From: Escherichia phage wV7 | Reading direction: 5' to 3' (one strand) | Sequence record: NC_019505.1 | Length of the DNA: 64,000 bases | Shown: positions 1 to 64,000 of the stretch, piece by piece | Layout of the letters: every line of letters starts with the position of its first letter | Numbering within the stretch: the first letter of the stretch is position 1 | The notes under the pieces: generated by a model | Told to the model about the DNA's origin: nothing | The model's input: only the letters and a program-made list of their open reading frames with translations | Databases searched by the model: none | Translations under genes and position numbers: made by a program

Positions 1-1283
1 GGAATGTACTTTTTAATAATAGCACCTTTAATACCAGAATCTTTGAGCATATCAGTCAAAATTCCTCGGTGGTATTTTTCCATTACTAAATTAGTTTTTG
101 TCTTAACAATTTTATCAAGTTCTTCTTGAAGCAGTGCTATTTCATCAGCATGGTCAATAAACTCAGAAGATGCTTTTTCTATAGCTGCTTTAACTTTTTT
201 AGCTTTATCTACCGTCGTGATTAGAGATTGCTTTTTATTGCGAATATCATTTGCCAACGACTGCTGAGTTTTAATATTATCTCGGTATTCATCAACAAGA
301 ACTTTTAAATTATCACGGTGTGTTGAAAGCTGTTCAAACGAATGCGTACATTCAGAAACTTTATCTTTAATTTTAGAAACAACTTTATCACCGGAACTTA
401 ATTGTGACAAACAGGTTGGACATAATCCACCTTCGTGATACATATTAATGACTTTATTGTACGAGTCAATTTTTGATTTAATTAAAACTGCTTCTTGACC
501 GATTTTATTAAATGCATCAGTCGGGTCTTCGTCTAAAACAATATTAACTAATCTTTCATTAGCTTCTTCTATTTCCGATTTTAGCGTTCTAGCTTCTTTT
601 GCCAAATCATCGTACATATTCTGCAGACGAGTAAGATTGTCACCCGTTAATTTTTTCTGGCGTTCAACGTTATCATTATATATTTTAATTTGTTGGATAA
701 TACTATCTTTTTTAACATCAAGCACTTGGTTCTGCGAATTTAATTCGCGTATTAGTGCTTTATTAAGCTTATCCATTTCAGCTAATGTTCCTACCTCAAG
801 CAGGTCTTCCACAAGCTTTCTTCGTGCAGGGGTCGACAAACCCATGAAAGGGGTATACCCTGCTGTACCAAGGACAACAATCTGCTTGAAACTGGCATAT
901 GACATTCCGATAAGCTGTTCAAATTCTGCTTGGAAATCTTTACTGCTGGCAGATTCATTAAGACGTGTACCATTAATGGTGATTTCGAAAACGTTTGGTT
1001 TTTGTCCTCTTTTGATATAGTACTTTTTCTCATCATATTCCATCCACAGTTCAACTAAAAGTTCTTTCTTATTTGTGCTGTTTATTAATTGACCTTTCTT
1101 TACATCACGAAATGGCTTGCCAAAAAGCCCAAATGTGATGGCTTCTAACATAGTAGACTTACCACCGCCATTTCGTCCAGTAATAAGAGTTTTTTGAACC
1201 TTATCTAATTGAATGTCAATAGGATTTCCACCTACTGACATTATATTTTGATACCTAACTCGGTTTAGTTTAAAATTCTTCAC
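1..1283 (-). CDS. 46: Recombination endonuclease subunit gp46 (Rad50/SbcC-like ATPase), N-terminal part; gene continues past window edge
   Basis: Minus-strand frame reads (V/M)KNFKLNRVRYQNIMSVGGNPIDIQLDKVQKTLITGRNGGGKSTMLEA with Walker A; GTG start at 1281-1283 preceded by AGGAA; absent from ORF track because no ATG and open at edge. Confidence 0.85.
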   Translation of the reverse strand, partial: MKNFKLNRVRYQNIMSVGGNPIDIQLDKVQKTLITGRNGGGKSTMLEAITFGLFGKPFRDVKKGQLINSTNKKELLVELWMEYDEKKYYIKRGQKPNVFEITINGTRLNESASSKDFQAEFEQLIGMSYASFKQIVVLGTAGYTPFMGLSTPARRKLVEDLLEVGTLAEMDKLNKALIRELNSQNQVLDVKKDSIIQQIKIYNDNVERQKKLTGDNLTRLQNMYDDLAKEARTLKSEIEEANERLVNIVLDEDPTDAFNKIGQEAVLIKSKIDSYNKVINMYHEGGLCPTCLSQLSSGDKVVSKIKDKVSECTHSFEQLSTHRDNLKVLVDEYRDNIKTQQSLANDIRNKKQSLITTVDKAKKVKAAIEKASSEFIDHADEIALLQEELDKIVKTKTNLVMEKYHRGILTDMLKDSGIKGAIIKKYI

Positions 1284-1543
1284 AAAAGATTCCTTTTAAT
1301 GTATCTTTTAGACCATTCTATCATATCATCATAATCTAAAAAGTATTCATCAAATTCAGCCATGCAAACAACGCCTTGTGCTGCTTTTGATGTGATATAA
1401 ATTATTCCAACATATCTAGAATCTTCTTCTGTATAATCAATGTTTGCTATGAATTCATCATTAATGTCAAATGTCGAAAACTTCACAGTATGCATCCTTA
1501 ATACAAGATACAGCCATATCTCGTAATGATTTAGGTGTGTCAT
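1280..1543 (-). CDS. Hypothetical small protein (T4 46.1/46.2 position)
   Basis: 87-aa ORF between genes 46 and 47; stop overlaps GTG start of gene 46 (GTGA). Confidence 0.5.
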   Translation of the reverse strand: MTHLNHYEIWLYLVLRMHTVKFSTFDINDEFIANIDYTEEDSRYVGIIYITSKAAQGVVCMAEFDEYFLDYDDMIEWSKRYIKRNLL

Positions 1544-1730
1544 TATCTAAAATGTTGAAGTTAAAAGATACAGCCCAGTCAGTGCAGACTGTAACCTTTT
1601 TAATACAATTATCTTCAACCTCTAACGGTTCAAACCAATATTCAATAATTTCTTTATGCCCAATATCATCTTTTACTTCGCATTCAAAATGCTGACTCAT
1701 CATAACATTTTTAAATTCATCAAAAGTCAT
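1467..1730 (-). CDS. Hypothetical small protein (T4 46.1/46.2 position)
   Basis: 87-aa ORF immediately downstream of gene 47; overlaps next ORF in another frame. Confidence 0.45.
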   Translation of the reverse strand: MTFDEFKNVMMSQHFECEVKDDIGHKEIIEYWFEPLEVEDNCIKKVTVCTDWAVSFNFNILDNDTPKSLRDMAVSCIKDAYCEVFDI

Positions 1731-2746
1731 TGTGTTGCCTCTACATATAGCTGATTTGCATATTGAATAAGTGCTTCGCGGTCAGAATCAGTGATGTCTG
1801 GAATTGCATTAATGTATTCTTCCATTAATGTCTGAAGCGATTGAACTTCAACTTCTTCACTGTCATCTGACTCGACAGAGTTATCAATCTTTGACACAAC
1901 TCGTAATGAATGCACAACTTTTTCTAGTTCAGATTCGAACTTCGTCAGATTTTTGTCTACTTCAGTTACTATAACACGTACTGATAGATTTGTAAAATCT
2001 TTATAGTCAATTTTTCCTTTAAATGGATAATGAATTCTACGATGCCAGGTAGTATTGTTTGGAATAAATTCCATTCGTTCTGTTTCTGTATCAAACATCC
2101 AGAACCCGCGAGGGTCATTCTCGTCACCTGCAGTTAGTGTCCATGGTGTCCCAATATATCTGACGTTTGCAGCCTCAGAAATAGTATGGAAGTGACCAGA
2201 CCACACTTCTTTATAAGTCTTAAGGAAATCAGGTTCAAGACCGTGAGATTTCATTCCTTTATAAAAATAAAATCCATTCAGTTCCCAGTGACCAACACAA
2301 AAAGAAGCAGATGAAGTTTTGATGTGTTCAAGAATTTCACCAGTATTTTCTTCACACATCCAAGGAATTAAATCAATCAAACATCCGTCAAAATCTACTG
2401 TAGTAGGCTTATCATATACTTTAACATTAGGATATTTAGCCAAAAGCTCAGTAGAGGCATTTGGATGCATTACATTTTTGTAGTGGAGATCGTGATTTCC
2501 TACAATAGTATGTAATGTGATTCCAGCATCATCAAGCATTTGAACTATTTCACGAGCAAACTCCATAGTTTTATGCGTGATTGCTTTTCGCACATCAAAA
2601 ATATCACCGTATTGAATCCAGGTAGTAATTCCATTTTTCTTAGAATATTCTATCGCTTGCTTAATTCCATCCAACTGAATGGATTGAACCCACTCATCAT
2701 CGGCTTTAACGCCTAAATGCCAATCACCTAAATTTAAAATTTTCAT
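1727..2746 (-). CDS. 47: Recombination endonuclease subunit gp47 (Mre11/SbcD-like phosphoesterase)
   Basis: 339 aa; N-terminal MKILNLGDWHLG and GNHD metallophosphoesterase motifs; length and sequence match recalled T4 gp47. Confidence 0.9.
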   Translation of the reverse strand: MKILNLGDWHLGVKADDEWVQSIQLDGIKQAIEYSKKNGITTWIQYGDIFDVRKAITHKTMEFAREIVQMLDDAGITLHTIVGNHDLHYKNVMHPNASTELLAKYPNVKVYDKPTTVDFDGCLIDLIPWMCEENTGEILEHIKTSSASFCVGHWELNGFYFYKGMKSHGLEPDFLKTYKEVWSGHFHTISEAANVRYIGTPWTLTAGDENDPRGFWMFDTETERMEFIPNNTTWHRRIHYPFKGKIDYKDFTNLSVRVIVTEVDKNLTKFESELEKVVHSLRVVSKIDNSVESDDSEEVEVQSLQTLMEEYINAIPDITDSDREALIQYANQLYVEATQ

Positions 2747-2906
2747 ATATCAAGAACCGTCATTGAAATGCAAAATAAAATTATTGAAATAAATCCATCT
2801 GGAGTGCTAAAGAACCCAATCCAACATGCTCTAGTGAATAGATAAAATGCAAGAAAAAGTATCACATATCCAAGAAATATCATTATATCAAACTCCGTAT
2901 AAAGCT

Positions 2907-2924
2907 AAAGGGCCGAAGCCCTTT
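2907..2924 (-). terminator. UUCG-tetraloop RNA hairpin at 3' end of agt
   Basis: Minus RNA AAAGGGC-UUCG-GCCCUUU overlapping the agt stop; no clear U-run. Confidence 0.4.
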
Positions 2925-4125
2925 ATTTTGTAATAATGTCAAACTGTTCTTTAAAGCAGAAGCTTGAATCTTGATGCTGATACAAAAATTCATATGCTTT
3001 TTCTCGCTCACGGTCATAAAGAGCTCGGTCAGATGACAGTTCTTTAATACGTTCAAACGTTGATTCCATATCATTTTCATCAAACCAAACGATACCGCTA
3101 TCATGCGAAATTAGCGGAGTATTATCAACACGGAATTTTAAATTTTCGCCAGTAGATTTCCAAAATACCGGAATTGTTCCACATGCACCAAGCTCGAGAT
3201 GAGTATATTCTAAAGAACGCTGTAGATATTTTTTATCCAACTTACTCAGCTGATAACCAAATCCGGATTTACTCATGCGTTCAAGCATTTCGCTATTTAC
3301 ATAACGGTCAAGAATTTGCGTTGGCAAATTAGGAGCAATTTTAATTTGGTCTACTTGATGAAGACGATAATACTCGTATGGAATTCCTTTTTCTTTAATA
3401 GGAATGAACGCTGGAGAACGTTCCAGACCTTCCATAATAGTACTTAGTCCTGCAGGTTTAAGATGTTTTTCGTGAAAATCAAACATCTGATAAAAACCTT
3501 TCCATGTAGTCGTACGACCAATCCAACGGTTGATATTCATGTTAATTTCAGAAACATCTTTCCAGTAGGTTGATCGAACCTTCGCAATATCCATAGGAGG
3601 CTGAAAGTTGTATACGGTCGGTGCTTCTTCAATATCATCAAACAGAGAAACTGTTTCTGGATACCATTCTTTCATCAGAACTTTATTAAAATCGCCATTA
3701 TCAGAATGACTAAAAATAACATCAGCTCGACGAACAGTTTCTTCTAATCCCAAATTTCGGCGCAAAGAAAGAGAAGAATGGTCATGTTGATAAACTACAA
3801 CACGAACCGAAGGTTTAATGTTATCAATAATTTTTTTATAGTTATTAATGGTGTCTTCTTCTACTGAAGTAGCAGGAACTGAATTGATAATTAGAATATC
3901 ACAATCATTTACCAGCTTAAGTGTTTTATCGTATTCTTTTGCCAATAAAACTGGAATTGAAAATGACTTATAATCATGCGCGCAATTACGAGTAAATGAT
4001 TTATCTTTAGCATAAACCAAAGTTACTTCATGACCATTTTTAATAAACCAATCACGCTGCTCAAGAGAAAATTTAGTTACACCGCAACCTTCAAGACCTC
4101 GAGCCATAAAAATACATACTTTCAT
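2923..4125 (-). CDS. agt: DNA alpha-glucosyltransferase
   Basis: 400 aa; near-identical to recalled T4 alpha-gt (MxxCIFMARGLEGCGVTKFSLEQRDWF..., C-terminal FKEQFDIITK). Confidence 0.9.
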   Translation of the reverse strand: MKVCIFMARGLEGCGVTKFSLEQRDWFIKNGHEVTLVYAKDKSFTRNCAHDYKSFSIPVLLAKEYDKTLKLVNDCDILIINSVPATSVEEDTINNYKKIIDNIKPSVRVVVYQHDHSSLSLRRNLGLEETVRRADVIFSHSDNGDFNKVLMKEWYPETVSLFDDIEEAPTVYNFQPPMDIAKVRSTYWKDVSEINMNINRWIGRTTTWKGFYQMFDFHEKHLKPAGLSTIMEGLERSPAFIPIKEKGIPYEYYRLHQVDQIKIAPNLPTQILDRYVNSEMLERMSKSGFGYQLSKLDKKYLQRSLEYTHLELGACGTIPVFWKSTGENLKFRVDNTPLISHDSGIVWFDENDMESTFERIKELSSDRALYDREREKAYEFLYQHQDSSFCFKEQFDIITK

Positions 4126-4175
4126 TTAATATCCTCTTTGTTTTGGTTTATTTTACCAAAAATTTATAAAGCAAT

Positions 4176-4195
4176 ATAGGAGCCGAAGCTCCTAT
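4176..4195 (-). terminator. UUCG-tetraloop RNA hairpin
   Basis: Minus RNA AUAGGAGC-UUCG-GCUCCUAU between ORFs. Confidence 0.35.
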
Positions 4196-4368
4196 CCGCA
4201 TAATACGCCATACAGAGGCTCATTAGAGCTTCTAAATTTTATGCGCTTATATGTTATAGTTCCTTCTGCTTTAGCTTTATCATGAGACTCTTTAAAGCGT
4301 CTCATCATTTCCTCTTTAGAGGAACGAATTTTATTATAATCTATTTCAGAAGTCTGGATGTTCATCTT

Positions 4369-4575
4369 TCACAGTTGCCACCATTTTTTGACTTGATAAG
4401 AATCAACCCACACTTTCATATTAGGGTCTGCTCTTACAATAGGAGGATTAACTTCTTTAATTGAACTATCATGGTATTCTTTTTCAGAAATTTTCACACA
4501 AAGATGACCATTCAAAGATTCAGTAAATCCTGCATTAATTTTAAGACGCTTGAATTTTACGTGTGTAAGCATCAA
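4369..4575 (-). CDS. Hypothetical small protein
   Basis: 68-aa ORF in agt-55 intergenic block; overlaps next ORF. Confidence 0.35.
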   Translation of the reverse strand: MMLTHVKFKRLKINAGFTESLNGHLCVKISEKEYHDSSIKEVNPPIVRADPNMKVWVDSYQVKKWWQL

Positions 4576-4858
4576 TCATATCCTCAATCTGCGATCTAGT
4601 AGTCTTCCAAAGAATACTGATGAGTTCATCGTTATATGGCTGTTTTAGAATATCCCGACTTTTCTTGATAGCATATTCGTATTGAGCAAAATTATTGTTT
4701 TCAGCTGCAATCTGAGCGTGCTTATAAAGACGATTCAGTTCACGTTTGTTTTTAGACAATAACTTATTTGCTTTTCTTTCTGCTTCAAGACGGTTCTTTT
4801 CTTCAATAGAAGAAATAAGCTTTTCCACTTCATCATTAATTTCGGGTTTATCAGTCAT
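4541..4858 (-). CDS. Hypothetical protein
   Basis: 105-aa ORF, charged and helical, tightly packed with neighbours. Confidence 0.5.
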   Translation of the reverse strand: MTDKPEINDEVEKLISSIEEKNRLEAERKANKLLSKNKRELNRLYKHAQIAAENNNFAQYEYAIKKSRDILKQPYNDELISILWKTTRSQIEDMIDAYTRKIQAS

Positions 4859-4859
4859 A

Positions 4860-5078
4860 TTATTTCTCTAATATAAAATAAAAATCATCATCTGTTAAAT
4901 GATACCGATAGTTTAATTCTACACCATTAGATTTAAAAGCGGTATCATACGGATTTTCTGGATCAATATCAATGTCAAGAGCTAAAACTTCCCTGAGATA
5001 CATTTTAAGTAAATAGGGAATAGCTTCAACTTCAGGTATTTCTTCCAAGAATCCGGAGAGGTTAATCGTTAGCCTCAT
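4860..5078 (-). CDS. Hypothetical small protein
   Basis: 72-aa ORF directly downstream of gene 55. Confidence 0.5.
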
Positions 5079-5619
5079 ATAAAAAATCCAAACTAGGAGA
5101 ATCGTCTACAACACTTTTCTTTTCAGCCCCTGGTGTTCTATAGGTTGATTCTTCGTAATGCGTCATTTTATCGTAGATGTCTTGAATAAAAGTTTCATCT
5201 ACTAACGCAACCATATCGTCGTCACGACTGTCATAGACATTGTGAACGAAGTAACTATATTTCTTTGCAACTTCCTTACGTTCTTTTTTAATACGTTGGA
5301 CGAATGCATTAAAACAAGCTTGAGTTATATATGCATGCGGGTTTTTATATTTCGTTTCATCAAAATTATGAAGCCCCTTAATAGAAGCTTCTATACCATC
5401 TGCAATCATTTCTTGTTTCCAAGACTGGGTGTATCCTGAAAAGTTGAAACGTTTAGATAAGCCTTCTGCAATAAGCATAATGGCTAATCCGATAGTATCA
5501 TTCTGACGAACTACTTTATTTGGGTCTTTATTATTTGCTAATTCTGTTTTCCAATCAATAATAGCTTGTAAAAGCTCTTTATTGTTTACGTAATTATATT
5601 TAGGCTTAGTTTCTGACAT
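5062..5619 (-). CDS. 55: Late-transcription sigma factor gp55
   Basis: Matches recalled T4 gp55 from [20 protein letters not shown]; start taken at third Met of the ORF to give 185 aa. Confidence 0.9.
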
Positions 5620-5697
5620 TTTCACCTCTTAGCTCAATTCATAGATCTATTATATCATAATATTTGAAGATCTATCTTAAAGCATAGAGGATATCAG

Positions 5698-5967
5698 TTA
5701 TCTAAGTAAGCAGTATGCTTGGAACACTTTCTCCATCATCTTTTTAAATTCATGAATATCTATATAATGACTAGTTAAATCAGCATGATATAAAAAGTCT
5801 AAAAACTTTTCATGTGTGCTAACATATTCACTTTCATTTAATTCAGAAATATGACTTTCCCAATATCCAACACCAGTCTTATTTGGGAAAAATGAAATTT
5901 TCATGCATTGATCAACATAGAAAATGCCATAATTTTCAATAGTAATAGAAATATTAATAAATTTCAT
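5698..5967 (-). CDS. Hypothetical protein
   Basis: 89-aa ORF, minus-strand operon context. Confidence 0.5.
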   Translation of the reverse strand: MKFINISITIENYGIFYVDQCMKISFFPNKTGVGYWESHISELNESEYVSTHEKFLDFLYHADLTSHYIDIHEFKKMMEKVFQAYCLLR

Positions 5968-6179
5968 ACATTCATCAACTTAGCCGCTTCAAGAGCTGCA
6001 TCTAGTGAATCAAATTGGTCAACATATTCAATCAATTCGCCGTAATTGGCATATAACCACCATTGGCTAAATTCATACTCAAGGATGAATCCGTTTCCTT
6101 CAATTTGAGTTAAACCAATGCCATTTGTATTTACTTCATACCCAGCAAGACGTAAATCGTTAATAAGAGCTTCGTTCAT
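5964..6179 (-). CDS. Hypothetical protein
   Basis: 71-aa ORF, start/stop coupled to neighbours. Confidence 0.5.
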   Translation of the reverse strand: MNEALINDLRLAGYEVNTNGIGLTQIEGNGFILEYEFSQWWLYANYGELIEYVDQFDSLDAALEAAKLMNV

Positions 6180-6181
6180 AA

Positions 6182-6508
6182 TTATACCTTAGTAATTTTC
6201 AGGTCTGCAAATTTTTTCTTGCGTTGATTTTTCATGCGACGAATAGTCTTATCGGAAATTTCATGCTTTTGATAAGCTTTAGATTCTACGCCAAAAGCTT
6301 TAACATCAAATTCTGACAAGATATATTGAACCAACAATTCACGGACAGTATTGCGTCCAATCTTCTGATCATTCTGTTTCATCATTTGATGAAGATCTTT
6401 TTCCCATTTATCCAAAATTTGAGGAGTTACAATATCGCCTTTTTCTAGCAAAGAAACTACTTTATCATATGCGTAAGAATTAATGACGTTTTTAATTTGA
6501 ATAGTCAT
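6182..6508 (-). CDS. Hypothetical protein
   Basis: 108-aa ORF. Confidence 0.5.
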   Translation of the reverse strand: MTIQIKNVINSYAYDKVVSLLEKGDIVTPQILDKWEKDLHQMMKQNDQKIGRNTVRELLVQYILSEFDVKAFGVESKAYQKHEISDKTIRRMKNQRKKKFADLKITKV

Positions 6509-6543
6509 ACATTATCCTCAATTACGTTAAAATTTTATTATCC

Positions 6544-6563
6544 AAAAAAGGGCCGAAGCCCTT
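6544..6563 (-). terminator. Rho-independent terminator (UUCG hairpin plus U-run)
   Basis: Minus RNA AAGGGC-UUCG-GCCCUU followed by UUUUUU. Confidence 0.6.
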
Positions 6564-6762
6564 AGCTAAACTTTTTGGCACCCTTCCAGCCTTCGTACAT
6601 CATTGCGACTGACGATGACAAAGCTCCTTCACATGCTGCATACTTATTATTCCAGAACCAATTTAGAAAAACTTCATCCTCAATACCATTGTGTTTCATG
6701 TTCTGGAAAAATTTGGCGCGTTCTTCAGCAATTCGCTGCGATAATTTAGATTCAGGATTCAT
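6562..6762 (-). CDS. Hypothetical small protein
   Basis: 66-aa ORF followed on the minus strand by a UUCG hairpin plus U-run terminator. Confidence 0.5.
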   Translation of the reverse strand: MNPESKLSQRIAEERAKFFQNMKHNGIEDEVFLNWFWNNKYAACEGALSSSVAMMYEGWKGAKKFS

Positions 6763-6901
6763 TTAAATTTCCCAATTACCATTTTCATCAATAAATTTAA
6801 TCCAGTCATTTACTGACCACTTAGTTGTATCGCCTTTTGGAGTAGCATTTAAAGTATATAGCCCTTGCTTAAAAAGCATTCGTTTGATATTCATATTTTC
6901 C

Positions 6902-7195
6902 TCAGCTGTAACGATAACACTCGTTTGATTTACGTTTAGCAACTCGTTGAGAAGTATTATAATCAAAATCATCATCAATGTAAACTGATTTTTTCAACTT
7001 TCTTACTTCACCGCGTAATTGACGATTTAACTCATCTTTAACTTCTGAATCAATACCTTTCATTCTACGCCATTTATCTGAGCGAAAAATGTTTTCAACC
7101 ATATCTTTATGACTTACCCCATCAGGAGCTTTACGCTTTCCGAAATAGTCATAATCACGCACTTTTAAGTCTTTACGACGATACGTTTTACCCAT
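6902..7195 (-). CDS. Hypothetical basic protein
   Basis: ORF 6902-7240; start probably internal Met (MGKTYRRKDL...) just after the stop of the upstream ORF. Confidence 0.45.
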   Translation of the reverse strand: MGKTYRRKDLKVRDYDYFGKRKAPDGVSHKDMVENIFRSDKWRRMKGIDSEVKDELNRQLRGEVRKLKKSVYIDDDFDYNTSQRVAKRKSNECYRYS

Positions 7196-7370
7196 GGAGT
7201 TTAATTTCCTTAGCAACTGAACTAAATGCAGCACGATCACAAATCATGTGTTTATGTAACTTAAGTATAAGATAATAAACATCATAACCATTTACGTAAG
7301 TAACGCGAACAGCATTACCATTAATAAGATAATACTGTCCCTTTTTAATTTCTTTATCAACCACAACCAT
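7188..7370 (-). CDS. Hypothetical small protein
   Basis: 60-aa ORF directly downstream of an early promoter. Confidence 0.5.
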   Translation of the reverse strand: MVVVDKEIKKGQYYLINGNAVRVTYVNGYDVYYLILKLHKHMICDRAAFSSVAKEIKLHG

Positions 7371-7400
7371 ATCAAATCCTCAAAGGCAATTCATGTGTTA

Positions 7401-7430
7401 ATAATACCACGGTTTGAACTTGTTGTAAAC
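7401..7430 (-). promoter_or_regulatory. T4-type early promoter
   Basis: Minus strand GTTTAC -35, about 17-nt spacer, TGgTATTAT extended -10; AACAACTTTGTGAAA upstream element. Confidence 0.6.
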
Positions 7431-7501
7431 AACTTTGTGAAAATTATTTTAGGGAATGATAAGAAGGGAACGATAGCTTAGAATGGTAATATACAGAATG
7501 T

Positions 7502-7524
7502 AAGAAAGAAAGGCCCAGAGGGCC
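7502..7524 (-). terminator. Rho-independent terminator downstream of nrdH
   Basis: GGCCC / GGGCC stem with 3-nt loop followed by U-rich tract on minus RNA. Confidence 0.5.
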
Positions 7525-7528
7525 CGTC

Positions 7529-7900
7529 TTAGTCTTCTATGATATCTCTATCATATCCAAGTGAAATGAGAGTTTCTTTGAAGTGTTTAATGTTCTTTTG
7601 TCTAGAATCATTGATGAAAATGACTGGATAACGAATGTTAAGAGATGTGAATCCGGCGCGTTTAGCAAGAGATACAATCAGTGGACGATCATACTCAATC
7701 TTACCATTATTTGTAAGAACTTTATAGAAAGTAAAAGGAGCATTGAGCTCCTTTAGAAGTTTTGTAACTGATTGACATCCAGGACAACGACCTACTTCAT
7801 CTGGAATTCCATAGACTTCAATCTTATTCTTTAAGTTCGAGTTTTGTTCCACGAGAAATAATTCCTTGGTAAGCCCAATAAGGAGGATTAACAGAATCAT
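7529..7900 (-). CDS. nrdH: Glutaredoxin-like protein NrdH; start uncertain
   Basis: CPGC redox motif in ...KIEVYGIPDEVGRCPGCQSV... and thioredoxin-fold pattern; no canonical start codon after the upstream stop, so N-terminus is ambiguous. Confidence 0.6.
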   Translation of the reverse strand: MILLILLIGLTKELFLVEQNSNLKNKIEVYGIPDEVGRCPGCQSVTKLLKELNAPFTFYKVLTNNGKIEYDRPLIVSLAKRAGFTSLNIRYPVIFINDSRQKNIKHFKETLISLGYDRDIIED

Positions 7901-8135
7901 TACCAGAATTTTCTTCAGGGAAATAAACCTGGATAACGAAGCCGGATTCATCAAAGGTGAAATAAGTAGTAGGCAGTTCACCTAACAAATCAGCACGAGC
8001 GTTGATTTCTTCGAGGTCTTGTTCACGTCCAGCCCAGAAGCTTGGGTTCAGACTACATTCATAGAAATAATAGTCATTACCGAACATATCAAAACCATTC
8101 CAACTCTCTACTACATACCGCTCAAAACTAATCAT
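7824..8135 (-). CDS. Hypothetical acidic protein
   Basis: 103-aa ORF. Confidence 0.5.
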   Translation of the reverse strand: MISFERYVVESWNGFDMFGNDYYFYECSLNPSFWAGREQDLEEINARADLLGELPTTYFTFDESGFVIQVYFPEENSGNDSVNPPYWAYQGIISRGTKLELKE

Positions 8136-8137
8136 AA

Positions 8138-8353
8138 TTAAGCCTTTTTATCAAGAACAGCATTCAGCTTGTTAGTAATTTTATCCAGACGCTCATTGAA
8201 CTCACTAGAAGATAAGCCTTTTTCTGGAGAAATTAAGCTAATCACGAAAAATACAACAATAAAAGGAATAAGGAAAATAGCTCCAACTGCCATAAACAGA
8301 AAGAATGTTACAGTTGTAAGAAAATCAGCTAAACCTTTACGAAATTTATACAT
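8138..8353 (-). CDS. Small membrane protein
   Basis: 71 aa with one long hydrophobic segment. Confidence 0.5.
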   Translation of the reverse strand: MYKFRKGLADFLTTVTFFLFMAVGAIFLIPFIVVFFVISLISPEKGLSSSEFNERLDKITNKLNAVLDKKA

Positions 8354-8468
8354 ATTTTACCCTTAATTGATTAACCAAGCATTGATAAGCACTAAACTAT
8401 ATTGGGAATAAAATTCTGGACCAAAATGAAAAATCATATCATTTATAGTATCCATAATATAATTCAAT

Positions 8469-8939
8469 TTAATCATGTTTCCACACCCCATCGGTATTTG
8501 ACCAAAGTCGCTGATTGTCTGATCCTCGCCACAGCTTTTTGGTCGGAAGATTTTTCTCATACTTCCCATCAATAATAACATCAACATATTTAAGCATTTC
8601 TAGTTGTTTAATATCTTCAAACTTATATCCTGTCCACAACCAAATGCTTTTATTGGGATAAAGATTTTTAATAGTTTGAACCACAGAGTGAATCACGTCT
8701 CTGTTATCAGGATAAAGAGGGTCTCCTCCAGTTATAGTTAATCCTTCTATATAATCATTATTCAAACACTGAATCAGTTTTTCTAATGTCTCTCCGGTGA
8801 ATGGAATACCATTTCTAGCATTCCATGTTGATTTATTATAACACCCTTCGCATTTATGCAAACAACCTGTAACGAAAAGAACGACCCTGCAACCAGGGCC
8901 ATTCACAAAATCACAAGGATAAAATCTATCATAATTCAT
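8469..8939 (-). CDS. nrdG: Anaerobic ribonucleotide reductase activating protein (radical SAM)
   Basis: 156 aa; CxxxCxxC-type cysteine cluster (CLHKCEGC); directly downstream of nrdD. Confidence 0.9.
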   Translation of the reverse strand: MNYDRFYPCDFVNGPGCRVVLFVTGCLHKCEGCYNKSTWNARNGIPFTGETLEKLIQCLNNDYIEGLTITGGDPLYPDNRDVIHSVVQTIKNLYPNKSIWLWTGYKFEDIKQLEMLKYVDVIIDGKYEKNLPTKKLWRGSDNQRLWSNTDGVWKHD

Positions 8940-10753
8940 TGATGCTTAACCCTATGCATGATTTCTTTATTTTTACCGAGATTAAATCCGCGCTCGTTCG
9001 GATTTCCCAAATAACCACATGTTCTTCTTATTGTATTCATCTTTTTAGGATCAGTTTCTCCACAAATAGAACAAACAAATCCGTTTTCAGTAGGAGTCAT
9101 TTCATGGGTACTTCCGCATGTAAAACATTTATCTACTGGCATATTAACACCAAAATAATCTAAATGTTGTGCAGCATAATCCCATACGGCCTCAAGGCCT
9201 TTTAAGTTATTTTTCATATCAGGAAGTTCAACATAAGAAATGTGACCACCTGTCGCAATGAAATGATATGGCGCTTCACGAGAAATCTTTTCAAACGGAG
9301 TAATATTTTCTTCTACTGAAACATGGAAACTGTTAGTGTACCAACCTTTATCGGTAACATCTTTTACGCTTCCATATTTTTCTGTATCGAGTTTACAGAA
9401 GCGATAACAAAGGTTTTCAGCAGGAGTCGAATATAAACTAAAAGCAAATCCGGTTCTTTCAGTCCACTGTTTAAGATGAGCATTCATTTTAGTTAAAATT
9501 TCTCGTCCAATATCACGACCGACAAGAATATTCAATTCGTGAATACCAATGTATCCTAAAGACACTGAACTTCTACCATTTTTAAATAACTCAATTATAT
9601 CGTCATCAGGTTTAAGACGAACCCCGAATGCACCTTCTTGGTAAAGAATAGGAGCAACAGTAGCTTTAACTCCTTTTAAGGAACTAATTCTACACATCAA
9701 AGCTTCAAAACATAAATCCATTCGTTCATTAAATAGCTCAACAAATTTCTGTTCATTGAACTGTGTTCCAATATAAGAATCTAACGCGATGCGAGGAAGA
9801 TTCAGTGTTACAACACCAAGATTATTACGTCCATCAAGAATTTCATTACCAGTCGAATCTTTCCATACGCTCAAGAAACTACGGCAACCCATTGGAGAAA
9901 CAGGAACAGATGAACCAGTGATAGCTTTATTGTTCTTAGCTGAAATAATATCAGGATACATCCTTTTGCTTGCACACTCTAGAGCAAGCTGCTTAATATC
10001 ATAATTCGGATCGTCTTTGTAAAGATTAACGCCTTCTTCGACGAACATAACAAGCTTAGGAAAAATAGGAGTTATCCCATCACGACCGAGACCTTTAATG
10101 CGGTTTTTAAGAATTGCCTTCTGAATCATTCGTTCAGTCCAGTCAGTTCCCGTACCAAATGTAATTGTTACAAAAGGCGTTTGTCCGTTTGAACTAAAGA
10201 GAGTATTTACTTCATATTCATAAGCTTGGAATGCATCGTATACATCTTTTTCTGTTTTAGATTGAGCATAATTTAACGCATCAGCGATTTGCCATTTTTC
10301 TGCATCCTCAATATGTTTTGCATAGGTGCGTTTAACATAAGGAGAAAGTACTTTATCTACATTAGCAAAAGTCGTTCCGCCATATTGATGGGAAGCAACT
10401 TGCGCAGTAATTTGTGCCATAATTGCAGTAGCAACGCCAATTGATTTAGGAGTTTCAATCTGTGCATTACCAAGCTTAAATCCGTTCTCAAGCATTCCTT
10501 TTAAATCTACTAAACAGCAATTAGTAAATGGAAGAGCAGGGGAATAATCAATATCATGGAAATGAATAATTCCGCTTTCATGCGCTTTCATAATAAAAGA
10601 CGGGACCATATTTTTGGCAATGTGTTTAGACACAATACCAGCCATAAGGTCCCGTTGAGTTGGAAAAACACGAGAATCTTTATTAGCATTCTCGTTTAAA
10701 AGGTCTTTATTAGTTTTATGAATCAATCCTTCAATTTCTTTTTCAATTGTCAT
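8936..10753 (-). CDS. nrdD: Anaerobic ribonucleoside-triphosphate reductase, intronless
   Basis: 605-aa uninterrupted ORF; C-terminal glycyl-radical region RRTCGYLG and CxxC zinc ribbon. Confidence 0.92.
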   Translation of the reverse strand: MTIEKEIEGLIHKTNKDLLNENANKDSRVFPTQRDLMAGIVSKHIAKNMVPSFIMKAHESGIIHFHDIDYSPALPFTNCCLVDLKGMLENGFKLGNAQIETPKSIGVATAIMAQITAQVASHQYGGTTFANVDKVLSPYVKRTYAKHIEDAEKWQIADALNYAQSKTEKDVYDAFQAYEYEVNTLFSSNGQTPFVTITFGTGTDWTERMIQKAILKNRIKGLGRDGITPIFPKLVMFVEEGVNLYKDDPNYDIKQLALECASKRMYPDIISAKNNKAITGSSVPVSPMGCRSFLSVWKDSTGNEILDGRNNLGVVTLNLPRIALDSYIGTQFNEQKFVELFNERMDLCFEALMCRISSLKGVKATVAPILYQEGAFGVRLKPDDDIIELFKNGRSSVSLGYIGIHELNILVGRDIGREILTKMNAHLKQWTERTGFAFSLYSTPAENLCYRFCKLDTEKYGSVKDVTDKGWYTNSFHVSVEENITPFEKISREAPYHFIATGGHISYVELPDMKNNLKGLEAVWDYAAQHLDYFGVNMPVDKCFTCGSTHEMTPTENGFVCSICGETDPKKMNTIRRTCGYLGNPNERGFNLGKNKEIMHRVKHQ

Positions 10754-11223
10754 TTTAAACTCTTTCTAAGCTGCTTCTTAAATGAAGCTATTAATTGTGT
10801 TTTAGTGTCAGATTCATTATATTCAAATCCTCTTTGAAGCATCTCAGCCATCATTTCCTCTTTTCCTAAACGAGAAAATTCCTTTGATTTATCTCCAACA
10901 AAGTTAGGATGAATATTATTTTGGGTGTAATCGGATTTTAAATAAGTAAGTAAATTTTCTAACCATTCAAGATAATCAACACCTTGCCCCTTTAAGCCAG
11001 AACGATTAAATTTATGTTTCATTTGACCTTCTGCGGCATTGCAGAGATTACAAAGCAATCCACGCACCTTTCCTGCTTTTGGTCCATTTAATTCATGGTC
11101 ATGATCAAGATGATTAGCTTGAACATCAGGATTTAGTTCTCGTTGGCAAATTAAGCATTTACCGTTTTGTGCATTATAAAATTTTTGTTTTTCTTCTTTG
11201 TATAATTTGCCAGTCAATAACAT
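10750..11223 (-). CDS. 49: Endonuclease VII (Holliday junction resolvase) gp49
   Basis: 157 aa; zinc-binding Cys pattern CLICQ ... CNLCN with HDHE; matches recalled T4 gp49 length. Confidence 0.88.
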   Translation of the reverse strand: MLLTGKLYKEEKQKFYNAQNGKCLICQRELNPDVQANHLDHDHELNGPKAGKVRGLLCNLCNAAEGQMKHKFNRSGLKGQGVDYLEWLENLLTYLKSDYTQNNIHPNFVGDKSKEFSRLGKEEMMAEMLQRGFEYNESDTKTQLIASFKKQLRKSLK

Positions 11224-11265
11224 AATAAAACCCTTACCTTAAATAGATAAGGGTATTTATTATTT

Positions 11266-11751
11266 TCAAGTATTGAAAAACATTTGATTCAATCGCTTAT
11301 ATTGCCGAATCTTTTGGTCAGAAAAAGAAATTTGGGTTTCAAGCCATTCAATATATTCTGCCGCAGCTTGCATCAAATTTCCTTCATAGCCATCGTTATT
11401 TTCTTGTGCAGCTAATTTAGCTAATGCGTATGAAATACGTTCACCTTGAAAATCAGCTTTAGGCTTCTGAACAACTTGATTAGTTCTCTCTACAACTTCT
11501 TCAATTTCGCCATTTTCTACTGATTCAGTATTCCACAAGCACCAATACGTAATTGGCTTATCGTAGATGTTAATAATCTTTCCATCAGAAAGTTCAATTT
11601 CAATAATTCCAGTATCAGGTTCTATATCATCTTCACATTCTTTTGCAAGTTCACGAACTTTAAAGACAGTACCTGCACTAAGTTCCGGCCAGTAATTACA
11701 CAGCCCTGTATCAGCACGATTAATTCTAAACCACTTATCTACTGTAATCAT
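11266..11751 (-). CDS. Hypothetical protein at the T4 pin position (possible protease inhibitor)
   Basis: 161 aa from internal Met; call is positional and by size only. Confidence 0.4.
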   Translation of the reverse strand: MITVDKWFRINRADTGLCNYWPELSAGTVFKVRELAKECEDDIEPDTGIIEIELSDGKIINIYDKPITYWCLWNTESVENGEIEEVVERTNQVVQKPKADFQGERISYALAKLAAQENNDGYEGNLMQAAAEYIEWLETQISFSDQKIRQYKRLNQMFFNT

Positions 11752-11791
11752 GTCCCATCTCCATATCAATTAAGTCATTTATCGTTGGTTC

Positions 11792-11821
11792 ATTATATAT
11801 TGTTTCTTCATCAGTGTAAAC
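11792..11821 (-). promoter_or_regulatory. Candidate early promoter
   Basis: GTTTAC then about 18 nt then TATAAT-like hexamer upstream of ORF 11266-11751. Confidence 0.4.
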
Positions 11822-11874
11822 CGGTTCTTCCGGCTCTGGCTCTACAGTTTCCCATCTAGCCGCCCACCAAGGTT

Positions 11875-12195
11875 TTATAGCGTAATCCATTCTCGTACTA
11901 TCTGAGTTACTACACGTTCATGGGGCTCGACTAGTTCAACAGTCGGAACTGCATAATACCAGTCAGAATGATAAGAACCTGACCGAGATTCATTTACCGC
12001 TACATGTACATTATGTTTTGGACTAAAGTAAACACACTGACGATATTGACATTTACCATCTTGCACCCAGTCTTCTATTTCGACAGGTTTAAGATAATCG
12101 GAAAAATCGAAATCATAGTTTTCCGAAAATGCATCATGGTCTTCAATGATTTCGCTCAGAACTGCATCAACATCTAATTTATTTTCAATAGTCAT
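11875..12195 (-). CDS. Hypothetical protein
   Basis: 106-aa ORF. Confidence 0.5.
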   Translation of the reverse strand: MTIENKLDVDAVLSEIIEDHDAFSENYDFDFSDYLKPVEIEDWVQDGKCQYRQCVYFSPKHNVHVAVNESRSGSYHSDWYYAVPTVELVEPHERVVTQIVREWITL

Positions 12196-12208
12196 TTTTC
12201 ACCAATTA

Positions 12209-12376
12209 ATTTCGCAATTTATTAAGTTCTTCATCATCAATCCAGGATTCTAGTCCTGATGGCAGGGCACATTCAATTTCCCAAAGAAGTTCTTCAATTT
12301 TCTGAAGACGTTCTAGTTCTTCGGCTGGAATAGTAACCATTGACGGAGCTCGTGATACATTAATATCGTAAATCAT
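12209..12376 (-). CDS. Possible small ORF (about 55 aa), below ORF-track threshold
   Basis: Hand translation MIYDINVSRAPSMVTIPAEELERLQKIEEL... fills an otherwise empty gap. Confidence 0.3.
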
Positions 12377-12378
12377 AT

Positions 12379-12594
12379 TTACCCCAATTTAACCATACAA
12401 TCGCCGTATTTCCACTTAGAAATAGACTTTTCACCATTAGAATAATAAACTTCGAGTTTAGCACGATTATTTTTAATTTGAATAACCTTGGCTGTCATCA
12501 AAGTTCCATACCCATAATAAACTGCAACTTCATCACCTACATATACCGCGCTTCCGCGGTAATCATGAATATAGTCAGTTCCTTCGAGCATCAT
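12379..12594 (-). CDS. Hypothetical small protein
   Basis: 71-aa ORF immediately downstream of nrdC. Confidence 0.5.
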   Translation of the reverse strand: MMLEGTDYIHDYRGSAVYVGDEVAVYYGYGTLMTAKVIQIKNNRAKLEVYYSNGEKSISKWKYGDCMVKLG

Positions 12595-12854
12595 TTAAAA
12601 TATTCTCGCAGTTGGTCAAATCCACCAATATGACTTCCATCAGGAGCAAATACCTGGGGCATTGTCAAGCCGATTTGAGTATCACGACCTAGTTTAGTCA
12701 GAAGCTCAGCGATTTTCTCATCATCAAAAACACCTTTTTCCGGCATAATGTTGATAAATTCAAACGGCTGTTTCTTCACGGTCAAAAGACGTTTTGCATT
12801 ATCGCAATACACACATTTATGAATGTTGCTATCATAACCATATACTTTAAACAT
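12591..12854 (-). CDS. nrdC: Thioredoxin/glutaredoxin NrdC
   Basis: 87 aa with CVYC active site; matches recalled T4 thioredoxin. Confidence 0.92.
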   Translation of the reverse strand: MFKVYGYDSNIHKCVYCDNAKRLLTVKKQPFEFINIMPEKGVFDDEKIAELLTKLGRDTQIGLTMPQVFAPDGSHIGGFDQLREYFK

Positions 12855-12855
12855 A

Positions 12856-13098
12856 TTATTCCTTAATTCCTAGTACTTGTTTAAAAGTCTCGTCGTAATC
12901 AAGACTTTGGCCCGTTTGTTCTTTATGTTTGTATATAATATCACTTACTTCTGATAGCATATTTTTATATGAACGAGTTAAAGCAGATTTAAGCACGCTG
13001 TATCTATCAGGAAATTTACCATGTTCATTATAATAAGCTATTGCTAATTCACGGACTGCCTTTTCAGCAGCCTCCATATATTCTTTACGCTTGGTCAT
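12856..13098 (-). CDS. Hypothetical protein (nrdC.1 position)
   Basis: 80-aa ORF. Confidence 0.5.
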
Positions 13099-13100
13099 TT

Positions 13101-13490
13101 TTAATCCAAAATATTATTAGGCATTGGTTGAACACTCACAAGTTCTTTAAAGAACTCAGTAGAGTCAGGCAATTTAACCATTTCCGGAGCATGCTTACTG
13201 AATTTATGTTTACATTGACGGCATTTATATTCAAGCTCTGGTTTACGCCAGTTAATCAACTGAACTTGTTCAGTACCGCATTCAGGGCAATTAGGAACGT
13301 TTTTAGAAGCTCTTTCACGTCGTTCAACCATAGCCATAATAGCATCCCATGCTGGAGGTTTAAAATCTAAATCGTCGCAGCCGTGAATCTTTCCACGCAT
13401 TTCCATATCATCTTCCTCACCAGCCATAATAATTTTAATTAAACTGGAATTACTTGAAGCTGCAATGTCTTCTAATAAACGCTTTTTCAT
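13101..13490 (-). CDS. Zinc-ribbon protein (nrdC.2 position)
   Basis: 129 aa with CPECG ... CRQC four-Cys pattern. Confidence 0.55.
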
Positions 13491-14413
13491 TTCAATACCT
13501 CAATAGCATTACGTAAACCATTTGCTTTGGCGGTTAAAGCCTTAAGAACTTTAGTATGCTCTTCAATTTGTTTTTCAACTTCAGTCAAACGGACATTGAG
13601 ATATTCACGTTCTTCTTTCATAGTATCATTTCCATGATTGGATTTTGGTATAGGTTTAAATTCACTAGGGTCCTTTAATTTAATAACAAATTTAGTTTCA
13701 AACAGTGAAAGACCATAATTCGTATTATCATCAAAGGATTTGACTACATCCATATCAGATAATAACACGCGCAAATTATAAGCCAAAGAACTAATAGTTT
13801 CATTGTGTTTATTAGCTTCGCGTGGTTTCATATACGGAAGATTTTTATATATCTCATGCGGAGCGCAAACGATAATTGACAATTCAAATTGTCCATTCTG
13901 GGACAATGGAATGAATTTAGCCGTAACCCAGTCTTTTACATTCACATTAATAGTACGGTTATCACCATGACAAAACAGTCTACGAGAATGCTTAAAAAGC
14001 ATATTCACGTTATTATTGAATTCGTGTGAAAATTCACTAGCAAATTTTTCTTTACTATCTTTAGAAAACCATTCTTCTAAATAAGTTCTTTTCACGTCGT
14101 TAATAATATTAAATGTAACAACACTAGCATTTGATACATTAGTCTTAATGTAGCTTGGATACATAAATTTTTTAACATTATTAACAGCTATCACAGAAGA
14201 TAGTAATCGGGAACGTTTGAACCACTCGAGCAAAGAACCAAGAGAATGTGAATACGCATTTTGTGTATCTTTACAAATATGGTTTTCCCATCCAATATAG
14301 TCTAAAAAATCACGAAGAATATTATTGATTACTGCTCTGTGTCCGATTTGATAATTACGGTGTTTAGTAATAAGACTGTCAAAATAATCAATATAATGTT
14401 TACGAGTTTTCAT
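13487..14413 (-). CDS. Uncharacterised protein with C-terminal coiled coil (family member 1 of 4)
   Basis: 308 aa; C-terminal heptad-like segment ...[33 protein letters not shown]. Confidence 0.6.
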   Translation of the reverse strand: MKTRKHYIDYFDSLITKHRNYQIGHRAVINNILRDFLDYIGWENHICKDTQNAYSHSLGSLLEWFKRSRLLSSVIAVNNVKKFMYPSYIKTNVSNASVVTFNIINDVKRTYLEEWFSKDSKEKFASEFSHEFNNNVNMLFKHSRRLFCHGDNRTINVNVKDWVTAKFIPLSQNGQFELSIIVCAPHEIYKNLPYMKPREANKHNETISSLAYNLRVLLSDMDVVKSFDDNTNYGLSLFETKFVIKLKDPSEFKPIPKSNHGNDTMKEEREYLNVRLTEVEKQIEEHTKVLKALTAKANGLRNAIEVLK

Positions 14414-14465
14414 GTTCTTCTCACTTGGTTAATGATTTATACTCCGAGCCATCCTTGGCTTTAAA

Positions 14466-15467
14466 TTACTTAATTAACTGTAAAGCTTGTTCAAGACGAT
14501 CAAGACGATTAACGGATTCTTCCCAAATCTTTTTAGCCTGCTCATATTCTTTCTGCGCTTTATTAGAAATTTCTAGAACTTCTTTATAAGCTTTTTCTAG
14601 TGCAATAACTTCTGGACGAATTTCTACCGGTTCAGGTGAATCATCAAGATTATCCATTAGTTCCTCAAGGGTAGTTTCTTCTTTAGGAGTATTCACAATT
14701 TCATCACATTTTTGTTGGTAAATTTCTTTATCAGTAGGTGAATAAGCACATTTCACTTCACGAAGACTAACTACAATTTTATATCCTTCCCAGCCGCATA
14801 TATTCTTAAAAGGATAAGTATGAATATTTTCTACTGTTTCCATACAGCCCAAAACCGCCTCTAATTGATAAGTTATAGTGCTAGCAATTGAGAAAAATTT
14901 ATTAATATTCTTTTGGTTAGCGTTTGGTGTAAAAAATCCATAATTCACAAAAATAGCTACTTTATTTTCATCAAGCTCATATTCTTTTACGATAATCATA
15001 TCAGAAGCCAAAGGATGAATTTGACGATAATCGCCATAACATAATTTAGAAGCTGATTTTAGAATTTGTCCTTTGAAAAGTCTGAAATTACTAATCCAAC
15101 GACGAGTAAAAATATTCTCAGGGTCTTCTTTATTATTAAGATGATAAGAATTAACATCACCGAACCAATTATATCCTACTACATCTTTAGTTCGTTTAAT
15201 TTCTTTCCCAAATTTACTAAGAATATCTCTGTTGACTAAGTATGAAAGAAGACGAGACCCTTTAAAGGTTTTCTTAATGTCATCTTTATCTGTACGACTA
15301 GAAATTTTACGAACTTCATGAATAAATTTGCCGGAAGAAACAATACTTGCATCAGTATTATTGAGCCATTGATTGATAATAGAAATCACACTATTCTTAC
15401 TAGACATAGGTTTAACTTTATCATCAATAACGCTGTTGAACGATTTAATATATTCGTTGCGAGTCAT
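14466..15467 (-). CDS. Uncharacterised protein with C-terminal coiled coil (family member 2 of 4)
   Basis: ORF 14466-15497; start taken at internal Met preceded by GAGGAG; C-terminal ...NRLDRLEQALQLIK. Confidence 0.6.
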   Translation of the reverse strand: MTRNEYIKSFNSVIDDKVKPMSSKNSVISIINQWLNNTDASIVSSGKFIHEVRKISSRTDKDDIKKTFKGSRLLSYLVNRDILSKFGKEIKRTKDVVGYNWFGDVNSYHLNNKEDPENIFTRRWISNFRLFKGQILKSASKLCYGDYRQIHPLASDMIIVKEYELDENKVAIFVNYGFFTPNANQKNINKFFSIASTITYQLEAVLGCMETVENIHTYPFKNICGWEGYKIVVSLREVKCAYSPTDKEIYQQKCDEIVNTPKEETTLEELMDNLDDSPEPVEIRPEVIALEKAYKEVLEISNKAQKEYEQAKKIWEESVNRLDRLEQALQLIK

Positions 15468-15524
15468 ATTAATCTCCTCAGTAGAAAGTAAGAACATTAT
15501 ACCACATCCTTGTGGCGAAGTAAA

Positions 15525-16544
15525 CTAGTTTAGTGCATTTAGTGCATTGTTCAGTTTAGAACGTTGCTTTGTCAGATTTTGAACCCTTGACTGAGCTTGT
15601 TCTAACACCTTTTCAGCTTCTAGCACTTCATTGGTCGCTTTAACGAGTTCATCATCTACTGCCTTAAGAGACTTCTCAATCGCATCCGCGTGCCATTTTT
15701 CAACAGGTTTAAGACTCGGATTTTCAATAGGAAGAAAATTCACTTTATTAAATTTCCATGCATCTTTATTACCTGAGCTATACATCCAAAATTTAGGATC
15801 GTTTGATGAGCAATTAGATAAATTTAAGTTATCTTGCACTTCCTGCTTTTTCTCTTGCGGGACTTCATCCTTTCTCAAAAAATCGTATTTAAATGAAACG
15901 ATCATATCAAGTTCATACGTTGTTGTATGTTCCCAATTTCGCTCAAAATGAGGTAAAATCTTAGACCGAACAGCGGCAACAACATCCATATACTTAAATG
16001 CTTCTGTCAACTGTGATTTAAGGCATTCACAAATTGAAAGAGAATTTTTTGTATTAGGTTTAAAGCTAATTCGTGCAGTTCTATTATTTTCTTTTAATGG
16101 TCTTACTTCCATCTGAAGAGTATAACCATCAAATTTCAGGTTCTTTAAGTTAATGTCAGAACCTTTTAATCGACTAGCCGTCGACAAAATTTGCTTTAAT
16201 TGTTTACGGAATAGAGCAATAAATCTCCATTCAAGACGGTAATGATTTGGATTAAAAAATCCTGTTGATAAATCAACCTTACTCTGACCAACGCCTTGAA
16301 CAAATAGAGGATTTTTATAATCAATAGTTTTACAGAAATCGGTGAGCTGTTCGCGAGCAGTCATTTGCGTAATATATCCAGCTTTATCAAAATGTCGCAG
16401 CCATTCACTGCTATTCATATACTTAAAGTGAATGGAACTATTAACTCTATCAGGGTCTAAATTATTTTGGCACAAAAATGTCATAACATCACGAGTATAG
16501 CTGGCATTACGAACCATATCTTCAATTTGAGAACGAGTTTTCAT
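15525..16544 (-). CDS. Uncharacterised protein with C-terminal coiled coil (family member 3 of 4)
   Basis: 339 aa; C-terminal ...LEAEKVLEQAQSRVQNLTKQRSKLNNALNALN. Confidence 0.6.
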   Translation of the reverse strand: MKTRSQIEDMVRNASYTRDVMTFLCQNNLDPDRVNSSIHFKYMNSSEWLRHFDKAGYITQMTAREQLTDFCKTIDYKNPLFVQGVGQSKVDLSTGFFNPNHYRLEWRFIALFRKQLKQILSTASRLKGSDINLKNLKFDGYTLQMEVRPLKENNRTARISFKPNTKNSLSICECLKSQLTEAFKYMDVVAAVRSKILPHFERNWEHTTTYELDMIVSFKYDFLRKDEVPQEKKQEVQDNLNLSNCSSNDPKFWMYSSGNKDAWKFNKVNFLPIENPSLKPVEKWHADAIEKSLKAVDDELVKATNEVLEAEKVLEQAQSRVQNLTKQRSKLNNALNALN

Positions 16545-16552
16545 GGTGTTCC

Positions 16553-17455
16553 TTAAGATTTAAGTAAATCAACAATTTTAATTAATTTTTCACGTTCAGA
16601 TTTAGCTTTACTACTCAATCCAGATAGTCTGAATATTTCATCATCATATTGTTGAATAGAAATATTTAGCTCTTCAATTTGCTTATTAAAATAATCAATT
16701 TGTTCAGAATGTTTTTCGTTACTACGAACTGGTACAGGTTTTGTAGGTAATTTAGATGAACTGGATTCATCCGGGCGATAAATTAAAATACAACTTGAAC
16801 CAATTGGACATTTTGCACCAGATGAATATTCTAATGTTCCGGCTTCTTTTAAAACTTCAAAAGCTAAACAGAGATGATGCCCCATATTAACATAATCTGT
16901 AGAGCGAGCTCTGACGTAATAATCATCTCCGCGAATACTAAATTTAAAGCATTTAAGGTCTTCTGTATTATTTGTCTTAAAAATCATTTGTTTATCTAGA
17001 CCTTTAGCTAATCGAGCGCCTAATGCTAATAATCGTCGTTGATTTTCCCACAAATCAGCGATCATTTGGTCAAATGATAATTTCGGCATTAGTCGACCAT
17101 AAAGGTCATATCCTTTATTATAATTGCGAAGGATTTCACTCGCATTAATACGAGACAACGCTCCAATTTTATTAAGGGCTTTCATGATGCGATTAGATAA
17201 ACCCATTCCAGACCCGTTTGTTCGTTGTAAATGTTTATCTAATCCAAACCCAATATCAACTTTAAATTTATCTAAAATTTCAGCATGAACATCTCTGTCA
17301 ATAACATTCAAATCCAAAGTTGGGTTAAATCTATGAAAAAATTTATCTGGCTCTCCACGACGAAGTATAGTCCATTCATTTAATTTTTTATTAACTAAAG
17401 ATTTAATTACTGTATTGACATTATTAATTACTACTGACATATTTTTCTCACTCAA
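16553..17455 (-). CDS. Uncharacterised protein with C-terminal coiled coil (family member 4 of 4)
   Basis: 300 aa; C-terminal ...IEELNISIQQYDDEIFRLSGLSSKAKSEREKLIKIVDLLKS. Confidence 0.6.
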   Translation of the reverse strand: MSEKNMSVVINNVNTVIKSLVNKKLNEWTILRRGEPDKFFHRFNPTLDLNVIDRDVHAEILDKFKVDIGFGLDKHLQRTNGSGMGLSNRIMKALNKIGALSRINASEILRNYNKGYDLYGRLMPKLSFDQMIADLWENQRRLLALGARLAKGLDKQMIFKTNNTEDLKCFKFSIRGDDYYVRARSTDYVNMGHHLCLAFEVLKEAGTLEYSSGAKCPIGSSCILIYRPDESSSSKLPTKPVPVRSNEKHSEQIDYFNKQIEELNISIQQYDDEIFRLSGLSSKAKSEREKLIKIVDLLKS

Positions 17456-17856
17456 TTTTCAATTTTACTAAATACACAGAATATGATGGAAAAGACTATA
17501 TAAGCACTGCATACAGATTGAACTAATACCATTCCAAAGAACCAAACAATATTATCAAACCATGTCTGTTTTACGTCGAAAGGACGTAAACTTACAGTAA
17601 TATTATCGCCTTTTTCTATTGATGAATACATCTCTGGTGAAATATATTCGCTAAATCTATAACCGTCTTTGAGTTCATATACGGCAATAAACGATAAACT
17701 AGACCCCTTTCCTTGAGTTCCTGTAAAGGTATTAACTACAGTAACATCATAATCTTTATAATGCATATAATCATTAATTGCGTAATAACCATATGCAATT
17801 ACTATACATAAACAACATATCAATAAATTCAATCTTTTAATTATCAACTGTTTCAT
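17452..17856 (-). CDS. Membrane protein
   Basis: 134 aa with N- and C-terminal hydrophobic helices. Confidence 0.55.
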   Translation of the reverse strand: MKQLIIKRLNLLICCLCIVIAYGYYAINDYMHYKDYDVTVVNTFTGTQGKGSSLSFIAVYELKDGYRFSEYISPEMYSSIEKGDNITVSLRPFDVKQTWFDNIVWFFGMVLVQSVCSAYIVFSIIFCVFSKIEN

Positions 17857-17911
17857 AATAATCTCAATTAAAAGGGCTTAGAACCATTATACCATCCTTG
17901 GTATAAAGCGG

Positions 17912-18439
17912 TTATGCGAGTACCGTCTTTAACCGTTCTTCAAACTTCCGAAGAGTATTTTGGCGTTCAGCTCTTTGCTTTTTGTAAGTTTCAATACGCT
18001 CTGAAATGAGAGTGTATCGTTCATTTACTGATTCTTTCATAAAATCAGGAATTTCACGAGAAGCTTTAATCTCATCAAATTTATCAATAACAGCTTGCTC
18101 TTCAGCAATTAAGTTATCATACATCAAAATATCTTTCTTGATGAACTCAATATCTTCTTGAGTTACACGAGATAATTTAGATGCTTTATCCTTTTTGTAC
18201 TGTTCGTTAGTATCACGAGACCAGTGTAATGTACGATTTTTATTCGTATTCTTGTAAATTTCTACAATACCAATCTCATCAATAATAACGATCCAATTCC
18301 AACGGGATTTGTAAATTTGTCCTCCATCAACTGTGATTTCACCTCCGATTGAGATGTCATTAAAGAACTTGCTTTGTGCTTCAGATTTAAATTTACCATC
18401 GTTGTAATTTACCAGGTTGAAAATATCTTTAGCGTTCAT
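17912..18439 (-). CDS. Hypothetical protein
   Basis: ORF 17912-18499; true start at internal Met (MNAKDIF...) because the first 20 codons are a translated early promoter. Confidence 0.55.
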   Translation of the reverse strand: MNAKDIFNLVNYNDGKFKSEAQSKFFNDISIGGEITVDGGQIYKSRWNWIVIIDEIGIVEIYKNTNKNRTLHWSRDTNEQYKKDKASKLSRVTQEDIEFIKKDILMYDNLIAEEQAVIDKFDEIKASREIPDFMKESVNERYTLISERIETYKKQRAERQNTLRKFEERLKTVLA

Positions 18440-18467
18440 TTTGTGTTCCTCCGTAGTTGATAGTTGT

Positions 18468-18497
18468 ATAGTACCACAGAGGAACGGTCTTGTAAAC
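18468..18497 (-). promoter_or_regulatory. T4-type early promoter
   Basis: GTTTAC -35 and TGgTACTAT extended -10. Confidence 0.6.
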
Positions 18498-18499
18498 AA

Positions 18500-18814
18500 C
18501 TAAAAGAAACTTCTTTCACAATTTTTTCCACTGAACCACGCACTCACTGCTTTCTTAGTCTCAGGAGCAGTGTTATCCATAAACCATTCAAAGGCAGCCT
18601 TTTTATGATTCTGGAGGGCTTCTCGGGCTTTAATCTGCTCACGGTCTATTAACACTAACATATGAGCCTTTCTTGTCACCAGGGGCTTCTTATGATTTTT
18701 TGAATACTCCCAATCATTTGTCCATCGCATCGTTGTTGCGAATTGAAGTACAGCTTCCTTAATCTTAGTTTCGTAAATTTCACGAGCCTTTGAGTATAAC
18801 ATCACTACCTCCAT
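18500..18814 (-). CDS. Hypothetical protein
   Basis: 104-aa ORF. Confidence 0.5.
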   Translation of the reverse strand: MEVVMLYSKAREIYETKIKEAVLQFATTMRWTNDWEYSKNHKKPLVTRKAHMLVLIDREQIKAREALQNHKKAAFEWFMDNTAPETKKAVSAWFSGKNCERSFF

Positions 18815-18903
18815 TTACCAGTTTAATTCTAGTCATCTTTTTGATGGCAGTCCATATAATCTATTTCTGAACTGCCTTTTTGTCATAGAAGTCCTCTTAT
18901 GAA

Positions 18904-19884
18904 TTATTTCAGAAGAGTAACCTCAGCGATTTCTTCCCAACCGTTTTTGTCGGTCATAATAAAGTCAGCAAGATAAAGAGCAGTACGCAGTGAAACATTG
19001 CGTAAACGATTAACATTGACTTTCATCCATGATAATGCTTTATAAGTTTCTTCATCAGAAAGACCGCGTTTTTGCATCATGTCAGTTGAAAGAATAACAT
19101 CTTCAACCCTGACCATAATTTCTTCATTAGTGTGAACACCCAAATCCAAATAAACTGAGCGGGACACTAGTGCTTGTAAATGTGGAGCAAGTTTAGTACC
19201 ACGGTCTAATTCGCGGTCAATGTCAACGTTTGTGATAAAAACAATCGTTCCTTTAAATTCAAACTCACGCTCAATGCCTTTTTCTTCTAAGTAAGAAGAT
19301 GCAGTGCTCCAGCAGACTTTACGGGTCTCTCCAGTGTCCAGAGCAGCTTTCAGAAGATTAAGAATGTCCATATCAGAGAAAACATCCACATCATCAATCA
19401 AAAGGACAGAATTCTCTTCACGATTATTCCAAAGCTGTTCATAAAGACCGATACCAGAGATTTTACCATTAATGCTTTTATACTCAATGTATCCAATATC
19501 ATTTGCTTTATTTAAAGCTTTATCCAAAGAATACGTTTTACCAATACCTGCCGCACCAGAGATAATTAATGAACGAATGTTTCCGTTAATAATACCATTC
19601 GTCATCATTCCCATAACATTAAATCTTTTATTAATGCGGGTTTTCATATCTTCATATGATTCTTTAACTTCTTCAACTTTTACACCATCATATGAAATGT
19701 CTGATTTGTAAACCCAAACACCGCGACGTTTACCGTCAATTTCAACAAAAACTTTACCATCTCCTTGTGCATCTACCGGAGCATTATCTGGGAACCATTC
19801 ACCTAAGAGCTCAAAAGTTCCAGAGATTTCTTTACCAAAGTAGATACCCTTATTGATAGTTACAGTTTTCATTTTATTCTCCAA
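18904..19884 (-). CDS. P-loop ATPase of unknown function
   Basis: 326 aa; Walker A GAAGIGKT and Walker B LLIDDVD; own early promoter upstream. Confidence 0.65.
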   Translation of the reverse strand: MENKMKTVTINKGIYFGKEISGTFELLGEWFPDNAPVDAQGDGKVFVEIDGKRRGVWVYKSDISYDGVKVEEVKESYEDMKTRINKRFNVMGMMTNGIINGNIRSLIISGAAGIGKTYSLDKALNKANDIGYIEYKSINGKISGIGLYEQLWNNREENSVLLIDDVDVFSDMDILNLLKAALDTGETRKVCWSTASSYLEEKGIEREFEFKGTIVFITNVDIDRELDRGTKLAPHLQALVSRSVYLDLGVHTNEEIMVRVEDVILSTDMMQKRGLSDEETYKALSWMKVNVNRLRNVSLRTALYLADFIMTDKNGWEEIAEVTLLK

Positions 19885-19906
19885 ATCCGTATCAGTTGAT
19901 AGTTGT

Positions 19907-19936
19907 ATAGTACCATAAAGCTTTATGCTTGTAAAC
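19907..19936 (-). promoter_or_regulatory. T4-type early promoter (upstream of P-loop ATPase gene)
   Basis: GTTTAC -35 and TGgTACTAT extended -10. Confidence 0.6.
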
Positions 19937-19960
19937 CGTTTTGTGAAAAATTTTTGAAAT

Positions 19961-19984
19961 AAAAAAGGGAGCCCGAAGGCTCCC
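19961..19984 (-). terminator. Rho-independent terminator (UUCG hairpin plus U-run)
   Basis: Minus RNA GGGAGCC-UUCG-GGCUCCC followed by UUUUUU. Confidence 0.65.
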
Positions 19985-19986
19985 TA

Positions 19987-21000
19987 TCATTTATAATAAC
20001 TTCGATGGTTTTCAAGATAGACCTTCTCAAGGAAGTCATCCCAGAAACCCATGTCTACTTTTTGCTGCATACCGTTCTTAGAAGCTTCAATAGATGCTGC
20101 TTCTACTTGATCGACCACATCTTCCAAAAACTCTTGAACCGTTTTAAATGGATGTTTACCCAACTTCACGTCGAGAATAAATGGAGCATCTTGAAGTGGA
20201 TAAATCAAGTCGCCAGTTTTGTAAATTTCCAATAGTTGGAGTCCACCACGACAAGCATGGCTCAGAGCTTTCCAGTCAATACCTTCATTGGCTTCAGCCT
20301 TACGAGCGCGTTCACCATATTCAGCATCTAATTTGTTCAGTGACTGCTTAAGCTCAATAAGAGAAAGCGTTGTCTGATATTTACGACCCAATACAGTGTA
20401 GAACGTTTGTGGGCCTGTTTTCTCATGATTATGGAACACCCATTCACAGAATTCGTTTTCTGGAAGACGATGCTTAATATCTTCAACTTTAGTGCGACGC
20501 TGCTTAATAGAACCATCTTCTTGGTAATCAATCCACTGCTCAGGGATTTGATTAACTACTTTCAATACATCGCGTAATGCAGCCAAACGAGAACCCTTGA
20601 CGCCGTATTTAGAAGCTTGCTTGCGGACATATCCTAAATATGATTTCATGTTAGTCGTATAAAAACGATAACGGTTGTCTTGAATAAACTTCCACACATC
20701 AGGCAAATCAGATTTAACCACTAGCTCAGGTGGGGTGTGAAGCATATCTAATGCTACAGTTTCACCATCTGCTGCTAATTTAAAGAAATATTTAAGACTG
20801 TATAGTTCATGGTCAATATCATCTTTAGTGTTTTTAGATGATGTGTTGTTAGTGTTTTTACTCATGTGCTCTTTAACGTTTCCGATAAGAATATCACGAG
20901 CAGGAGGAACAAAGATTTCTTTAAAATCTACATCAGATTCTGGAGTAGAAGTTCCATAAAGATGACTACCAAAATAGCTTTTCATTACTGTTTTCATCAT
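19987..21000 (-). CDS. Predicted nucleotidyltransferase-fold protein
   Basis: 337 aa; N-terminal FGSHLYGTSTPESDVDF fits the G[SG]-x(9-13)-DxD polymerase-beta-type signature, with a later acidic residue in TVALDM; followed by UUCG terminator. Confidence 0.55.
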   Translation of the reverse strand: MMKTVMKSYFGSHLYGTSTPESDVDFKEIFVPPARDILIGNVKEHMSKNTNNTSSKNTKDDIDHELYSLKYFFKLAADGETVALDMLHTPPELVVKSDLPDVWKFIQDNRYRFYTTNMKSYLGYVRKQASKYGVKGSRLAALRDVLKVVNQIPEQWIDYQEDGSIKQRRTKVEDIKHRLPENEFCEWVFHNHEKTGPQTFYTVLGRKYQTTLSLIELKQSLNKLDAEYGERARKAEANEGIDWKALSHACRGGLQLLEIYKTGDLIYPLQDAPFILDVKLGKHPFKTVQEFLEDVVDQVEAASIEASKNGMQQKVDMGFWDDFLEKVYLENHRSYYK

Positions 21001-21458
21001 TCAGCCTTATATTCAATAACAGGACATACTTTAGCTTTACGAGCTTTTAAAAATTCAACGATAATCGATTTCTTGGGTTGAATAGGAGGTAAACCTTTAT
21101 TTTTCCTATCAATGTTTTCTACGTGTAAAGCATAATCCTTTTTCCATTTATAATCTTTATATTTTTCACGCAAATGTGCAGGAATAACAAATGAACCGAT
21201 AATAAGTAAAACAACCAAAAGCGCAAGTATAAATGCCGATGGAAGAAGAGCCCATAAACTACCGAAAATAAGCCAACGTTGTAGGCTTTCTGCACAAATA
21301 ATTGTTAACCCTACGAGTATAGCACACCCAAAAATAGAAACGAAAAATGTAGGTATGGCAATAGACCAAAAATATGCGCATAGTGTCTTAGGTCGTTGCC
21401 ATTCATCGTTAAACAATTTGAATAATTTATAGTGCCAAGAGTTTTCATTAATAATCAT
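20997..21458 (-). CDS. Membrane protein
   Basis: 153 aa with two or three hydrophobic helices. Confidence 0.55.
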   Translation of the reverse strand: MIINENSWHYKLFKLFNDEWQRPKTLCAYFWSIAIPTFFVSIFGCAILVGLTIICAESLQRWLIFGSLWALLPSAFILALLVVLLIIGSFVIPAHLREKYKDYKWKKDYALHVENIDRKNKGLPPIQPKKSIIVEFLKARKAKVCPVIEYKAE

Positions 21459-21460
21459 AA

Positions 21461-21982
21461 TTATCCTTTCATTGAAGGCGTAACGGTTGTTAAATACTTA
21501 ATCATAGCTTCAGCTTCTGATTTTGATAGTGAAATTTCTTCACCGTTTTGGCGAATAGAAACAAAATCTGGATGACGATCACCACCAGCTTTTAAAACAC
21601 ACATATAAGTATCAGCTTCGCCTTCAATATTTGAAATGATTGAAGCAGTTCCACACGAATGTGGTTTTTGATAAATCAATACAGCTTTTCTTCCACCATT
21701 TGACTGTTCATAGGCTTTTAATACATCAAACAAATCAGTTCTTTTATCAATAGCTAAAATGTTATTTTCATCTTCAATGTTAAATCCTTCGGATACTTCA
21801 TAAAGCGTTACCCATAAATCGCCAATATCAATAACAGCATTTACTTTTCCACGGCTTTCAAGAGTATGACAAATTTTCTTGATTTCGTCATAACTCATTT
21901 TAATAATATCATCTCCTTGACTAAGAAAGATGTCATTTTTAAATTCAACACGAATTAAACCGCTTCCACTTGAAATAAACAT
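21461..21982 (-). CDS. Hypothetical protein, tandem paralog A
   Basis: 173 aa; shares GFNIE core and C-terminal KYLTTVTPSM with the next ORF. Confidence 0.55.
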   Translation of the reverse strand: MFISSGSGLIRVEFKNDIFLSQGDDIIKMSYDEIKKICHTLESRGKVNAVIDIGDLWVTLYEVSEGFNIEDENNILAIDKRTDLFDVLKAYEQSNGGRKAVLIYQKPHSCGTASIISNIEGEADTYMCVLKAGGDRHPDFVSIRQNGEEISLSKSEAEAMIKYLTTVTPSMKG

Positions 21983-21988
21983 ATTTCC

Positions 21989-22543
21989 TCACTTTGAAAT
22001 CATAGTTGGAATAACAGAATCAAGATAAGTCTTTAGTGCAATAGTTTCGTCTTTGGTAAATGTGACAATATGTGCTCGAAAATCATCAATTTGACGAATA
22101 GTTAAGACATCTCCATCTTCATAACATTTTGATACGTTTAAAACAGTTTCATCATTCTGATTGCAAGCGTTAGTAATAATAGCATTGCAATTTTTAAACC
22201 ATTTTAAACTATGTTTTCTTTCATTAGAATAATAAAAATATTTAATCTTATCTATAAAACTATCCCAATGGATAACTGATAAGCATATTGACTCGCTTTC
22301 AATATTAAATCCTGGGCATGAAGAATAAAAATGAATTTTATGCTCATCATTAATGCTTATAATTTTATCAGTATAAGGATTTTCAATTTTGGTTAAATGA
22401 ATGATTTCACTAGGCGTAAAATACAGCATATCGTCTTCTTGTGTCAAACGATACATATTATTTACTTTTTCTATAGCCAATTCACCAAAAAGTGAACTAA
22501 CTTCTAATACTAATCGTTTCATATTAATCCTTTTTAATGGCAT
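21989..22543 (-). CDS. Hypothetical protein, tandem paralog B
   Basis: 184 aa; PGFNIESE core and C-terminal KTYLDSVIPTM align with paralog A. Confidence 0.55.
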   Translation of the reverse strand: MPLKRINMKRLVLEVSSLFGELAIEKVNNMYRLTQEDDMLYFTPSEIIHLTKIENPYTDKIISINDEHKIHFYSSCPGFNIESESICLSVIHWDSFIDKIKYFYYSNERKHSLKWFKNCNAIITNACNQNDETVLNVSKCYEDGDVLTIRQIDDFRAHIVTFTKDETIALKTYLDSVIPTMISK

Positions 22544-22802
22544 GAATTTGTTCTAAAATTTTAGAGTATTCCTTTATATCAGATTTACGTACAATCGATA
22601 CACTATAAGGCATACTATCGGTGTCTTTTATAAAGCGTTCCAAATGACACTCTAACAAAATTTCTGGATTATAAATCGTGTACATCAAATTACCTGTTGC
22701 TCCACGATATTGACAGATTTCTACTGATTGAGCATCATTCCACAATTTTGTTAAGACTAAATCACCTACTTCTAATTTAGGAAAGCCCATGTTATTCACC
22801 AA
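22524..22802 (-). CDS. Hypothetical protein
   Basis: 92-aa ORF. Confidence 0.45.
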   Translation of the reverse strand: MVNNMGFPKLEVGDLVLTKLWNDAQSVEICQYRGATGNLMYTIYNPEILLECHLERFIKDTDSMPYSVSIVRKSDIKEYSKILEQIHAIKKD

Positions 22803-22977
22803 TTAAAGTTTCAATATAAGAATCAAGATTTACTTTAGCTTCTTCCATAAGAGTTTTGTATTTAATCTTGATAGCATGTCCGGAGAAAGCTGATTCATCA
22901 ATAACTGTTGCTGTATGAACAGCTTTGCTATATGTTTCAATTAATTCTCTTAATTTAAAAGCCTGCTCACTCGTCAT
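22792..22977 (-). CDS. Small acidic protein (small-protein family)
   Basis: 61 aa; N-terminus MTSEQAFKLRELIE. Confidence 0.45.
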   Translation of the reverse strand: MTSEQAFKLRELIETYSKAVHTATVIDESAFSGHAIKIKYKTLMEEAKVNLDSYIETLIGE

Positions 22978-23129
22978 TACATACTCCTCTGAATCATATC
23001 AATAATGTTGTTCACCAGATTATAAGTAAACATTGGGTAATTATATTGAATCACCACATACACAACAAACAAAACTTTCATTCTCTTCTCCTGGCAGTTG
23101 ACAAGATTACTATACCATAACCTTGCCAA

Positions 23130-23303
23130 CTTGTAAACCATTAAATGACGTTTTCAATAAAATTCTGAAGCTTTGTGTGAGCATCAACCATGATTTTCAT
23201 TTCTTCTTTTGCGAAAGCTGTACCTCTTTCCCGAGCAGAATACTCATAGTCAGAAACTGCATTAGCGTATTCTTCAATTAGCTTCATTAAAAACATCTGC
23301 TTT
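23130..23303 (-). CDS. Possible small ORF (about 57 aa), below ORF-track threshold
   Basis: Hand translation MKTEKQMFLMKLIEEYANAV... fills gap. Confidence 0.3.
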
Positions 23304-23498
23304 TCAGTTTTCATTATTCCACCTAATCATTTCAAGATATTGAACTAACTTAGCTTTGGATTTATCCAAATCTCTTTTAGCTGCTTCTATACCGTCGTAT
23401 GAATATCCTTCACAATGCTCAACTGCTAATTGGTATGAATCTATTTCAATATCACGTGCTAATTTAATGATTTTTTCAAACTGTTCACGTGTTAGCAT
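23304..23498 (-). CDS. Small acidic protein (small-protein family)
   Basis: 64 aa; N-terminus MLTREQFEKIIKLARD. Confidence 0.45.
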   Translation of the reverse strand: MLTREQFEKIIKLARDIEIDSYQLAVEHCEGYSYDGIEAAKRDLDKSKAKLVQYLEMIRWNNEN

Positions 23499-23500
23499 AC

Positions 23501-23692
23501 TTAAACTCTCGTATTATGATCGATAATTTCATCAAGAAACATATCTAACGCTTCTACAGCATTATTAAATTTAGCTTCAAATTCTTCAATACCTGATAAA
23601 CCTGATAAGGCAAAGTTAATGCGTTCCTCATCTGCTTTACGAATTAAAGCTACCAATTCCTTAATTTTATCCGCTTGTTCGATACTAATCAT
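23501..23692 (-). CDS. Small acidic protein (small-protein family)
   Basis: Start at internal Met ([19 protein letters not shown]). Confidence 0.45.
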   Translation of the reverse strand: MISIEQADKIKELVALIRKADEERINFALSGLSGIEEFEAKFNNAVEALDMFLDEIIDHNTRV

Positions 23693-23880
23693 TATTCCAC
23701 CACATATGAAAGAGAGAATATTGCACACGCCATGTGAGTTGCAACTTCATCACACATATTATAACGTTTCTTAAGAAGTTCTACAAGTTCTTCACTAGTA
23801 ACTTCATCCATGTCGACGAAAAAATCACCATTAATGATGACGTAGATATTTCCTTCTTGATTGAGTGCTTCAATTTTCAT
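23692..23880 (-). CDS. Hypothetical small protein
   Basis: ORF 23692-23925; start at internal Met (MKIEALNQ...) downstream of an early promoter. Confidence 0.45.
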
Positions 23881-23908
23881 GATGTTCTCCTCTTTATCCG
23901 ATAGTTGT

Positions 23909-23938
23909 ATAGTACCACAGCTCAAACGGAAAGTAAAC
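23909..23938 (-). promoter_or_regulatory. T4-type early promoter
   Basis: GTTTAC -35 and TGgTACTAT extended -10. Confidence 0.6.
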
Positions 23939-23948
23939 CGGTAAAATG

Positions 23949-23970
23949 AAAAAAGTCTCCCGAAGGAGAC
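23949..23970 (-). terminator. Rho-independent terminator (UUCG hairpin plus U-run)
   Basis: Minus RNA GUCUCC-UUCG-GGAGAC followed by UUUUUU. Confidence 0.6.
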
Positions 23971-23975
23971 TAATG

Positions 23976-24362
23976 TTATTCGAGGGAAAGAAGATACTTA
24001 CTCTGGTAAAACATTCCAGTAATATCATCTATCGTGCTTTGGATGGCTGGAGGCATTTCTTTATAAATGCTGTTAGATTGGTCTAGTATGCGATCAATCA
24101 TTTTAATTGTGTCGGTAGGAAGTTTACTGGCATCTGGAATTGAAGGTGTGTATTTTCTACCAGAATACCCCAAATATTGCTCACCAAATTTATCAATCAA
24201 ATCTGGCAACTCGGAGAAAATAAAATCGTATGCTTTGTGTCTAGCATAATTTTTAGTTTCAAAATGCGCAGAATGAAAATAAGCTTGTGCAGCCATTAAT
24301 AAACCTAAGTATTCATCTGCCTTTGAAGGTTTTCCACTTTGTGAAAAGTCGCTGAATTTCAT
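23976..24362 (-). CDS. Hypothetical protein (rI.-1 position)
   Basis: 128-aa ORF directly downstream of rI, followed by UUCG terminator. Confidence 0.55.
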
Positions 24363-24652
24363 TCAGTCTCCAATTTAATGTTCATAATTCTAGCGTATGA
24401 TTGTGCCATCTCCGCGCCTCGCTCTATACATTCAAAATCAGAAGAGCACGGGTCATTTTTATAGGTCGTTCTCATAAAACTATAGAATTGTTCAGACGAT
24501 TCTACGCTTTTATTTTCAAAAAGCATATAAACGTGCCTAATACCAGATTCCATAAATTTATCAAAATGAGGATCGACATTCGCTTCAATTGGTGGAGATA
24601 AAGCAAACGCTAATCCTAGCATGGCAAATAGTGCCGTTGCTTTTAAGGCCAT
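24359..24652 (-). CDS. rI: Lysis-inhibition regulator rI
   Basis: 97 aa with signal-anchor N-terminus MALKATALFAMLGLAFALSP; near-identical to recalled T4 RI. Confidence 0.88.
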   Translation of the reverse strand: MALKATALFAMLGLAFALSPPIEANVDPHFDKFMESGIRHVYMLFENKSVESSEQFYSFMRTTYKNDPCSSDFECIERGAEMAQSYARIMNIKLETE

Positions 24653-24664
24653 AAAGGCCTCCTA

Positions 24665-24877
24665 TCATTTTTGTCCTGTATTTACTTTATGCCGATGCAC
24701 GGCCTTAACTTTATCAAGGTATTTTTCAAAATTTCGCAATCTAGTATAGTCTGCCGGAGATTGGTTGAGTGATACTTCTCGACGCAAAGCTGAAATGATA
24801 TTTCCAACTTCCCTACGAATTTCATCTAATTGAAGCACAGTAAGATTGCGAAGTTGCTTTTCAGTTAATTGTAGCAT
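24665..24877 (-). CDS. Hypothetical protein (rI.1 position)
   Basis: 70-aa ORF between tk and rI. Confidence 0.5.
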
Positions 24878-24919
24878 ATATACCCCTTTAGTTAGATAAA
24901 CCTATTTATAACTTTTGCA

Positions 24920-25501
24920 CTAACCGAGCTTTTTAGTTAATTCATTCCAATGTTTTCTACACAAAGAAACATAAATTTCATCACCAATACAGATTTGATT
25001 ACCTTCTTTAACTGGTGTTCCATCTTCCATTAATCGAGCTGTCATAATCGCTTTTTTGCCGCAATGACAAACTGCCTTTAGTTCAATAAGTTTATCTGCA
25101 ATCGCTAAAAGTTCTTTAGAACCTTCAAACAATTTTCCAGCGAAATCAGTCCTTAATCCATAAGCCATAACAGGAACATTATATGTATCAACAATTCGGC
25201 TCAATTGATGCACCTGTTCAGTTTTTAAAAACTGGGCTTCATCTACAAATACGCAATGAATATCTTTTTGTGCTTCAGCCCATTTATAGAACTCGAAAAT
25301 ATCCATATCATCTGTAATAATATTTGCTTCCTGCCTAATTCCAATGCGAGAAACGACTTCACAGACAGAATCGCGAGTATCAATAGCAGGCTTAAGAACT
25401 AATACACTCATTCCACGTTCTTTATAATTGTGCGCAGCAGTCAAAAGAGAAGCAGATTTTCCAGCATTCATTGCTGCATAAGTAAAAATTAAACTCGCCA
25501 T
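24920..25501 (-). CDS. tk: Thymidine kinase
   Basis: 193 aa; P-loop AAMNAGKS and C-terminal Cys cluster; matches recalled T4 tk length. Confidence 0.9.
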   Translation of the reverse strand: MASLIFTYAAMNAGKSASLLTAAHNYKERGMSVLVLKPAIDTRDSVCEVVSRIGIRQEANIITDDMDIFEFYKWAEAQKDIHCVFVDEAQFLKTEQVHQLSRIVDTYNVPVMAYGLRTDFAGKLFEGSKELLAIADKLIELKAVCHCGKKAIMTARLMEDGTPVKEGNQICIGDEIYVSLCRKHWNELTKKLG

Positions 25502-25502
25502 C

Positions 25503-25691
25503 TTAGTCCTTAGTTAAATTTTCTAAATATGTTTCTAAATCATTTTCAGCTTTATCGATAGATTTTACTAATTCGTAATATGTTTCGGCATCTCCATATT
25601 CAGAAGATATTTCAAAAGACAAATCCTTTTCTAAACTAATAATTTCACCAACTAAAAATAATATTTCGTTCTTTTGTTCGCGAGTAATCAT
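25503..25691 (-). CDS. Small acidic protein (small-protein family)
   Basis: 62 aa; N-terminus MITREQKNEILFLVGEI. Confidence 0.45.
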   Translation of the reverse strand: MITREQKNEILFLVGEIISLEKDLSFEISSEYGDAETYYELVKSIDKAENDLETYLENLTKD

Positions 25692-25873
25692 AAGGAATTT
25701 ATATAATCAATGAGTTCTTGTTCTTTATTATCGAATTCTTTAGAAAGTTCTTCGTATTCGTCAGTATTAAAAGGACCGCATTCATTACAAACTTTTTCCA
25801 ATTCACTATTTTTATCCATAACTTCGTGGATAAGAGAAAAGAGTTTGTCTTTTTGTTCTTTGCTTAGGCTCAT
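25688..25873 (-). CDS. Small acidic protein (small-protein family)
   Basis: 61 aa; N-terminus MSLSKEQKDKLFSLIHEV. Confidence 0.45.
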   Translation of the reverse strand: MSLSKEQKDKLFSLIHEVMDKNSELEKVCNECGPFNTDEYEELSKEFDNKEQELIDYINSL

Positions 25874-26043
25874 ATATTAATTTCCAGAAGTTTTAAAATA
25901 ATTCGCTTTTGCTTAAATATTTCCATAGTTAAATGATCAGTATCTTTTTGACCAATTCCAATGGCAAAACCTTTATTAGCAGCGAGTTCAATTAAATTAT
26001 CAAGTTCACGTGACACTTCATATTGTAACTCAGAACTATTCAT
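25872..26043 (-). CDS. Possible small ORF (about 57 aa), below ORF-track threshold
   Basis: Hand translation MNSSELQYEVSRELDNLIEL...; stop overlaps next start (ATGA). Confidence 0.3.
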
Positions 26044-26252
26044 TTCGGTTTACCTTCTTTAACGAAATCTGGATAAGGATAAAATCCCGAATAAAATCCT
26101 TCACCTTTATGATTGATGCATCCTTTATTAGAACAATAGCACCAATAATCGAAATCACAAGCCATTTCATCGTTGCATAAAGCAAAAACAACTGGCCATT
26201 TACACTTTTCACAATGGGCATTTTTAAGAATACTAGTTTGGCTCATAACCAT
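26040..26252 (-). CDS. Cysteine-rich small protein (probable zinc binding)
   Basis: 70 aa with about ten Cys/His (CEKCKW, CNDEMAC, CYCSNKGC); preferred over the overlapping 26036-26221 ORF. Confidence 0.45.
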   Translation of the reverse strand: MVMSQTSILKNAHCEKCKWPVVFALCNDEMACDFDYWCYCSNKGCINHKGEGFYSGFYPYPDFVKEGKPK

Positions 26253-26470
26253 GTAACCTTTAAGCAGTATTCTTCTACATGCTGTTTACGACCTTTCTTA
26301 TCAATAAAGGTATATTCAACGAATGTTCCAATGTAGTCTTTATCTACATCATGTGGACTATTAATTGGACATTTAGTACGGCAAATGCGTTCCCATTGAC
26401 GAATAATTACTGCCTTATTCTTTTGGTCATATGGATGTGGATAATGTATATTCATAATAATGGTTCCCAA
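26243..26470 (-). CDS. Hypothetical small protein
   Basis: 75-aa ORF. Confidence 0.45.
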   Translation of the reverse strand: MGTIIMNIHYPHPYDQKNKAVIIRQWERICRTKCPINSPHDVDKDYIGTFVEYTFIDKKGRKQHVEEYCLKVTWL

Positions 26471-26919
26471 TCAACAATCACAATTTCTAATTTAGAGGAA
26501 TATGTATCTAAAATCCCCTCAATAATATCCCAGTTCCTTTTACCTATGCCTGCACCAATCCTAGGCATATAGATTGTAGGTTTAGTCAGTTTATTTTCAC
26601 CAAACTCATTTAATTCTAACATACAATTCATTAAAGCGGAATACTCAAAATTTGGCCCTGGTTGAAATTGAGTATAAAGATTAAAGCAGTAAGCTTTATG
26701 AGTCCTAAAGTATTTTTCATAGACTGAGTAAGAACCAAGTTTAGTTACATCACCCCATTCAGTCTGTAGTTTATCAGCTTCCAGAATTTTAGGGAAAGCT
26801 TTGGTTAATTGACCTGCGACTCCAGCTTTCATCGTATGAAAACAATTACATCCATGCGCAATATTTTTACCTTCAGTGAAAAGGGCGACAATATCGCCCT
26901 TGATATATTTTACAATCAT
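26452..26919 (-). CDS. Macro-domain-like protein (predicted ADP-ribose binding/processing)
   Basis: 155 aa; KGDIVAL...AHGCNC...KAGVAG and PRIGAGIGK resemble macro-domain N- and C-terminal glycine-rich motifs; motif reading only. Confidence 0.5.
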   Translation of the reverse strand: MIVKYIKGDIVALFTEGKNIAHGCNCFHTMKAGVAGQLTKAFPKILEADKLQTEWGDVTKLGSYSVYEKYFRTHKAYCFNLYTQFQPGPNFEYSALMNCMLELNEFGENKLTKPTIYMPRIGAGIGKRNWDIIEGILDTYSSKLEIVIVDWEPLL

Positions 26920-27263
26920 CTAGTACTCAATCCTCGATTATAAGAATCTACCAAACGGTCAACCATTGAATGACAAGCGGCTTTATCTTTTTCCTCCGCA
27001 ACTGAACATTCTAAGGTATTCCACTTTTTAGCATATCGTTTTAACAATGTATCATTTTTGTATCTGCTTGATTTATCTCTTTCTCCGTCTTTATATGCAT
27101 ATATTAATTTCTGCGCAAATTCAGCTTGACATGCTTTATTTTTCCCACAATAATCCGCGGCAGTACGGTTTACATACTCTCTAATTTCAGTATATGATGT
27201 ATCTGCTAACGCAGAAGCAGAAAATGAAATTAATCCTATACATAAAACCAAAATTTTAGTCAT
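26916..27263 (-). CDS. vs: Secreted protein at the vs position (valyl-tRNA synthetase modifier-like)
   Basis: 115 aa with signal peptide MTKILVLCIGLISFSASALA; positional and size match to T4 vs. Confidence 0.55.
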   Translation of the reverse strand: MTKILVLCIGLISFSASALADTSYTEIREYVNRTAADYCGKNKACQAEFAQKLIYAYKDGERDKSSRYKNDTLLKRYAKKWNTLECSVAEEKDKAACHSMVDRLVDSYNRGLSTR

Positions 27264-27801
27264 TTACTATTTCCAAAAGTTTATTATTTTTAAGGTAATT
27301 AGCCTTTTCTAGGACTTCAGAAGCATATTTAGAACCTGCTTTAACATTCCATCCCGAATTATAAGAGGATATCGCCTTTCTTATATCGCCCTTATGTATA
27401 TTTAACCAATAAGAAAGTTCAATGTACGCCCAGGAAGCTGAATTGGACCGTTTATTCAACATTCTTTTTATTTCAGCATCGGTCATATTATAACCAAGTT
27501 CCTTAACTCTTGCTCGCATAGTAGGCAAATAATTTTGGAACATTCCGTAGGCGTGATGCTTTGGTTTAGATTTTAAATTAACTCCGCCAGAGCTTTCTTG
27601 CCATAAAATAGCAGCCATTATATGACCTAATCCACTCTTGTGGATGTTTTTGTGTGTTTTATATTTTCCATCCTTAGAAAATTGTTCCCCGAATTGATAC
27701 GCGTAACGCATGTTATCGAGTTGGACATTACTGAAAGTATGCTCGGAGCTATGTGCCATCATTGAAATGGCCAATAGACCAGCGAGTAGTGCTTTTCTCA
27801 T
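27256..27801 (-). CDS. Secreted lytic-transglycosylase-like protein (vs.1 position)
   Basis: 181 aa; signal peptide and ILWQESSGG motif resembling SLT-domain catalytic region. Confidence 0.55.
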   Translation of the reverse strand: MRKALLAGLLAISMMAHSSEHTFSNVQLDNMRYAYQFGEQFSKDGKYKTHKNIHKSGLGHIMAAILWQESSGGVNLKSKPKHHAYGMFQNYLPTMRARVKELGYNMTDAEIKRMLNKRSNSASWAYIELSYWLNIHKGDIRKAISSYNSGWNVKAGSKYASEVLEKANYLKNNKLLEIVND

Positions 27802-27808
27802 GCTTACC

Positions 27809-28270
27809 TCATTGAGTTTTAATTACTGCTTTAGAAGCCTTTCCTGGTAAACGACGACTGTTGATAATTGCCATTCTACATTGAAGTGACGGGTCTTTGA
27901 ACTTCGCATTAGGTTTACAAACCGTAAATCCAAGCCAAAGATTTCCATCTGTAATTTCCAAACGCCCAGGACGATATTCAACCCCATCAATAAAATCCTC
28001 GTCAATGTCAGGACGCGGAGGCATACTCAGGAATTCATTAACTTCTAAAACATGGTCTTTTATTTTGTGGAATAATTCAAAAACATATGTCTCATCAATC
28101 TCCCGTTGAATTGCACGATCAAGAAGATGTTGAGAATATTTTAGATGAAACGATGAGACTCCTGCTGCTTTTGATGCCTCACGAATCTCATTGTTAATTT
28201 GACGAAACTCCGACTCAAAATGACGACGAAGCTTATTTCGACGGATAAAAACTTCTGTATTGATAGTCAT
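27809..28270 (-). CDS. regB: Site-specific endoribonuclease RegB
   Basis: 153 aa; matches recalled T4 RegB size and N-terminus; own early promoter with perfect extended -10. Confidence 0.85.
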   Translation of the reverse strand: MTINTEVFIRRNKLRRHFESEFRQINNEIREASKAAGVSSFHLKYSQHLLDRAIQREIDETYVFELFHKIKDHVLEVNEFLSMPPRPDIDEDFIDGVEYRPGRLEITDGNLWLGFTVCKPNAKFKDPSLQCRMAIINSRRLPGKASKAVIKTQ

Positions 28271-28287
28271 GTTGTTCTCCTCTTAAC

Positions 28288-28317
28288 TGATAGAAAAATT
28301 ATACCACAGTCAAGAGG
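28288..28317 (-). promoter_or_regulatory. T4-type early promoter of regB
   Basis: GTTTAC -35 and TGgTATAAT perfect extended -10, 18 nt upstream of regB ATG. Confidence 0.7.
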
Positions 28318-28329
28318 AAAAGTAAACAG

Positions 28330-28650
28330 TTATTCTTTAAATCTAATCAATTTATTCATAGACTTTGAAACTTCTGCACGAACCTCGTGTAGATTTTTAA
28401 GCTGTTCAAGACGTTGCTCATAGTAAGCAATTTCATCTTCTTCGAGGCAGTCCTGTGAATCTTCTTTAAGATAACGTGCATAGTCCTGGAAAGCTTTACG
28501 GACTACTTCCTGGAAATCATCAAGACTTTGAATTTTCTTAGGAGCAACAGATACACGACGAGGGGCAGTATAATACTCATAACCAAACCCTGCGCTTAAT
28601 TGAGCCATTAGTATTTTTCCTCTGGTTGGAACACTGCGCGACAAGCCCAC
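28330..28650 (-). CDS. Hypothetical protein (vs.3 position)
   Basis: 106-aa ORF. Confidence 0.5.
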
Positions 28651-28910
28651 ATACTAGCTTCTTTGAGTTTCGTTTTAGCAATAGTTAACTGATCGAGGCT
28701 TTCAGCATAATTCTTCGCGAGTTCATCATCTTCACAGCTATCGAATGCTTCCCAGAATTCATCGTATAAAGCATCAAAGATAAGTCCTAAACGAACTTCA
28801 GCGTCTTTGATAGCATTCACTTTACCGATTTTCTCTTCAGTATGCGGCTTATAACCTTTAATGTCTTCAATCATATTTGACTTCCTCACCAGTACATAAA
28901 TCATATTCAA
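28608..28910 (-). CDS. Small protein at vs.4 position (possible Acb2-like cyclic-nucleotide sponge); start uncertain
   Basis: About 90-100 aa acidic protein; assignment is positional only (T4 vs.4 is Acb2). Confidence 0.45.
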
Positions 28911-29088
28911 CTAAACGAATAGGTTCATGAATGCCATATCCTTGAACAGAAATTTCTGTCGTAGGATAAATTCCATCAATATCACCCATATTCCAGGCTT
29001 CATTAAATTGCTGTTCGCCTGAATTACTAAACCACTCGGCGAAAGCATTTAGCACATCTTTAGAACCTTCAATAATTATCTTTGCCAT
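28867..29088 (-). CDS. Hypothetical small protein
   Basis: 73-aa ORF. Confidence 0.45.
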   Translation of the reverse strand: MAKIIIEGSKDVLNAFAEWFSNSGEQQFNEAWNMGDIDGIYPTTEISVQGYGIHEPIRLVEYDLCTGEEVKYD

Positions 29089-29450
29089 TACAAACTCTCA
29101 GTAAAGGTACGAGCGATAACGTCGCGCTGCTGTTCCGGAGTCAGAGAGTTAAAGCGAACTGCATAACCGGATACACGGATGGTCAGCTGCGGATATTTTT
29201 CCGGATGCTTAACTGCATCTTCCAGAGTTTCACGACGCAGAACGTTAACGTTCAGGTGTTGACCACCTTCAATTTTAACTGTAGGTTGTGTTTCAATTTC
29301 AATTTCACGGGCATGCAAACCGTAGAAAATTTCTGGGTCTACAAAAGAGTCCTCTTTAAAGGTTTTAGAGACAATAATTCGTGCTTGAATACCATCTTCA
29401 AAATAAATAGTACCTTTATGTGTGCCTTCAAGAATTTGATATGCTTTCAT
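29088..29450 (-). CDS. Autonomous glycyl-radical cofactor, GrcA/YfiD-like
   Basis: 120 aa; C-terminal [59 protein letters not shown] matches the E. coli GrcA C-terminus as I recall it; GC-rich 3' half. Confidence 0.8.
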
Positions 29451-29457
29451 ATAAACC

Positions 29458-29787
29458 TCAATTAGAAAATAAATTTATCCAAGATTGTTCTTTAATTAAA
29501 AATGGCTCAGAATCATATGCCATTAAACTTTGGGTGATTAGTCCTTTAAAAGGTCCATCAATAAATTCCATGGTAAAATATGGAATTTTATTCATTAACT
29601 GCGCGTTAGGAGCAGTGCACAAAACTCTGCATCCTTTGAATACGCCTTTTTGTAATTTGTATTGCTTGGGATAAAATTCGCTCAAAATGTTATTATTTGC
29701 CAAAATTTCAAAATGATTCACCAATTTATTTTTAATAGTTTTTGGCGAAAAATAAAGATATTCGAAAAGCTGTGTGTCTGTCATCAT
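29458..29787 (-). CDS. Hypothetical protein
   Basis: 109-aa ORF. Confidence 0.5.
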
Positions 29788-30374
29788 TGCATTCCAATCA
29801 CAAAAAATTGAGGACGAACTGTTTCACCTGTTTCAGCATTATAGCTTCGACAACAGTGTTGTACCGTTTTAATATGGATATTGTAAATCTTATCCATATC
29901 AGGAGCTTTAATAGGTTCGTCAATTATGTACAAGATACGAGAAAGCGATAACCCACGGAATTTATGACCTTCATTACCGATAAAACTACGGACAGAATCA
30001 GTAAATAAACGGAATCGAATATCATCATTAGAATAACGCGAAAATTCCTTTTTAATGTTATTTGCAGAAATTTTAGCGTAAGCTGAAGTATTAGAAAGAA
30101 CAATAACTGTTCCGCCATCATACAGCCAATTAGCAGCAAAGTTAGTCACAGCAATTGATTTACCGGATTGACGTCCACCATCTATACGAAGTGTGCAGTA
30201 CTGTTTGAGCACATCTTCCATTGGTGGAAGATAATCATTCTTACAAATTTCTTCTACTCTAGCATCAGAATGGTGTGTAAAAGCATTCATCAGGGATAGA
30301 TAAGGACCAGTTAAAAATGTTCTCATTTTATTCTCTCTAAGTTTGGGCCATTCCGTGGCGCATGAATTGTCCAT
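29784..30374 (-). CDS. Small P-loop NTPase of unknown function
   Basis: 196 aa; Walker A GGRQSGKS and Walker B-like ILYIIDE. Confidence 0.55.
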   Translation of the reverse strand: MDNSCATEWPKLRENKMRTFLTGPYLSLMNAFTHHSDARVEEICKNDYLPPMEDVLKQYCTLRIDGGRQSGKSIAVTNFAANWLYDGGTVIVLSNTSAYAKISANNIKKEFSRYSNDDIRFRLFTDSVRSFIGNEGHKFRGLSLSRILYIIDEPIKAPDMDKIYNIHIKTVQHCCRSYNAETGETVRPQFFVIGMQ

Positions 30375-30467
30375 TTCTGTATTTACCCATTACCGCACTT
30401 GGGCTCGACCTTATCACAGGTTGGCGGGAATCCCTCACAGAATCATGAGGTCCAGGTTGTTCCCATA

Positions 30468-30941
30468 TTATTTGAACGATTTAACGTACTGAATAGAACC
30501 CTTACTATTCACAAAGGCAATTTTACCATTTTTATTATACATGGTAGCAGTACGCTGATAACCATAGGTTTGTTTACCAGATTGATAACCAACTAATGCA
30601 AAATTATCTTCACCCATTTTATTCTGTTTAGCGCGAATGCGTTCATGACCATGTGCCATAAGAACCTTAGCATCACCAGTTGCAATGGATCGACGAGTTT
30701 TTTCATCTTCAACTGCATTAACAAAGTCGTCAAATGAATCAAATTTAGCATGAGATTTATTATACAATTTTCCATCTACTGCATAATTATATCCCTGTAC
30801 ATCCATCTCAACTTCTGTACCATCATCCAATACAGCAGTAATTTTTTGACCTTTTTTAAATTTCAAAAGATCAGTAAAAGATTCAGCAATAATTTGAGAA
30901 TTAATAGCTGCTTCAGTGATAAATTCTTGATATGTTTTCAT
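30468..30941 (-). CDS. Internal head protein-like, with capsid targeting sequence
   Basis: 157 aa; N-terminus MKTYQEFITEAA is the T4 internal-protein leader with an L/I-x-E prohead-protease site; sits directly downstream of denV. Confidence 0.7.
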   Translation of the reverse strand: MKTYQEFITEAAINSQIIAESFTDLLKFKKGQKITAVLDDGTEVEMDVQGYNYAVDGKLYNKSHAKFDSFDDFVNAVEDEKTRRSIATGDAKVLMAHGHERIRAKQNKMGEDNFALVGYQSGKQTYGYQRTATMYNKNGKIAFVNSKGSIQYVKSFK

Positions 30942-30950
30942 GGGTTTCCT

Positions 30951-31367
30951 TTAAATGTAAATATTTTTACCGTAATACTTATACCAATGCGGTTTCATTA
31001 AAATTTTTTCATCAAGTCGTTGTTGACTCAATTTAATAGCTGATTTGCATGGATTATAATCATTTTTCCATTCTATTGGAATATCGCTGATGTCAGGAAC
31101 TTCAGTATCTTTTATACTGAACCCGCGTTTTAAGCATTCCGTTATAATGTCTAATTGACGCTTTCGCAAAAATTCTAACTTATCGTAAAAGAACGTAACA
31201 TGACCAGAACCTAAAATAAACTCGGAAGATATTTTAAAATCTTTAACGCGCTTACCGTTTGCCACATGCTTACGAACTATACCAAAAACACGCGGCAATT
31301 CACGGTATTCTGCGATTAAATGTTGATCAGCAAGTTCAGATACTAAAGTCAAATTAATACGAGTCAT
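30951..31367 (-). CDS. denV: Endonuclease V (pyrimidine dimer DNA glycosylase)
   Basis: 138 aa; [17 protein letters not shown]...WYKYYGK closely matches recalled T4 endo V with several substitutions. Confidence 0.9.
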
Positions 31368-31392
31368 TTTATCCCTCCAAGTAACTGTGAAT

Positions 31393-31422
31393 ATACTATC
31401 ACAATTCTAGGAGAAAGTAAAC
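31393..31422 (-). promoter_or_regulatory. T4-type early promoter of denV
   Basis: GTTTAC -35 and TGaTAGTAT extended -10. Confidence 0.55.
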
Positions 31423-31426
31423 AACT

Positions 31427-32395
<969 letters not shown>

Positions 32396-32414
<19 letters not shown>

Positions 32415-32884
32415 TCAGTGATAAAGTTATTTAAATTTTGAGTATATTTCTTTTCATCAAAAATCTTTTGTTGTCTGCGTAGCCGCCATGGCATTTCAAT
32501 GAACGTGTACCATATCCCAGATAATATTGCTGCAGTAAAAATATTAACAAGTATGGTTAAAAGAATCCAATCTCCTATTCTGTCCATTGGATTTTTTATA
32601 AAAAAGTAAAATACGAATGATGTCACAGGAAGACTAATAATATACCACAGAATCATAATTTTATCTGTGAACCAATCAGCGTTCGTTAACTTAGCGCGAC
32701 CATTATGAATACACACGAATTTATCATCTGTTATAATAGATGGCTTAGCTGCTTGATATCCCATTCTAAACTCCCTAATCAACAAATTTTTCATATCTTC
32801 GGAACAACCATTCCAGTCAACTCTATCAACTGAAATGCCATCATCCCCATCATCTAAATCATACCAGCGAGTTTTTAAAATCAT
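32396..32884 (-). CDS. Membrane protein
   Basis: 162 aa with two or three TM helices. Confidence 0.5.
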
Positions 32885-33255
32885 TTAATTTTCCTACAAT
32901 CACTCACAAACTCTTCCATTGATTCTTTTTCAATATAAGACATGTAGCTATTATATTCCTTTAATTGTATTTTGTAATCCTTTTTTCTTTGCCAATTTAT
33001 TTTAAAATTATCATAATGAAAATATAACATTGTACCAAAGAATGAAAATAATGAAATCGCTATAGTATAATGAAGTTCACTCCAAACTTCTATTATATCT
33101 ATTATACCGCTGACGTTACTACGGATGTTTAAAATAAGACAGTCAATTAACAATCCAAAAAGACTACCCGCAAGAGCTGTAGCCAACGCTACAGCAAAAA
33201 TTAAAAATGACTCAGGAAGAGAATATTTGACTTTATTTAGTTTTGGCTTTTGCAT
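32881..33255 (-). CDS. Membrane protein
   Basis: 124 aa with two TM helices. Confidence 0.5.
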   Translation of the reverse strand: MQKPKLNKVKYSLPESFLIFAVALATALAGSLFGLLIDCLILNIRSNVSGIIDIIEVWSELHYTIAISLFSFFGTMLYFHYDNFKINWQRKKDYKIQLKEYNSYMSYIEKESMEEFVSDCRKIK

Positions 33256-33650
33256 CGTGATTCCTTAACAAATTTCATAATTTCATCAAATTCATGCGCA
33301 GCAAGTTTAAGCTGATGTTCCTTTTTAATCTTTTTACACTGAGCTTTCCAATCACGTACACGTTTACGATAGTGTCTTCCTTGATACCAATATCCTATCC
33401 AATTTATAGGTACTAATAAAAGCGGAACTACCAACGGAAGAATTAGTGTTGCTCCAAATATTGCACCAGATTCAATATCAGTCATAACGTCTATAACCAT
33501 TCCAGCAATCACCAGAATCACAAATGATACAACTACCACAGGACCTATTAACACATCAGTAGAAATTATCTGACGCTTTAATTCATACTTCAACGGTTTA
33601 CTTGGAAGGTATAGTGATGGTTTTGACATATTCTCTACATTCCTTAACAA
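33237..33650 (-). CDS. Membrane protein
   Basis: 137 aa with two TM helices. Confidence 0.5.
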   Translation of the reverse strand: MLRNVENMSKPSLYLPSKPLKYELKRQIISTDVLIGPVVVVSFVILVIAGMVIDVMTDIESGAIFGATLILPLVVPLLLVPINWIGYWYQGRHYRKRVRDWKAQCKKIKKEHQLKLAAHEFDEIMKFVKESRCKSQN

Positions 33651-34206
33651 ATTTTTCTAATAATAAATCGCTTTCAAAATTGGGATTTTCTACGAATTTA
33701 TCAAAAAGATCATCGACAATAGTTAAGATATTCTTTTTACTAAGAATACGTTTATTTTCATATTTTGTTTCAGAGTCAACTATAAGAGTAAAGAAATATT
33801 TCTTGCCCTGAAATTTTACAGTAGTATCAATATAGAATAAATTTGACTTTTGTAAATTACGTTTAAACCATGCATCACTTAAACTATAAACGCCAAGATA
33901 ATCATAATCGTCGTTTAAATAACAGACCGTCCATTCAGGAGAAACAAAATCAGTAAATTCAACGTCAAAATCGCATGTTAATAAATGAATTGATTCAATA
34001 CTGTTAATAAGTATTCCAGGACGTATTAAAGACTTTTTACCTCTAGAAAATCTTCCAGAAAGATTTTCAACAGTTTCATATGAAGAACCCCAATAATAAT
34101 TACGTCCTTCTGCCATACGTTTAAGAGCATTTAATAATTGGTCTGGAACATCAACCTGTCTTTGGAACTCTTCAAACATTGAATTGAAATCACTTTGCAT
34201 TTTCAT
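33598..34206 (-). CDS. Hypothetical protein
   Basis: 202-aa ORF. Confidence 0.5.
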   Translation of the reverse strand: MKMQSDFNSMFEEFQRQVDVPDQLLNALKRMAEGRNYYWGSSYETVENLSGRFSRGKKSLIRPGILINSIESIHLLTCDFDVEFTDFVSPEWTVCYLNDDYDYLGVYSLSDAWFKRNLQKSNLFYIDTTVKFQGKKYFFTLIVDSETKYENKRILSKKNILTIVDDLFDKFVENPNFESDLLLEKFVKECREYVKTITIPSK

Positions 34207-34226
34207 TCCTACTTACTCCAAGTAAT

Positions 34227-34242
34227 AGGGGCCGAAGCCCCT
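34227..34242 (-). terminator. UUCG-tetraloop RNA hairpin
   Basis: Minus RNA AGGGGC-UUCG-GCCCCU; no U-run. Confidence 0.35.
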
Positions 34243-34247
34243 TATCA

Positions 34248-34841
34248 TTATTTCAGAGAATTAATATATTCCTGAACATCGGCAGAGGTAGTTTCAACCC
34301 CAGAAATATTACCATTAAAGGTTTCAACTCGAGCAAGAGTATCTTCAATATCAACCTTAGTCAGTGCTGCAATTTCAACTACATCATCAGCAGTACTAAT
34401 TCCAAGGGCATTCGCGGCGCGAGTTTCACGGATATATTCCAATTTAACTGCAAGTTCTTGGCGAGCATCATCTAACTCAACTACTTTCTTGGCAATTTCA
34501 ATTCGCATTTCAGCATAACCATCAGCTTTAGTAGTCAACTGCTCAGCTGTTCGACGATATAGTAAACCGAGTTTAGCATGCATTGTTACATCTTGACCTT
34601 CAGAAAGGAGCTTGCGAATTTCACGCTCTTTTGATTCGGCCTGCTTATTCTTTTCGACAATAAGTTCACGAATACGCTTTTCTTCATTAATAGATTTAAC
34701 AGAAGCAGTTTTTAGATCTTTAATTTTATCAAGCAATTTTGCTGCTGCGGCAGTATACTGCTCTTCAACAGATAGATTTTTAGCCATAGCAGAACCAAGT
34801 TTAGTGCGAATAAACTCAACAATTTTTTTCAGTGTGTTCAT
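34248..34841 (-). CDS. Coiled-coil protein (weak PspA/IM30-like resemblance)
   Basis: 197 aa, charged heptad-rich; resemblance to PspA is compositional only. Confidence 0.5.
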
Positions 34842-34884
34842 AGTATTTCCTTAGGTTGATTAGAAATTAAAATCTGCAGAAGAA

Positions 34885-35418
34885 TTATATCATGCTACTT
34901 AAGAGATGTAAACTATTTTTAATTTTACAAATTCGTTCAGCTTCTTCAACAGCGGCAGTGATAATGCTTTTAGCTATAGGAGTACTAATATTAGTAGCTT
35001 TTACACTTAACACGATTTCTTTATCTTTACCAGGCCAACCCCACGATTTTTCACCATGAGTGCCTTTAATTACAGCAGACACCTCAAGTGAGCATCCATT
35101 ATCGCATGTTTTTACATTAACAACCCAAGTGTCACTTTTCTCAACCGGTTTATCCCAGTAAATATTAAGAATACGTGGGACATCAAATTTAGCAGGGCAA
35201 ATCTTAACCGTAAGACCTTCGCTTTCTAGCCAATTAATAAGAGGGCGTTCATACATGCGGCGATGTGGGCTTTGAACTCGACAAGCTTTGTACCCATTGC
35301 TTGCGGCTTCACTAAGCTCTTCTAATACATGCTTTTGCATTATTGATAAGATACCATCAAAAGATTTTTCGGAAGTTTCATTCAGTTCGGTATAAAGAGA
35401 CATAACAGTTTTCCTCAA
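34885..35418 (-). CDS. Hypothetical protein
   Basis: 177-aa ORF. Confidence 0.5.
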   Translation of the reverse strand: MRKTVMSLYTELNETSEKSFDGILSIMQKHVLEELSEAASNGYKACRVQSPHRRMYERPLINWLESEGLTVKICPAKFDVPRILNIYWDKPVEKSDTWVVNVKTCDNGCSLEVSAVIKGTHGEKSWGWPGKDKEIVLSVKATNISTPIAKSIITAAVEEAERICKIKNSLHLLSSMI

Positions 35419-35459
35419 ATTATAGGCTCATAATATCTCAATCATGAGCCTATGTAAAC

Positions 35460-35735
35460 TTATTTCATATTATTGAAATATTCTTCTGCGATTTCGTCGT
35501 TATCATGGTAAACTTTAGAAGACAGTTTAACATAACCTTCAGCAGTGAACATGTTAATCACAACCTTTACAGTATACCACTGACCATCTTCATTACCCAT
35601 TACTGCGTAAGTTTCAAACATCGGATGATCAGGACCGATAACTTTAATATCATTCACTGTACGACCAAAATCTTCTGAAACACATTTCATAAAGAAGTTG
35701 AACAGTTCACCGTAATTATCCATTTCATTCTCCAA
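35460..35735 (-). CDS. Hypothetical protein
   Basis: 91-aa ORF immediately downstream of an early promoter. Confidence 0.55.
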   Translation of the reverse strand: MENEMDNYGELFNFFMKCVSEDFGRTVNDIKVIGPDHPMFETYAVMGNEDGQWYTVKVVINMFTAEGYVKLSSKVYHDNDEIAEEYFNNMK

Positions 35736-35766
35736 GTTGTTTTCTGTATCAGTAGTTGATAGTTGT

Positions 35767-35796
35767 ATAGTACCATAGAAGAACAGGGATGTAAAC
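35767..35796 (-). promoter_or_regulatory. T4-type early promoter
   Basis: GTTTAC -35 and TGgTACTAT extended -10; A/T-rich upstream element. Confidence 0.6.
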
Positions 35797-35926
35797 AGTT
35801 TTGTGAAAAAATTTTTAAAAAGTTTTGGGGAATTCTAGGGCAGGGAGGGGAAATCAAAGGATAGGATAATATATTATAAAGGGTAGAAACTAAATGATGT
35901 CTAGAGAGGCCTGGAAAGGCCTAGAT

Positions 35927-35960
35927 ACCAAAAAGCCCCAACCTTTCGGCTAGGGCTAAG
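35927..35960. repeat. Direct repeat copy 1 flanking internal-protein cassette
   Basis: ACCAAAAAGCCCCAACCTTTCGG shared exactly with 36486-36508; 2-3 mismatches in the following 11 nt. Confidence 0.7.
35930..35955 (-). terminator. Rho-independent terminator downstream of cassette internal-protein gene (repeat copy 1)
   Basis: Minus RNA CCCUAGCC-GAAA-GGUUGGGG followed by CUUUUU. Confidence 0.6.
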
Positions 35961-35964
35961 AATG

Positions 35965-36438
35965 TTATTTGATTTGTTTAGCAGACCAAATGCGGTCTTT
36001 AATAATTTTTTGGATGTCTTCAACATACTCAAGAGAGTGAGCATGTGGATTATCTTTGAAACTATAAGCACGAGCTAGTTTTTGGCCTTCAGTTTTGATT
36101 ACTAAAAGCTCTTTAAGGATAGCTTCATATTTGGAGATAATTCCTTTAACAATATTTTTCTCTTGTGCGACTTTAGGATCTGCTTTAGGAGCAGGTTTAC
36201 CCGAAGCCTTTGCAAAAGCAGCGCCAGTAGCAACTAAACTTTTCCAGGCCATACTAACTGCATTTCCCGTAAATCCTTCCGCTTTCATGTCGCGTGCGAA
36301 CTGGAATCGCGATTCATCAGAAGCATCTTTATAAGAATATTTACCCGCTGCAATGGCTGCTTTTGCGACAGCTTGAATTTCGGTGCTAGATGCTTCATTT
36401 AACACCGCTTCATTTAAAAATTGAGTATATGATTTCAT
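35965..36438 (-). CDS. Internal head protein-like, with capsid targeting sequence (cassette gene)
   Basis: 157 aa; N-terminus MKSYTQFLNEAV is a leader variant; minus-strand TATAAATA 40 nt upstream; flanked by near-identical terminator repeats. Confidence 0.65.
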   Translation of the reverse strand: MKSYTQFLNEAVLNEASSTEIQAVAKAAIAAGKYSYKDASDESRFQFARDMKAEGFTGNAVSMAWKSLVATGAAFAKASGKPAPKADPKVAQEKNIVKGIISKYEAILKELLVIKTEGQKLARAYSFKDNPHAHSLEYVEDIQKIIKDRIWSAKQIK

Positions 36439-36478
36439 CTTATTTCCTGTTTTAATTCGTGGATTTAATATACTACTA

Positions 36479-36486
36479 TATTTATA
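36479..36486 (-). promoter_or_regulatory. Late promoter (TATAAATA) of cassette internal-protein gene
   Basis: Minus TATAAATA 40 nt upstream of ORF start 36438. Confidence 0.6.
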
Positions 36487-36519
36487 CCAAAAAGCCCCAA
36501 CCTTTCGGTCGGGGCTAAG
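36486..36519. repeat. Direct repeat copy 2 flanking internal-protein cassette
   Basis: Same 23-nt core as 35927-35949. Confidence 0.7.
36489..36514 (-). terminator. Rho-independent terminator upstream of cassette internal-protein gene (repeat copy 2)
   Basis: Minus RNA CCCCGACC-GAAA-GGUUGGGG followed by CUUUUU. Confidence 0.6.
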
Positions 36520-36825
36520 CCTTGCGGCAACCTTGTCGGGGTTCCACCTGCTAAGGCAAGTGTTTGTACGAAACGCCGGGATTCGAACCCGGTTATTAAG
36601 CAGTTGACGCTACTCAATATTTTTAAAAGGCCATATCTCGACCATATCCGAACGTTCCGTCAAAAACGCTACTCGGCTTACGGCAAAGATATTTCCTCGA
36701 ATCGATAATTCGGTGCGCCGTTTCTACTGTGATGTAAGAGGGCATCAATAAACGCAAAGATTATTAACGCAATTCCTTACTCAGGGAACATCAGTCCGAC
36801 GACTTACCGGTAGCGACCCGGTTTC
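36515..36825 (-). ncRNA. Candidate small stable RNA region with tRNA-like T-arm (possible analog of T4 RNA species 1/2)
   Basis: About 310 nt non-coding stretch downstream of tRNA-Arg; perfect T-arm-like hairpin CCGGGTTCGAATCCCGG near 36566-36592; ends at a terminator; boundaries not determined. Confidence 0.3.
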
Positions 36826-37176
36826 TTAATATTCTTTTAAAGCATCAATCTGTTTACGGCGTTCACGCCATAAATCAATTGCTTCATACGCGGATTCAAC
36901 ATTTCGAATTGGACGGCATTTATATAAAGATTTGTGATTTTGATATTGCGTAGATAACGGAATTTTATCTAAAAGGTCTTTACGTTCAAAGTATTCGTAA
37001 CCATCTAAGCCAAATGAACGATTTTTGAGAAATTGCCAATGACCAAATTCGTTTTGAATATAAATATAATCCGCATGTTGATAAAGTAAATTAATTTCAC
37101 GAAATGAGATATGTTTTTCATATTCATTGAAGTAAAATGTTAAATCATGAACTACTAAATAAACATTACCTTTCAT
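36826..37176 (-). CDS. Hypothetical protein inside tRNA region
   Basis: 116-aa ORF with strong GAGGAAAA RBS, just downstream of tRNA-Arg. Confidence 0.5.
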   Translation of the reverse strand: MKGNVYLVVHDLTFYFNEYEKHISFREINLLYQHADYIYIQNEFGHWQFLKNRSFGLDGYEYFERKDLLDKIPLSTQYQNHKSLYKCRPIRNVESAYEAIDLWRERRKQIDALKEY

Positions 37177-37194
37177 ATTTTCCTCACTTATAAT

Positions 37195-37270
37195 TGGTCG
37201 AGGCAGTAGGGATCGAACCTACGACCTAGGACTTAGAAGGTCCTTGCTCTTCCTTCTGAGCTATGCCCCG
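37195..37270 (-). tRNA. tRNA-Arg (anticodon UCU), CCA encoded
   Basis: Hand-folded cloverleaf: acceptor CGGGGCA/TGCCTCG, anticodon loop CTTCTAA, T-loop TTCGATC. Confidence 0.8.
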
Positions 37271-37274
37271 TAAT

Positions 37275-37350
37275 TGGGGTGACCGATGGGAGTCGAACCC
37301 ATGACTACGAGAATCACAATCTCGAGTTCTACCAACTGAACTACGGTCAC
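37275..37350 (-). tRNA. tRNA-His (anticodon GUG), CCA encoded
   Basis: Acceptor GTGACCG/CGGTCAC, anticodon stem CGAGA/TCTCG with loop TTGTGAT, discriminator C; no encoded G-1. Confidence 0.7.
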
Positions 37351-37464
37351 ATTAATACCTACTCCAACAATCAAGATGTCTTCACACGAAATTAAGAGAA
37401 GAGTGATCAGTTCAACCCCTATAATCGCGTCAAGTAGATATTAATGTGACAGTTGTCACAAATT

Positions 37465-37539
37465 TGGCGGACGTGATAGGATTCGAACCTATAACCAATC
37501 GCTTAACAGGCGATCGCTCTGCCATTGAGCTACACATCC
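37465..37539 (-). tRNA. tRNA-Asn (anticodon GUU), CCA encoded
   Basis: Acceptor GGATGTG/CACGTCC (one G-U), anticodon loop CTGTTAA, T-loop TTCGAAT. Confidence 0.75.
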
Positions 37540-37543
37540 AAAT

Positions 37544-37630
37544 TGGTGGGGAGTGGTGGAGTCGAACCACCCGAGTCGCAATGACAATGAATTTACAGTC
37601 CACACCGCTACCTCTACGGGATAACTCCCC
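37544..37630 (-). tRNA. tRNA-Tyr (anticodon GUA), long variable arm, CCA encoded
   Basis: Acceptor GGGGAGT/ACTCCCC, anticodon loop CTGTAAA, variable-arm hairpin GTC-ATTGC-GAC, T-loop TTCGACT. Confidence 0.7.
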
Positions 37631-37642
37631 TAATTCATAATT

Positions 37643-37717
37643 TGGTGGCCCTGGGTGGAATTGAACCACCATCTGGCGATTATGAGTCGCTTGCTTGAAC
37701 CTTCCAGCTACAGGGCC
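37643..37717 (-). tRNA. tRNA with CAU anticodon (Met, or Ile by T4 analogy), CCA encoded
   Basis: Acceptor GGCCCTG/CAGGGCC, anticodon loop CTCATAA, T-loop TTCAATT. Confidence 0.75.
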
Positions 37718-37718
37718 T

Positions 37719-37794
37719 TGGTGCTGATTGACGGAATCGAACCGCCGACCTTCTCATTACAAGTGAGTTGCTCTACCTACTGAGCTAAATCAGC
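37719..37794 (-). tRNA. tRNA-Thr (anticodon UGU), CCA encoded
   Basis: Acceptor GCTGATT/AATCAGC, anticodon loop CTTGTAA, T-loop TTCGATT. Confidence 0.8.
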
Positions 37795-37799
37795 AAAAC

Positions 37800-37889
37800 T
37801 GGCGGAGGTGATAGGATTCGAACCTATGAATCGCCGGAGCGACTGCCGGTTTTCAAGACCGGTGCATTCAACCACTCTGCCACACCTCC
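37800..37889 (-). tRNA. tRNA-Ser (anticodon UGA), long variable arm, CCA encoded
   Basis: Acceptor GGAGGTG/CACCTCC, anticodon loop CTTGAAA, long variable arm, T-loop TTCGAAT. Confidence 0.8.
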
Positions 37890-37891
37890 AG

Positions 37892-37965
37892 TCTCCATAC
37901 AAGGATTTGAACCTTGGACCTCCTGATCCCAAATCAGGCGCTCTACCAAACTGAGCTACACGGAG
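37892..37965 (-). tRNA. tRNA-Pro (anticodon UGG), CCA not encoded
   Basis: Acceptor CTCCGTG/TATGGAG (two G-U), anticodon loop TTTGGGA, T-loop TTCAAAT; followed by CT then next tRNA. Confidence 0.75.
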
Positions 37966-37975
37966 TAAATTAAAT

Positions 37976-38049
<74 letters not shown>

Positions 38050-38054
38050 AAATT

Positions 38055-38141
38055 TGGTGCGAGAAGTGGGACTCGAACCCACAAGGAAATCATTCCGCAG
38101 CATTTTAAGTGCTGTGCCTTTACCAATTTGACCATTCTCGC
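38055..38141 (-). tRNA. tRNA-Leu (anticodon UAA), long variable arm, CCA encoded
   Basis: Acceptor GCGAGAA/TTCTCGC, anticodon stem CAGCA/TGCTG with loop CTTAAAA, T-loop TTCGAGT. Confidence 0.8.
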
Positions 38142-38142
38142 G

Positions 38143-38215
38143 CTGGGAATAAAGGACTCGAACCTTTGCATCTAGCAGTCAAAGTGCTATGCCTTACCAA
38201 CTTGGCTAATTCCCA
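38143..38215 (-). tRNA. tRNA-Gln (anticodon UUG), CCA not encoded
   Basis: Acceptor TGGGAAT/ATTCCCA, anticodon stem TAGCA/TGCTA with loop CTTTGAC, T-loop TTCGAGT; abuts tRNA-Leu. Confidence 0.8.
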
Positions 38216-38312
38216 ATTATTAACAAAGGCTCTCAAGCAAGAACCCTTGATGATAGAGGGTATTAATCAGTGCGGTATGAGTTAATAATAACAAATAATT
38301 CTTAAAGCATAT

Positions 38313-38600
38313 TTACCATTTATGATAATACATATTTACGATGCACTCAAGACCCAAAGGATTCTTGAAAATATCATATTCAAGAGGACCTTTTTCTGTT
38401 TCAATAAAGAAATCAAAATTTACTGTATTAAATTTACGGTCTTCCTTCACTAATTTAACCTGAGAAGATGAACGGTCAATGTAAACCTTTTCAACTTCAA
38501 AACATGTTAAAATGCCATAATCATCAATCAAGGCTTTAGCTGCTTCTTGATCATATTTATATCCATTTTCAATGGACGATACTTTAGCATAAAGAATCAT
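38313..38600 (-). CDS. Hypothetical protein
   Basis: 95-aa ORF upstream of tRNA cluster. Confidence 0.5.
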   Translation of the reverse strand: MILYAKVSSIENGYKYDQEAAKALIDDYGILTCFEVEKVYIDRSSSQVKLVKEDRKFNTVNFDFFIETEKGPLEYDIFKNPLGLECIVNMYYHKW

Positions 38601-38602
38601 TA

Positions 38603-38983
38603 TTACCCTTCATCAACAATAGTATGAGTGTGGGCATTTACAATTTGCCACCAATCAAAGCGATTAGAACCATACATTGGTTTGTTCTCATTTTCTTTGA
38701 TAATGTCACGGAGTTCATCTTCGGTAGCAGCTTTCGCGATTAAATCAGCATATCCACCGCGAGGATAATAATTATCACCTGCAAAAAGTAAAAAGTTTGG
38801 TTTAATGTTATTGAACTCTTCAAGAGTAATAACTGTTCCACCAGGTTGAACAATATCTACATAACTATATCCTAATTTTTGAGCAGCATCTACTGCTTCA
38901 AGCAGGGTATCATGAGCCCATCCAATTTGGCAATCTGGCTTTTCAGATGGATTAGCCTGATAATCTGCATATACTTTATACAT
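38603..38983 (-). CDS. Hypothetical protein
   Basis: ORF 38603-39022; start probably internal Met (MYKVYADYQ...). Confidence 0.5.
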   Translation of the reverse strand: MYKVYADYQANPSEKPDCQIGWAHDTLLEAVDAAQKLGYSYVDIVQPGGTVITLEEFNNIKPNFLLFAGDNYYPRGGYADLIAKAATEDELRDIIKENENKPMYGSNRFDWWQIVNAHTHTIVDEG

Positions 38984-38984
38984 T

Positions 38985-39170
38985 TTACTCACCTTTAGAA
39001 ATTTTATCCATAACGATAGCAATTAAACCAATTAAAAATGCTACTACAAGTGAAAATACATTTTCTGCTGTAGTTAATAATCCGCATATAAATCCAACAA
39101 ACATTGAAAAACTAAAAGCGGAAGCAGAAATTGCAATAGCAACATTTCGAATTAATTCACAGCGTTTCAT
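38985..39170 (-). CDS. Small membrane protein
   Basis: ORF 38985-39230; true start MKRCELIRN... (61 aa), upstream codons are a translated early promoter. Confidence 0.45.
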   Translation of the reverse strand: MKRCELIRNVAIAISASAFSFSMFVGFICGLLTTAENVFSLVVAFLIGLIAIVMDKISKGE

Positions 39171-39198
39171 TTTATTCTCCTCAGTAGTTGATAGGGTA

Positions 39199-39228
39199 AT
39201 AGTATCACTACTAAAACCCCGTGTAAAC
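39199..39228 (-). promoter_or_regulatory. T4-type early promoter
   Basis: GTTTAC -35 and TGaTACTAT extended -10; AACAACTTTGTGAAATTATTTTA upstream element. Confidence 0.6.
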
Positions 39229-39240
39229 AACTTTGTGAAA

Positions 39241-39498
39241 TTATTTTAAATCTTCTAATCGTTTCTTCATCTTAGAACCATTTTTAGCGATTTCTCCTGC
39301 GTCAGAGCATAATGCTAAAAGTGCTTTAACTTTAGTTTGGTCTCCTTTAAAAGACGAAGGATCGACTGCAGCAGCAAGTTCTTTAATACGAGAGAAAAGA
39401 CGCTCAGCTTCAGCTAAAGCCATTCCAAGCTTTACTTCCATACCATGAGAAGATTCAGTGATAATAGTTTCTGTAGCAAACTCTTTATAAGTTTTCAT
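39241..39498 (-). CDS. Internal head protein-like (ipI position), with capsid targeting sequence
   Basis: 85 aa; N-terminus MKTYKEFATETI; own early promoter; adjacent to 57B as in T4. Confidence 0.7.
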   Translation of the reverse strand: MKTYKEFATETIITESSHGMEVKLGMALAEAERLFSRIKELAAAVDPSSFKGDQTKVKALLALCSDAGEIAKNGSKMKKRLEDLK

Positions 39499-39533
39499 TT
39501 TATTTTCCTAAATTAATAAATGTGTTGATGGAG

Positions 39534-39563
39534 ATAATATCACTTCTCCATCATCGTGTAAAC
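39534..39563 (-). promoter_or_regulatory. T4-type early promoter of ipI-like gene
   Basis: GTTTAC -35 and TGaTATTAT extended -10; same upstream element. Confidence 0.6.
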
Positions 39564-39575
39564 AACTTTGTGAAA

Positions 39576-40272
<697 letters not shown>

Positions 40273-40273
<1 letters not shown>

Positions 40274-40998
40274 TATAGTACCTTTAGTGTATTTTTAATT
40301 TTAGAAAAAAGTTCTTCAAGAGAACCATCGTTTGTAATTACTAAATCACCATCACGAATTGGCAATCCAGCTTCTGTAATATGTGTATCATTGGATTTTT
40401 GACCAGGACGAACTACATGAATTACTGTAGCACCCATCGCCCTAGCCGCATCCATTTCATGATCTTGACGAGTATCAGGAACGATATAATAATCATAACC
40501 TGAGTTAAATTTATCAAGATAATCTAAAGCAAATAATTTTACCCAGTACATGCGGTCGAAGTTATTAACAATCAAATCCGTACCTAGGGCTTGCATCAGA
40601 CGACGGACTGACCATTGATCTTCAATATTATTTATAACGTCAATAATCTTGTTAAATGCTACGGAATTAACTGATTCTTTTCCTTCGTCATCAAAAACAA
40701 ACACACCTTTAATTGGGCTTTTACCATTAAGATAGCAAAATGCTTGTTCCATAATTGTGATTACTTCTAATTTAGTCAGATTTAAATTAGTCTCACGATC
40801 ATAGTCAATTCCTTCAAACTCTTTACGAGTTAAGCAAGGATAGTCAGTGTTTGCTGCAAATACTCCCCATGCATAAGCCAATGCATCCTTAATAGGACCA
40901 GCAAGTTGGTATTTAACTGCAGAATAATTGCTCATGATAAAATCAGCAGTAGTATCTTTTCCACTACGCTTTACACCGCTTAAAAAGATTAGTTTCAT
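40273..40998 (-). CDS. 1: Deoxynucleoside monophosphate kinase gp1
   Basis: 241 aa from internal Met; P-loop GVKRSGKDT; matches T4 gp1 length. Confidence 0.88.
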
Positions 40999-41047
40999 GT
41001 GTTTCTCCTCAAATTTAATTAAGATTATAACACACAAAACTGAAGCA

Positions 41048-41578
41048 TTAAACTTCTGCTATAATTTTTCCATCTTTTTCTACTTGAAAATAGGTGTAAG
41101 GAATCGTTGCAGTACATACTAACGCCGGGTCTGAATCTTCTGTGTAGCTAAATTCTACTTCAGATAGGTCAGAAACCCAAGGCTTATAAAAATTTATTGA
41201 CATCACGATTTCAGTTTTGCTATTATCTAAGATGTAAAGCGTAATGTACTCAGGACCTGTTTTTTGGGCAGTATTTTCACCTGTAAGATAGTTGCTAGTT
41301 CCTAGCATCCATTCATACATTCCTATCCACGACTTAAGTTCTTCATCAACTATAAATCTCACAATGAGTGGATCATACTCAAATGTAACACCTGGACGTT
41401 GTGCTCGGCCCAGTCCAAACGGCCCAGTCACGGTATCAGTAACAGGTATTCTAATTCCTGGAATAGGAACTGACTGAGCATTTAAAGTAAAAGCAGATGT
41501 AGTATTACTATGTGGTATTGATACTACAAAGTTAGTTGTATTTGCTTGGTTAAAAATTTGTTGCAGAGCTTGCGACAT
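41048..41578 (-). CDS. 3: Tail completion / sheath stabiliser gp3
   Basis: 176 aa from internal Met (ORF 41048-41659); gene order 1-3-2-4 as in T4. Confidence 0.75.
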   Translation of the reverse strand: MSQALQQIFNQANTTNFVVSIPHSNTTSAFTLNAQSVPIPGIRIPVTDTVTGPFGLGRAQRPGVTFEYDPLIVRFIVDEELKSWIGMYEWMLGTSNYLTGENTAQKTGPEYITLYILDNSKTEIVMSINFYKPWVSDLSEVEFSYTEDSDPALVCTATIPYTYFQVEKDGKIIAEV

Positions 41579-41684
41579 ATATTCCTCATAATGCTTTATA
41601 ACTGTTGGTGGTATAATGGGTCTAAGTCCCTTCCATTCAATTCCATTTAGAACAAACAATAGAAAAGAATGGAAGATAATAGAA

Positions 41685-42509
41685 TTAGATATTTGACCAG
41701 ACTTTGTTTGCAGAGAAACGTTTTCCTTTTGAAACGAACTGCTGAAGTGGCATCAACACAACGTTCGCCCAGTCTTTCGGGGCGATTTCAACAAGGCTAC
41801 CCATAATATTACCGGGTATATATGCCTTAATCATTTGGTCTGCACCCCTAAATCCTTTCACTTGACTCCAATCAATTTTTAATTTCGTTTTATTAGTAAT
41901 AGTAGGTGTATTTGAGTATTGCTTTAAAAGCTCTTCTAGAAATTGCTGACGAGCTTTAGGTGGAATATAGTGCAAGTTCAATCCGTACATTAAATTATGC
42001 TTACCTAAACCAAGGTAAATTATTAAAGGAAATTTATCCCAGTAAGGAAGAGTTTCCTTGTGTTTAGCATCATAAGCAAAAGCATATATTCGTCCCGGCT
42101 GCGGGCGAACAACTTTATGTCCTTTTACTTGCTTAATAGTTTCGGCAAACCATTTTCTGGTTTTATTATTAATTGCTGCACCTTCATTACGAATTTTATC
42201 GCGCAATGTTTGTCTGAATGAATTTATCATAAGCAGTTGTCTTTCTTGCTTATTGAGCTTATTCATTGGTTTTGATTCAAGCTTTTGAATCTTTTCAGCC
42301 GTTTTAATTCCCGAAGCATATTTTGACATTGCCGAAGTAAACGTAGAGTATTTGATTCCTCTTTCTTCAGCAAATTGCTTTCCTGTCATTCCTTTTGCTT
42401 TGGCCTTTTTATATTCAAGACCTATTTGAATCCATTTCTTTTCGTTTAATGATTGCTTAACCTTTGGAACTTGGGGAGTGCTTTCATTAATTATTTGAAA
42501 AATAGCCAT
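41685..42509 (-). CDS. 2: DNA end-protector protein gp2
   Basis: 274 aa, basic; size and position match T4 gp2. Confidence 0.8.
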
Positions 42510-42961
42510 TATGCCCCCTTAAAGCCAAGAGCTCGTAATCCATCTTCTGTTAGAATTCTAAATTTTATTCCACGCTTTTCAGCTAAAGACTGTGCTGCTT
42601 TCCATTTATCAGTGTTCACAGACCAGGTATAAATTTCATTCATAAATCTTTTCTTCGCTGCGGTTGTTAGATGTGCTGGTTTAACTGGTGGTTGTGTTTC
42701 TTTTTTAGGCTTTATTTCAATAAAAAATTCTTGTCCAGAAGAATCTTTCATCCAAATATCCATGAAGTATCTACGTTTTTTCCCTTCGGCATTACAAAAA
42801 TAAGGAATTACTGCTGTTTCACTACCCCATGCAATAATTTCTGGATTTTTATCTAACCATTCAAAAAAGAATTTTTCCCAATTTGATCTATACGTAATTT
42901 TTTTAGGGTCACCTCTATATTTTGATATATTTTTAGGAACCCATTTTCCAGAATATGCCAT
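42509..42961 (-). CDS. 4: Head completion protein gp4
   Basis: 150 aa; divergent from gene 53 with its own minus-strand late promoter. Confidence 0.8.
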
Positions 42962-42972
42962 TGGATTCTCCT

Positions 42973-42980
42973 TATAAATA
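42973..42980 (+). promoter_or_regulatory. Late promoter (TATAAATA) of gene 53
   Basis: Plus TATAAATA about 28 nt upstream of gene 53 ATG. Confidence 0.7.
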
Positions 42981-42987
42981 GATAATA

Positions 42988-42995
42988 TATTTATA
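42988..42995 (-). promoter_or_regulatory. Late promoter (TATAAATA) of gene 4
   Basis: Minus TATAAATA about 26 nt upstream of gene 4 start; back-to-back with gene 53 promoter. Confidence 0.7.
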
Positions 42996-43008
42996 AACAG
43001 GAGGGCCC

Positions 43009-43599
43009 ATGCTCTTTACATTTTTTGATCCGATTGAATATGCGGCCAAAACGGTGAATAAAAACGCGCCGACTATTCCTATGACAGATATTTTTAGAAA
43101 CTATAAAGACTATTTTAAACGCGCTCTTGCGGGATACCGCTTACGTACTTATTATATCAAAGGTTCACCCCGCCCAGAAGAATTAGCAAATACTATATAT
43201 GGAAATCCGCAGTTGTATTGGGTTTTATTGATGTGTAATGATAACTATGATCCGTATTATGGATGGATTACTTCACAAGAAGCTGCTTATCAAGCATCTA
43301 TACAAAAATACAAAAACGTAGGTGGAGACCAAATAGTATATCATGTGAATGAGAACGGTGAAAAATTTTACAATTTAATATCATACGATGATAATCCATA
43401 TGTTTGGTATGATAAAGGCGATAAAGCTAAAAAATATCCTCAATATGAAGGAGCGCTTGCTGCTGTTAATACGTATGAAGCTGCTGTTCTTGAAAATGAA
43501 AAACTTCGTCAAATAAAAATAATAGCAAAATCAGACATCAATTCATTTATGAACGACCTTATACGTATAATGGAGAAATCTTATGGAAATGATAAGTAA
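43009..43599 (+). CDS. 53: Baseplate wedge protein gp53
   Basis: 196 aa; late promoter upstream; followed by gene 5. Confidence 0.85.
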   Translation: MLFTFFDPIEYAAKTVNKNAPTIPMTDIFRNYKDYFKRALAGYRLRTYYIKGSPRPEELANTIYGNPQLYWVLLMCNDNYDPYYGWITSQEAAYQASIQKYKNVGGDQIVYHVNENGEKFYNLISYDDNPYVWYDKGDKAKKYPQYEGALAAVNTYEAAVLENEKLRQIKIIAKSDINSFMNDLIRIMEKSYGNDK

Positions 43600-45310
43600 T
43601 AACCTCAATTGGTTTGTTGGTGTTGTTGAAGATAGAATGGACCCATTGAAATTAGGTCGTGTTCGTGTTCGTGTTGTTGGTCTGCATCCACCTCAAAGAG
43701 CACAAGGTGATGTAATGGGTATTCCAACTGAAAAATTACCATGGATGTCAGTTATTCAACCTATAACTTCTGCAGCAATGTCTGGAATTGGAGGCTCCGT
43801 TACTGGACCGGTAGAAGGAACTAGAGTTTATGGTCATTTTTTAGACAAATGGAAAACCAACGGAATTGTTCTTGGCACATATGGTGGAATAGTTCGCGAA
43901 AAACCTAATAGACTTGAAGGATTTTCTGACCCAACTGGGCAATATCCTAGACGTTTAGGAAATGATACTAACGTACTAAACCAAGGCGGAGAAGTAGGAT
44001 ATGATTCGTCTTCTAACGTTATTCAAGATAGTAACTTAGACACTGCAATAAATCCTGATGATAGACCACTATCAGAGATTCCAACCGATGATAATCCAAA
44101 TATGTCAATGGCTGAAATGCTTCGCCGTGATGAAGGATTAAGACTAAAAGTTTATTGGGATACCGAAGGATATCCGACAATTGGTATTGGTCATCTTATC
44201 ATGAAGCAGCCAGTTCGTGATATGGCTCAAATTAATAAAGTTTTATCAAAACAAGTTGGTCGTGAAATTACTGGAAACCCAGGTTCTATTACAATGGAAG
44301 AGGCGACAGCTTTATTTGAGCGTGATTTGGCTGATATGCAACGTGACATTAAATCACATTCTAAAGTAGGACCAGTCTGGCAAGCTGTCAACCGTTCTCG
44401 TCAAATGGCGTTAGAAAATATGGCATTTCAGATGGGTGTTGGCGGTGTAGCTAAATTTAACACAATGTTAACTGCTATGTTAGCAGGAGATTGGGAAAAA
44501 GCATATAAAGCTGGTCGTGATTCGTTGTGGTATCAACAAACAAAAGGCCGTGCATCCCGTGTTACCATGATTATTCTTACCGGAAATTTGGAATCATATG
44601 GTATTGAAGTTAAAACACCAGCTAGGTCTTTGTCGGCAATGGCTGCTACTGTGGCGAAGTCTTCTGATCCAGCTGACCCTCCTATTCCAAATGACTCAAG
44701 AATTTTATTCAAAGAACCAGTTTCTTCATATAAAGGCGAATATCCGTATGTTCACACAATGGAAACTGAAAGCGGTCATATTCAGGAATTTGATGATACC
44801 CCTGGGCAAGAACGATATAGATTAGTTCATCCAACTGGAACTTATGAAGAAGTATCACCGTCAGGAAGAAGAACAAGAAAAACTGTCGATAATTTGTATG
44901 ATATAACCAACGCTGATGGTAATTTTTTGGTAGCCGGCGATAAAAAGACTAACGTCGGTGGATCAGAAATTTATTACAACATGGATAATCGTCTTCACCA
45001 AATAGATGGAAGCAATACAATATTTGTACGTGGCGATGAAACTAAGACGGTTGAAGGTAATGGAACTATCCTAGTTAAAGGTAATGTTACTATTGTAGTT
45101 GAAGGTAATGCTGACATTACAGTTAAAGGAGATGCTACCACTTTAGTTGAAGGAAATCAGACTAATACAGTAAATGGAAATCTTTCTTGGAAAGTTGCTG
45201 GGACAGTTGATTGGGACGTTGGTGGTGATTGGACAGAAAAAATGGCATCTATGAGTTCTATTTCATCTGGTCAATACACAATTGATGGATCGAGGATTGA
45301 CATTGGCTAA
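43583..45310 (+). CDS. 5: Baseplate hub / tail lysozyme and cell-puncturing spike gp5
   Basis: 575 aa; internal lysozyme domain (MAEMLRRDEGLRLKVYWDTEGYPTIGIGHL) paralogous to gene e; C-terminal VxG beta-helix repeats. Confidence 0.95.
   Translation: MEMISNNLNWFVGVVEDRMDPLKLGRVRVRVVGLHPPQRAQGDVMGIPTEKLPWMSVIQPITSAAMSGIGGSVTGPVEGTRVYGHFLDKWKTNGIVLGTYGGIVREKPNRLEGFSDPTGQYPRRLGNDTNVLNQGGEVGYDSSSNVIQDSNLDTAINPDDRPLSEIPTDDNPNMSMAEMLRRDEGLRLKVYWDTEGYPTIGIGHLIMKQPVRDMAQINKVLSKQVGREITGNPGSITMEEATALFERDLADMQRDIKSHSKVGPVWQAVNRSRQMALENMAFQMGVGGVAKFNTMLTAMLAGDWEKAYKAGRDSLWYQQTKGRASRVTMIILTGNLESYGIEVKTPARSLSAMAATVAKSSDPADPPIPNDSRILFKEPVSSYKGEYPYVHTMETESGHIQEFDDTPGQERYRLVHPTGTYEEVSPSGRRTRKTVDNLYDITNADGNFLVAGDKKTNVGGSEIYYNMDNRLHQIDGSNTIFVRGDETKTVEGNGTILVKGNVTIVVEGNADITVKGDATTLVEGNQTNTVNGNLSWKVAGTVDWDVGGDWTEKMASMSSISSGQYTIDGSRIDIG
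45030..45190 (+). repeat. Tandem octapeptide-coding repeats inside gene 5 (spike beta-helix)
   Basis: Repeated GTTGAAGGTAATG / GTTAAAGG units encoding VEGNGTILVKGNVTIVVEGNADITVKGDATTLVEGNQT. Confidence 0.6.
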
Positions 45311-45320
45311 TATACTTCCA

Positions 45321-45839
45321 ATGAGCGCTGATTTAGGAGAATCCATGGAAGGTTCTTCTATCGACGTCACCTTTACCGCTCAATTAGAAACAGGTGAAAC
45401 GTTAGTATCTATAAATATAACTAGTTACGAAGAAACTCCTGGGGTTTTAGTAGAAGAAAATCGCTTATACGGAACATATGAATCTGTATTTGGTTTTGGA
45501 AATGACGCGTTGAAATATCGTTTAGGCGATGAATTTAAAACTGCTGCTTCATGGGAAGAACTTCCAACTGATTCTAATACTCAGTTGTATTTGTGGAAAG
45601 CTCCCCAAAACCTCCAGAAGACATTCACTTACGAAGTAACATTAATATATGACTATCAAGAACAAAGTGAATCTGGAGGTTCTGGCAGTAATTCTAGGTC
45701 ATCTTCTGATACTACTGAACCGACAGATCCTCCTGCTCCAGTAAGAAAAACTCTCGTTAAAAATTATACTAAAACTATAGTTGGAAATTGGAGTCGTTGG
45801 GCTAATAAATTGAGAAGCTATGTGTATGAGAGGCCATAA
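45321..45839 (+). CDS. 5.1: Baseplate-associated protein gp5.1; start uncertain
   Basis: ORF 45282-45839; start taken at first Met after the gene 5 stop. Confidence 0.6.
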
Positions 45840-46133
45840 ATGTCAGGATTAAGTTATGATAAGTGTGTTACTGCTGGCCATGAAGCGTGGCCTCCAACAG
45901 TTGTGAATGCTACACAAAGCAAAGTATTCACTGGAGGAATTGCTGTTCTAGTAGCAGGCGATCCAATTACAGAACATACAGAAATTAAAAAGCCATATGA
46001 AACACATGGCGGAGTGACACAACCTAGAACTTCTAAGGTATATGTCACTGGAAAGAAAGCTGTTCAAATGGCTGATCCAATATCATGCGGTGATACTGTG
46101 GCTCAGGCATCATCTAAAGTATTCATTAAATAG
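45840..46133 (+). CDS. 5.4: Spike tip protein gp5.4 (PAAR-like)
   Basis: 97 aa; size and position match T4 gp5.4. Confidence 0.8.
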
Positions 46134-46141
46134 GATTTAAA

Positions 46142-48124
46142 ATGGCAAATACCCCTGTAAATTATCAATTAACAAGAACAGCAAATGCTATTCCCGAGAT
46201 ATTCGTCGGGGGTACGTTTGCTGAAATAAAACAAAACCTCATTGAATGGCTTAATGGCCAAAATGAATTTTTGGATTATGATTTTGAAGGCTCAAGATTA
46301 AACGTTCTGTGTGACCTTTTGGCTTATAATACGCTGTACATTCAGCAGTTTGGTAATGCTGCTGTGTATGAAAGCTTTATGCGTACTGCTAACTTACGAA
46401 GTTCAGTTGTTCAAGCTGCACAAGATAACGGATATTTACCTACTTCAAAATCCGCTGCGCAGACCGAAATTATGTTAACATGCACTGACGCATTGAATAG
46501 GAATTACATCACAATTCCTCGCGGAACTCGCTTTTTAGCATATGCAAAAGATACTTCTGTTAATCCATATAACTTCGTTTCTACCGAAGACGTTATTGCT
46601 ATTCGTGATAAAAATAACCAATATTTTCCACGTTTAAAATTGGCCCAGGGACGTATAGTAAGAACTGAAATCATTTATGATAAATTAACACCTATTATCA
46701 TTTATGATAAAAATATTGATAGAAACCAAGTTAAGCTGTATGTTGATGGAGCAGAATGGATTAACTGGACAAGAAAGTCAATGGTCCATGCTGGTTCTAC
46801 ATCAACAATTTACTACATGCGTGAAACTATTGATGGAAATACTGAATTTTATTTTGGTGAAGGTGAGATTTCCGTTAATGCGGCAGAAGGAGCATTGACC
46901 GCTAATTATATTGGAGGTCTTAAACCTACCCAGAACTCTACAATTGTTATTGAGTACATCAGTACTAACGGTGCAGATGCGAACGGCGCAGTCGGATTTT
47001 CGTATGCAGATACATTAACAAATATAACTGTCATCAATATTAATGAAAATCCAAACGACGACCCAGATTTTGTCGGAGCAGATGGCGGCGGTGATCCAGA
47101 AGATATTGAGCGTATTCGCGAATTAGGTACTATTAAACGCGAAACCCAGCAACGCTGCGTAACCGCAACTGATTATGATACATTTGTCTCAGAAAGATTT
47201 GGTTCTATTATTCAAGCTGTTCAGACTTTCACTGATTCTACTAAACCTGGGTATGCATTTATTGCTGCTAAACCTAAATCAGGATTGTATTTAACTACTG
47301 TACAGCGTGAAGATATTAAAAATTATCTCAAAGATTATAATTTAGCGCCTATTACACCGTCAATTATTTCTCCTAATTATCTTTTTATTAAGACTAATTT
47401 AAAAGTCACATATGCTTTAAATAAACTACAAGAATCCGAACAGTGGCTTGAAGGTCAAATAATTGATAAAATTGATCGTTATTATACAGAAGATGTAGAA
47501 ATTTTTAACTCATCTTTTGCCAAGTCTAAGATGTTAACTTACGTAGATGATGCAGATCATTCTATCATTGGTTCATCAGCGACAATTCAAATTGTTCGTG
47601 AAGTACAAAACTTCTATAAAACGCCTGAAGCAGGTATTAAATACAATAATCAAATAAAAGATCGTTCTATGGAATCTAATACGTTTTCATTTAATTCTGG
47701 ACGAAAGGTTGTAAATCCTGATACTGGTTTAGAAGAAGATGTATTATATGACGTTCGTATAGTATCAACAGACCGAGATTCTAAAGGAATTGGTAAAGTT
47801 ATTATTGGTCCATTTGCTTCTGGCGATGTTACAGAAAATGAAAACATTCAGCCGTATACAGGCAACGATTTTAACAAATTAGCAAATTCTGATGGACGCG
47901 ACAAATACTATGTTATCGGTGAAATAAACTATCCAGCCGATACAATTTATTGGAATATCGCTAAAATTAATTTAACATCTGAAAAATTTGAAGTCCAGAC
48001 TATTGAATTATATTCTGACCCGACCGATGATGTTATCTTTACTCGCGATGGTTCACTGATTGTATTTGAAAATGACTTACGTCCACAATACTTAACTATC
48101 GATTTGGAGCCTATATCACAATGA
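46142..48124 (+). CDS. 6: Baseplate wedge protein gp6
   Basis: 660 aa, matches T4 gp6 length and order. Confidence 0.9.
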   Translation: MANTPVNYQLTRTANAIPEIFVGGTFAEIKQNLIEWLNGQNEFLDYDFEGSRLNVLCDLLAYNTLYIQQFGNAAVYESFMRTANLRSSVVQAAQDNGYLPTSKSAAQTEIMLTCTDALNRNYITIPRGTRFLAYAKDTSVNPYNFVSTEDVIAIRDKNNQYFPRLKLAQGRIVRTEIIYDKLTPIIIYDKNIDRNQVKLYVDGAEWINWTRKSMVHAGSTSTIYYMRETIDGNTEFYFGEGEISVNAAEGALTANYIGGLKPTQNSTIVIEYISTNGADANGAVGFSYADTLTNITVININENPNDDPDFVGADGGGDPEDIERIRELGTIKRETQQRCVTATDYDTFVSERFGSIIQAVQTFTDSTKPGYAFIAAKPKSGLYLTTVQREDIKNYLKDYNLAPITPSIISPNYLFIKTNLKVTYALNKLQESEQWLEGQIIDKIDRYYTEDVEIFNSSFAKSKMLTYVDDADHSIIGSSATIQIVREVQNFYKTPEAGIKYNNQIKDRSMESNTFSFNSGRKVVNPDTGLEEDVLYDVRIVSTDRDSKGIGKVIIGPFASGDVTENENIQPYTGNDFNKLANSDGRDKYYVIGEINYPADTIYWNIAKINLTSEKFEVQTIELYSDPTDDVIFTRDGSLIVFENDLRPQYLTIDLEPISQ

Positions 48125-51100
48125 CAGTAAAAGCACCTTCAGTCACTAGTCTCAGAATTTCCAAGTTATCCGCAAATCAGGTGCAAGTACGCTGGGATGA
48201 CGTTGGTGCTAATTTCTACTACTTTGTAGAAATCGCTGAGACAAAATCAAACTCGGGAGATTTTCTCCCGAGTAATCAATATCGTTGGATTAATTTAGGA
48301 TATACAGCAAATAATAGTTTCTTTTTTGATGATGCTGATCCATTGACATCATACATTATCAGAGTAGCTACAGCTGCGCAAGATTTTGAGCAGTCTGATT
48401 GGATTTATACAGAAGAGTTTGAAACTTTTGCTACGAATGCTTACACATTTCAAAATATGATTGAAATGCAATTAGCTAATAAATTCATTCAGGAAAAGTT
48501 CACTCTTAATAATTCTAATTATGTCAATTTCAATAATGACACAATAATGGCTGCGTTAATGAATGAATCATTTCAGTTCAGCCCATCGTATGCTGATGTC
48601 TCATCAATCAGTAATTTTATTATTGGTGAAAACGAGTATCATGAAATACAAGGTTCTATTCAGCAAGTATGTAAGGATATTAACCGAGTTTATTTGATGG
48701 AATCAGAAGGGATTCTATATCTTTTTGAGCGCTATCAACCCGTAGTTAAAGTATCAAATGATAAAGGACAAACTTGGAAAGCTGTAAAGCTCTTCAATGA
48801 CCGTGTAGGATATCCTTTATCTAAGACTGTATATTACCAATCTGCAAACACAACATACGTTCTAGGATACGATAAGATTTTCTATGGCCGTAAATCGACT
48901 GACGTTAGATGGTCAGCAGATGATGTCAGATTCAGTTCACAGGATATAACATTTGCTAAATTAGGAGACCGGTTACATTTAGGATTTGATGTAGAAATTT
49001 TTGCCACTTACGCGACTTTGCCAGCGAATGTATACCGCATTGCAGAAGCTATTACTTGCACCGATGATTACATTTACGTTGTCGCCAGAGACAAAGTTAG
49101 ATACATAAAAACGAGTAATGCACCTATAGATTCTGATCCATTATCTCCAACATATTCGGAAAGACTTTTTGAACCTGATACTATGACTATAACCGGAAAT
49201 CCTAAAGCAGTATGCTATAAAATGGATTCTGTTGGTGATAAAGTTTTTGCTCTTATTATTGGTGAAGTTGAAACATTAAATGCTAATCCTAGAACTTCAA
49301 AAATAATTGATTCTGCTGATAAAGGAATATATGTTTTAAACCATGCCACGAAAACATGGAAAAGAGTTTTCGGTAATACCGAAGAAGAAAGAAGACGTAT
49401 TCAACCTGGATACGCAAACATGTCAACTGATGGTAAATTAGTTTCTCTGTCTTCGAGTAATTTTAAATTTTTAAGTGATAACGTTGTTAATGACCCTGAA
49501 ACTGCAGCAAAATATCAGTTAATTGGCGCTGTTAAATATGAATTTCCTCGCGAATGGTTAGCTGATAAACATTATCATATGATGGCGTTTATAGCGGATG
49601 AAAAATCTGATTGGGAGACTTTTACTCCTCAACCGATGAAATACTACGCAGAACCGTTCTTTAATTGGTCTAAAAAATCTAACACTCGTTGTTGGATAAA
49701 CAACTCTGATAAAGCTGTTGTAGTTTATGCAGATTTGAAATACACCAAAGTTATTGAAAATATTCCAGAAACGTCACCAGATAGATTAGTGCATGAATAC
49801 TGGGATGATGGCGATTGCACTATAGTAATGCCAAATGTTAAATTCACCGGATTTAAAAAATACGCATCAGGAATGCTTTTCTACAAATCTTCTGGCGAAA
49901 TAATTTCTTATTATGATTTTAACTATCGTGTGAGAGATACAGTAGAAATTATTTGGAAGCCAACTGAAGTATTTTTAAAAGCATTTTTACAAAACCAAGA
50001 GCGCGAAACTCCTTGGTCACCAGAAGAAGAACGTGGATTAGCTGACCCTGATTTAAGACCATTAATTGGCACAATGATGCCTGATTCTTACTTGTTACAA
50101 GATTCTAATTTTGAGGCATTTTGTGAAGCATATATTCAATATCTTTCTGACGGATATGGAACTCAGTATAACAATTTACGAAATTTAATTCGTAACCAAT
50201 ATCCGCGAGAAGAGCATGCGTGGGAATATTTATGGTCAGAAATATATAAAAGAAACATTTATTTAAATGCTGACAAACGCGATGCTGTTGCAAGATTTTT
50301 TGAATCACGTAGCTATGATTTTTATTCTACTAAAGGAATCGAAGCATCATATAAATTTCTTTTTAAAGTTCTTTATAATGAAGAAGTCGAAATTGAAATT
50401 GAATCGGGAGCAGGTACTGAATATGATGTAATCATTCAATCTGATTCTCTTACAGAAGATTTAGTAGGACAAACGATTTATACAGCTACAGGAAGATGTA
50501 ATGTTACTTATATAGAAAGAAGCTATTCTAATGGTAAATTGCAATGGACCGTGACTATACATAATCTTTTGGGGCGTTTAATAGCAGGGCAAGAAGTTAA
50601 AGCAGAAAGACTTCCAGGTTTTGAAGGCGAAATTATTCGTGGGGTTAAAGGAAAGGATTTGCTTCAAAATAATATAGACTATATTAATAGAAGTCGATCA
50701 TATTATGTAATGAAAATTAAATCCAATTTACCTTCTTCTCGTTGGAAATCTGACGTTATTCGTTTTGTTCATCCAGTAGGATTTGGATTTATAGCAATTA
50801 CACTTTTAACGATGTTTATTAATGTTGGTTTAACTCTTAAACACACAGAGACTATAATTAATAAATACAAAAACTATAAATGGGATTCTGGATTGCCTAC
50901 TGAATATGCTGATAGAGTAGCTAAATTGACTCCAACTGGTGAAATTGAGCATGATTCGGTAACAGGCGAAGCAATTTATGAGCCTGGCCCAATGGCTGGT
51001 GTAGAATATCCTCTTCCTGATGACTATAATGCTGAAAATAACAATTCAATATTTCAAGGTCAATTGCCGTCTGAACGACGTAAATTAATGAGTCCTTTAT

Positions 51101-51219
51101 TTGATGCATCTGGAACAACATTTGCGCAATTTAGAGATTTAGTTAATAAACGTCTAAAAGACAATATAGGAAATCCAAGAGACCCTGAAAATCCAACACA
51201 GGTTAAAATAGATGAATGA
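48121..51219 (+). CDS. 7: Baseplate wedge protein gp7
   Basis: 1032 aa, matches T4 gp7 length. Confidence 0.9.
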   Translation: MTVKAPSVTSLRISKLSANQVQVRWDDVGANFYYFVEIAETKSNSGDFLPSNQYRWINLGYTANNSFFFDDADPLTSYIIRVATAAQDFEQSDWIYTEEFETFATNAYTFQNMIEMQLANKFIQEKFTLNNSNYVNFNNDTIMAALMNESFQFSPSYADVSSISNFIIGENEYHEIQGSIQQVCKDINRVYLMESEGILYLFERYQPVVKVSNDKGQTWKAVKLFNDRVGYPLSKTVYYQSANTTYVLGYDKIFYGRKSTDVRWSADDVRFSSQDITFAKLGDRLHLGFDVEIFATYATLPANVYRIAEAITCTDDYIYVVARDKVRYIKTSNAPIDSDPLSPTYSERLFEPDTMTITGNPKAVCYKMDSVGDKVFALIIGEVETLNANPRTSKIIDSADKGIYVLNHATKTWKRVFGNTEEERRRIQPGYANMSTDGKLVSLSSSNFKFLSDNVVNDPETAAKYQLIGAVKYEFPREWLADKHYHMMAFIADEKSDWETFTPQPMKYYAEPFFNWSKKSNTRCWINNSDKAVVVYADLKYTKVIENIPETSPDRLVHEYWDDGDCTIVMPNVKFTGFKKYASGMLFYKSSGEIISYYDFNYRVRDTVEIIWKPTEVFLKAFLQNQERETPWSPEEERGLADPDLRPLIGTMMPDSYLLQDSNFEAFCEAYIQYLSDGYGTQYNNLRNLIRNQYPREEHAWEYLWSEIYKRNIYLNADKRDAVARFFESRSYDFYSTKGIEASYKFLFKVLYNEEVEIEIESGAGTEYDVIIQSDSLTEDLVGQTIYTATGRCNVTYIERSYSNGKLQWTVTIHNLLGRLIAGQEVKAERLPGFEGEIIRGVKGKDLLQNNIDYINRSRSYYVMKIKSNLPSSRWKSDVIRFVHPVGFGFIAITLLTMFINVGLTLKHTETIINKYKNYKWDSGLPTEYADRVAKLTPTGEIEHDSVTGEAIYEPGPMAGVEYPLPDDYNAENNNSIFQGQLPSERRKLMSPLFDASGTTFAQFRDLVNKRLKDNIGNPRDPENPTQVKIDE

Positions 51220-52216
51220 TTCAAGTGTTATCTATCGTGCGATAGTTACTTCAAAATTTAGAACAGAAAAAATGTTGAATTTTTATAATTCAATTGGAAG
51301 TGGTCCGGATAAAAACACTATCTTTATCACATTTGGAAGATCAGAACCGTGGTCATCAAATGAAAATGAGGTGGGCTTTGCCCCACCTTATCCTACCGAT
51401 TCTGTATTAGGCGTAACTGACATGTGGACGCATATGATGGGAACAGTAAAAGTTCTTCCATCAATGCTTGATGCAGTTATTCCTCGTCGAGATTGGGGAG
51501 ATACTAGATATCCGGATCCATACACATTTAGAATTAACGATATTGTAGTGTGTAACTCAGCTCCTTACAACGCTACTGAATCAGGCGCAGGCTGGTTAGT
51601 ATATCGTTGTTTAGATGTTCCTGATACCGGAATGTGTTCAATCGCATCTTTAACTGATAAGGATGAATGCCTTAAGTTAGGTGGAAAATGGACTCCTTCT
51701 GCTAGGTCAATGACTCCTCCTGAAGGTCGAGGAGATGCTGAAGGAACAATTGAACCCGGAGACGGATATGTTTGGGAATATCTATTTGAGATTCCGCCTG
51801 ATGTATCTATAAATAGATGCACGAATGAATATATCGTGGTTCCTTGGCCTGAGGAATTAAAAGAAGACCCGACTAGATGGGGATATGAAGATAATCTCAC
51901 TTGGCAACAAGATGATTTTGGATTAATTTACCGTGTTAAGGCAAATACTATCCGTTTTAAAGCATATTTAGATTCAGTTTATTTTCCTGAAGCTGCATTG
52001 CCGGGAAATAAAGGATTTAGACAAATATCAATAATCACGAATCCTCTTGAAGCTAAAGTTCATCCAAATGATCCAAACGTTAAAGCTGAAAAGGATTATT
52101 ATGATCCTGAAGATTTAATGAGGCATTCGGGTGAAATGATTTATATGGAAAATAGGCCACCTATTATTATGGCAATGGATCAGACAGAAGAAATCAATAT
52201 TCTGTTTACATTTTAA
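51212..52216 (+). CDS. 8: Baseplate wedge protein gp8
   Basis: 334 aa, matches T4 gp8 length. Confidence 0.9.
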   Translation: MNDSSVIYRAIVTSKFRTEKMLNFYNSIGSGPDKNTIFITFGRSEPWSSNENEVGFAPPYPTDSVLGVTDMWTHMMGTVKVLPSMLDAVIPRRDWGDTRYPDPYTFRINDIVVCNSAPYNATESGAGWLVYRCLDVPDTGMCSIASLTDKDECLKLGGKWTPSARSMTPPEGRGDAEGTIEPGDGYVWEYLFEIPPDVSINRCTNEYIVVPWPEELKEDPTRWGYEDNLTWQQDDFGLIYRVKANTIRFKAYLDSVYFPEAALPGNKGFRQISIITNPLEAKVHPNDPNVKAEKDYYDPEDLMRHSGEMIYMENRPPIIMAMDQTEEINILFTF

Positions 52217-52221
52217 ATTAA

Positions 52222-52245
52222 GGGAGCCCATGGGCTCCCTTTTTC
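52222..52245 (+). terminator. Rho-independent terminator between genes 8 and 9
   Basis: Perfect palindrome GGGAGCCCATGGGCTCCC followed by TTTTT. Confidence 0.65.
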
Positions 52246-52247
52246 TT

Positions 52248-52255
52248 TATAAATA
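52248..52255 (+). promoter_or_regulatory. Late promoter (TATAAATA) of gene 9
   Basis: Plus TATAAATA 24 nt upstream of gene 9 ATG, just after terminator. Confidence 0.75.
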
Positions 52256-52279
52256 CTATAAACTCATAAGGAAACCGCT

Positions 52280-53146
52280 ATGTTCATTCAAGAACCAAAG
52301 AAATTGATTGATACCGGCGAAATTGGTAACGCTTCTACTGGTGATATCTTATTCGACGGTGGTAATAAAATTAATAGTGATTTTAACGCAATTTATAACG
52401 CGTTTGGCGATCAACGTAAAATGGCAGTAGCAAATGGCACTGGAGCAGATGGTCAAATTATCCATGCTACTGGATATTATCAAAAACACTCTATCGCGGA
52501 GTACGCAACTCCAGTAAAAGTTGGCACTAGACATGATATTGATACCTCTACTGTAGGTGTTAAAGTTATCATTGAAAGAGGCGAACTCGGCGATTGTGTT
52601 GAATTCATTAACTCTAATGGATCAATATCAGTTACTAATCCTTTAACGATTCAAGCTATTGATTCAATTAAAGGCGTTTCAGGTAATTTAGTAGTAACTA
52701 GTCCATATAGTAAAGTTACTTTACGTTGTATTTCATCTGATAATTCTACGTCGGTTTGGAATTATTCTATTGAAAGTATGTTTGGGCAAAAGGAATCACC
52801 AGCTGAAGGTACATGGAATATTTCTACATCTGGATCAGTTGACATTCCACTATTTCATCGCACTGAATACAATATGGCTAAATTGCTAGTTACGTGCCAA
52901 TCAGTAGATGGAAGAAAAATTAAAACAGCAGAAATAAATATTCTTGTGGATACTGTTAATTCAGAGGTCATTTCTTCTGAATATGCTGTCATGCGAATTG
53001 GGAATGAAACCGAAGAAGACGAAATCGCTAATATTGCATTTAGTATTAAAGAAAATTACGTAACGGCGACTATAAGTTCTTCAACTGTCGGTATGAGAGC
53101 AGCAGTTAAAGTTATCGCTACGCAGAAAATCGGGGTGGCTCAATAA
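52280..53146 (+). CDS. 9: Baseplate protein gp9 (long tail fibre socket)
   Basis: 288 aa; N-terminus MFIQEPKKLIDTGEIGNASTGDILFDGGNKINSDFNAIYNAFGDQRKMA as recalled for T4 gp9; own late promoter. Confidence 0.92.
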   Translation: MFIQEPKKLIDTGEIGNASTGDILFDGGNKINSDFNAIYNAFGDQRKMAVANGTGADGQIIHATGYYQKHSIAEYATPVKVGTRHDIDTSTVGVKVIIERGELGDCVEFINSNGSISVTNPLTIQAIDSIKGVSGNLVVTSPYSKVTLRCISSDNSTSVWNYSIESMFGQKESPAEGTWNISTSGSVDIPLFHRTEYNMAKLLVTCQSVDGRKIKTAEINILVDTVNSEVISSEYAVMRIGNETEEDEIANIAFSIKENYVTATISSSTVGMRAAVKVIATQKIGVAQ

Positions 53147-54951
53147 TGAAACAAAATATTAATATCGGTAATGTTGTAGATGATGGTACCGGTGACTACC
53201 TGCGTAAAGGTGGTATAAAAATAAATGAAAACTTTGATGAGCTTTATTATGAACTCGGTGATGGTAATGTTCCATATTCAGCCGGTGCTTGGAAAACTTA
53301 TAATGCTTCATCTGGGCAAACATTAAAAGCTGAATGGGGAAAATCATACGCTATTAATACTTCGTCTGGAAGAGTAACACTGCAACTTCCTAAAGGAACT
53401 GTTAATGATTATAATAAAGTAATTAGAGCTAGGGATGTATTTGCAACATGGAATGTTAATCCAGTTACTTTAGTAGCCGCTTCTGGTGATACTATCAAAG
53501 GATCATCGTCATCGGTTGAAATTAACGTTCAATTTAGTGATTTAGAGCTAGTTTATTGCGCTCCGGGCCGTTGGGAATATGTCAAAAATAAACAAATTGA
53601 CAAAATTATTAGTTCAGACATTAGCAATGTAGCTCGTAAAGAATTTTTAGTCGAAGTTCAAGGACAAACAGACTTTTTAGATATTTTCCGTGGAACTAGT
53701 TATAATGTTAATAACATCAGAGTAAAACACCGCGGTAATGAATTGTATTACGGCGATGTTTTTAGCGAAAATAGCGACTTTGGTTCTCCTGGAGAAAATG
53801 AAGGCGAATTAGTTCCTCTTGATGGATTTAATATTCGATTAAGACAGCCTTGTAATATTGGTGACACTGTTCAAATTGAAACATTTATGGATGGTGTATC
53901 ACAATGGAGAAGTTCATATACAAGACGCCAAATAAAAGTATTAGATTCAAAATTAACGTCAAAAACTTCTTTAGAAGGAAGTATTTACGTTACTGATTTA
54001 TCAACAATGAAATCAATTCCATTCTCTGCATTTGGATTAATTCCTGGAGAACCTATTAATCCTAATTCTCTTGAAGTTCGTTTTAATGGAATTTTACAAC
54101 AACAAGCTGGAACAGCTGGATATCCTCTGTTTTTGTGTGAAGGCGCTAGTTCAGATACGCAAGAAGGATGTATATCTCTTGGTGGTGAATGGAAAGAATC
54201 AAACACAGATTATTCTATAGAATATGAAGATGGAAAACCTACCAGTCTTTTATTTGATAGAAAATTTGAATCAGGCGATATAATCGTTATAACGTGGTTC
54301 AATAATGATTTAGGAACTCTTTTAGAAAAAGATGACATCATTGAATTGACTGATGACCGTTATGTTAGCAAAGGATCATCTACCGAAGTTACTGGTGATG
54401 TAGCCTTAACAGATTTTGATAAAATCGGTTGGCCAAATGTTGAAAAAGTTGATTCTTATACTAGAACGTATAATTCAATATCATCTATTTTCGATAGCAT
54501 TTATCCTGTAGGTTCAATTTATGAAAATGCTATAAATCCAAATAATCCGGTGACTTATATGGGATTTGGTTCATGGAAATTATTTGGTAAAGGACAAGTT
54601 TTAGTAGGATGGAATGATGATGTTACGGATCCAAACTTTGCTTTAAACAATAATGATTTAGATTCTAGCGGAAATCCTTCACATACTGCCGGTGGAACAG
54701 TTGGAACAACATCAGTAACGCTTGAAAACGCAAATCTTCCTGCAACTAAAACTGATGAAAAAGTTTTAATTGAAGATGAAAACGGATCAGTTATTATTGG
54801 AGGTTGTCAATATGACCCAGACGAAACTGGTCCTATATATACAAAATATCGTGAAGACTACGCAACAACAAACTCTTCACATACTCCTCCTGCTAATATT
54901 AGTAATATTCAACCGTCTATTACTGTATACCGTTGGATAAGGATTGCATAA
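53146..54951 (+). CDS. 10: Baseplate wedge protein gp10
   Basis: 601 aa, matches T4 gp10. Confidence 0.9.
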
Positions 54952-55610
54952 TGAGTTTACTTAATAATAAAGCGGGAGTTATTTCCCGCTTAGCAGATTT
55001 TCTTGGTTTTAGAACTAAGAAAAATGATATTTCGGTTATGAATAATCAGCCAGTAGGTGCTGTAACAATTTCACAAATAGCAAAAGGTTTTTATGACCCA
55101 AATGTAGAATCTGCTATTAATGATGTTAGAAATATGGCAGAGCAACAGGTTGGAGCTGTATTAGTTAATATAAGCGGCGTATCTCCTACTGGAGTGCAAC
55201 AAACAGACTACTGGTCATTTGAAGGAACTGTCAATGATACTTCAGCCAAACCGGGTGACACAGTTATTGTTAACATGTTTGGTATTCCAGTTAAAGCTAC
55301 TAATGGAATGACTTCAATCGAATTTACCAGTGCCGTTAGAACAGCTCTACAGGAAATGGTTGCAAAATTTATTGCAATTGATTCATTTGAAGACCATCCT
55401 ACCATAGGAAATAAAATACAAGTTAAGTATTTAGATAACCAAGAACATATCTTAGAACAATACTCTGATAAAGGAATTACTTTCAAACAAGAAATAATTT
55501 CTCCTTCTAAACCTGGATACGGAACTTGGCAATTATTAGGTGCGCAAACTGTCACGCTAGATAGTCACACACAACCTACGGTATTTTATTATTTTGAGAG
55601 AATAGCATGA
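54951..55610 (+). CDS. 11: Baseplate wedge protein gp11 (short tail fibre attachment)
   Basis: 219 aa from [20 protein letters not shown]; start overlaps gene 10 stop (TAATG). Confidence 0.9.
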
Positions 55611-57157
55611 GTAACAATACATATCAGCACGTATCAAATGAATCAAAATACGTTAAATTCGATCCTGCAGGATCGAATTTTCCTGACACTGTCACGACAG
55701 TGCAGTCTGCATTATCAAAAATAAGTAATATCGGCGTAAATGGTATTCCTGATGCAACTATGGAAGTTAAAGGAATAGCAATGATTGCGTCAGAGCAAGA
55801 GGTTTTAGATGGAACTAATAATTCTAAAATCGTTACACCAGCTACATTAGCAACAAGATTATTGTATCCAAATGCTACTGAAACTAAGTATGGTTTAACG
55901 CGCTATTCAACAAATGAAGAAACATTAGAAGGCTCAGATAATAATTCATCAATAACGCCGCAAAAACTGAAATACCATACTGACGATGTGTTCCAAAATA
56001 GATATTCGTCTGAGTCATCAAACGGGGTTATTAAAATATCATCTACACCTGCAGCTTTAGCTGGAGTAGATGATACTACGGCAATGACTCCGCTAAAAAC
56101 ACAAAAACTTGCAATAAAATTAATTTCGCAAATAGCTCCTTCAGAAGACACAGCATCAGAATCTGTTAGAGGCGTAGTTCAGTTATCAACTGTCGCTCAA
56201 ACTCGTCAAGGAACTCTTCGCGAAGGATATGCAATTTCCCCGTATACCTTTATGAATTCTGTTGCAACACAAGAATATAAGGGTGTTATACGTTTAGGAA
56301 CGCAATCGGAAATTAACAGTAATTTGGGAGATGTTGCTGTAACAGGTGAAACATTAAATGGTCGAGGAGCTACCGGTTCTATGCGTGGGGTAGTAAAATT
56401 AACGACGCAAGCCGGTATTGCCCCTGAAGGTGATAGCTCTGGAGCATTAGCATGGAACGCAGATGTAATTAATACTCGCGGTGGACAAACTATTAATGGT
56501 TCTTTAAATTTAGATCATTTAACAGCAAATGGAATTTGGTCACGCGGCGGAATGTGGAAAAATGGCGATCAACCTGTTGCCACTGAAAGATATGCGTCCG
56601 AAAGGGTTCCAGTTGGAACTATTATGATGTTTGCTGGAGATTCAGCTCCTCCTGGTTGGATTATGTGCCATGGTGGAACTGTGTCAGGAGATCAATATCC
56701 TGATTATAGAAACACAGTTGGAACGAGATTTGGTGGCGATTGGAATAATCCTGGCATTCCTGATATGCGAGGTCTTTTCGTCAGAGGAGCTGGTACTGGT
56801 GGTCATATTTTAAATCAACGAGGGCAAGATGGTTACGGGAAGGATAGACTTGGTGTAGGATGTGACGGAATGCATGTTGGCGGTGTTCAAGCACAACAGA
56901 TGTCATACCATAAACATGCTGGCGGTTGGGGAGAATACCAAAGACATGAAGCTCCATTTGGCGCGTCCGTTTATCAAGGATATCTTGGAACTAGAAAATA
57001 TGCCGACTGGGATAATGCTTCATACTTCACTAATGATGGATTTGAATTAGGTGGACCGAGAGATGCCCTTGGTACACTTAATCGTGAAGGATTAATTGGT
57101 TATGAAACTAGACCATGGAATATATCATTAAACTATATTATTAAAATTCATTACTAA
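55607..57157 (+). CDS. 12: Short tail fibre protein gp12
   Basis: 516 aa; [21 protein letters not shown]-terminus and position between 11 and wac. Confidence 0.9.
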
Positions 57158-57166
57158 GGATTACAA

Positions 57167-58624
57167 ATGATTGAATTAAAAGATTTACCTTTTGTTGATA
57201 GCGTTCCTGGCGAAGGTCAGGAACGTATTTCATGGATTAAAAATGGTGAAGAAATACTAGGAGCTAGTACTAAGTATGGAAACGATGGATCAATGAATAG
57301 ACCAACTGTGTCCGTATTTAAAAATGTTGAGGTTCTTGATGAAAATATAGGAATTCTTAAAACTGCCGTTGAAACATCACAGGAAGATATTAAAACAATT
57401 CAAGGCATTTTGGATGTATCTGGAGATATCGAAGCACTATCACAGATTAGCGTTAATAAAAATGACATATCAAATTTAAAGACGCTTACGAATGAACACA
57501 CTGATATATTAAATGGTACAAATACTACGGTTGATAATATTCTTTCTGATATTGGTCCATTTAATTCGCAAGCAAATTCAGTTTATAGAACGATTAGAAA
57601 TGATTTGTTATGGATTAAAAGGGAATTAGGACAATATGCTGGGCAAGATATTAATGGTCTTCCTGTTGTAGGAAATAGCAGCACGGGGATGAAGCACCGT
57701 ATCATTAATAATACAGATGCTATAACTTCCCAAGGAATACGTCTAAGTGATTTGGAAGAAAAATTTATTGAATCTGATGTAGGTTCACTGACAATTGAAG
57801 TCGGAAATCTTAGACAAGAACTTGGACAAAGACCATCTTCATTTAGTGAAAGCATATATTCACGTGTGCATAATTTAGATCAATCACAGATTAATCTTAG
57901 TTCCGAAATTAAATCTATCAAAACTTCTATTGGATATCCAGGAAATACTTCAATAATCACAGATGTCAATGTCAACAGTCAAGAAATTTCAGCTTTAAAT
58001 GATGAACTAAATAAAAGTGGCGGCGTTAAACAGCGATTAACTGTTATTGAAACATCGATTGGTTCAGATGATATTCCTTCTAGTATTAAAGGTCAAATTA
58101 AAGATAATACCACTTCTATTGAATCTTTAAATGGAATTGTAGGTGAAAACACCTCGTCCGGTTTAAGAGCTAACGTTTCATGGCTAAATCAGATAGTTGG
58201 AACTGATTCTAGCGGAGGTCAACCTTCTCCTCCGGGGTCTCTTTTAAATAGAGTTTCAACTGTTGAAACCTCTGTTAATAGACTTAACAATGATGTTCAA
58301 AACTTACAGGTTGAAATTGGTAATAACAATTCCGGAATTAAAGGGCAAGTTGTAACACTAAATAAATTAGTAAATGGAACAAATCCGAATGGTTCAACTG
58401 TCGAAGAACGCGGATTGACTAATTCAATAAAAGCTAATGAGACTAACATTTCTTCAATTAATCAAGAGATTCGTAGTATTAAAGGTAATGTGTCCTCATT
58501 GCAGAGGGATGTCCAGACTTTACAAGAAGCTGGTTATATTCCTGAAGCTCCAAAAGATGGTCAAGCTTACGTTCGTAAAGACGGCGAATGGGTATTGCTT
58601 TCTACCTTTTTATCACCAGCATAA
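57167..58624 (+). CDS. wac: Fibritin (whisker antigen control)
   Basis: 485 aa coiled coil ending in foldon [27 protein letters not shown]. Confidence 0.95.
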
Positions 58625-58627
58625 CAT

Positions 58628-58641
58628 GGGCCGCAAGGCCC
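58628..58641 (+). terminator. GNRA-tetraloop hairpin between wac and gene 13
   Basis: GGGCC-GCAA-GGCCC; no strong T-run. Confidence 0.3.
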
Positions 58642-58654
58642 TAAAGGATTTTAA

Positions 58655-60356
<1,702 letters not shown>

Positions 60357-60397
60357 TAAATATTATAAACTAATTAAAGCCCAGATTAGGAGAAATC

Positions 60398-63538
<3,141 letters not shown>

Positions 63539-63566
63539 TATTAAAGCATATTAAAGAGGATTAAAA

Positions 63567-64000
63567 ATGACTTTATTATCTCCGGGCATTGAGCTCAAAG
63601 AAACTACGGTTCAAAGCACCGTGGTTAATAACTCTACTGGTACAGCAGCTTTGGCCGGTAAATTCCAGTGGGGTCCTGCTTTTCAGATTAAACAGGTTAC
63701 AAATGAAGTAGATTTAGTTAATACTTTTGGTCAACCAACCGCTGAAACTGCTGACTATTTTATGTCTGCGATGAATTTCTTGCAGTACGGAAATGACTTA
63801 CGAGTAGTTCGTGCTGTTGATAGAGATACCGCTAAAAACTCATCGCCAATTGCTGGTAATATTGAATACACAATTTCTACCCCGGGTAGTAACTATGCAG
63901 TTGGAGATAAAATCACGGTCAAATATGTTTCAGATGATATTGAAACTGAAGGTAAAATTACCGAAGTAGACGCAGATGGAAAAATTAAGAAAATTAATAT
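63567..64000 (+). CDS. 18: Tail sheath protein gp18, N-terminal part (continues past window end)
   Basis: ATG at 63567 after AAGAGGA RBS; MTLLSPGIELKETTVQSTVVNNSTGTAALAGKFQWGPAFQIKQV matches T4 gp18. Confidence 0.9.
   Translation, partial: MTLLSPGIELKETTVQSTVVNNSTGTAALAGKFQWGPAFQIKQVTNEVDLVNTFGQPTAETADYFMSAMNFLQYGNDLRVVRAVDRDTAKNSSPIAGNIEYTISTPGSNYAVGDKITVKYVSDDIETEGKITEVDADGKIKKIN

Follow-up and report, generated by a model that had tools for sequence, protein, structure and literature searches.

The nrdH gene of Escherichia phage wV7 is very probably translated from a GTG codon with its own Shine-Dalgarno (SD) sequence, in short overlap with the upstream gene, to give a 107-aa soluble glutaredoxin-like protein. 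An earlier note, made from the sequence alone, had reported that the gene has no canonical start codon after the stop of the upstream gene. A GTG start and a short gene overlap are ordinary features and are already annotated in public T4-like phage records; the result is mainly a correction and implies no new biology. Positions refer to the window, i.e., the whole 64,000-nt stretch of record NC_019505.1 that was analyzed, and the genes discussed lie on its minus strand.

An in-frame GTG inside the upstream gene

The two open reading frames have the bounds that the earlier note gave them, 7529-7981 (-) for the maximal nrdH ORF, which comprises 150 aa from a GTG, and 7824-8135 (-) for the upstream ORF. 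It is also true that the stretch from the upstream stop to the CPGC motif contains no in-frame ATG, GTG or TTG. The 12 intervening codons, from the upstream TAA (7826-7824) to the first Cys, read ATT GAA GTC TAT GGA ATT CCA GAT GAA GTA GGT CGT and are followed by the CPGC codons TGT CCT GGA TGT (7786-7775). The absence of a start here is unremarkable, since a stretch of only 12 codons is free of start codons about 56% of the time ((61/64)^12 ~0.56). Furthermore, the upstream stop falls on the codons of the first β-strand (KIEVYG), so any start must sit inside the upstream gene.

Met codons had been taken as the sole alternatives in that region. This overlooked an in-frame GTG (7852-7850) located 29 nt inside the upstream gene, although GTG had been counted among the canonical starts. 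The apparent anomaly arose because the scan took only Met codons and starts downstream of the previous stop. Of the possibilities then offered, a gene overlap proved right in kind, but it is short (29 nt) and begins at the GTG, not at Met codons 75-150 nt upstream. The features of the locus are collected in Table 1.

Table 1. Features of the nrdH locus in the window (positions on the stretch of 64,000 nt).
Feature	Position	Strand	Basis or remark
Intrinsic terminator-like hairpin GGGCCCTCTGGGCCT with T-rich tail, directly after the nrdH stop	7501..7525	-	ATK47 annotates a terminator at the same place
nrdH CDS, best-supported form: GTG start, 107 aa, stop TAA 7531-7529	7529..7852	-	coordinates equal the KP869105, RB51 and Ac3 CDSs mapped to the window
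CPGC redox motif, residues 23-26	7775..7786	-	aligned with the active-site region of T4 glutaredoxin 1ABA
Overlap from GTG to upstream TAA, 29 nt	7824..7852	-	nrdH in the +1 frame
Upstream ORF, RB51ncORF079c / RB69ORF082c type, 103 aa, function unknown	7824..8135	-	PHROG 2749, E=8e-49
nrdH GTG initiation codon	7850..7852	-	read from the sequence; conserved across loci
129-nt extension of the nrdH frame before the GTG	7853..7981	-	open frame
Shine-Dalgarno CAAGGAA, spacer of 9-10 nt to the GTG	7862..7868	-	16S rRNA 3'-end duplex of -5.4 kcal/mol

The GTG is an in-frame canonical codon with its SD sequence 9-10 nt upstream, inside the range of 5-13 nt set for SD-dependent initiation, and among the six candidate starts it alone has a usable SD. 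Duplex energies with the 16S rRNA 3' end were +0.6 kcal/mol for GTG 7981, +2.2 for TTG 7954, +2.8 for ATG 7951, -1.0 for ATG 7900 and -0.9 for ATT 7822; those of the neighboring genes range from -2.4 to -6.0 kcal/mol. Initiation at GTG is weaker than at ATG, and the spacer is at the long end of the usual range. No stable RNA structure was detected around the start: the fold of 7800-7900 was no stabler than that of shuffled sequence (z=+0.64), and a regulatory structure masking the start was rejected on this basis.

We infer that ribosomes initiate at GTG 7852. They would be recruited by the CAAGGAA (7868-7862), which is encoded within Tyr-Gln-Gly-Ile codons of the upstream ORF, and would produce a 107-aa protein beginning with fMet-EQNSNLKNKIEVYGIPDEVGRCPGC... 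With both the SD and the GTG embedded in the upstream ORF, the two genes overlap by 29 nt and nrdH is read in the +1 frame. Ribosomes translating the upstream ORF would cross the GTG and terminate 26 nt downstream, so the overlap may allow some translational coupling. A search of the accessible literature for N-terminal or ribosome-profiling data on the NrdH N-terminus returned no direct experimental evidence.

Conservation of the start across genera

The start and its SD are conserved in orthologs. The GTG is present in 14/14 Tequatrovirus and Mosigvirus loci that carry the upstream ORF, in ECML-359, IME08 and Entb_45, and in T4-type loci without that ORF. SD, spacer and GTG can be aligned column for column between the window, T4, ECML-359 (Gaprivervirus), IME08 (Dhakavirus) and Entb_45 (Kanagawavirus), and are likewise conserved in Mosigvirus; the CAAGGAA is aligned with AAGGAG or AAGGTG in other genera and with TAAGGAA in T4. 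NrdH identity to the query is only 57-67% in Gaprivervirus, Dhakavirus and Kanagawavirus. In the upstream frame, the T of this start codon is the last base of a CGT or TGT codon; although silent there, it is invariant in every locus examined.

The 70-nt junction containing SD, GTG and KIEVYG was found at an identity of at least 90% in 417 phage records; IMG/VR contributed 9 loci, all of them close relatives. Across Straboviridae, NrdH homologs start 0-9 residues before the (K)IE(V/I)YGIP strand, those of Roth17, Cronus, UTK0003, PG7, Berthold, Phi1 and RCIP0021 from an ATG 0-7 residues before IE(V/I)YG. The comparison of start regions in related phages, proposed in the earlier note as a check, thus returned a conserved SD and GTG, and many records annotate nrdH from this codon. 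What was to speak against a missing start, namely a conserved internal ATG with a conserved overlap in orthologs, is seen in substance, with GTG in place of ATG.

Substitution patterns in the overlap and the upstream extension

Eight distinct close relatives were compared, and their variant sites were counted and scored in both the upstream-ORF and the nrdH frames (Table 2).

Table 2. Variant sites among eight close relatives, given as synonymous/non-synonymous in each frame.
Region	Variant sites	Upstream-ORF frame	nrdH frame
Upstream ORF before the extension (154 nt)	25	19/6	2/23
Extension upstream of the GTG (129 nt)	21	16/5	3/18
Overlap, GTG to TAA (29 nt)	0	0/0	0/0
nrdH only (292 nt)	68	5/63	46/22

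In the nrdH frame, coding-type substitutions begin at the start. The pattern in the extension resembles that of the earlier stretch of the upstream ORF, where the nrdH frame is closed; the extension is open but evolves as non-coding sequence in the nrdH frame, and appears to be untranslated. In its own frame, the upstream ORF shows 35 synonymous vs 11 non-synonymous changes, indicating purifying selection. At the neighboring rate, about 4.7 variants would be expected in the overlap, and none was observed (Poisson P ~0.01), which is consistent with dual coding.

In the wider set of 14 ORF-bearing loci, the codons from GTG to ATT vary at two sites, one synonymous in nrdH and one changing Leu to Val. 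In moskry and NHEP36 (around positions 440-458 of the locus), CAA stands in place of the upstream TAA; the change is synonymous in nrdH, lengthens the upstream ORF by two codons, up to a TGA within the nrdH KIE codons, and gives an overlap of 35 nt. A second change in the overlap, confined to NHEP36, is non-synonymous in both frames.

Alternative starts

The earlier note had also raised the possibility of a membrane-anchored glutaredoxin. Such a protein would start at ATG 7900 (123 aa, MILLILLIGLTKELFL...) or ATG 7951, with an overlap of 77-128 nt, and any start upstream of 7852 would yield NrdH N-terminal peptides such as MILLILLIGLTK... In relatives within Tequatrovirus and Mosigvirus, the frame is indeed open as far back as 7981, the predicted N-terminal peptide is hydrophobic, and a 123-aa version is annotated in one record, NHEP36. 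A membrane anchor calls for a hydrophobic N-terminus that is conserved and translated, but relatives that are 94-98% identical in DNA have lost the ATG and carry Arg, His and Thr replacements of hydrophobic residues. ATG 7900 is AGG in many phages with 97-98% identity, and the loci with AGG include RB51, Ac3, L005, L012, moskry, G9062 and HP3. The stretch ILLILLIG reads ILLTRHTG or ILLTRHIG in L006-L008, G9062, HP3 and NHEP36; in the upstream frame, the changes responsible are silent. The predominance of non-synonymous variants in the extension (18, against 3 synonymous) and the lack of an SD before either ATG point the same way. In ECML-359, IME08 and Entb_45, members of three other genera, stop codons 6-30 nt before the GTG close the nrdH frame; T4 could not make the extended form either, as its frame is open only 9 nt further upstream. 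The membrane-anchored form is thus largely refuted by the comparative data, and we regard it as exceedingly improbable. Phages that retain ATG 7900, this one among them, might use it as a minor second start, producing a 123-aa isoform with a hydrophobic N-terminal tail beside the main 107-aa protein; such a recent, lineage-specific dual start seems very improbable.

Initiation at a non-canonical codon, the remaining suggestion, would concern ATT 7822-7820, the first full codon after the upstream stop, from which a 97-aa protein beginning fMet-EVYG would be made. AUU starts are known in E. coli (infC), and such a protein would not be structurally impossible, since the homologs of Roth17 and Phi1 begin M-IEIYG. 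The case for AUU initiation would combine the absence of a canonical start with an SD placed for the ATT; instead, the best pairing before the ATT is AAAGA (-0.9 kcal/mol), no SD, while a proper SD and GTG lie 30 nt upstream and are conserved across genera. The codons between GTG and ATT, moreover, vary at just the two sites described above. Because a canonical GTG with an SD is present, a non-canonical start is unnecessary, and we consider it very unlikely. A +1 ribosomal frameshift late in the upstream ORF could in principle fuse it to an nrdH that has no start of its own, as the two overlap and nrdH lies in the +1 frame. This fusion was rejected, and its probability is close to nil: in T4, Roth17, Cronus, Phi1 and others, which lack the upstream ORF, nrdH stands alone with a start of its own, the upstream stop varies in position, the SD and GTG are conserved independently of the upstream ORF, and no slippery motif was seen in the 29-nt overlap on inspection by eye.

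Organization of the locus and comparison with T4

The window belongs to a T4-like phage of the genus Tequatrovirus. Positions 7300-8400 match 683 phage records, with 100% identity to Escherichia coli O157 typing phage 7 (KP869105) and 97-98% to RB51, AR1, Ac3 and many other Tequatrovirus genomes. In RB51, Ac3, AR1 and O157 typing phage 7, nrdH (e.g., ACP30994.1, AKE46088.1) has the identical arrangement and coordinates, a 324-nt CDS that begins at the GTG and overlaps RB51ncORF079c by 29 nt, at a DNA identity of 97.8-100% and with no material difference.

The minus strand follows the T4 order: nrdD, nrdG, a 37-aa ORF (ORF074c), 55.8, the 103-aa ORF (ORF079c), nrdH, the terminator and 55.6. The genes from nrdD to nrdH form a compact block, with junction spacings of -4, -8, +9, +2 and -29 nt, in which nrdH is the last cistron of nrdD-nrdG-ORF074c-55.8-ORF079c-nrdH, ending at the terminator at about 7525-7501. 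A pattern search of 7300-11200 found no T4 late (TATAAATA) or MotA-box middle promoters; with no such motif inside the block, nrdH appears to be read from a polycistronic transcript.

The T4 nrdH (NP_049686.1, 102 aa) is 99% identical over residues 8-107. It too starts with GTG, its AAGGA-type SD lies within the last codons of the gene before it, and the same terminator and 55.6 follow. In T4, no gene of the upstream-ORF type lies between 55.8 and nrdH, so that a 2-nt gap takes the place of the 29-nt overlap: the GTG follows TAAGGAA at a distance of 6 nt and the 55.8 stop at 2 nt. The N-terminal tail of the T4 protein is 5 residues shorter (MKQNK... vs MEQNSNLKNK...).

The 103-aa upstream ORF (PHROG 2749) represents an insertion or deletion relative to T4 (window 7824-8135 (-) vs T4 locus 3085-3150). 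RB51-like, Mosigvirus, Gaprivervirus, Dhakavirus and Kanagawavirus genomes carry it, and it is missing in T4-type genomes; the nrdH GTG of T4 directly adjoins the end of 55.8 (…AGTAAGGAATAG). The AAGGAAT common to both arrangements looks like a possible recombination junction at this indel. At the other end of the block, nrdD (8469-10753 (-)) is an uninterrupted ORF of 605 aa with a 4-nt overlap with nrdG, whereas the T4 nrdD contains a group I intron with I-TevII and is separated from nrdG by the mobC homing endonuclease; the window has neither element.

Two further elements were observed on the minus strand. The nrdH CDS itself contains a terminator-like hairpin, AAAGGAGCTCAATGCTCCTTT and then a T-rich run (7754-7734), which may be a chance match. 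An early-promoter-like site at 7430-7401 (GTTTACA, 17 nt, TATTAT, with TG upstream) is situated between the nrdH terminator and 55.6, which are 158 nt apart.

Protein family

The product is a thioredoxin-fold, glutaredoxin-like protein and an ortholog of T4 NrdH. The 107-aa form scores 23.8 bits against Pfam PF00462 (Glutaredoxin; cut-off 22.9), while the 150-aa maximal ORF falls just under the cut-off with 22.4; PHROG 22 adds a thioredoxin domain match (E=5e-16). The protein has the CxxC immediately after strand β1 and the conserved Pro before β3. Its placement in the T4-type NrdH orthologous group draws on both identity and synteny (nrdD-nrdG-55.8, terminator, 55.6), the gene order matching T4 and RB51.

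The closest solved structure by sequence is the T4 glutaredoxin, the nrdC product (PDB 1ABA, 1AAZ; E=5e-4), residue 3 of 1ABA aligning with residue 12 of the 107-aa NrdH. Strand β1 (KVYG), the CxxC position and the later conserved Pro (MPQVF vs YPVIF here) all align. The nrdC glutaredoxin is nevertheless a distant paralog encoded elsewhere in the genome, and its active site in the native 1AAZ sequence is CVYC, vs CPGC here.

Bacterial NrdH-redoxin, the electron donor of class Ib ribonucleotide reductase, carries the same gene name and likewise has a thioredoxin-fold CxxC architecture, but the context here is the anaerobic class III pair nrdD/nrdG and not nrdEF. NCBIfam models, NrdH-redoxin included, gave no match at E<=0.01, so the name nrdH should not be taken as membership in the class Ib NrdH-redoxins. 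Given that the closest solved relative is the T4 nrdC glutaredoxin and that the neighbors are class III genes, the name is potentially misleading.

Public annotations

A 324-nt nrdH CDS starting with GTG is annotated in RB51, Ac3, O157 typing phage 7, ATK47, moskry, G9062 and HP3; the annotated overlap with the upstream ORF in these seven records is 29 nt (35 nt in moskry). The databases are not unanimous, as two records use other starts. In the automated annotation of NHEP36 (locus 376-747), nrdH begins at an ATG that precedes the KIEVYG Lys codon by 75 nt and encodes a 123-aa protein with a hydrophobic N-terminus, and this ATG is not conserved. Entb_45 (locus 892-1233) has the gene starting 18 nt ahead of the homologous GTG, at an ATG. 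The start annotation of nrdH is therefore inconsistent between records, and the comparative data favor the conserved GTG.

Another gene of the region is also annotated unevenly. The 55.2-like ORF at 6182-6508 (-) is intact in the window (108 aa), and 55.2 is a single CDS in RB51; the KP869105 record divides it into two short CDSs (locus 382-709), a split that is probably an annotation artifact.

Follow-up and report, generated by a model that had tools for sequence, protein, structure and literature searches.

An uninterrupted nrdD gene and missing T4 homing endonuclease genes between gene 46 and gene 17 of Escherichia phage wV7

We analyzed a 64,000-nucleotide stretch of DNA from Escherichia phage wV7 (NC_019505.1; hereafter the window), which carries an intact nrdD gene on its minus strand (8936..10753). 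The gene is a single uninterrupted open reading frame (ORF) of 605 aa, running from ATG to stop, and encodes the large subunit of a class III (anaerobic) ribonucleotide reductase. The preliminary description of this DNA had proposed a single 605-aa nrdD ORF, and the ORF list and Pfam matches to NRDD (2.1e-171) and Gly_radical (1.2e-25) agree on this point. The presence of both the NRDD catalytic domain and the C-terminal glycyl-radical domain places the protein among the class III ribonucleotide reductases, and its translation shows a C-terminal RRTCGYLG motif and the cysteine pairs CFTCG...CSICG. The adjacent radical-SAM activase expected for a class III NrdD is encoded by nrdG (8469..8939, minus strand; Fer4_12, 9.6e-49; Radical_SAM, 1.8e-07), which aligns with T4 nrdG and whose ATG overlaps the nrdD stop codon as ATGA at 8936-8939. 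Upstream of nrdD lies gene 49 (10750..11223, minus strand), encoding the Holliday junction resolvase endonuclease VII (Endonuclease_7, 9.3e-22; Endonuc-dimeris, 1.5e-33), with gp49 99.4% identical to T4 gp49 over 157 aa (tblastn).

We aligned the window by blastn to the T4 reference (NC_000866, positions 30000-72000 and 70300-81200, with annotation). Against the window, T4 nrdD genomic DNA contains a 1033-nt insert at 44815..45847 that starts after the exon sequence ending in GCTTATGAGT and finishes in CATTG. Removal of this insert yields a 605-aa protein identical to the window NrdD at 604 of 605 positions, with F65V as the sole change; the window gene and the spliced T4 gene share 97.4% nucleotide identity. 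The empty insertion site lies at 10196..10225 on the minus strand, with the exon 1 equivalent ending at 10216 and the exon 2 equivalent starting at 10215, and its junction reads GCTTATGAAT/ATGAAGTAAATACTCTCTTT, compared to GCTTATGAGT/ATGAAGTGAACACGTTATTC across the T4 exons. At the gathering threshold, Rfam detects a group I intron in the T4 locus (Intron_gpI, 105 bits), and finds only tRNAs in the window, with no group I intron or degenerate remnant of one anywhere along it. The window nrdD therefore belongs with the intronless alleles, its exon equivalents being contiguous and free of an Intron_gpI match, and both the alignment and the Rfam result substantiate the earlier proposal that a group I intron interrupts nrdD in T4 and not in this phage.

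The T4 and window loci thus specify near-identical proteins with the same neighbors, gene 49 upstream and nrdG downstream, but only T4 possesses the 1033-nt self-splicing group IA intron, whose 258-aa ORF encodes the GIY-YIG endonuclease I-TevII, and only T4 carries mobC between nrdD and nrdG. The window arrangement instead appears to be that of intronless T-even nrdD (sunY) alleles such as the one in T2, in which the reading frame is continuous and the exon equivalents are fused at the position of the T4 intron. Such T2-like intronless alleles served as the recipients in classical intron-homing crosses. The assignment of I-TevII to the nrdD intron, and of I-TevIII to the nrdB intron, follows Table 1 of PMC2988022.

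The window spans gene 46 to gene 17, an interval in which T4 has six homing endonuclease genes, and blastn synteny reveals that all six are missing: mobB, mobC, the nrdD intron ORF I-TevII, mobD, segB, and segC. (Past window position 46261, synteny with T4 was assigned from ORF lengths, for genes 6 to 17, and Pfam identities.) All of the sites described here lie on the minus strand except that of segC. At the mobB site, between a-gt and a-gt.2, the 861 bp of T4 37818-38678 are replaced by a 24-bp gap (4117..4140), and the flanking blastn blocks 1-4116 and 4141-5692 match T4 33702-37817 and 38679-40230. The mobC site is empty in that nrdG directly abuts nrdD, the 601 bp at T4 42917-43517 being without a window counterpart, and the nrdD intron/I-TevII site (T4 44815-45847) is closed at 10216/10215. 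The segC (+5.3) site, between 5.1 and 5.4 on the plus strand, is likewise empty (45836..45841): blocks 39475-45841 and 45836-46261 correspond to T4 73855-80217 and 80775-81200, and the intervening 557 bp (T4 80218-80774) are missing.

The position of mobD (T4 56449-57258) differs from these sites in that blastn synteny breaks and unrelated sequence takes its place (21001..21964). Two minus-strand ORFs lie here: one of 153 aa (20997..21458), a predicted membrane protein of phrog_944, and one of 173 aa (21461..21982), a y05I-like protein with the Pfam domains T4_y05I_N and T4_y05I_C. Neither shows a nuclease domain in Pfam or PHROGs.

The segB site falls in a tRNA region of the T2L type (36826..38215, minus strand), comprising a 116-aa ORF and 11 tRNA genes. 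In T4, segB and tRNA-Ile lie within 71168-72014; window positions 36826-37698 contain the 116-aa ORF together with tRNAs Arg, His, Asn, Tyr, and Met. The complete window set is Arg, His, Asn, Tyr, Met, Thr, Ser, Pro, Gly, Leu, and Gln, compared to eight tRNA genes in T4, and tRNA-Ile is absent from the window cluster. Flanked by tRNA-Arg and the counterpart of rnaD, the 116-aa ORF matches phrog_3355 and no nuclease family of Pfam. Phages T2L, RB1, and RB3 lack segB and retain the target that SegB prefers, tRNA-Asn (Brok-Volchanskaya et al. 2008, PMC2330249). The window shares with these phages the absence of segB, the presence of tRNA-Asn, tRNA-Tyr, and tRNA-Met, an ORF of unknown function, and the Thr-Ser-Pro-Gly-Leu-Gln block, and additionally has tRNA-His. 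Its tRNA-Asn contains GGTTCGAATCC, an element of the preferred SegB target. Overall, the earlier statement that no GIY-YIG or HNH homing ORFs occupy the positions where T4 has segB and mobD is borne out, with four further T4 elements missing as well.

The window differs from T4 in several further respects. T4 ipII and ipIII (T4 65359-66454) are absent (window region 30468-31378), and a 157-aa ORF (30468..30941; DUF7412, 8e-95; phrog_3155, "internal virion protein") is found instead, on the other side of denV. Small non-T4 ORFs occur at 5698-5967, 7824-8135, 12206-12594, 22524-22977, 25870-26252, 34885-35418, and 35965-36438; they include DUF7200, phrog_2749, DUF7205, and phage tudor domain proteins, and none has a nuclease domain.

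A homing endonuclease domain in one of the hypothetical ORFs would have contradicted the preliminary description, and none was among the matches listed in the profile search. We searched with Pfam, in batches, all 228 ORFs of at least 50 aa in the window; 135 of these lie on the strand that is coding locally, and the other 93 lie opposite. Among the matches listed for these 228 ORFs there is no GIY-YIG, HNH, HNH_3, NUMOD, or LAGLIDADG family, and neither PF01541 nor a related family, so that no ORF can be assigned to the GIY-YIG homing endonucleases. For one batch, three families with E-values of 0.0033-0.01 were not among the matches listed, and follow-up Pfam searches of the large ORFs of that batch gave AAA/STAND, RlaP, DUF, and y05I-like matches only. 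The sole His-Me-finger (HNH-superfamily) protein detected is gp49, a conserved resolvase and not an HNH homing endonuclease. All nuclease-type Pfam matches fall in conserved T4 genes, namely those encoding gp49, gp4, denV, regB, gp47, and the terminase gp17. The head-completion gene 4 (42509-42961) matches a TnsA-like endonuclease N-terminal domain (PF08722, 1.9e-21); we rejected this PD-(D/E)xK match as a mobile endonuclease because it corresponds to the conserved gene.

Several small window-specific ORFs lack any Pfam match. In PHROGs, the window-specific ORFs fall into a membrane protein family, an internal virion protein family, and families without an assigned function; those of no known function include 7824..8135, 34885..35418, 35965..36438, and 36826..37176. 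Judged from these profiles, the apparent lack of homing endonucleases would extend to the families modelled in Pfam.

Remnants of the T4 endonuclease genes were equally absent. In tblastn searches with the proteins of the six T4 endonuclease genes, the best E-value in the window was 0.04, with gp49 recovered at 99.4% identity as a control. Profile hidden Markov models (HMMs) of mobB/C/D and segB/C, and a phmmer search with I-TevII, detected nothing below E = 1 in the window, but recovered the T4 genes at 1e-80 to 1e-170. A weak match to both segB and segC, antisense within gene 6 (around 46952-47104, E about 0.05), was rejected because it has no ORF and a chance-level score.

Outside the window, we made use of KP869105.1 (Escherichia coli O157 typing phage 7, a Tequatrovirus), which is 100% identical to the window over positions 7000-13000 and differs from it across 44 kb by one homopolymer indel. 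This difference lies near 6440 (ORF 6182..6508), where the window has T5 and KP869105.1 has T6, giving an intact 108-aa 55.2-like ORF in the former and two CDSs in the latter; one of the two sequences probably has a homopolymer error here. The remaining nine T4 endonuclease sites likewise look empty in KP869105.1. A single 605-aa ORF makes up gene 39, with no gene 60/mobA split, the gene after uvsX encodes a 280-aa glucosyltransferase and is not segA, and gene 56 has no adjoining segF. The gaps 23/24, inh/uvsW, nrdA/nrdB, and 32/59 measure about 50-100 bp each, and td (286 aa) and nrdB are uninterrupted. HMM searches of this record covered positions 1-50000, and Pfam covered a non-exhaustive set of 20 candidate ORFs outside the window. 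Among these candidates only denA (endonuclease II), which is not a homing enzyme, matches GIY-YIG (2e-06), and it serves as a positive control for the Pfam search. The searched text of the typing-phage paper does not discuss introns or homing endonucleases (PMC4429339).

Two further features of KP869105.1 concern gene content. Between frd and td, which are adjacent in T4, lies a 115-aa ORF without a Pfam match (159791-160138). At 137892-142046, the annotation gives a tandem pair of ADP-ribosyltransferase (Alt-like) ORFs, each about 690 aa long, whereas T4 has a single alt gene.

Close relatives show that endonuclease content is variable. Phages AR1, RB51, RB68, and RB14 (Tequatrovirus) align with window positions 7000-13000 colinearly and without a break, at 97-98% identity; the annotation of this 6-kb match names nrdD, nrdG, 49, and pin and lists no endonuclease. 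Phage AndreasVesalius (MZ501050.1, 112144-118973) is 97.2% identical over the same interval, but has an 829-bp insert in which a putative homing endonuclease is annotated. This insert indicates that even very closely related phages differ in endonuclease content, which does not follow lineage.

We then placed the window among phage records; because duplicates, laboratory derivatives of T4, and short partial entries are counted along with the rest, percentages are rough. An nrdD at no less than 90% identity is present in 691 phage records. The 80-nt window junction is uninterrupted in 596 of these, with 552 at 95% identity or above. An nrdD intron of the T4 type occurs in 25 records, many of them T4 isolates, and an intron of either of two types in about 69. 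The T4 endonuclease genes are similarly in the minority, with mobD in 47 records, segB in 183, mobC in 32, mobB in 62, and segC in 38. Uninterrupted nrdD and the absence of each T4 endonuclease gene are thus the majority state among Tequatrovirus-like records, and their occurrence in the window is ordinary. T4 itself is the outlier, with 15 homing endonuclease genes (PMC2988022).

The second type of nrdD intron shares the T4 insertion site, measures 1047 nt, is 66% identical to the T4 intron, and contains a 256-aa I-TevII-like ORF. It is found in Tequatrovirus BCH953P4 (OZ035784.1), Shigella phage SP21535, and phage FL23; the copy in BCH953P4 is not reported by Rfam Intron_gpI at the gathering threshold.

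The nucleotide differences between window and T4 nrdD bear on the history of the site. There are 48 in total, all but one synonymous, and they are unevenly spread. The 30 nt across the insertion site (10196-10225) contain seven synonymous differences where 0.8 would be expected (P about 2e-5), and the 240 nt 3' of the site (nrdD nt 541-780, window 9974-10213) contain 20 of the 48 (P about 1e-6). The window-type junction is the consensus of intronless genomes, with about 550 intronless records at 95% identity or better, and an uninterrupted T4-type exon junction never occurs in the phage collection, the best full-length match being 93.8%. Since the T4 junction is seen only beside the intron, the T4 flanking allele travels with the intron. 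The clustering of differences is consistent with a co-conversion tract, in which the T4 exon flanks would have arrived together with the intron during homing.

Overall, we favor a model in which the window represents a Tequatrovirus with a plain, uninvaded gene 46 to gene 17 arrangement. Its nrdD is continuous and translationally abutted to nrdG, and the T4 endonuclease sites are either empty or filled with unrelated small genes. Homing endonuclease genes are selfish insertions that cut endonuclease-free alleles in mixed infection and are copied into them by repair. Their distribution among T-even phages is sporadic, and T4 has an unusually heavy load. We assign a probability of roughly 0.85 to this reading, that the arrangement is plain and uninvaded and that the absence of endonucleases reflects a common, probably ancestral, recipient-type state and not a special property. 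We infer that no invasion of these sites ever took place, and not that an invasion was later reversed by recombination with an empty allele. The preliminary description had called this phage a member of an endonuclease-poor lineage. Taken literally that is true, as the sites in the window and the nine outside it look empty, but the framing as a special lineage is misleading: absence is the majority state, it varies between close relatives, and T4 is the outlier.

An alternative that we consider unlikely is secondary loss, in which an ancestor possessed several mob and seg genes as well as the nrdD intron, all of them later precisely removed, by recombination with endonuclease-free relatives in co-infection or by deletion. 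Models of the homing endonuclease cycle of gain, degeneration, and loss do include a loss step (PMC2988022), and T-even phages recombine very actively. Moreover, the mobD position contains different genes instead of a clean gap, indicating that this region has been remodelled. Against such a history, neither a remnant of any of the six genes (tblastn) nor a degenerate intron (Rfam) was detected in the window, and the nrdD exon flanks carry the allele of the intronless consensus, not the one linked to the T4 intron. Six independent clean losses would also be less parsimonious than an absence of invasion.

Target-site resistance, in which the homing sites would have diverged synonymously far enough to escape cutting by I-TevII and other T4 enzymes, is very improbable. 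The excess of synonymous differences across the nrdD insertion site and 3' of it speaks in its favor. However, it is the window sequence that matches the intronless consensus and the T4 version that is found only beside the intron, so the divergence is better explained by co-conversion from a donor on the T4 side, and the flanking pattern argues against the window site having diverged to escape cleavage. Moreover, intronless T-even phages gain the nrdD intron efficiently in crosses, according to work cited in PMC2988022, and the window retains a tRNA-Asn with the SegB core element (PMC2330249). We are similarly doubtful, to the point of near-rejection, of a broader proposal that the phage lacks all 15 of the T4 genes, and any other detectable homing endonuclease gene, owing to some barrier to homing, whether active or structural (for instance systematic synonymous target-site divergence), or to ecological isolation from endonuclease-bearing phages on O157 hosts, as opposed to chance non-exposure. 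Finally, an assembly or annotation artefact, with a real intron or endonuclease genes collapsed or lost in short-read assembly, is scarcely credible: the deposited record carries a partial-genome label and the homopolymer indel points to some quality issues, but the same uninterrupted junctions recur in hundreds of independently sequenced relatives, unique insertions of 0.4-1 kb are unlike what assemblers collapse, and reading frames are intact across every empty site.

An uninvaded arrangement of this kind is already known, and our analysis adds nothing new in this respect. The endonuclease-free recipient configuration has been recognized since the first surveys of intron distribution. Beyond correct annotation the significance is slight: the window adds one more T-even genome in this configuration, in keeping with published work that regards T4, and not its relatives, as the anomaly. 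In practical terms, with empty sites for all T4 elements of the region, the phage would be a convenient natural recipient for homing and marker-exclusion crosses.

Follow-up and report, generated by a model that had tools for sequence, protein, structure and literature searches.

Bacteriophage T4 is the reference lytic phage, yet some 4 kb of its early genes encode four proteins that were listed as unrelated and without known function. Do these proteins have a common origin, and what might they do for the phage? We addressed both questions in a 64,000-nucleotide stretch of DNA from Escherichia phage wV7 (NC_019505.1), referred to below as the window. The original prediction had described four consecutive minus-strand open reading frames (ORFs) of 300–343 aa between positions 13487 and 17455, each with a heptad-rich C-terminal tail, and the array was found as described.

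Identity and expression of the four genes

The phage of the window is a Tequatrovirus whose sequence is 100% identical to that of typing phage 7 for E. coli O157, and its four ORFs correspond to nrdC.3, nrdC.4, nrdC.5 and nrdC.6 of T4. The gene order around nrdC.5 is the same in wV7, T4 and AR1. The genes and the promoter-like site discussed below are:

13487..14413, minus strand: nrdC.3, 308 aa; member of PF26897 (Phage_T4_Y04OP; a precomputed label on cluster representatives 93–97% identical to nrdC.3 and nrdC.4) and of phrog_1435
14466..15467, minus strand: nrdC.4, 333 aa from the most likely start, ATG 15467; PF26897 (same label) and phrog_1435; paralogue of nrdC.3
15525..16544, minus strand: nrdC.5, 339 aa; Pfam DUF7235 (PF23882); orthologue of the T4 anti-Dsr1 protein
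16553..17440, minus strand: nrdC.6, 295 aa from the most likely start, ATG 17440; PF26899 (Phage_T4_Y05B; by proxy, from the label on homologues 94–98% identical to nrdC.6) and phrog_2257
15496..15524, minus strand: strong sigma-70-type early promoter-like site 5' of nrdC.4, TTTACT-17-TATAAT with an extended −10 TG

Matches to the PHROG families were strong for nrdC.3 (phrog_1435, 1.1e-98; the protein is 91% identical to T4 nrdC.3), nrdC.4 (phrog_1435, 1.6e-167) and nrdC.6 (phrog_2257, 3.8e-152). The nrdC.5 protein shares 92.4% identity over 340 columns with T4 nrdC.5, is equal to it in length and position, and matches the DUF7235 HMM over profile positions 1–307 of 307 (409 bits, E 1.9e-122; gathering score 30 bits). 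The same HMM gave only a weak tail match to nrdC.3 (0.042) and none to nrdC.4 or nrdC.6.

Two gene models differ from the ORFs as found. The nrdC.4 ORF spans 14466–15497 (343 aa); its start probably needs correcting, most likely to the ATG at 15467, in agreement with the promoter-like site at 15496–15524 and with the 333 aa annotated for T4 nrdC.4. The nrdC.6 ORF (16553–17455, 300 aa) reaches a TTG at 17455; because its homologues are 295–296 aa long and cover 98% of the ORF, translation most likely begins at the ATG at 17440.

The scan for promoters and terminators showed overall no excess over the shuffled background, and the sole site used from it is the one for which T4 has an annotated promoter at the same position, 'early promoter 50.0' in record U76612. 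This annotation, together with the published wording 'T4 early gene nrdC.5' (PMC9391042), agrees with the suggestion that the array belongs to an early-expressed block.

Common ancestry and fold

Plain sequence comparison reveals little of the relationship between the four proteins. In an all-against-all BLASTP search the only link was that between nrdC.3 and nrdC.4 (5e-5), and Pfam and the PHROGs split the four proteins into three families. Taken at face value, these two results would favour four unrelated proteins whose C-terminal helices are alike by convergence or chance. Comparison of family profiles argues against this. A first pass of hhalign, made with shallow profiles, joined nrdC.3 and nrdC.4 (98%) and gave no clear links for nrdC.5 or nrdC.6; distant members from other genera were then added. 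The extended nrdC.5 profile then aligned with that of nrdC.3/4 along 132 columns of the core, at 95.4% (E 2e-8); nrdC.6 matched nrdC.3/4 at 81% (E 1.2e-5) in one direction of the comparison and at 48% in the other. The direct comparison between nrdC.5 and nrdC.6 was weak (8%, E 0.004). A 292-aa protein of Yersinia phage phiR1-RT acts as a bridge, since it matches an nrdC.6 HMM built without it (2.7e-5) and also the nrdC.3/4 profile (95.4%, E 1.8e-8, 194 columns). A common M(K)TR N-terminus is found in nrdC.3, nrdC.4 and nrdC.5.

Structure prediction extended this comparison. The AlphaFold2 (AF2) model of nrdC.4 (pLDDT 84.3, pTM 0.68) contains an α/β core, the segment common to all four proteins:

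14748..15212, minus strand: α/β core of nrdC.4, aa 86–240

This core is built from strands at 88–110, helices at 119–148, a hairpin at 158–174, a helix at 185–208 and a second hairpin at 212–235. A Foldseek search matched the nrdC.4 model to the model of nrdC.6 from phage JS10 (E 3.9e-5, probability 1.0) and to proteins of about 300 aa from many Straboviridae (probability 1.0). For nrdC.5 the overall model was of low quality (pLDDT 54.6), a consequence of how few relatives the family has: HMMER, run exhaustively against 1.84 billion representatives, returned only 13 matches. The fold search with this model is thus a weak hint only. Secondary-structure elements in the model follow the same order as those of nrdC.4. 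The four proteins share one architecture, in which an N-terminal helical region is followed by the α/β core (helix-hairpin-helix-hairpin), and a poorly ordered linker joins this core to a helix of 40–60 residues at the C-terminus.

The profile matches fall in the core and not in the tail alone, a bridging sequence exists, the fold match has a probability of 1.0, and the gene order 6-5-(4)-(3) is kept across genera. Four unrelated proteins are therefore a very improbable reading, one that the present results already contradict. Common ancestry of all four is supported by profile-profile comparison, the bridging sequence and the fold match, in line with the proposed duplication and diversification: nrdC.3–6 appear to form one superfamily, tandem paralogues of a single T4-type (Straboviridae) phage protein family. 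The attachment of nrdC.6 to nrdC.3/4 is of moderate strength, with sequence support of 48–81% and part of the case coming from predicted structures. The genes themselves were already known, and it is the superfamily link that is new. Pfam lists PF26897, PF26899 and DUF7235 separately, the first (nrdC.3 and nrdC.4) and the second (nrdC.6) being families of unknown function; our analysis unites all three.

Copy number varies within this family. Tevenvirinae genera carry one, two, three or four members in differing combinations, and natural deletions and varying gene content occur.

Two further candidates were considered and rejected. P0056 had the appearance of a collinear hybrid of nrdC.3 and nrdC.5; it is a deletion fusion that joins nrdC.5 aa 145–268 to nrdC.3 aa ~138–308, and is therefore uninformative on domain equivalence. 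The nrdC.8 protein, which has a helical C-terminus, was taken as a possible short member of the family and showed no profile similarity to the four.

C-terminal heptad tails

Each of the four proteins ends in an unbroken heptad run of 5.5–8 heptads that stops 1–2 residues from the C-terminus, and the best 28-residue heptad window lies within the last 60 residues in all four. The tails are:

13490..13615, minus strand: nrdC.3 tail, aa 267–308, ending ...LRNAIEVLK; core LLVIHLLALIL at aa 272–307
14469..14615, minus strand: nrdC.4 tail, aa 285–333, ending ...LEQALQLIK; AF2 helix 285–332
15528..15707, minus strand: nrdC.5 tail, aa 280–339, ending ...LNNALNALN; core AILVLAVALAVLRLLL; AF2 helix 280–338
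16556..16708, minus strand: nrdC.6 tail, aa 245–295, ending ...KIVDLLKS; core IFILIYILSARLVL at aa 248–293

The 3-4 hydrophobic spacing continues unbroken, and with no proline, through 11 core positions in nrdC.3, 14 in nrdC.4, 16 in nrdC.5 and 14 in nrdC.6. Across the tails a similar terminal motif, L-x-x-A-[LI]-x-x-L-[KN], recurs and the heptad register is common to the last residue. Among the 75 ORFs of the window, nrdC.5 ranked first by heptad run, with nrdC.6 and nrdC.4 joint third; the shorter nrdC.3 tail (about 5.5 heptads) had an unexceptional run score. To judge from their core residues, the other high scorers in the window look like hydrophobic segments, probably membrane segments. 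The heptad score is an ad hoc measure, neither COILS nor MARCOIL, and its z-scores against shuffled sequences were modest (0.8–4.1). The case therefore rests on the unbroken register, the C-terminal position, conservation and the AF2 helices.

In line with the predicted helical tails, both modelled proteins end in one continuous helix, of 48 residues in nrdC.4 and 59 residues in nrdC.5, the latter with a local pLDDT of 77–92 over residues 280–338. A head of about 250 aa could hardly bury a straight helix of this length. Together, the heptad repeat and the long helix predict that the tails are coiled coils, with a putative role in oligomerisation. The nrdC.5 tail has alanine at three core positions, which is also compatible with antiparallel or intramolecular packing. 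Of the four orthologous groups, three show their highest conservation in the tail; in the nrdC.6 group, tail and core are equally conserved. Conservation of the tail in the nrdC.3 group is 87%, against 65–80% in the other segments, and wV7 and T4 nrdC.4 show 100% identity over their last 50 aligned positions, compared with 89% for the remainder of the protein.

Possible functions of the array

The original prediction assigned no function to any of the four proteins and pointed to host-range or anti-defence families. For nrdC.5 the former is outdated: when T4 nrdC.5 is expressed in trans, phage can again plate on dsr1-carrying cells, and the gene thus counters the Dsr1 sirtuin defence (Srikant et al., eLife 2022, PMC9391042). 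The anti-defence half of the suggestion thus holds for nrdC.5, and we found no evidence for host range in the sense of adsorption. The activity was demonstrated for the T4 allele, of which wV7 nrdC.5 is the orthologue; nrdC.3, nrdC.4 and nrdC.6 share the architecture of T4 NrdC.5 as remote paralogues with less than 25% identity. The sensor of Dsr1 detects the major capsid protein, as shown with a phage of the Drexlerviridae (PMC13581612). It may be that nrdC.5 acts on Dsr1 indirectly. Capsid protein is made late in infection, and an early inhibitor of Dsr1 could therefore act first.

Published inhibitors also surround the array, namely 49.2 (OLD), nrdC.1 (Septu) and the nrdC.8 orthologue bas37_0203 (Druantia III). 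These genes lie in the early transcription block together with nrdC.3–6 and are non-essential and host-dependent; the proteins that they encode are small and unrelated to the four.

We favour, with rather modest confidence, an explanation in which nrdC.3–6 are paralogous early inhibitors, each neutralising a different host immune protein through a variable head and an oligomerising tail. Paralogy, architecture and variable copy number are the observations behind it. Each protein would bind and neutralise its own target while the late phage proteins that set off defence are still absent. The fast-diverging head (N-terminal region and core) would provide specificity, and the tail, conserved inside each orthologous group, would drive homo-oligomerisation and hence avidity for oligomeric defence proteins. 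Direct binding, tail oligomerisation and anti-defence roles of nrdC.3, nrdC.4 and nrdC.6 are all inferred. Paralogy to the anti-Dsr1 protein nrdC.5 makes these three good candidates for new counter-defence activity.

A possible but unlikely alternative retains the single paralogous family and has nrdC.3, nrdC.4 and nrdC.6 serve early infection in some other accessory way, for example in host takeover, in regulation or in the exclusion of other phages, with nrdC.5 and Dsr1 as a special or indirect case. Many non-essential T4 early genes act on host physiology, which would fit this reading. So would the genetic record: nrdC.3–6 are all non-essential on K-12, in T4 and in Bas37, and the literature reports neither a phenotype for nrdC.3, nrdC.4 and nrdC.6 nor an experiment tying them to a defence system. 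The HIDEN-SEQ main text does not name these three among the genes conditionally essential on the clinical isolates tested. Database searches likewise returned no meaningful match to defence or anti-defence models; the only PADLOC match, of the nrdC.4 tail to BrxC (13.7 bits), is coiled-coil noise, and sequence searches of Pfam, NCBIfam, PADLOC and the PDB gave no functional lead besides DUF7235. However, the sole member of known function is an anti-defence protein, as are three unrelated neighbours, and the array shows variable copy number, fast-diverging heads and natural deletions, as arms-race genes typically do. The tails could instead pair with each other in one hetero-oligomeric complex, a single machine, as the adjacency of the genes, the register common to the last residue and the similar terminal motif might suggest. 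We consider this improbable. Member sets of one to four differ among genera, and nrdC.5 alone rescues a large-deletion phage clone (PMC9391042), although that clone may still carry other genes of the array. Moreover, the tails are alike within a paralogue and differ between paralogues, which favours specific self-association.

Two related readings look to virion proteins for the origin of the fold. In one, a tail-terminator or tail-completion protein of a phage would have given rise to the α/β core, and the family would act as a decoy, a harmless virion look-alike that fills the sensor domains of pattern-recognition defences. This is decidedly improbable. Tail terminator and completion proteins (lambda gpU, T5 p142, SPP1 gp17-like, DUF3168) have no sequence similarity to nrdC.3–6, for which Pfam, PDB and PHROG searches gave no match to tail families. 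Compared with gpU-like proteins, nrdC.3–6 have three times the size, carry additional helices at the N-terminus and end in a predicted coiled coil, and they are early, non-essential and encoded outside the tail gene module (in the nrdC block, 3' of the early promoter). The other reading, a speculative one, envisages a widespread Straboviridae 'inhibitor scaffold' that would have arisen when a virion neck (tail-terminator-like) fold was fused to a portable coiled coil, each of its tandem copies being an oligomeric decoy that sits in the sensor of a different bacterial pattern-recognition defence and so blocks it. If true, nrdC.3, nrdC.4 and nrdC.6 would reveal three more pairs of defence and counter-defence, and phages would possess a general, retargetable means to disarm virion-protein sensors.

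A functional analogue of nrdC.5 is DSAD1 of phage SPbeta, the DSR2 inhibitor, which reportedly stops a SIR2-type NADase that senses a virion protein. DSAD1 differs from nrdC.5 in its phage group and target, and no sequence similarity was found between them. The nrdC.5 profile, searched against PDB chains that presumably included the DSR2–DSAD1 complexes, matched no anti-defence protein at E up to 1.

The variable head and conserved tail provide a framework for studying how nrdC.5 stops a sirtuin NADase. They also yield a search signature for other Straboviridae, namely a length of about 300 aa, the core motifs and a predicted coiled coil ending in L-x-x-A-L-x-x-L-K, which would be useful for choosing or engineering therapeutic phages that face host immunity.

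Identity of the locus and common ancestry of its four proteins

The original prediction of four consecutive minus-strand ORFs was borne out by the genes listed below. They carry the names used in other Tequatrovirus genomes, and synteny with AR1 and T4 upholds these names and those of the neighbouring genes (downstream 49, pin, 49.1, 49.2, nrdC, nrdC.1 and nrdC.2; upstream nrdC.7 to nrdC.11).

13487-14413, minus strand: nrdC.3
14466-15497, minus strand: nrdC.4
15525-16544, minus strand: nrdC.5
16553-17455, minus strand: nrdC.6

This stretch of 3,969 bases shares 100% identity with E. coli O157 typing phage 7 and 90-95% with some 450 further Tequatrovirus genomes, T4, T2, AR1 and PP01 among them. 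For nrdC.4, the most likely start is the ATG at 15467, with a 333-aa product. At 15524-15496 there is a promoter-like site (TTTACT-17-TATAAT, with TG upstream); the T4 record places 'early promoter 50.0' at exactly the equivalent position, and T4 nrdC.4 has 333 aa. For nrdC.6, the most likely start is the ATG at 17440, with a 295-aa product matching its homologues.

Databases split the proteins into three families, PF26897 'Phage_T4_Y04OP' (nrdC.3, nrdC.4), DUF7235 (nrdC.5) and PF26899 'Phage_T4_Y05B' (nrdC.6), with PHROGs 1435, 2351 and 2257, respectively. BLASTP linked only nrdC.3 and nrdC.4 (25% identity, 5e-5), a pair also matched by hhalign (98%). Profile comparisons of the remaining pairs were redone after adding distant members from other genera. 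The nrdC.5 family then matched the nrdC.3/4 family with 95.4% probability (E 2e-8, 132 columns), the alignment falling within the core (nrdC.5 residues 52-202, nrdC.4 residues 68-225). The nrdC.6 family matched nrdC.3/4 at 81% (E 1.2e-5) in one direction and 48% in the other (nrdC.6 residues 82-168, nrdC.4 residues 61-165); the weakest link was the direct comparison of nrdC.5 with nrdC.6 (8%). A 292-aa protein of the Yersinia phage phiR1-RT matched an nrdC.6 HMM built without it (2.7e-5) as well as the nrdC.3/4 profile (95.4%, E 1.8e-8, 194 columns), and serves as a bridge between the two families.

A Foldseek search with the nrdC.4 model retrieved the BFVD model of JS10 nrdC.6 (E 3.9e-5, probability 1.0), together with uncharacterised proteins of about 300 aa from Acinetobacter, Klebsiella, Pectobacterium, Erwinia, Serratia, Enterobacter and Yersinia phages. 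In the AlphaFold2 models of nrdC.4 and nrdC.5 the elements follow one common plan: a helix and a hairpin, a second helix and a second hairpin, then the linker and the long helix. Common motifs follow one another in the order F-K-x-S-R-L-L-S...L..F, I-L-K-x-A-x-K-L-x-x-G-D and L..Q-L..A-L..M-D-x-V, and nrdC.3, nrdC.4 and nrdC.5 share an M(K)TR start. From the profile matches, the bridge, the Foldseek match, the element order and the motifs we conclude that all four proteins are paralogues, which supports the predicted duplication and diversification.

Conserved tails and variable array content

In each protein the best heptad window lies within the last 60 residues, and the unbroken 3-4 hydrophobic spacing ends 1-2 residues short of the C-terminus. 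Among the window's 75 non-overlapping ORFs, the heptad run of nrdC.5 ranks first and those of nrdC.6 and nrdC.4 joint third; judging by their core residues, the other top scorers are probably hydrophobic membrane segments. AlphaFold2 predicts that residues 285-332 of nrdC.4 (model pLDDT 84.3, pTM 0.68) and residues 280-338 of nrdC.5 (local pLDDT 77-92) each form a single continuous helix, in both cases separated from the head by a low-confidence linker of 30-55 residues. The C-terminal heptad-rich tails first noticed in the sequence are confirmed, by register in all four proteins and, as helices, by predicted structure in two. In three of the orthologous groups the tail is the best-conserved segment; in that of nrdC.6, tail and core are conserved equally.

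Heptad core positions, and identity of the tail and of other regions within each orthologous group
nrdC.3: 11 core positions; tail 87%, other regions 65-80%
nrdC.4: 14 core positions; tail 73%, other regions 51-61%
nrdC.5: 16 core positions; tail 61%, other regions 46-55%
nrdC.6: 14 core positions; tail 72%, other regions 64-72%

Across paralogues, the tails have just two features in common, their heptad register and the motif L-x-x-A-[LI]-x-x-L-[KN] at the end; this motif is also present in phiR1-RT and ZZ1 proteins. P0258, a 173-aa protein found with the nrdC.5 profile, has an unrelated N-terminus of about 110 residues and, behind it, some 50 residues nearly identical to the tail of nrdC.5, so the tail seems to be a portable module that moves between proteins.

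Wherever array genes occur, the order 6-5-(4)-(3) is kept; their content varies.

Array content by phage
Tequatrovirus: 6-5-4-3
RB69 (Mosigvirus): 6-5-3
CJ20 (Gaprivervirus): 6-5-4
Klebsiella phage 311F: one member
phiR1-RT: at least one member

Sequence searches detected no array members at the corresponding locus in RB16, Miro, 44RR2.8t and ZZ1. Taken strictly, the nrdC.5 family is very narrow, with only 13 matches among 1.84 billion representatives in an exhaustive HMMER search.

Two natural T4-like contigs encode P0056 (L002 5001-5900, L003 2362-3261), in which nrdC.5 aa 145-268 and nrdC.3, the latter starting near aa 138, are fused in frame through a short N-(K/N)-V-N common to both; nrdC.4 is deleted, and an N-terminal nrdC.5 remnant (115-aa ORF, L002 4570-4917) lies upstream. 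This arrangement has the look of a scar left within the array by natural recombination or deletion. The RB69 gene annotated nrdC.5 (14348-15250 of L004, 300 aa) matches the DUF7235 core (5e-8) and has no heptad tail; its final 50 or so residues resemble out-of-frame sequence, and either decay of this copy or a frameshift error in sequencing may be the cause. A 386-aa protein of the Acinetobacter phage ZZ1 (L007 15620-16780) and a 328-aa protein of phiR1-RT (L006 12224-13210) combine weak family profile matches with a heptad tail and the terminal motif (…LESALSILR…, …SSLETLK…), and may be very distant family members. The array-less region instead holds nicotinamide phosphoribosyltransferase and NMN adenylyltransferase/Nudix genes (Aeromonas phage 44RR2.8t, L009 13769-15223 and 8013-9071; Klebsiella phage Miro, L010 7100-8161). 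These NAD+ salvage enzymes could be an alternative answer to NAD+-depleting defences.

Anti-defence setting and proposed role

The suggestion of an anti-defence family holds for at least one member. According to Srikant et al. (eLife 2022, PMC9391042), an evolved T4 clone carrying deletions was kept out of ECOR17 by the sirtuin defence Dsr1, which T4 nrdC.5 cancels; the window's nrdC.5 shares 92.4% identity with that protein. In work on a Drexlerviridae phage, the major capsid protein proved to be what the sensor of Dsr1 recognises (Nature 2026, PMC13581612). In the HIDEN-SEQ data set, none of nrdC.3 to nrdC.6 is scored as essential on K-12, whether in T4 or in Bas37. Our literature search turned up no publication dealing with nrdC.3, nrdC.4 or nrdC.6, with how nrdC.5 works, or with kinship among the four. 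Orthologues of three neighbouring genes are published defence inhibitors:

11875-12195, minus strand: 49.2, OLD inhibitor
12856-13098, minus strand: nrdC.1, Septu inhibitor
17912-18439, minus strand: nrdC.8, Druantia III inhibitor

OLD is inhibited by Gp49.2 (PMC13096335), and the HIDEN-SEQ preprint reports inhibition of Septu by nrdC.1 and of Druantia III by bas37_0203, which by position and size is the nrdC.8 orthologue. The array thus lies within an anti-defence island, in a block with at least three other anti-defence genes. nrdC.8 has a long C-terminal helix, yet no profile similarity to nrdC.3, nrdC.4, nrdC.5 or nrdC.6.

The array genes are paralogous, early and dispensable, with conserved tails and diverging heads. 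The trigger of Dsr1, the capsid protein, is a late virion product. We lean towards a composite model in which each paralogue would bind its own, different target among the host immune proteins early in infection, ahead of late triggers; the head would supply specificity, and the tail would form homo-oligomers with higher avidity for oligomeric defence proteins. Non-defence accessory roles for nrdC.3, nrdC.4 and nrdC.6 are a less likely explanation, though one of some weight. nrdC.5 alone rescues infection and genera carry differing subsets of the four, both of which argue against a single hetero-oligomeric complex, an improbable arrangement in our judgement. Marginally less probable again is a decoy derived from a neck protein, and the profile and structural matches leave very little room for four unrelated proteins.

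The original interpretation is supported. Because these T4 ORFs are long known and an anti-defence role of one is published, the finding does not count as categorically new; its novelty lies in the evidence joining three database families into one superfamily whose design is conserved and whose copy number varies. On this evidence, nrdC.3, nrdC.4 and nrdC.6 are concrete candidates for novel roles in counter-defence.

Two further features were noted nearby. Like the 390-bp gene of phage Bas37, the window's nrdC.2 (13101-13490, minus strand) encodes 129 aa with a zinc-ribbon motif (CxxC...CxxC), and that of T4 and AR1 encodes 104 aa (315 bp); compared by length only, nrdC.2 appears to exist in alternative forms. 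Between nrdC.11 and nrdC.10, a perfect GC-rich hairpin (19966-19985, both strands; AGGGAGCC-TTCG-GGCTCCCT) and the T run behind it look like an intrinsic terminator inside the early block.

Follow-up and report, generated by a model that had tools for sequence, protein, structure and literature searches.

A divergent pair of MobD.1/Y05I-family genes in Escherichia phage wV7, with a predicted PUR/PC4-like fold

Among large phages, T4 and its relatives have been studied most, and roughly half of their early genes are still without a known role. In T4, MobD.1 (Y05I_BPT4) is encoded between mobD.2 and nrdC.11 by a single gene, which is followed by the gene of the HNH homing endonuclease MobD. Escherichia phage wV7 has two copies in this interval, followed by a membrane-protein gene. 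One copy (177 or 184 amino acids, depending on the start codon) occupies the position of MobD.1 and the other, of 173 amino acids, shares its two-domain architecture. The predicted structures of both proteins resemble PC4-like proteins. According to a review of this class, single-unit proteins form the fold by dimerising, Pur-alpha is built of units I and II plus a dimerising unit III, and MRP1/MRP2 are a paralog pair. A 2020 review describes Pur-alpha as the only reported factor combining a type I PC4-like domain with a dimerising type II half-domain.

The window analysed here is a 64,000-nucleotide stretch of wV7 (NC_019505.1). It comes from a Tequatrovirus and matches E. coli O157 typing phage 7 at 100% identity. 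Three ORFs of the minus strand are transcribed in the order 184-aa, 173-aa and 153-aa: the T4 mobD.1 orthologue (UniProt Y05I family; 21989..22522, with an open frame reaching ATG 22543), a second, divergent Y05I-family gene (21461..21982, RB32ORF097c in GenBank) and the gene of a small basic membrane protein (20997..21458, RB32ORF096c). The three frames are as delimited in the first-pass annotation, made from the sequence alone. That annotation put the membrane gene upstream of the pair; because the minus strand carries the whole trio, it lies immediately downstream. The locus had also been assigned to the mobD region of T4. Comparison with T4 bears this out, as the locus is flanked by nrdC.11 and mobD.2 in both phages and mobD.1 has its orthologue in the upstream copy.

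The mobD.1 orthologue most likely starts at ATG 22522, giving 177 rather than 184 residues, because AAGGA is found 7 nt upstream and this ATG is placed after the stop of the preceding gene. The protein has 177 residues in the GenBank annotation KP869105, and in the 184-aa version the Pfam match starts only at residue 11. The preceding gene, also on the minus strand (22524..22802; 88 aa from its annotated start), encodes a Phage_tudor domain (PF24144, E 5e-39) and recurs as a neighbour of the family in phage Moon and in loci L025-L028.

The 173-aa and 184-aa proteins are 27% identical over 176 columns (E=8e-11 in a single BLASTP comparison). Each contains T4_y05I_N (PF24449; E 1e-33 and 4.5e-38, 116.2 and 130.3 bits, respectively) followed by T4_y05I_C (PF24448; E 3e-23 and 2e-19, 82.2 and 70.1 bits), with all scores above the Pfam gathering cut-offs of 24.9 and 27 bits. 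Both also match PHROG 1502 over its full length (profile positions 1-178; E 1.5e-66 and 3e-80). The first-pass annotation had called the two ORFs duplicates from a shared GFNIE core and a conserved C-terminus. Both features are present in the pair, and the GFNIE core and the C-terminal YL..V.P.M motif rank among the most conserved columns of the family. The alignment and the shared Pfam and PHROG families confirm the call. From these sequence comparisons, we regard it as practically certain that the pair are real paralogs of the MobD.1/Y05I family. At the DNA level, the sole trace of the duplication detected by repeat search is in the GFNIE codons, where a 16-mer at 21773..21788 (minus strand) has a 15/16-identical twin at 22298-22313.

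The 184-aa ORF is 82% identical to T4 mobD.1. The 173-aa copy is only 27-32% identical to the mobD.1 orthologues of three genera. Because it branches outside all of them in the tree, the duplication appears to be old, or the copy to have been acquired from another phage; a recent in situ tandem duplication is rejected on the same ground. No third Y05I copy is found in the window.

The family is already catalogued, as the Pfam T4_y05I_N and T4_y05I_C families and as PHROG 1502, and is uncharacterised. The pair itself is already annotated, a GenBank note describing RB32ORF097c as "similar to mobD.1". The first-pass annotation had recognised no known domain; this is incorrect for the pair and holds for the 153-aa membrane protein, to which no Pfam family matches. 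Neither paralog falls in an NCBIfam family. RefSeq labels orthologues [quoted passage not shown]; Pfam and NCBIfam give no match to a molybdenum-cofactor biosynthesis family, and the label seems to come from mixed-up gene names. Identity with the MobD homing endonuclease is also rejected, since none of the three ORFs has an HNH (His-Me finger) nuclease domain by Pfam. In T4, mobD is a gene of its own, and the phage of this window lacks it.

The same arrangement was found in at least 358 phage records. An exhaustive profile search of 1.84 billion representatives returned only 23 matches. All the credible ones are from T4-like phages, and the long matches P0047, P0053 and P0054 seem to reflect repeats or sequence composition. 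The search gave no bacterial relatives that could lend a function, and on these matches the family is restricted to T4-like phages. Copy number varies: one in T4, RB69 and the Dhakaviruses, two in most Tequatroviruses, and the C-domain only elsewhere. Stand-alone T4_y05I_C proteins have 69-83 residues, and Citrobacter phage Moon has two of their genes in tandem. In some contigs, an in-frame natural chimera of the mobD.1 N-domain and the paralog C-domain replaces both genes, so the domains are modular. In T2, mobD.1, its paralog and the membrane gene are all frameshifted, and nrdC.11 persists. T4 has neither the paralog nor the membrane gene, their place being occupied by mobD, and a GenBank note on RB32ORF096c reads "replaces mobD". 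Purifying selection acts on both Y05I copies and on the membrane gene (dN/dS 0.14 for the paralog, 0.20 for mobD.1 and 0.17 for the membrane gene; 0.05 for nrdC.11), which rejects the idea of junk ORFs.

AlphaFold2 models of the pair (pLDDT 88.4 and 84.3) each show three beta-beta-beta-beta-alpha units. The arrangement, two such units packed per domain, is that of the PC4-like/PUR/Whirly fold class in these predicted structures. Structural matches of the models include MRP2/MRP1, the Whirly proteins PBF-2 and StWhy2, repeat III of Pur-alpha, Borrelia Pur-alpha and PC4/Sub1; the best ones are nucleic-acid binders, by a clear margin. Matches in a viral fold library were mostly Y05I members, together with weak ones named "MOSUB" and "Whirly". 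By profile comparison (hhalign), unit I resembles unit III (probability 80%, E 1.3e-5), and no similarity is seen between units I and II or II and III. DUF7189, a single-unit family whose gene directly precedes Y05I in Dhakaviruses, also aligns to unit I (E 2.5e-5). Pfam PurA, Whirly and PC4 do not match at E<=1, so by sequence the proteins are outside the PUR family proper. In the remote-homology search suggested in the first-pass annotation, neither the single proteins nor the family profile found anything useful at E<=10 among solved structures, PUR, Whirly and PC4 chains included. The models make a PUR/PC4-like fold likely, the likeness being one of fold only.

These observations can be assembled into a model to which we lean slightly. 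An orthologue of mobD.1 and an old paralog (or acquired copy), lying between mobD.1 and the membrane gene in most Tequatroviruses, would each encode three units of the PC4/PUR/Whirly fold class. The first two, units I and II, would pack within one chain into a PUR-like domain (T4_y05I_N). Unit III (T4_y05I_C) would be a half-domain, most likely completed by its counterpart in another chain. The active form would then be a homodimer, or a heterodimer of MobD.1 and its paralog, with the domain plan of eukaryotic Pur-alpha. Expressed early from a Pe57954-type promoter in one unit with the membrane protein and nrdC.11, the proteins would bind or remodel single-stranded nucleic acid (RNA or ssDNA) at an early stage of infection. 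The parts of this model differ in strength. By analogy with PC4-like proteins, and with indirect support from the stand-alone and tandem C-domain genes, dimerisation through unit III has about an even chance of being correct. Nucleic-acid binding, suggested by the predicted fold, is somewhat less probable than that. PC4, Whirly, MRP1/2 and PUR domains are basic. The Y05I family is acidic (pI 4.2-5.8, and 4.9-5.3 for the wV7 pair), with net charges of -7 and -8 here and of -19 and -20 in Dhakavirus-type orthologues, and few basic residues are conserved; because of this acidity, we propose the activity only tentatively. A bolder version is improbable. It holds that the family is a viral form of the Pur-alpha architecture, whose heterodimer would handle ssRNA or ssDNA at the membrane with the membrane protein and the RlaP protein, as an early RNA-repair or counter-defence module of T-even phages that had so far escaped notice.

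The acidity of the family would agree with a use of the Whirly/PUR-like fold for protein binding, a rather unlikely alternative in our view. Here the partner of the acidic Y05I proteins would be the membrane protein, whose basic cytoplasmic tail they would bind as regulatory or chaperone subunits, or they would serve as acidic decoys or inhibitors of a DNA- or RNA-binding protein of the host during takeover. The 153-aa ORF matches PHROG 944 "membrane protein" (E 2.4e-50). It has two long hydrophobic stretches (about 25-60 and 62-98), which make the multi-pass topology given in the first-pass annotation plausible, and then a basic tail. Family motifs are SWH...LCxYFW at the N-terminus and KxKxCPxIE at the C-terminus; none of the 143 related clusters has a Pfam domain. 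Family charges of -7 to -20 can be set against the pI of 9.5 of the whole membrane protein. A Y05I gene directly precedes the membrane gene in every fetched T4-like Y05I locus except that of T4, even where Y05I consists of the C-domain only or the membrane proteins are just 28-32% identical. Other genes are inserted in these loci between the membrane gene and nrdC.11, but the junction of Y05I with the membrane gene is never interrupted. The joint frameshifts in T2 point in the same direction. Against such a partnership, T4 retains mobD.1 without the membrane protein, and the best structural matches are nucleic-acid binders. Beyond T4-like phages, moreover, the membrane-protein family is found without any Y05I neighbour. 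Genes upstream of the distant homologues (L032 and L036), as well as Moon gp104, were considered as hidden Y05I members and rejected (hhalign probabilities <1%). Because these homologues have no Y05I neighbour, the linkage may be mere conserved synteny, inherited with the locus.

The transcription unit bears on a further possibility. A sigma-70-type early promoter (TTTACA-17-TATAGT with an extended TG; 10/12 in a consensus scan) is located at 23109..23137 on the minus strand. It is 97% identical to T4 sequence 57,921-58,000 and orthologous to Pe57954, which is named as a T4 early promoter (PMC6024815). We infer that it drives mobD.2 through nrdC.11, with the putative unit ending, directly behind the nrdC.11 stop, at an intrinsic terminator on the same strand (19966..19985; terminator scan), a hairpin of 8 bp with 6 GC pairs and a T-run. 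The gene junctions are tight or overlapping, the stop of the membrane gene overlapping the nrdC.11 start. No MotA-box middle promoter or late promoter was found at 20-24 kb, and no Rfam RNA family in 19000-25000. The Y05I pair, the membrane gene and nrdC.11 are therefore putatively co-transcribed. The last gene, nrdC.11 (19987..21000, minus strand), is orthologous to T4 nrdC.11 and encodes a Pol-beta nucleotidyltransferase of the RlaP family (Pfam RlaP 43.7 bits, cut-off 23). T4 tolerates the loss of nrdC.11-mobD.3, according to a genome-reduction paper. With this loss, the absence of the paralog and membrane gene from T4, and the T2 frameshifts, the cassette is dispensable, and the Y05I pair belongs to the non-essential early genes.

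Enzymes of the RlaP type extend damaged RNA 3' ends by 1-2 nucleotides and are required to restore badly damaged tRNAs (PMC12776372). The Y05I proteins could be RNA-handling accessories of a repair or counter-defence module with nrdC.11, and perhaps nrdC.10 (an AAA ATPase), presenting damaged tRNA or mRNA ends to the nucleotidyltransferase. The putative co-transcription, the order Y05I, membrane gene, RlaP conserved across Tequatro-, Mosig-, Dhaka- and Moon-type phages, and the RNA binding of PUR/MRP-type folds in other systems would agree with this. We nevertheless consider it quite improbable: evidence of co-occurrence is confined to T4-like genomes, where synteny is conserved anyway, and several loci have other genes between the membrane gene and RlaP. 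The nrdC.11 gene is also far more constrained than the Y05I genes and survives in T2 beside their broken copies. Any tie of the Y05I proteins to the membrane protein or to RlaP is putative.

A role as sequence-specific transcription factors, after the Pfam name "putative transcription factor" and the first descriptions of Pur-alpha, PBF-2/Whirly and PC4 as transcription regulators, is very improbable, as Pfam detects no helix-turn-helix or other dsDNA-reading domain, the proteins are acidic, and the literature search found no experimental work on mobD.1. Gene regulation in T4 has been mapped well, and we know of no role assigned to mobD.1 in it. For mobD.1, y05I, nrdC.11 and mobD, this search gave no functional study, only a homing-endonuclease review, the genome-reduction paper and promoter data.

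As it stands, the paralog pair was correctly spotted, and had been annotated before. The favoured reading, single-stranded nucleic-acid handling by a three-unit PUR-like protein, would turn two "hypothetical proteins" into a testable proposal: a predicted three-repeat PUR/PC4-like family, probably dimeric. If nucleic-acid binding or the RlaP link is true, the family would be a new player in phage RNA metabolism or counter-defence, and the domain plan of Pur-alpha would extend beyond eukaryotes.

Pur-alpha (PURA), the eukaryotic ssDNA/ssRNA binder with three PUR repeats, has no detectable sequence similarity to the Y05I proteins. In contrast to it, the phage proteins are acidic and show no evident basic or aromatic surface for binding. 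A claim of shared ancestry would not be justified. MRP1/MRP2, the guide-RNA-binding pair of trypanosomes, and the Whirly proteins (PBF-2 p24, StWhy2) are likewise unrelated to Y05I in sequence. These proteins are tetramers and have no third repeat. Borrelia Bpur, PC4/Sub1, the PC4 homologue of phage T5 and YdbC resemble the stand-alone T4_y05I_C proteins and DUF7189, having one beta-beta-beta-beta-alpha unit that must dimerise.

The three ORFs described in the first-pass annotation are present in the window. Pairwise alignment, the check it had named for its proposal that two of them are duplicates, supports the paralogy of 21989-22543 and 21461-21982: the alignment spans 176 columns at 27% identity (single-comparison E=8e-11). 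The shared GFNIE core and the YL..V.P.M tail are real and rank among the most conserved columns of the Y05I family. At the DNA level, the repeat between the two genes is limited to the GFNIE codons (15/16 nt, 21773-21788 versus 22298-22313). No known domain had been recognised. In fact, both proteins match Pfam PF24449 (T4_y05I_N) and PF24448 (T4_y05I_C), far over the curated cut-offs, as well as PHROG 1502 end to end. The gene of the 153-residue membrane protein (20997-21458) had been placed upstream of the pair. Because the minus strand encodes all three genes, it is located downstream. As for ORF 21989-22543, the reading frame stands but its start probably does not: translation most likely begins at ATG 22522 rather than 22543, giving 177 residues, in view of an AAGGA ribosome-binding site and of the agreement with the GenBank annotation.

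The 177-residue protein shares 82% identity with T4 MobD.1, and its gene occupies the equivalent position. The 173-residue paralog is RB32ORF097c, annotated in RB14 and RB32 as "similar to mobD.1", and RB32ORF096c, with the note "replaces mobD", is the membrane protein. The pair does lie in the T4 mobD region as first proposed; in annotated relatives, the locus is flanked by nrdC.10/nrdC.11 and by mobD.2-mobD.5, rI and tk genes. In T4, by contrast, the HNH homing endonuclease gene mobD is found in place of the paralog and the membrane gene, leaving mobD.1 alone. The paralog is found at an identity of at least 80% in about 430 phage records, and MobD.1-family matches in 727. Tequatroviruses therefore usually have two copies, T4 being the exception. 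Most Tequatroviruses already have the pair annotated, and the Pfam/PHROG family to which it belongs is catalogued but without assigned function. New here are a corrected gene order and start codon, evidence for an old duplication and for purifying selection, probable co-transcription, a predicted PC4/PUR/Whirly fold with a Pur-alpha-like plan and a tight linkage to the membrane gene.

The window is that of a T4-like phage; its G+C content is ca 35%, and the early genes are encoded by the minus strand. Over a 2-kb slice that includes the pair, the sequence matches Escherichia coli O157 typing phage 7 (KP869105) at 100% identity and hundreds of Tequatrovirus genomes at 96-98%; at least 80% of the slice is covered in 358 records. 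Several misannotations propagate through RefSeq and GenBank records of this region. Evident cases are "thioredoxin" for nrdC.11 orthologues, "integrase/recombinase" for mobD.1 homologues, "prohead core protein" for membrane-protein orthologues and the RefSeq label [quoted passage not shown] for mobD.1 orthologues, which no profile match backs. The RefSeq label "helicase loader" on one DUF7438 orthologue is likewise unsupported by any profile.

A consensus match to a sigma-70-type promoter is located at 23137-23109 (minus strand) and shares 97% identity with the T4 sequence corresponding to early promoter Pe57954. Downstream, in this order, come mobD.2, a DUF7438 gene, the Phage_tudor gene, mobD.1, the paralog, the membrane gene and nrdC.11; their junctions are tight or overlapping throughout. 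A strong hairpin terminator, also a consensus match, is found at 19985-19966 (minus strand). No middle or late promoter motifs were found inside the unit, nor any Rfam matches at the locus. Judging from these promoter and terminator matches, mobD.2 to nrdC.11 are probably co-transcribed. A second hairpin terminator (7 bp and a T-run, 23954-23971, minus strand), right after the rI.-1 homologue (DUF5856 gene, 23976-24362), separates the rI.-1 unit from the mobD.5-to-nrdC.11 genes. Just upstream of the pair, four small minus-strand genes with Pfam DUF7438 matches (22792-22977, 23141-23314, 23304-23498 and 23501-23728; E 1e-14 to 3e-17) form a second, larger tandem paralog array of the T4 mobD.2a/.3/.4 type.

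In an alignment and tree of ten Y05I family members, the 173-residue type, including P0009, a T2-like variant 59% identical to it, shows 20-32% identity to every mobD.1 orthologue of Tequatro-, Mosig- and Dhakaviruses and branches outside all of them. These two results exclude a recent in-situ duplication. The second copy derives either from an ancient duplication with losses or from recombination with an unsampled relative.

Recombination is active at this locus. The RB27 mobD.1 allele (L009 2498-3040) is 70% identical to that of RB69 (L008 2998-3528) and only 50% to that of T4, which indicates an apparent exchange of the allele between genera. Such an RB69-like allele (ca 50% to T4, 70% to Mosigvirus RB69) is carried by the Tequatroviruses RB27, GiZh, Kha5h and vB_EcoM_112. 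In six metagenomic contigs, an in-frame chimera of 179 residues (P0011; loci L029-L031, 3001-3540 / 1306-1845) joins the mobD.1 N-domain to the C-domain of the 173-residue paralog. It takes the place of both genes between the tudor and membrane genes and looks like a deletion via recombination between the paralogs. Another protein, P0048 (210 residues), carries the first ca 50 residues of MobD.1 joined to the C-terminal part of nrdC.11; its make-up implies a putative natural deletion running from within mobD.1, through the paralog and the membrane gene, into nrdC.11, whose 5' part is lost.

The pair and the membrane gene are functional but dispensable. Nei-Gojobori dN/dS values from Tequatrovirus sequences are 0.14 for the paralog, 0.20 for mobD.1 and 0.17 for the membrane gene, versus 0.05 for nrdC.11. 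Mutant populations of T4 in a genome-reduction study showed loss of the fragment nrdC.11-mobD.3 (PMC9825161), and mobD.1 is truncated in RB14. In two T2 records (PV648363 and PV958097), possibly from one laboratory and possibly affected by sequencing error, frameshifts disrupt mobD.1, the paralog and the membrane gene at its 5' end (L005 2440-3981, L012 1777-3318); nrdC.11 is intact in both. The RefSeq T2 membrane protein (P0017) is short too.

Among the Y05I loci fetched from T4-like phages, a Y05I gene always directly precedes the membrane-protein homologue, except in T4. This adjacency is kept with full-length and C-domain-only Y05I genes alike and with membrane proteins only 28-32% identical. 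nrdC.11 usually comes next, and extra genes can be inserted before it. The membrane protein has conserved motifs at both ends (SWH...LCxYFW and KxKxCPxIE). His9, Cys27 and Cys145, invariant in our alignment, could bind a metal or link the two termini through a disulfide. The wider family comprises 143 clusters, none with a Pfam domain. Since no Y05I neighbour of its genes was found in contigs that are not T4-like, a functional tie between the two proteins is only suggestive. In one such contig, a distant homologue lies two genes downstream of a 472-residue protein with a Pfam Gad2 match (L032 1895-3313 / L033 1550-2968).

AlphaFold2 monomer models, made with small family alignments, are confident (pLDDT 88.4 for mobD.1 and 84.3 for the paralog). 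Each shows three sheets of four or five strands, with a helix after each. Fold matches include MRP2/MRP1, Whirly PBF-2 and StWhy2, Pur-alpha repeat III, Borrelia Pur-alpha, PC4/Sub1 and the phage T5 PC4 homologue; the MRP, Whirly, Pur-alpha and PC4 matches belong to the PC4-like fold class (PMC7549692). We confidently assign the modeled fold to the PC4/PUR/Whirly class; its three-repeat plan resembles that of Pur-alpha. The likeness is at the fold level only: Y05I proteins gave no sequence or profile match to solved structures or to PurA, Whirly and PC4 families. Members of the family are acidic (pI 4.2-5.8; net charge -7 and -8 for the pair, -19 and -20 in Dhakavirus-type members) with few conserved basic residues. 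Related folds with entries that make no mention of nucleic-acid binding (SsgA, KhtT N-domain, DUF4176 secretion chaperones) score nearly as high. Given these features, nucleic-acid binding may be proposed only tentatively, at somewhat under even odds, and a protein-binding role is less likely still. A part in RNA repair with nrdC.11, an RlaP-family nucleotidyltransferase whose characterised relatives extend damaged RNA 3' ends (PMC12776372), seems improbable.

PC4-like domains comprise two units in one chain (type I) or two chains of one unit each (type II), and, according to a review, Pur-alpha was the only factor reported to have both (PMC7549692). Y05I proteins appear to share its plan, with units I and II in T4_y05I_N and unit III in T4_y05I_C. 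Profile comparison with hhalign detects homology between units I and III (probability 80%, E 1.3e-5) and no sequence similarity of unit II to either. DUF7189, a 71-residue protein of Dhakaviruses whose gene lies just before Y05I (L010 4773-4988; equivalents in L006 and L016-L024), aligns to unit I (E 2.5e-5) and is probably a single-repeat relative. In other T4-like phages, the C-domain also stands alone, as proteins of 69-83 residues. Citrobacter phage Moon has two tandem C-domain-only genes directly upstream of the membrane gene (gp107 and gp106, L007 2965-3201 and 3191-3421; T4_y05I_C, E 5.8e-25 and 1.7e-6), an independent instance of two tandem Y05I-family copies. The stand-alone and tandem C-domains, the unit I/III homology and DUF7189 fit a unit III that would be a half-domain completed by dimerisation. 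This makes plausible a mobD.1/paralog heterodimer, analogous to MRP1/MRP2 or Pur-alpha/Pur-beta.

What the first reader, a model, noticed from the sequence alone, without database searches (positions are those of the whole stretch)
22792..26043. Dispersed family of small acidic proteins of about 60 aa with a shared N-terminal motif
At least five ORFs (22792-22977, 23304-23498, 23501-23692, 25503-25691, 25688-25873) start with a similar M-x-(T/S)-x-EQ-x-x-(K/E)-(I/L) motif and are acidic and helical; two further sub-threshold ORFs may belong. They flank rI and tk, and small paralogous proteins in such regions are often host-takeover or anti-defence factors.
Basis: seen in the sequence. Interest (0 to 1): 0.5.

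Follow-up and report, generated by a model that had tools for sequence, protein, structure and literature searches.

The report
Six paralogous T4 early hairpin proteins
This T4-like phage carries six diverged copies of a tiny, mostly acidic two-helix protein made early in infection; the family is already catalogued (Pfam DUF7438; T4 genes tk.1, tk.2, mobD.2a, mobD.3, mobD.4), and it is real, expressed and dispensable in the laboratory, but its function is still unknown.

Summary
The window is E. coli O157 typing phage 7, a Tequatrovirus. The five listed ORFs are the orthologues of T4-type genes RB14ncORF101c, mobD.3, mobD.4, tk.1 and tk.2. All five, plus a sixth (mobD.2a, 23141-23314), match Pfam DUF7438 at E 1e-14 to 4e-19. 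Each also beats 1000 of 1000 of its own shuffles against a profile built from the other five. The ORF at 25870-26043, mobD.5 and rI.1 are not members. A scan of nearly the whole genome finds only these six, all within 3.1 kb.

AlphaFold2 predicts an antiparallel two-helix hairpin (pLDDT 91-94). The two termini are conserved and the tip is variable. The genes are under purifying selection (dN/dS 0.04-0.5), sit behind T4 early promoters and overlap their neighbours' stop codons.

Published T4 data show early RNA and detected protein for MobD.3, MobD.4, Tk.1 and Tk.2. Single knock-downs gave no fitness effect, and a deletion covering mobD.2a and mobD.3 is viable.

No function is known. Structure hits are generic hairpins, and there is no relation to the neighbouring Acb2 (vs.4). 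My best inference is that these are small, target-specific protein binders for host takeover or counter-defence. This is a known family and of modest interest.

The parts
25688..25873 (-). tk.2 orthologue, 61 aa, DUF7438 member (T4 'ORF 59.9')
   Evidence: Pfam PF24219 E 3.9e-19, 69.2 bits. phrog_653. 93% identical to T4, dN/dS 0.14. AF2 hairpin with helices 5-32 and 37-60, pLDDT 90.6. ATGA overlaps with the upstream and downstream genes.
25503..25691 (-). tk.1 orthologue, 62 aa, DUF7438 member (T4 'ORF 59.7')
   Evidence: Pfam E 6.8e-15. phrog_653. 100% identical to T4. Its start overlaps the tk.2 stop (ATGA). Absent from PP01 and JS98.
23501..23692 (-). mobD.4 orthologue, 63 aa, DUF7438 member; the true start is the ATG at 23692, not the upstream GTG at 23728
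   Evidence: Pfam E 7.6e-15. phrog_653. GGTGGA Shine-Dalgarno and a TAATG overlap with the mobD.5 stop. The family alignment begins at this Met. Its tip region is hypervariable among 43 variants.
23304..23498 (-). mobD.3 orthologue, 64 aa, DUF7438 member
   Evidence: Pfam E 2.7e-17. phrog_653. 98% identical to T4, dN/dS 0.05; 64% identical to JS98, dN/dS 0.10. Found in 587 GenBank phage records.
23141..23314 (-). mobD.2a orthologue, 57 aa, DUF7438 member; the sixth copy, not listed by coordinates in the finding
   Evidence: Pfam E 3.5e-16. phrog_2758 with a cross-hit to phrog_4859. Overlaps mobD.3 by 11 nt; GGTGGA Shine-Dalgarno. dN/dS 0.04-0.06.
22792..22977 (-). RB14ncORF101c orthologue, 61 aa, the most divergent DUF7438 member
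   Evidence: Pfam E 1.3e-14. phrog_4859 with cross-hits to phrog_653 and phrog_2758. AF2 hairpin with helices 3-28 and 34-59, pLDDT 93.7. Absent from T4 and PP01 together with the next gene, 22524-22790. Found in 191 phage records.
23909..23971 (-). Stem-loop plus T4 early promoter (a PeSL-type element) that starts the mobD.5 - mobD.4 - mobD.3 - mobD.2a unit
   Evidence: Hairpin AGTCTCC-TTCG-GGAGACT followed by a T-run at 23971-23954. Then TTTACT-N17-TACTAT at 23937-23909, read from the sequence. This fits the T4/PST PeSL promoter consensus TTTACW-N17-TAYWAT (PMC4122927). A 'mobD.5 promoter' was mapped in T4 by primer extension (PMC1702504).
23109..23137 (-). Early-promoter-like site upstream of mobD.2 and RB14ncORF101c
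   Evidence: TTTACA-17-TATAGT preceded by TG, 10 of 12 matches. This is a consensus match only.

Best explanation
What it is (probability about 0.97). These are six anciently diverged paralogues of the catalogued phage family DUF7438 (PHROGs 653, 4859 and 2758). They are the T4-type genes tk.2, tk.1, mobD.4, mobD.3, mobD.2a and RB14ncORF101c, in a Tequatrovirus. They form two clusters within 3.1 kb, on either side of rI and tk. They are real protein-coding early genes.

How they are expressed (sequence features shown here; timing taken from T4 literature). They are transcribed from sigma-70-type T4 early promoters. One is a stem-loop/promoter cassette upstream of mobD.5. Most are translated by coupling to the preceding gene through ATGA or TAATG overlaps.

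What the product is (predicted with high confidence). Each is a roughly 7 kDa, usually acidic, antiparallel two-helix hairpin. The conserved N-terminal motif ([TS]-x-E-Q, then K-[IL]-x-x-L-[IV]) and the conserved C-terminal motif (L-x-x-[YF]-[LI]-x-x-[LI]) come together at the closed 'base' of the hairpin. The helix ends next to the loop, the 'tip', differ between paralogues. Within some sub-families the tip carries its own conserved motif, for example CEGYSY in mobD.3 and ERGT in the mobD.2a-like group.

What it most likely does (inferred, probability about 0.35). Each paralogue is a small stoichiometric binder of a different host or phage macromolecule. Specificity would be set by the tip, and the base would serve as the fold-closing or oligomerising surface. 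On this reading they are accessory host-takeover or counter-defence modulators, needed only on particular hosts. That would explain why single knock-downs in laboratory E. coli show no fitness effect.
For: Identity: the window is 100% identical to KP869105.1. Gene names come from RB14. Pfam DUF7438 matches all six at 55-69 bits against a cut-off of 25. PHROG hits cross between the sub-families. The leave-one-out shuffle test is passed by every member.

Copy number: there are exactly six members in the window and in nearly the whole 168-kb genome. The next best ORF scores at most 14 bits and has no Pfam hit.

Real genes: dN/dS is 0.04-0.5 against T4, RB14, PP01 and JS98. Conserved residues use different synonymous codons, so the constraint is on the protein. 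T4 MobD.3 and MobD.4 are classed early RNA/early protein, and Tk.1 and Tk.2 early RNA/middle protein (PMC9697503 supplements).

Expression signals.

Fold: AF2 pLDDT 90.6 (tk.2) and 93.7 (ncORF101c), both two-helix hairpins.

Base and tip: family-wide column conservation is high at both termini and low in the middle, which also carries indels. Within mobD.4 and tk.2 the variation concentrates in the tip: entropy 0.71 against 0.18, and 1.33 against 0.73.

Old sub-families: each window paralogue clusters with its own orthologues, some less than 50% identical. JS98 (Dhakavirus) keeps tk.2 and mobD.3 in the same positions.

Accessory character: T4 knock-downs are 'Not fit' (meaning checked). The nrdC.11-mobD.3 deletion is viable. 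Copy number is 6 here, 5 in T4, 4 in PP01, 2 in JS98 and 1 in the podovirus SU10. GenBank phage records carrying each paralogue: tk.2 747, mobD.3 587, tk.1 193, ncORF101c 191.

Acidity: median net charge -7 and median pI 4.46 across 41 representatives, against a median pI of 7.9 for 35 other small early proteins of the window.
Against: No partner, phenotype or activity is known for any member, so the functional step is inference from size, timing, dispensability and neighbourhood.

The 'variable tip' pattern within sub-families holds only for mobD.4 and tk.2, not for the other four.

Acidity is not universal: 2 of 41 representatives are basic.

Oligomerisation could not be modelled with the tools available.

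CRISPRi-ART also scored 13 known essential T4 genes as 'Not fit', so that negative result is soft.
Confidence: 0.55

Rival explanations
1. The proteins are acidic nucleic-acid mimics or decoys, in the manner of Ocr, Arn or ArdA. On this reading they use their negative surface to occupy DNA- or RNA-binding sites of host nucleases or restriction systems.
For: The family has a strong net negative charge (median -7 over about 60 residues; tk.1 -10, tk.2 -9). It is expressed early and is dispensable on laboratory hosts.
Against: Several members are near neutral or basic: mobD.2a -2, P0141 +1, P0145 +4. Apart from the invariant N-terminal Glu, the most conserved positions are hydrophobic rather than acidic. 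There is no similarity to known mimic families in Pfam, PDB or PADLOC. A 60-aa hairpin is short for a DNA mimic unless it oligomerises.
Confidence: 0.12
2. The proteins are small accessory or scaffold subunits of phage nucleotide-metabolism enzymes such as thymidine kinase and other kinases. The argument rests on gene adjacency and translational coupling.
For: tk.1 ends 1 nt before tk, and tk.2 is coupled to tk.1. In the metagenomic contig L005 a member's stop overlaps the start of an AAA_33 kinase-like gene. In SU10 a member lies in the same unit as a dNMP kinase. L004 has a deoxyribosyltransferase 2 kb upstream.
Against: Four of the six copies are not next to any metabolic gene. Other distant members sit among small unknown ORFs only. 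Phage early regions are rich in nucleotide-metabolism genes anyway, so adjacency carries little weight. PP01 and JS98 keep tk without tk.1.
Confidence: 0.08
3. The proteins are distant relatives of the Acb2/Tad1 helical-hairpin sponges that sequester cyclic-nucleotide immune signals. Vs.4/Acb2 is encoded 3 kb away.
For: Vs.4 at 28608-28874 matches Pfam 'Acb2_Tad1_hairpin', a 58-position model of similar length, and PDB 7uq2. Both families are small helical early proteins in the same region.
Against: Profile-profile comparison of DUF7438 (41 sequences) with an Acb2 alignment (24 sequences) gives probability 0.5%, and 0.2% against the single sequence. No Acb2 Pfam hit appears for any of the six even at E <= 1. 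7uq2 is not among the top 50 Foldseek PDB matches.
Confidence: 0.02
4. The resemblance is compositional (acidic, helix-favouring, AT-rich codons), or the ORFs are not genuine genes.
For: Pairwise identities are only 13-28%, and several pairwise phmmer E-values exceed 0.1.
Against: An independent Pfam model matches all six far above its threshold. No shuffle out of 1000 reaches the real score for any member. The six score at least 52 bits while every other ORF in the window scores below 10 bits. Selection is purifying. T4 orthologues are detected as proteins.
Confidence: 0.01

Closest known systems
Pfam DUF7438 (PF24219) / PHROG 653 (with 4859 and 2758): T4 Tk.1, Tk.2, MobD.2a, MobD.3, MobD.4
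   Same: These are the same proteins. The window copies are 93-100% identical to the T4 orthologues where T4 has one, and all six pass the Pfam threshold over the full model. T4 ORFs 59.7 and 59.9 are annotated in the early T4 sequence record X04567.1.
   Different: There is nothing different in kind. This phage has one copy more than T4 (RB14ncORF101c) and a full-length mobD.2a, whereas the T4 reference carries a truncated 38-aa form (P0106). PHROGs splits the family into three groups, while Pfam keeps it as one.
Rop/Rom of plasmid ColE1 (helical-hairpin homodimer forming a four-helix bundle)
   Different: There is no sequence relationship (Foldseek E above 3, 12-14% identity). The match is one of thousands of generic hairpins. 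Rop binds RNA kissing complexes, whereas these proteins are strongly acidic. Dimerisation was not tested here.
Characterised small early accessory proteins of T-even phages (Vs.4/Acb2, Dmd, Arn, AsiA, IpI/IpII)
   Same: They share early expression, small size, dispensability on laboratory hosts and location in the hyperplastic early regions. Vs.4/Acb2 lies in the same window.
   Different: There is no homology to any of them. Acb2 was tested by profile-profile comparison, and the rest only through the absence of Pfam or PDB hits. No target is known for DUF7438.

Membership tests
Pfam DUF7438 (PF24219) | Whole-protein score above the curated gathering threshold (25 bits), with the match spanning the 57-position model | tested here: met
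   Six ORFs score 54.7-69.2 bits over model positions 1-56/57. ORF 25870-26043, mobD.5 and rI.1 have no hit even at E <= 1.
Pfam DUF7438 (PF24219) | Single-domain protein of about 57-67 aa that begins with the M-[IL]-[TS]-x-E-Q motif and ends with L-x-x-[YF]-[LI]-x-x-[LI] | tested here: met
   Lengths are 57-64 aa. Motif conservation was measured on 41 representatives drawn from a search of 1.84 billion proteins.
Pfam DUF7438 (PF24219) | Shared fold among divergent members | tested here: met
   AF2 gives the same two-helix hairpin for tk.2 (pLDDT 90.6) and for the most divergent copy, ncORF101c (pLDDT 93.7).
T4 gp59-type helicase loader (the label carried by phrog_4859 and by some GenBank records for the ncORF101c orthologue) | Homology to the gp59 helicase-assembly protein, which from my own knowledge is roughly 217 aa with two domains | tested here: not met
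   The protein is 61 aa. Its only significant Pfam hit is DUF7438, and no helicase-loader family appears at E <= 1. The label occurs only as a PHROG or record name. I treat it as an annotation artefact.
Acb2/Tad1 hairpin domain (PF24729) | Sequence or profile similarity to the Acb2/Tad1 hairpin | tested here: not met
   hhalign probability is 0.5% between profiles and 0.2% against Vs.4 alone. No Pfam hit.
Rop/Rom-like four-helix-bundle dimers | Hairpin monomer | tested here: met
Rop/Rom-like four-helix-bundle dimers | Homodimerisation into a four-helix bundle, and RNA binding | not testable with these tools
   Only monomer prediction was available, and no biochemical data were found.
Phage anti-defence / host-takeover proteins (a functional class) | Demonstrated inhibition of a host defence system or host function | not testable with these tools
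   No homology to PADLOC models or to solved structures. No functional report turned up in the searched literature. Only circumstantial features were found.

The most novel reading that the evidence does not exclude
The DUF7438 hairpins are a modular binder scaffold: a conserved base with an exchangeable tip. T-even phages would have expanded it into a set of target-specific inhibitors of host defence or host regulatory proteins. Tip replacement (the tk.2 allele classes, mobD.4 indels) and in-register recombination between neighbouring copies (tk.2/tk.1 chimeras) would generate new specificities. Their phenotypes would be hidden in K-12 and B strains because the targets are absent there or the copies overlap in function.
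Probability: 0.25. Interest if true: 0.6.

Novelty: already known. Interest (0 to 1): 0.3.

Why it matters
T4 is the best-studied virulent phage, yet about half of its genes have no known function. This is one of the few cases where several of those genes turn out to be one expanded family with a confidently predicted, very simple fold.

Recognising the six as paralogues has a practical consequence. Published single-gene knock-downs in T4 (all without fitness effect) cannot rule out a role if copies overlap in function or act only on particular hosts. The informative experiment is a multi-copy deletion tested on wild, defence-rich hosts, together with partner pull-downs.

If the tip-specific binder idea held, the family would be a compact natural scaffold for protein inhibitors. 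As it stands, the finding confirms database knowledge and adds anatomy, not function.

Tried and rejected
1. More members in the window or genome. HMMs built from 6, 17 and 41 sequences find only the six. One borderline ORF elsewhere in the genome (L016 37789-38016, 13.9 bits) has no Pfam hit.
2. rI.1, RB32ORF110c (25870-26043) and mobD.5 as distant members. hhalign probability is below 1% for each.
3. Relation to Acb2/Tad1. Rejected by profile-profile comparison.
4. Solved-structure relatives by sequence. None at E below 0.4.
6. NCBIfam and PADLOC. No meaningful hits.
7. The 'helicase loader' label of phrog_4859. Unsupported.
8. A nucleotide-level explanation for the conserved N-terminus. Rejected, because synonymous codons differ at the conserved residues.
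9. A conserved gene neighbour among distant members. None found; the contexts are arrays of small unknown ORFs in phage-like contigs of 44-64% GC.
10. The search for related loci with the broad alignment failed because no stretch was conserved enough. tblastn of two distant members against GenBank phages found nothing.
11. Literature. There is no paper on DUF7438 and no functional study of tk.1, tk.2 or mobD.2a-4 in the held library. The Miller et al. T4 genome review is not held.


Full report
**Source and gene identities.** The 3.8 kb around the finding is 100% identical to Escherichia coli O157 typing phage 7 (KP869105.1, genus Tequatrovirus). It is 95-99% identical to several hundred T4-like phages, including T6 and RB14. 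All genes here are on the minus strand.
- 22792-22977 = RB14ncORF101c
- 23304-23498 = mobD.3
- 23501-23692 = mobD.4
- 25503-25691 = tk.1
- 25688-25873 = tk.2

The T4 counterparts of tk.1 and tk.2 are annotated as ORF 59.7 and ORF 59.9 in the early T4 sequence record X04567.1.

**Is the similarity real?** Yes. An independent curated model, Pfam DUF7438 (PF24219), matches each of the five over its whole length at 55-69 bits (cut-off 25; E 1e-14 to 4e-19). It also matches a sixth ORF, mobD.2a at 23141-23314. PHROGs places tk.1, tk.2, mobD.3 and mobD.4 in phrog_653, ncORF101c in phrog_4859 and mobD.2a in phrog_2758, with cross-hits between the groups.

Direct pairwise similarity is weak, at 13-28% identity and a best phmmer E of 1.8e-6. 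I therefore ran a composition control. For each member, an HMM built only from the other five scored the real sequence at 13-20 bits. The best of 1000 shuffles of that same sequence reached 7.9-14.8 bits, so no shuffle equalled the real score.

**How many members are there?** HMMs built from 6, 17 and 41 family sequences find exactly these six in the window. They score at least 52 bits and every other ORF scores below 10 bits. I fetched the rest of the genome and scanned it, apart from about 0.7 kb that was not fetched. No further member appeared. The one borderline ORF (13.9 bits) has no Pfam hit.

They are 25870-26043 (RB32ORF110c), mobD.5 (23692-23880) and rI.1 (24665-24877).

**Are they genes?**
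- Against T4, RB14, PP01 and JS98, dN/dS is 0.04-0.5 wherever substitutions allow an estimate.
- The conserved residues are encoded by different synonymous codons in the six copies, so the constraint is on the protein and not on the RNA or DNA.
- Starts have Shine-Dalgarno sequences or overlap the preceding stop codon (ATGA, TAATG), as expected for translational coupling.
- A stem-loop followed by TTTACT-N17-TACTAT lies upstream of mobD.5. It fits the T4-type 'PeSL' terminator/early-promoter cassette (PMC4122927). A mobD.5 promoter has been mapped in T4 (PMC1702504).
- A second early-promoter-like site precedes mobD.2.
- In T4 time-course omics, mobD.3 and mobD.4 are classed early RNA/early protein, and tk.1 and tk.2 early RNA/middle protein (PMC9697503 supplements). 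The products are therefore detected.

**Structure.** AlphaFold2 predicts the same architecture for tk.2 (pLDDT 90.6; helices 5-32 and 37-60) and for the most divergent copy, ncORF101c (pLDDT 93.7; helices 3-28 and 34-59). It is an antiparallel two-helix hairpin.

Fold searches return only generic hairpins:
- Foldseek against PDB has no match at E <= 0.001. Rop has TM 0.83-0.90 but E above 3.
- BFVD's best matches are uncharacterised 53-59-aa proteins of other T4-like and enterobacterial phages.

**Family-wide anatomy.** An exhaustive HMMER search of 1.84 billion representative proteins found only 47 hits at E <= 0.001. About 40 are full-length proteins of 49-76 aa (one of 117 aa), and the rest are long coiled-coil-like proteins. 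So the family is small and phage-restricted.

Column conservation across 41 representatives is high at the N-terminus (M, I/L, T/S, E 0.91, Q 0.82, K, I/L, L 0.96, I/V). It is also high at the C-terminus (A, L 0.94, Y/F 0.98, L/I, L/I). The middle is variable and carries indels, with a Gly at the turn. In an antiparallel hairpin the two conserved ends pack together, giving a conserved 'base' and a variable 'tip'.

Within sub-families, variation is concentrated in the tip for mobD.4 and tk.2 but not for the other four. Several sub-families keep their own tip motif across distant orthologues (sequences).

The family is predominantly acidic, with median net charge -7 and median pI 4.46. Two of 41 members are basic.

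**Evolution and distribution.** Each window paralogue clusters with its own orthologues, some below 50% identity. Dhakavirus JS98 keeps tk.2 and mobD.3 at the same positions. The duplications are therefore old.

Copy number varies: six here, five in T4, four in PP01 and two in JS98. One copy in the unrelated podovirus SU10 (Kuravirus) also passes the Pfam threshold. In GenBank phages, tk.2 is found in 747 records, mobD.3 in 587, tk.1 in 193 and ncORF101c in 191.

tk.2 exists in two allele classes, at least 90% identical in 167 records and below 60% in 580. In PP01 the divergent tk.2 (54%) sits next to a 99% identical tk, which indicates mosaic replacement. In-register tk.2/tk.1 chimeras exist in other phages (P0027 from phage UFV-AREG1, and P0091).

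Distant members lie in unidirectional arrays of small unknown ORFs on phage-like metagenomic contigs of 44-64% GC, with no recurrent neighbour.

**Function.** Nothing is known.
- T4 knock-downs of mobD.2a, mobD.3, mobD.4, tk.1 and tk.2 are all 'Not fit', meaning no fitness effect (PMC11879866 supplement; meaning and caveat).
- A T4 deletion from nrdC.11 to mobD.3 is viable (PMC9825161).
- There is no similarity to solved structures, NCBIfam or PADLOC models.
- The neighbouring vs.4 is the cyclic-nucleotide sponge Acb2, whose Pfam model is itself called a 'hairpin domain'. I built an Acb2 alignment and compared the profiles. The probability of relationship is 0.5%, so that attractive link is rejected.
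- The 'helicase loader' label of phrog_4859 has no support.

**Most likely mechanism.** The steps shown are: early transcription signals, coupled translation, small acidic hairpin products, purifying selection, dispensability in laboratory hosts, and variable copy number. The step inferred is that each paralogue binds a different host or phage macromolecule through its tip, while the conserved base closes the fold and perhaps pairs hairpins into a four-helix bundle. These would be accessory host-takeover or counter-defence factors.

I give the identity about 0.97 and this mechanism about 0.35. The rivals are an acidic nucleic-acid mimic (0.12), an accessory subunit of nucleotide-metabolism enzymes suggested by adjacency to tk and other kinases (0.08), an Acb2-like sponge (0.02) and an artefact (0.01).

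**Verdict.** The family is already catalogued (Pfam DUF7438, PHROG 653), and the genes are named and catalogued in T4. Novelty is 'already known' and interest is modest. The useful output is the experimental suggestion that published single-gene knock-downs cannot settle the question for a six-copy family.

Noticed in passing
window 28608-28874 (-): This is the vs.4 orthologue, the anti-CBASS cyclic-nucleotide sponge Acb2. It matches Pfam Acb2_Tad1_hairpin at E 8e-20 and PDB 7uq2 'Vs.4' at E 1.7e-53. KP869105.1 annotates it only as a hypothetical protein.
   Followed up: yes
window 21461-21982 and 21989-22522 (-): A second pair of adjacent paralogues. Both are mobD.1-like proteins with Pfam T4_y05I_N plus T4_y05I_C ('putative transcription factor') domains. 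They are 27% identical, BLASTP E 7e-11.
   Followed up: partly
window 22524-22977 (-): ncORF101c (DUF7438) and the next gene, 22524-22790 (Pfam 'Phage tudor domain', E 4e-39), behave as a two-gene cassette. It is present here and in RB14 but absent from T4 and PP01, where mobD.2 is followed directly by mobD.1.
   Followed up: partly
window 25688-25873, compared with L008 (PP01) and L009 (JS98): tk.2 has two very different allele classes among otherwise 95-99% identical phages: at least 90% identity in 167 records and below 60% in 580. In PP01 both tk.2 (54%) and tk.4 (56%) are divergent while tk is 99% identical, which indicates patchy mosaic replacement.
   Followed up: partly
proteins P0027 (Escherichia phage UFV-AREG1) and P0091: These are in-register chimeras with the N-terminal helix of Tk.2 and the C-terminal helix of Tk.1. 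They appear to be products of recombination between the adjacent paralogues. P0027 still passes the DUF7438 threshold.
   Followed up: partly
L010 3998-4159 (Kuravirus vB_EcoP_SU10, NC_027395.1): A 53-aa DUF7438 member (53.4 bits) occurs in a podovirus unrelated to T4. It sits at the end of an operon with an exonuclease, a dNMP kinase, an HNH endonuclease and a macro-domain protein. This suggests horizontal spread among coliphages.
   Followed up: partly
L011 5001-5354 (metagenomic contig, protein P0131): A 117-aa protein with an N-terminal DUF7438 hairpin and an extra C-terminal region of about 58 aa that has no Pfam or PHROG match. It is seen on a single contig, so it could be a true fusion or an assembly or frameshift artefact.
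   Followed up: no
window 27256-27801, 28330-28608, 29458-29787, 29784-30326: KP869105.1 labels these four genes 'endoribonuclease RegB' in addition to the real regB at 27809-28270. By position they correspond to vs.1, vs.3, vs.7 and vs.8, so the labels look like annotation spill-over.
   Followed up: no
window 25870-26246 (-): Two genes lie between tk.3 and tk.2 that T4 lacks: RB32ORF110c (57 aa, phrog_3452) and RB32ORF111c (68 aa, Pfam 'Phage zinc binding domain', E 3e-29).
   Followed up: partly
window 37195-38215 (-): The record annotates 11 tRNA genes (Arg, His, Asn, Tyr, Met, Thr, Ser, Pro, Gly, Leu, Gln). From memory this is more than the 8 in T4. A 2026 paper links amplification of the T6 tRNA-Tyr locus to escape from the Septu defence (PMC13096335).
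   Followed up: no
window about 11.8-13.1 kb (-): The small genes between pinA and nrdC correspond to the T-even 49.x region, where Gp49.2 of T6 was recently reported to inhibit the OLD defence (PMC13096335). I did not map which ORF here is the 49.2 orthologue.
   Followed up: no
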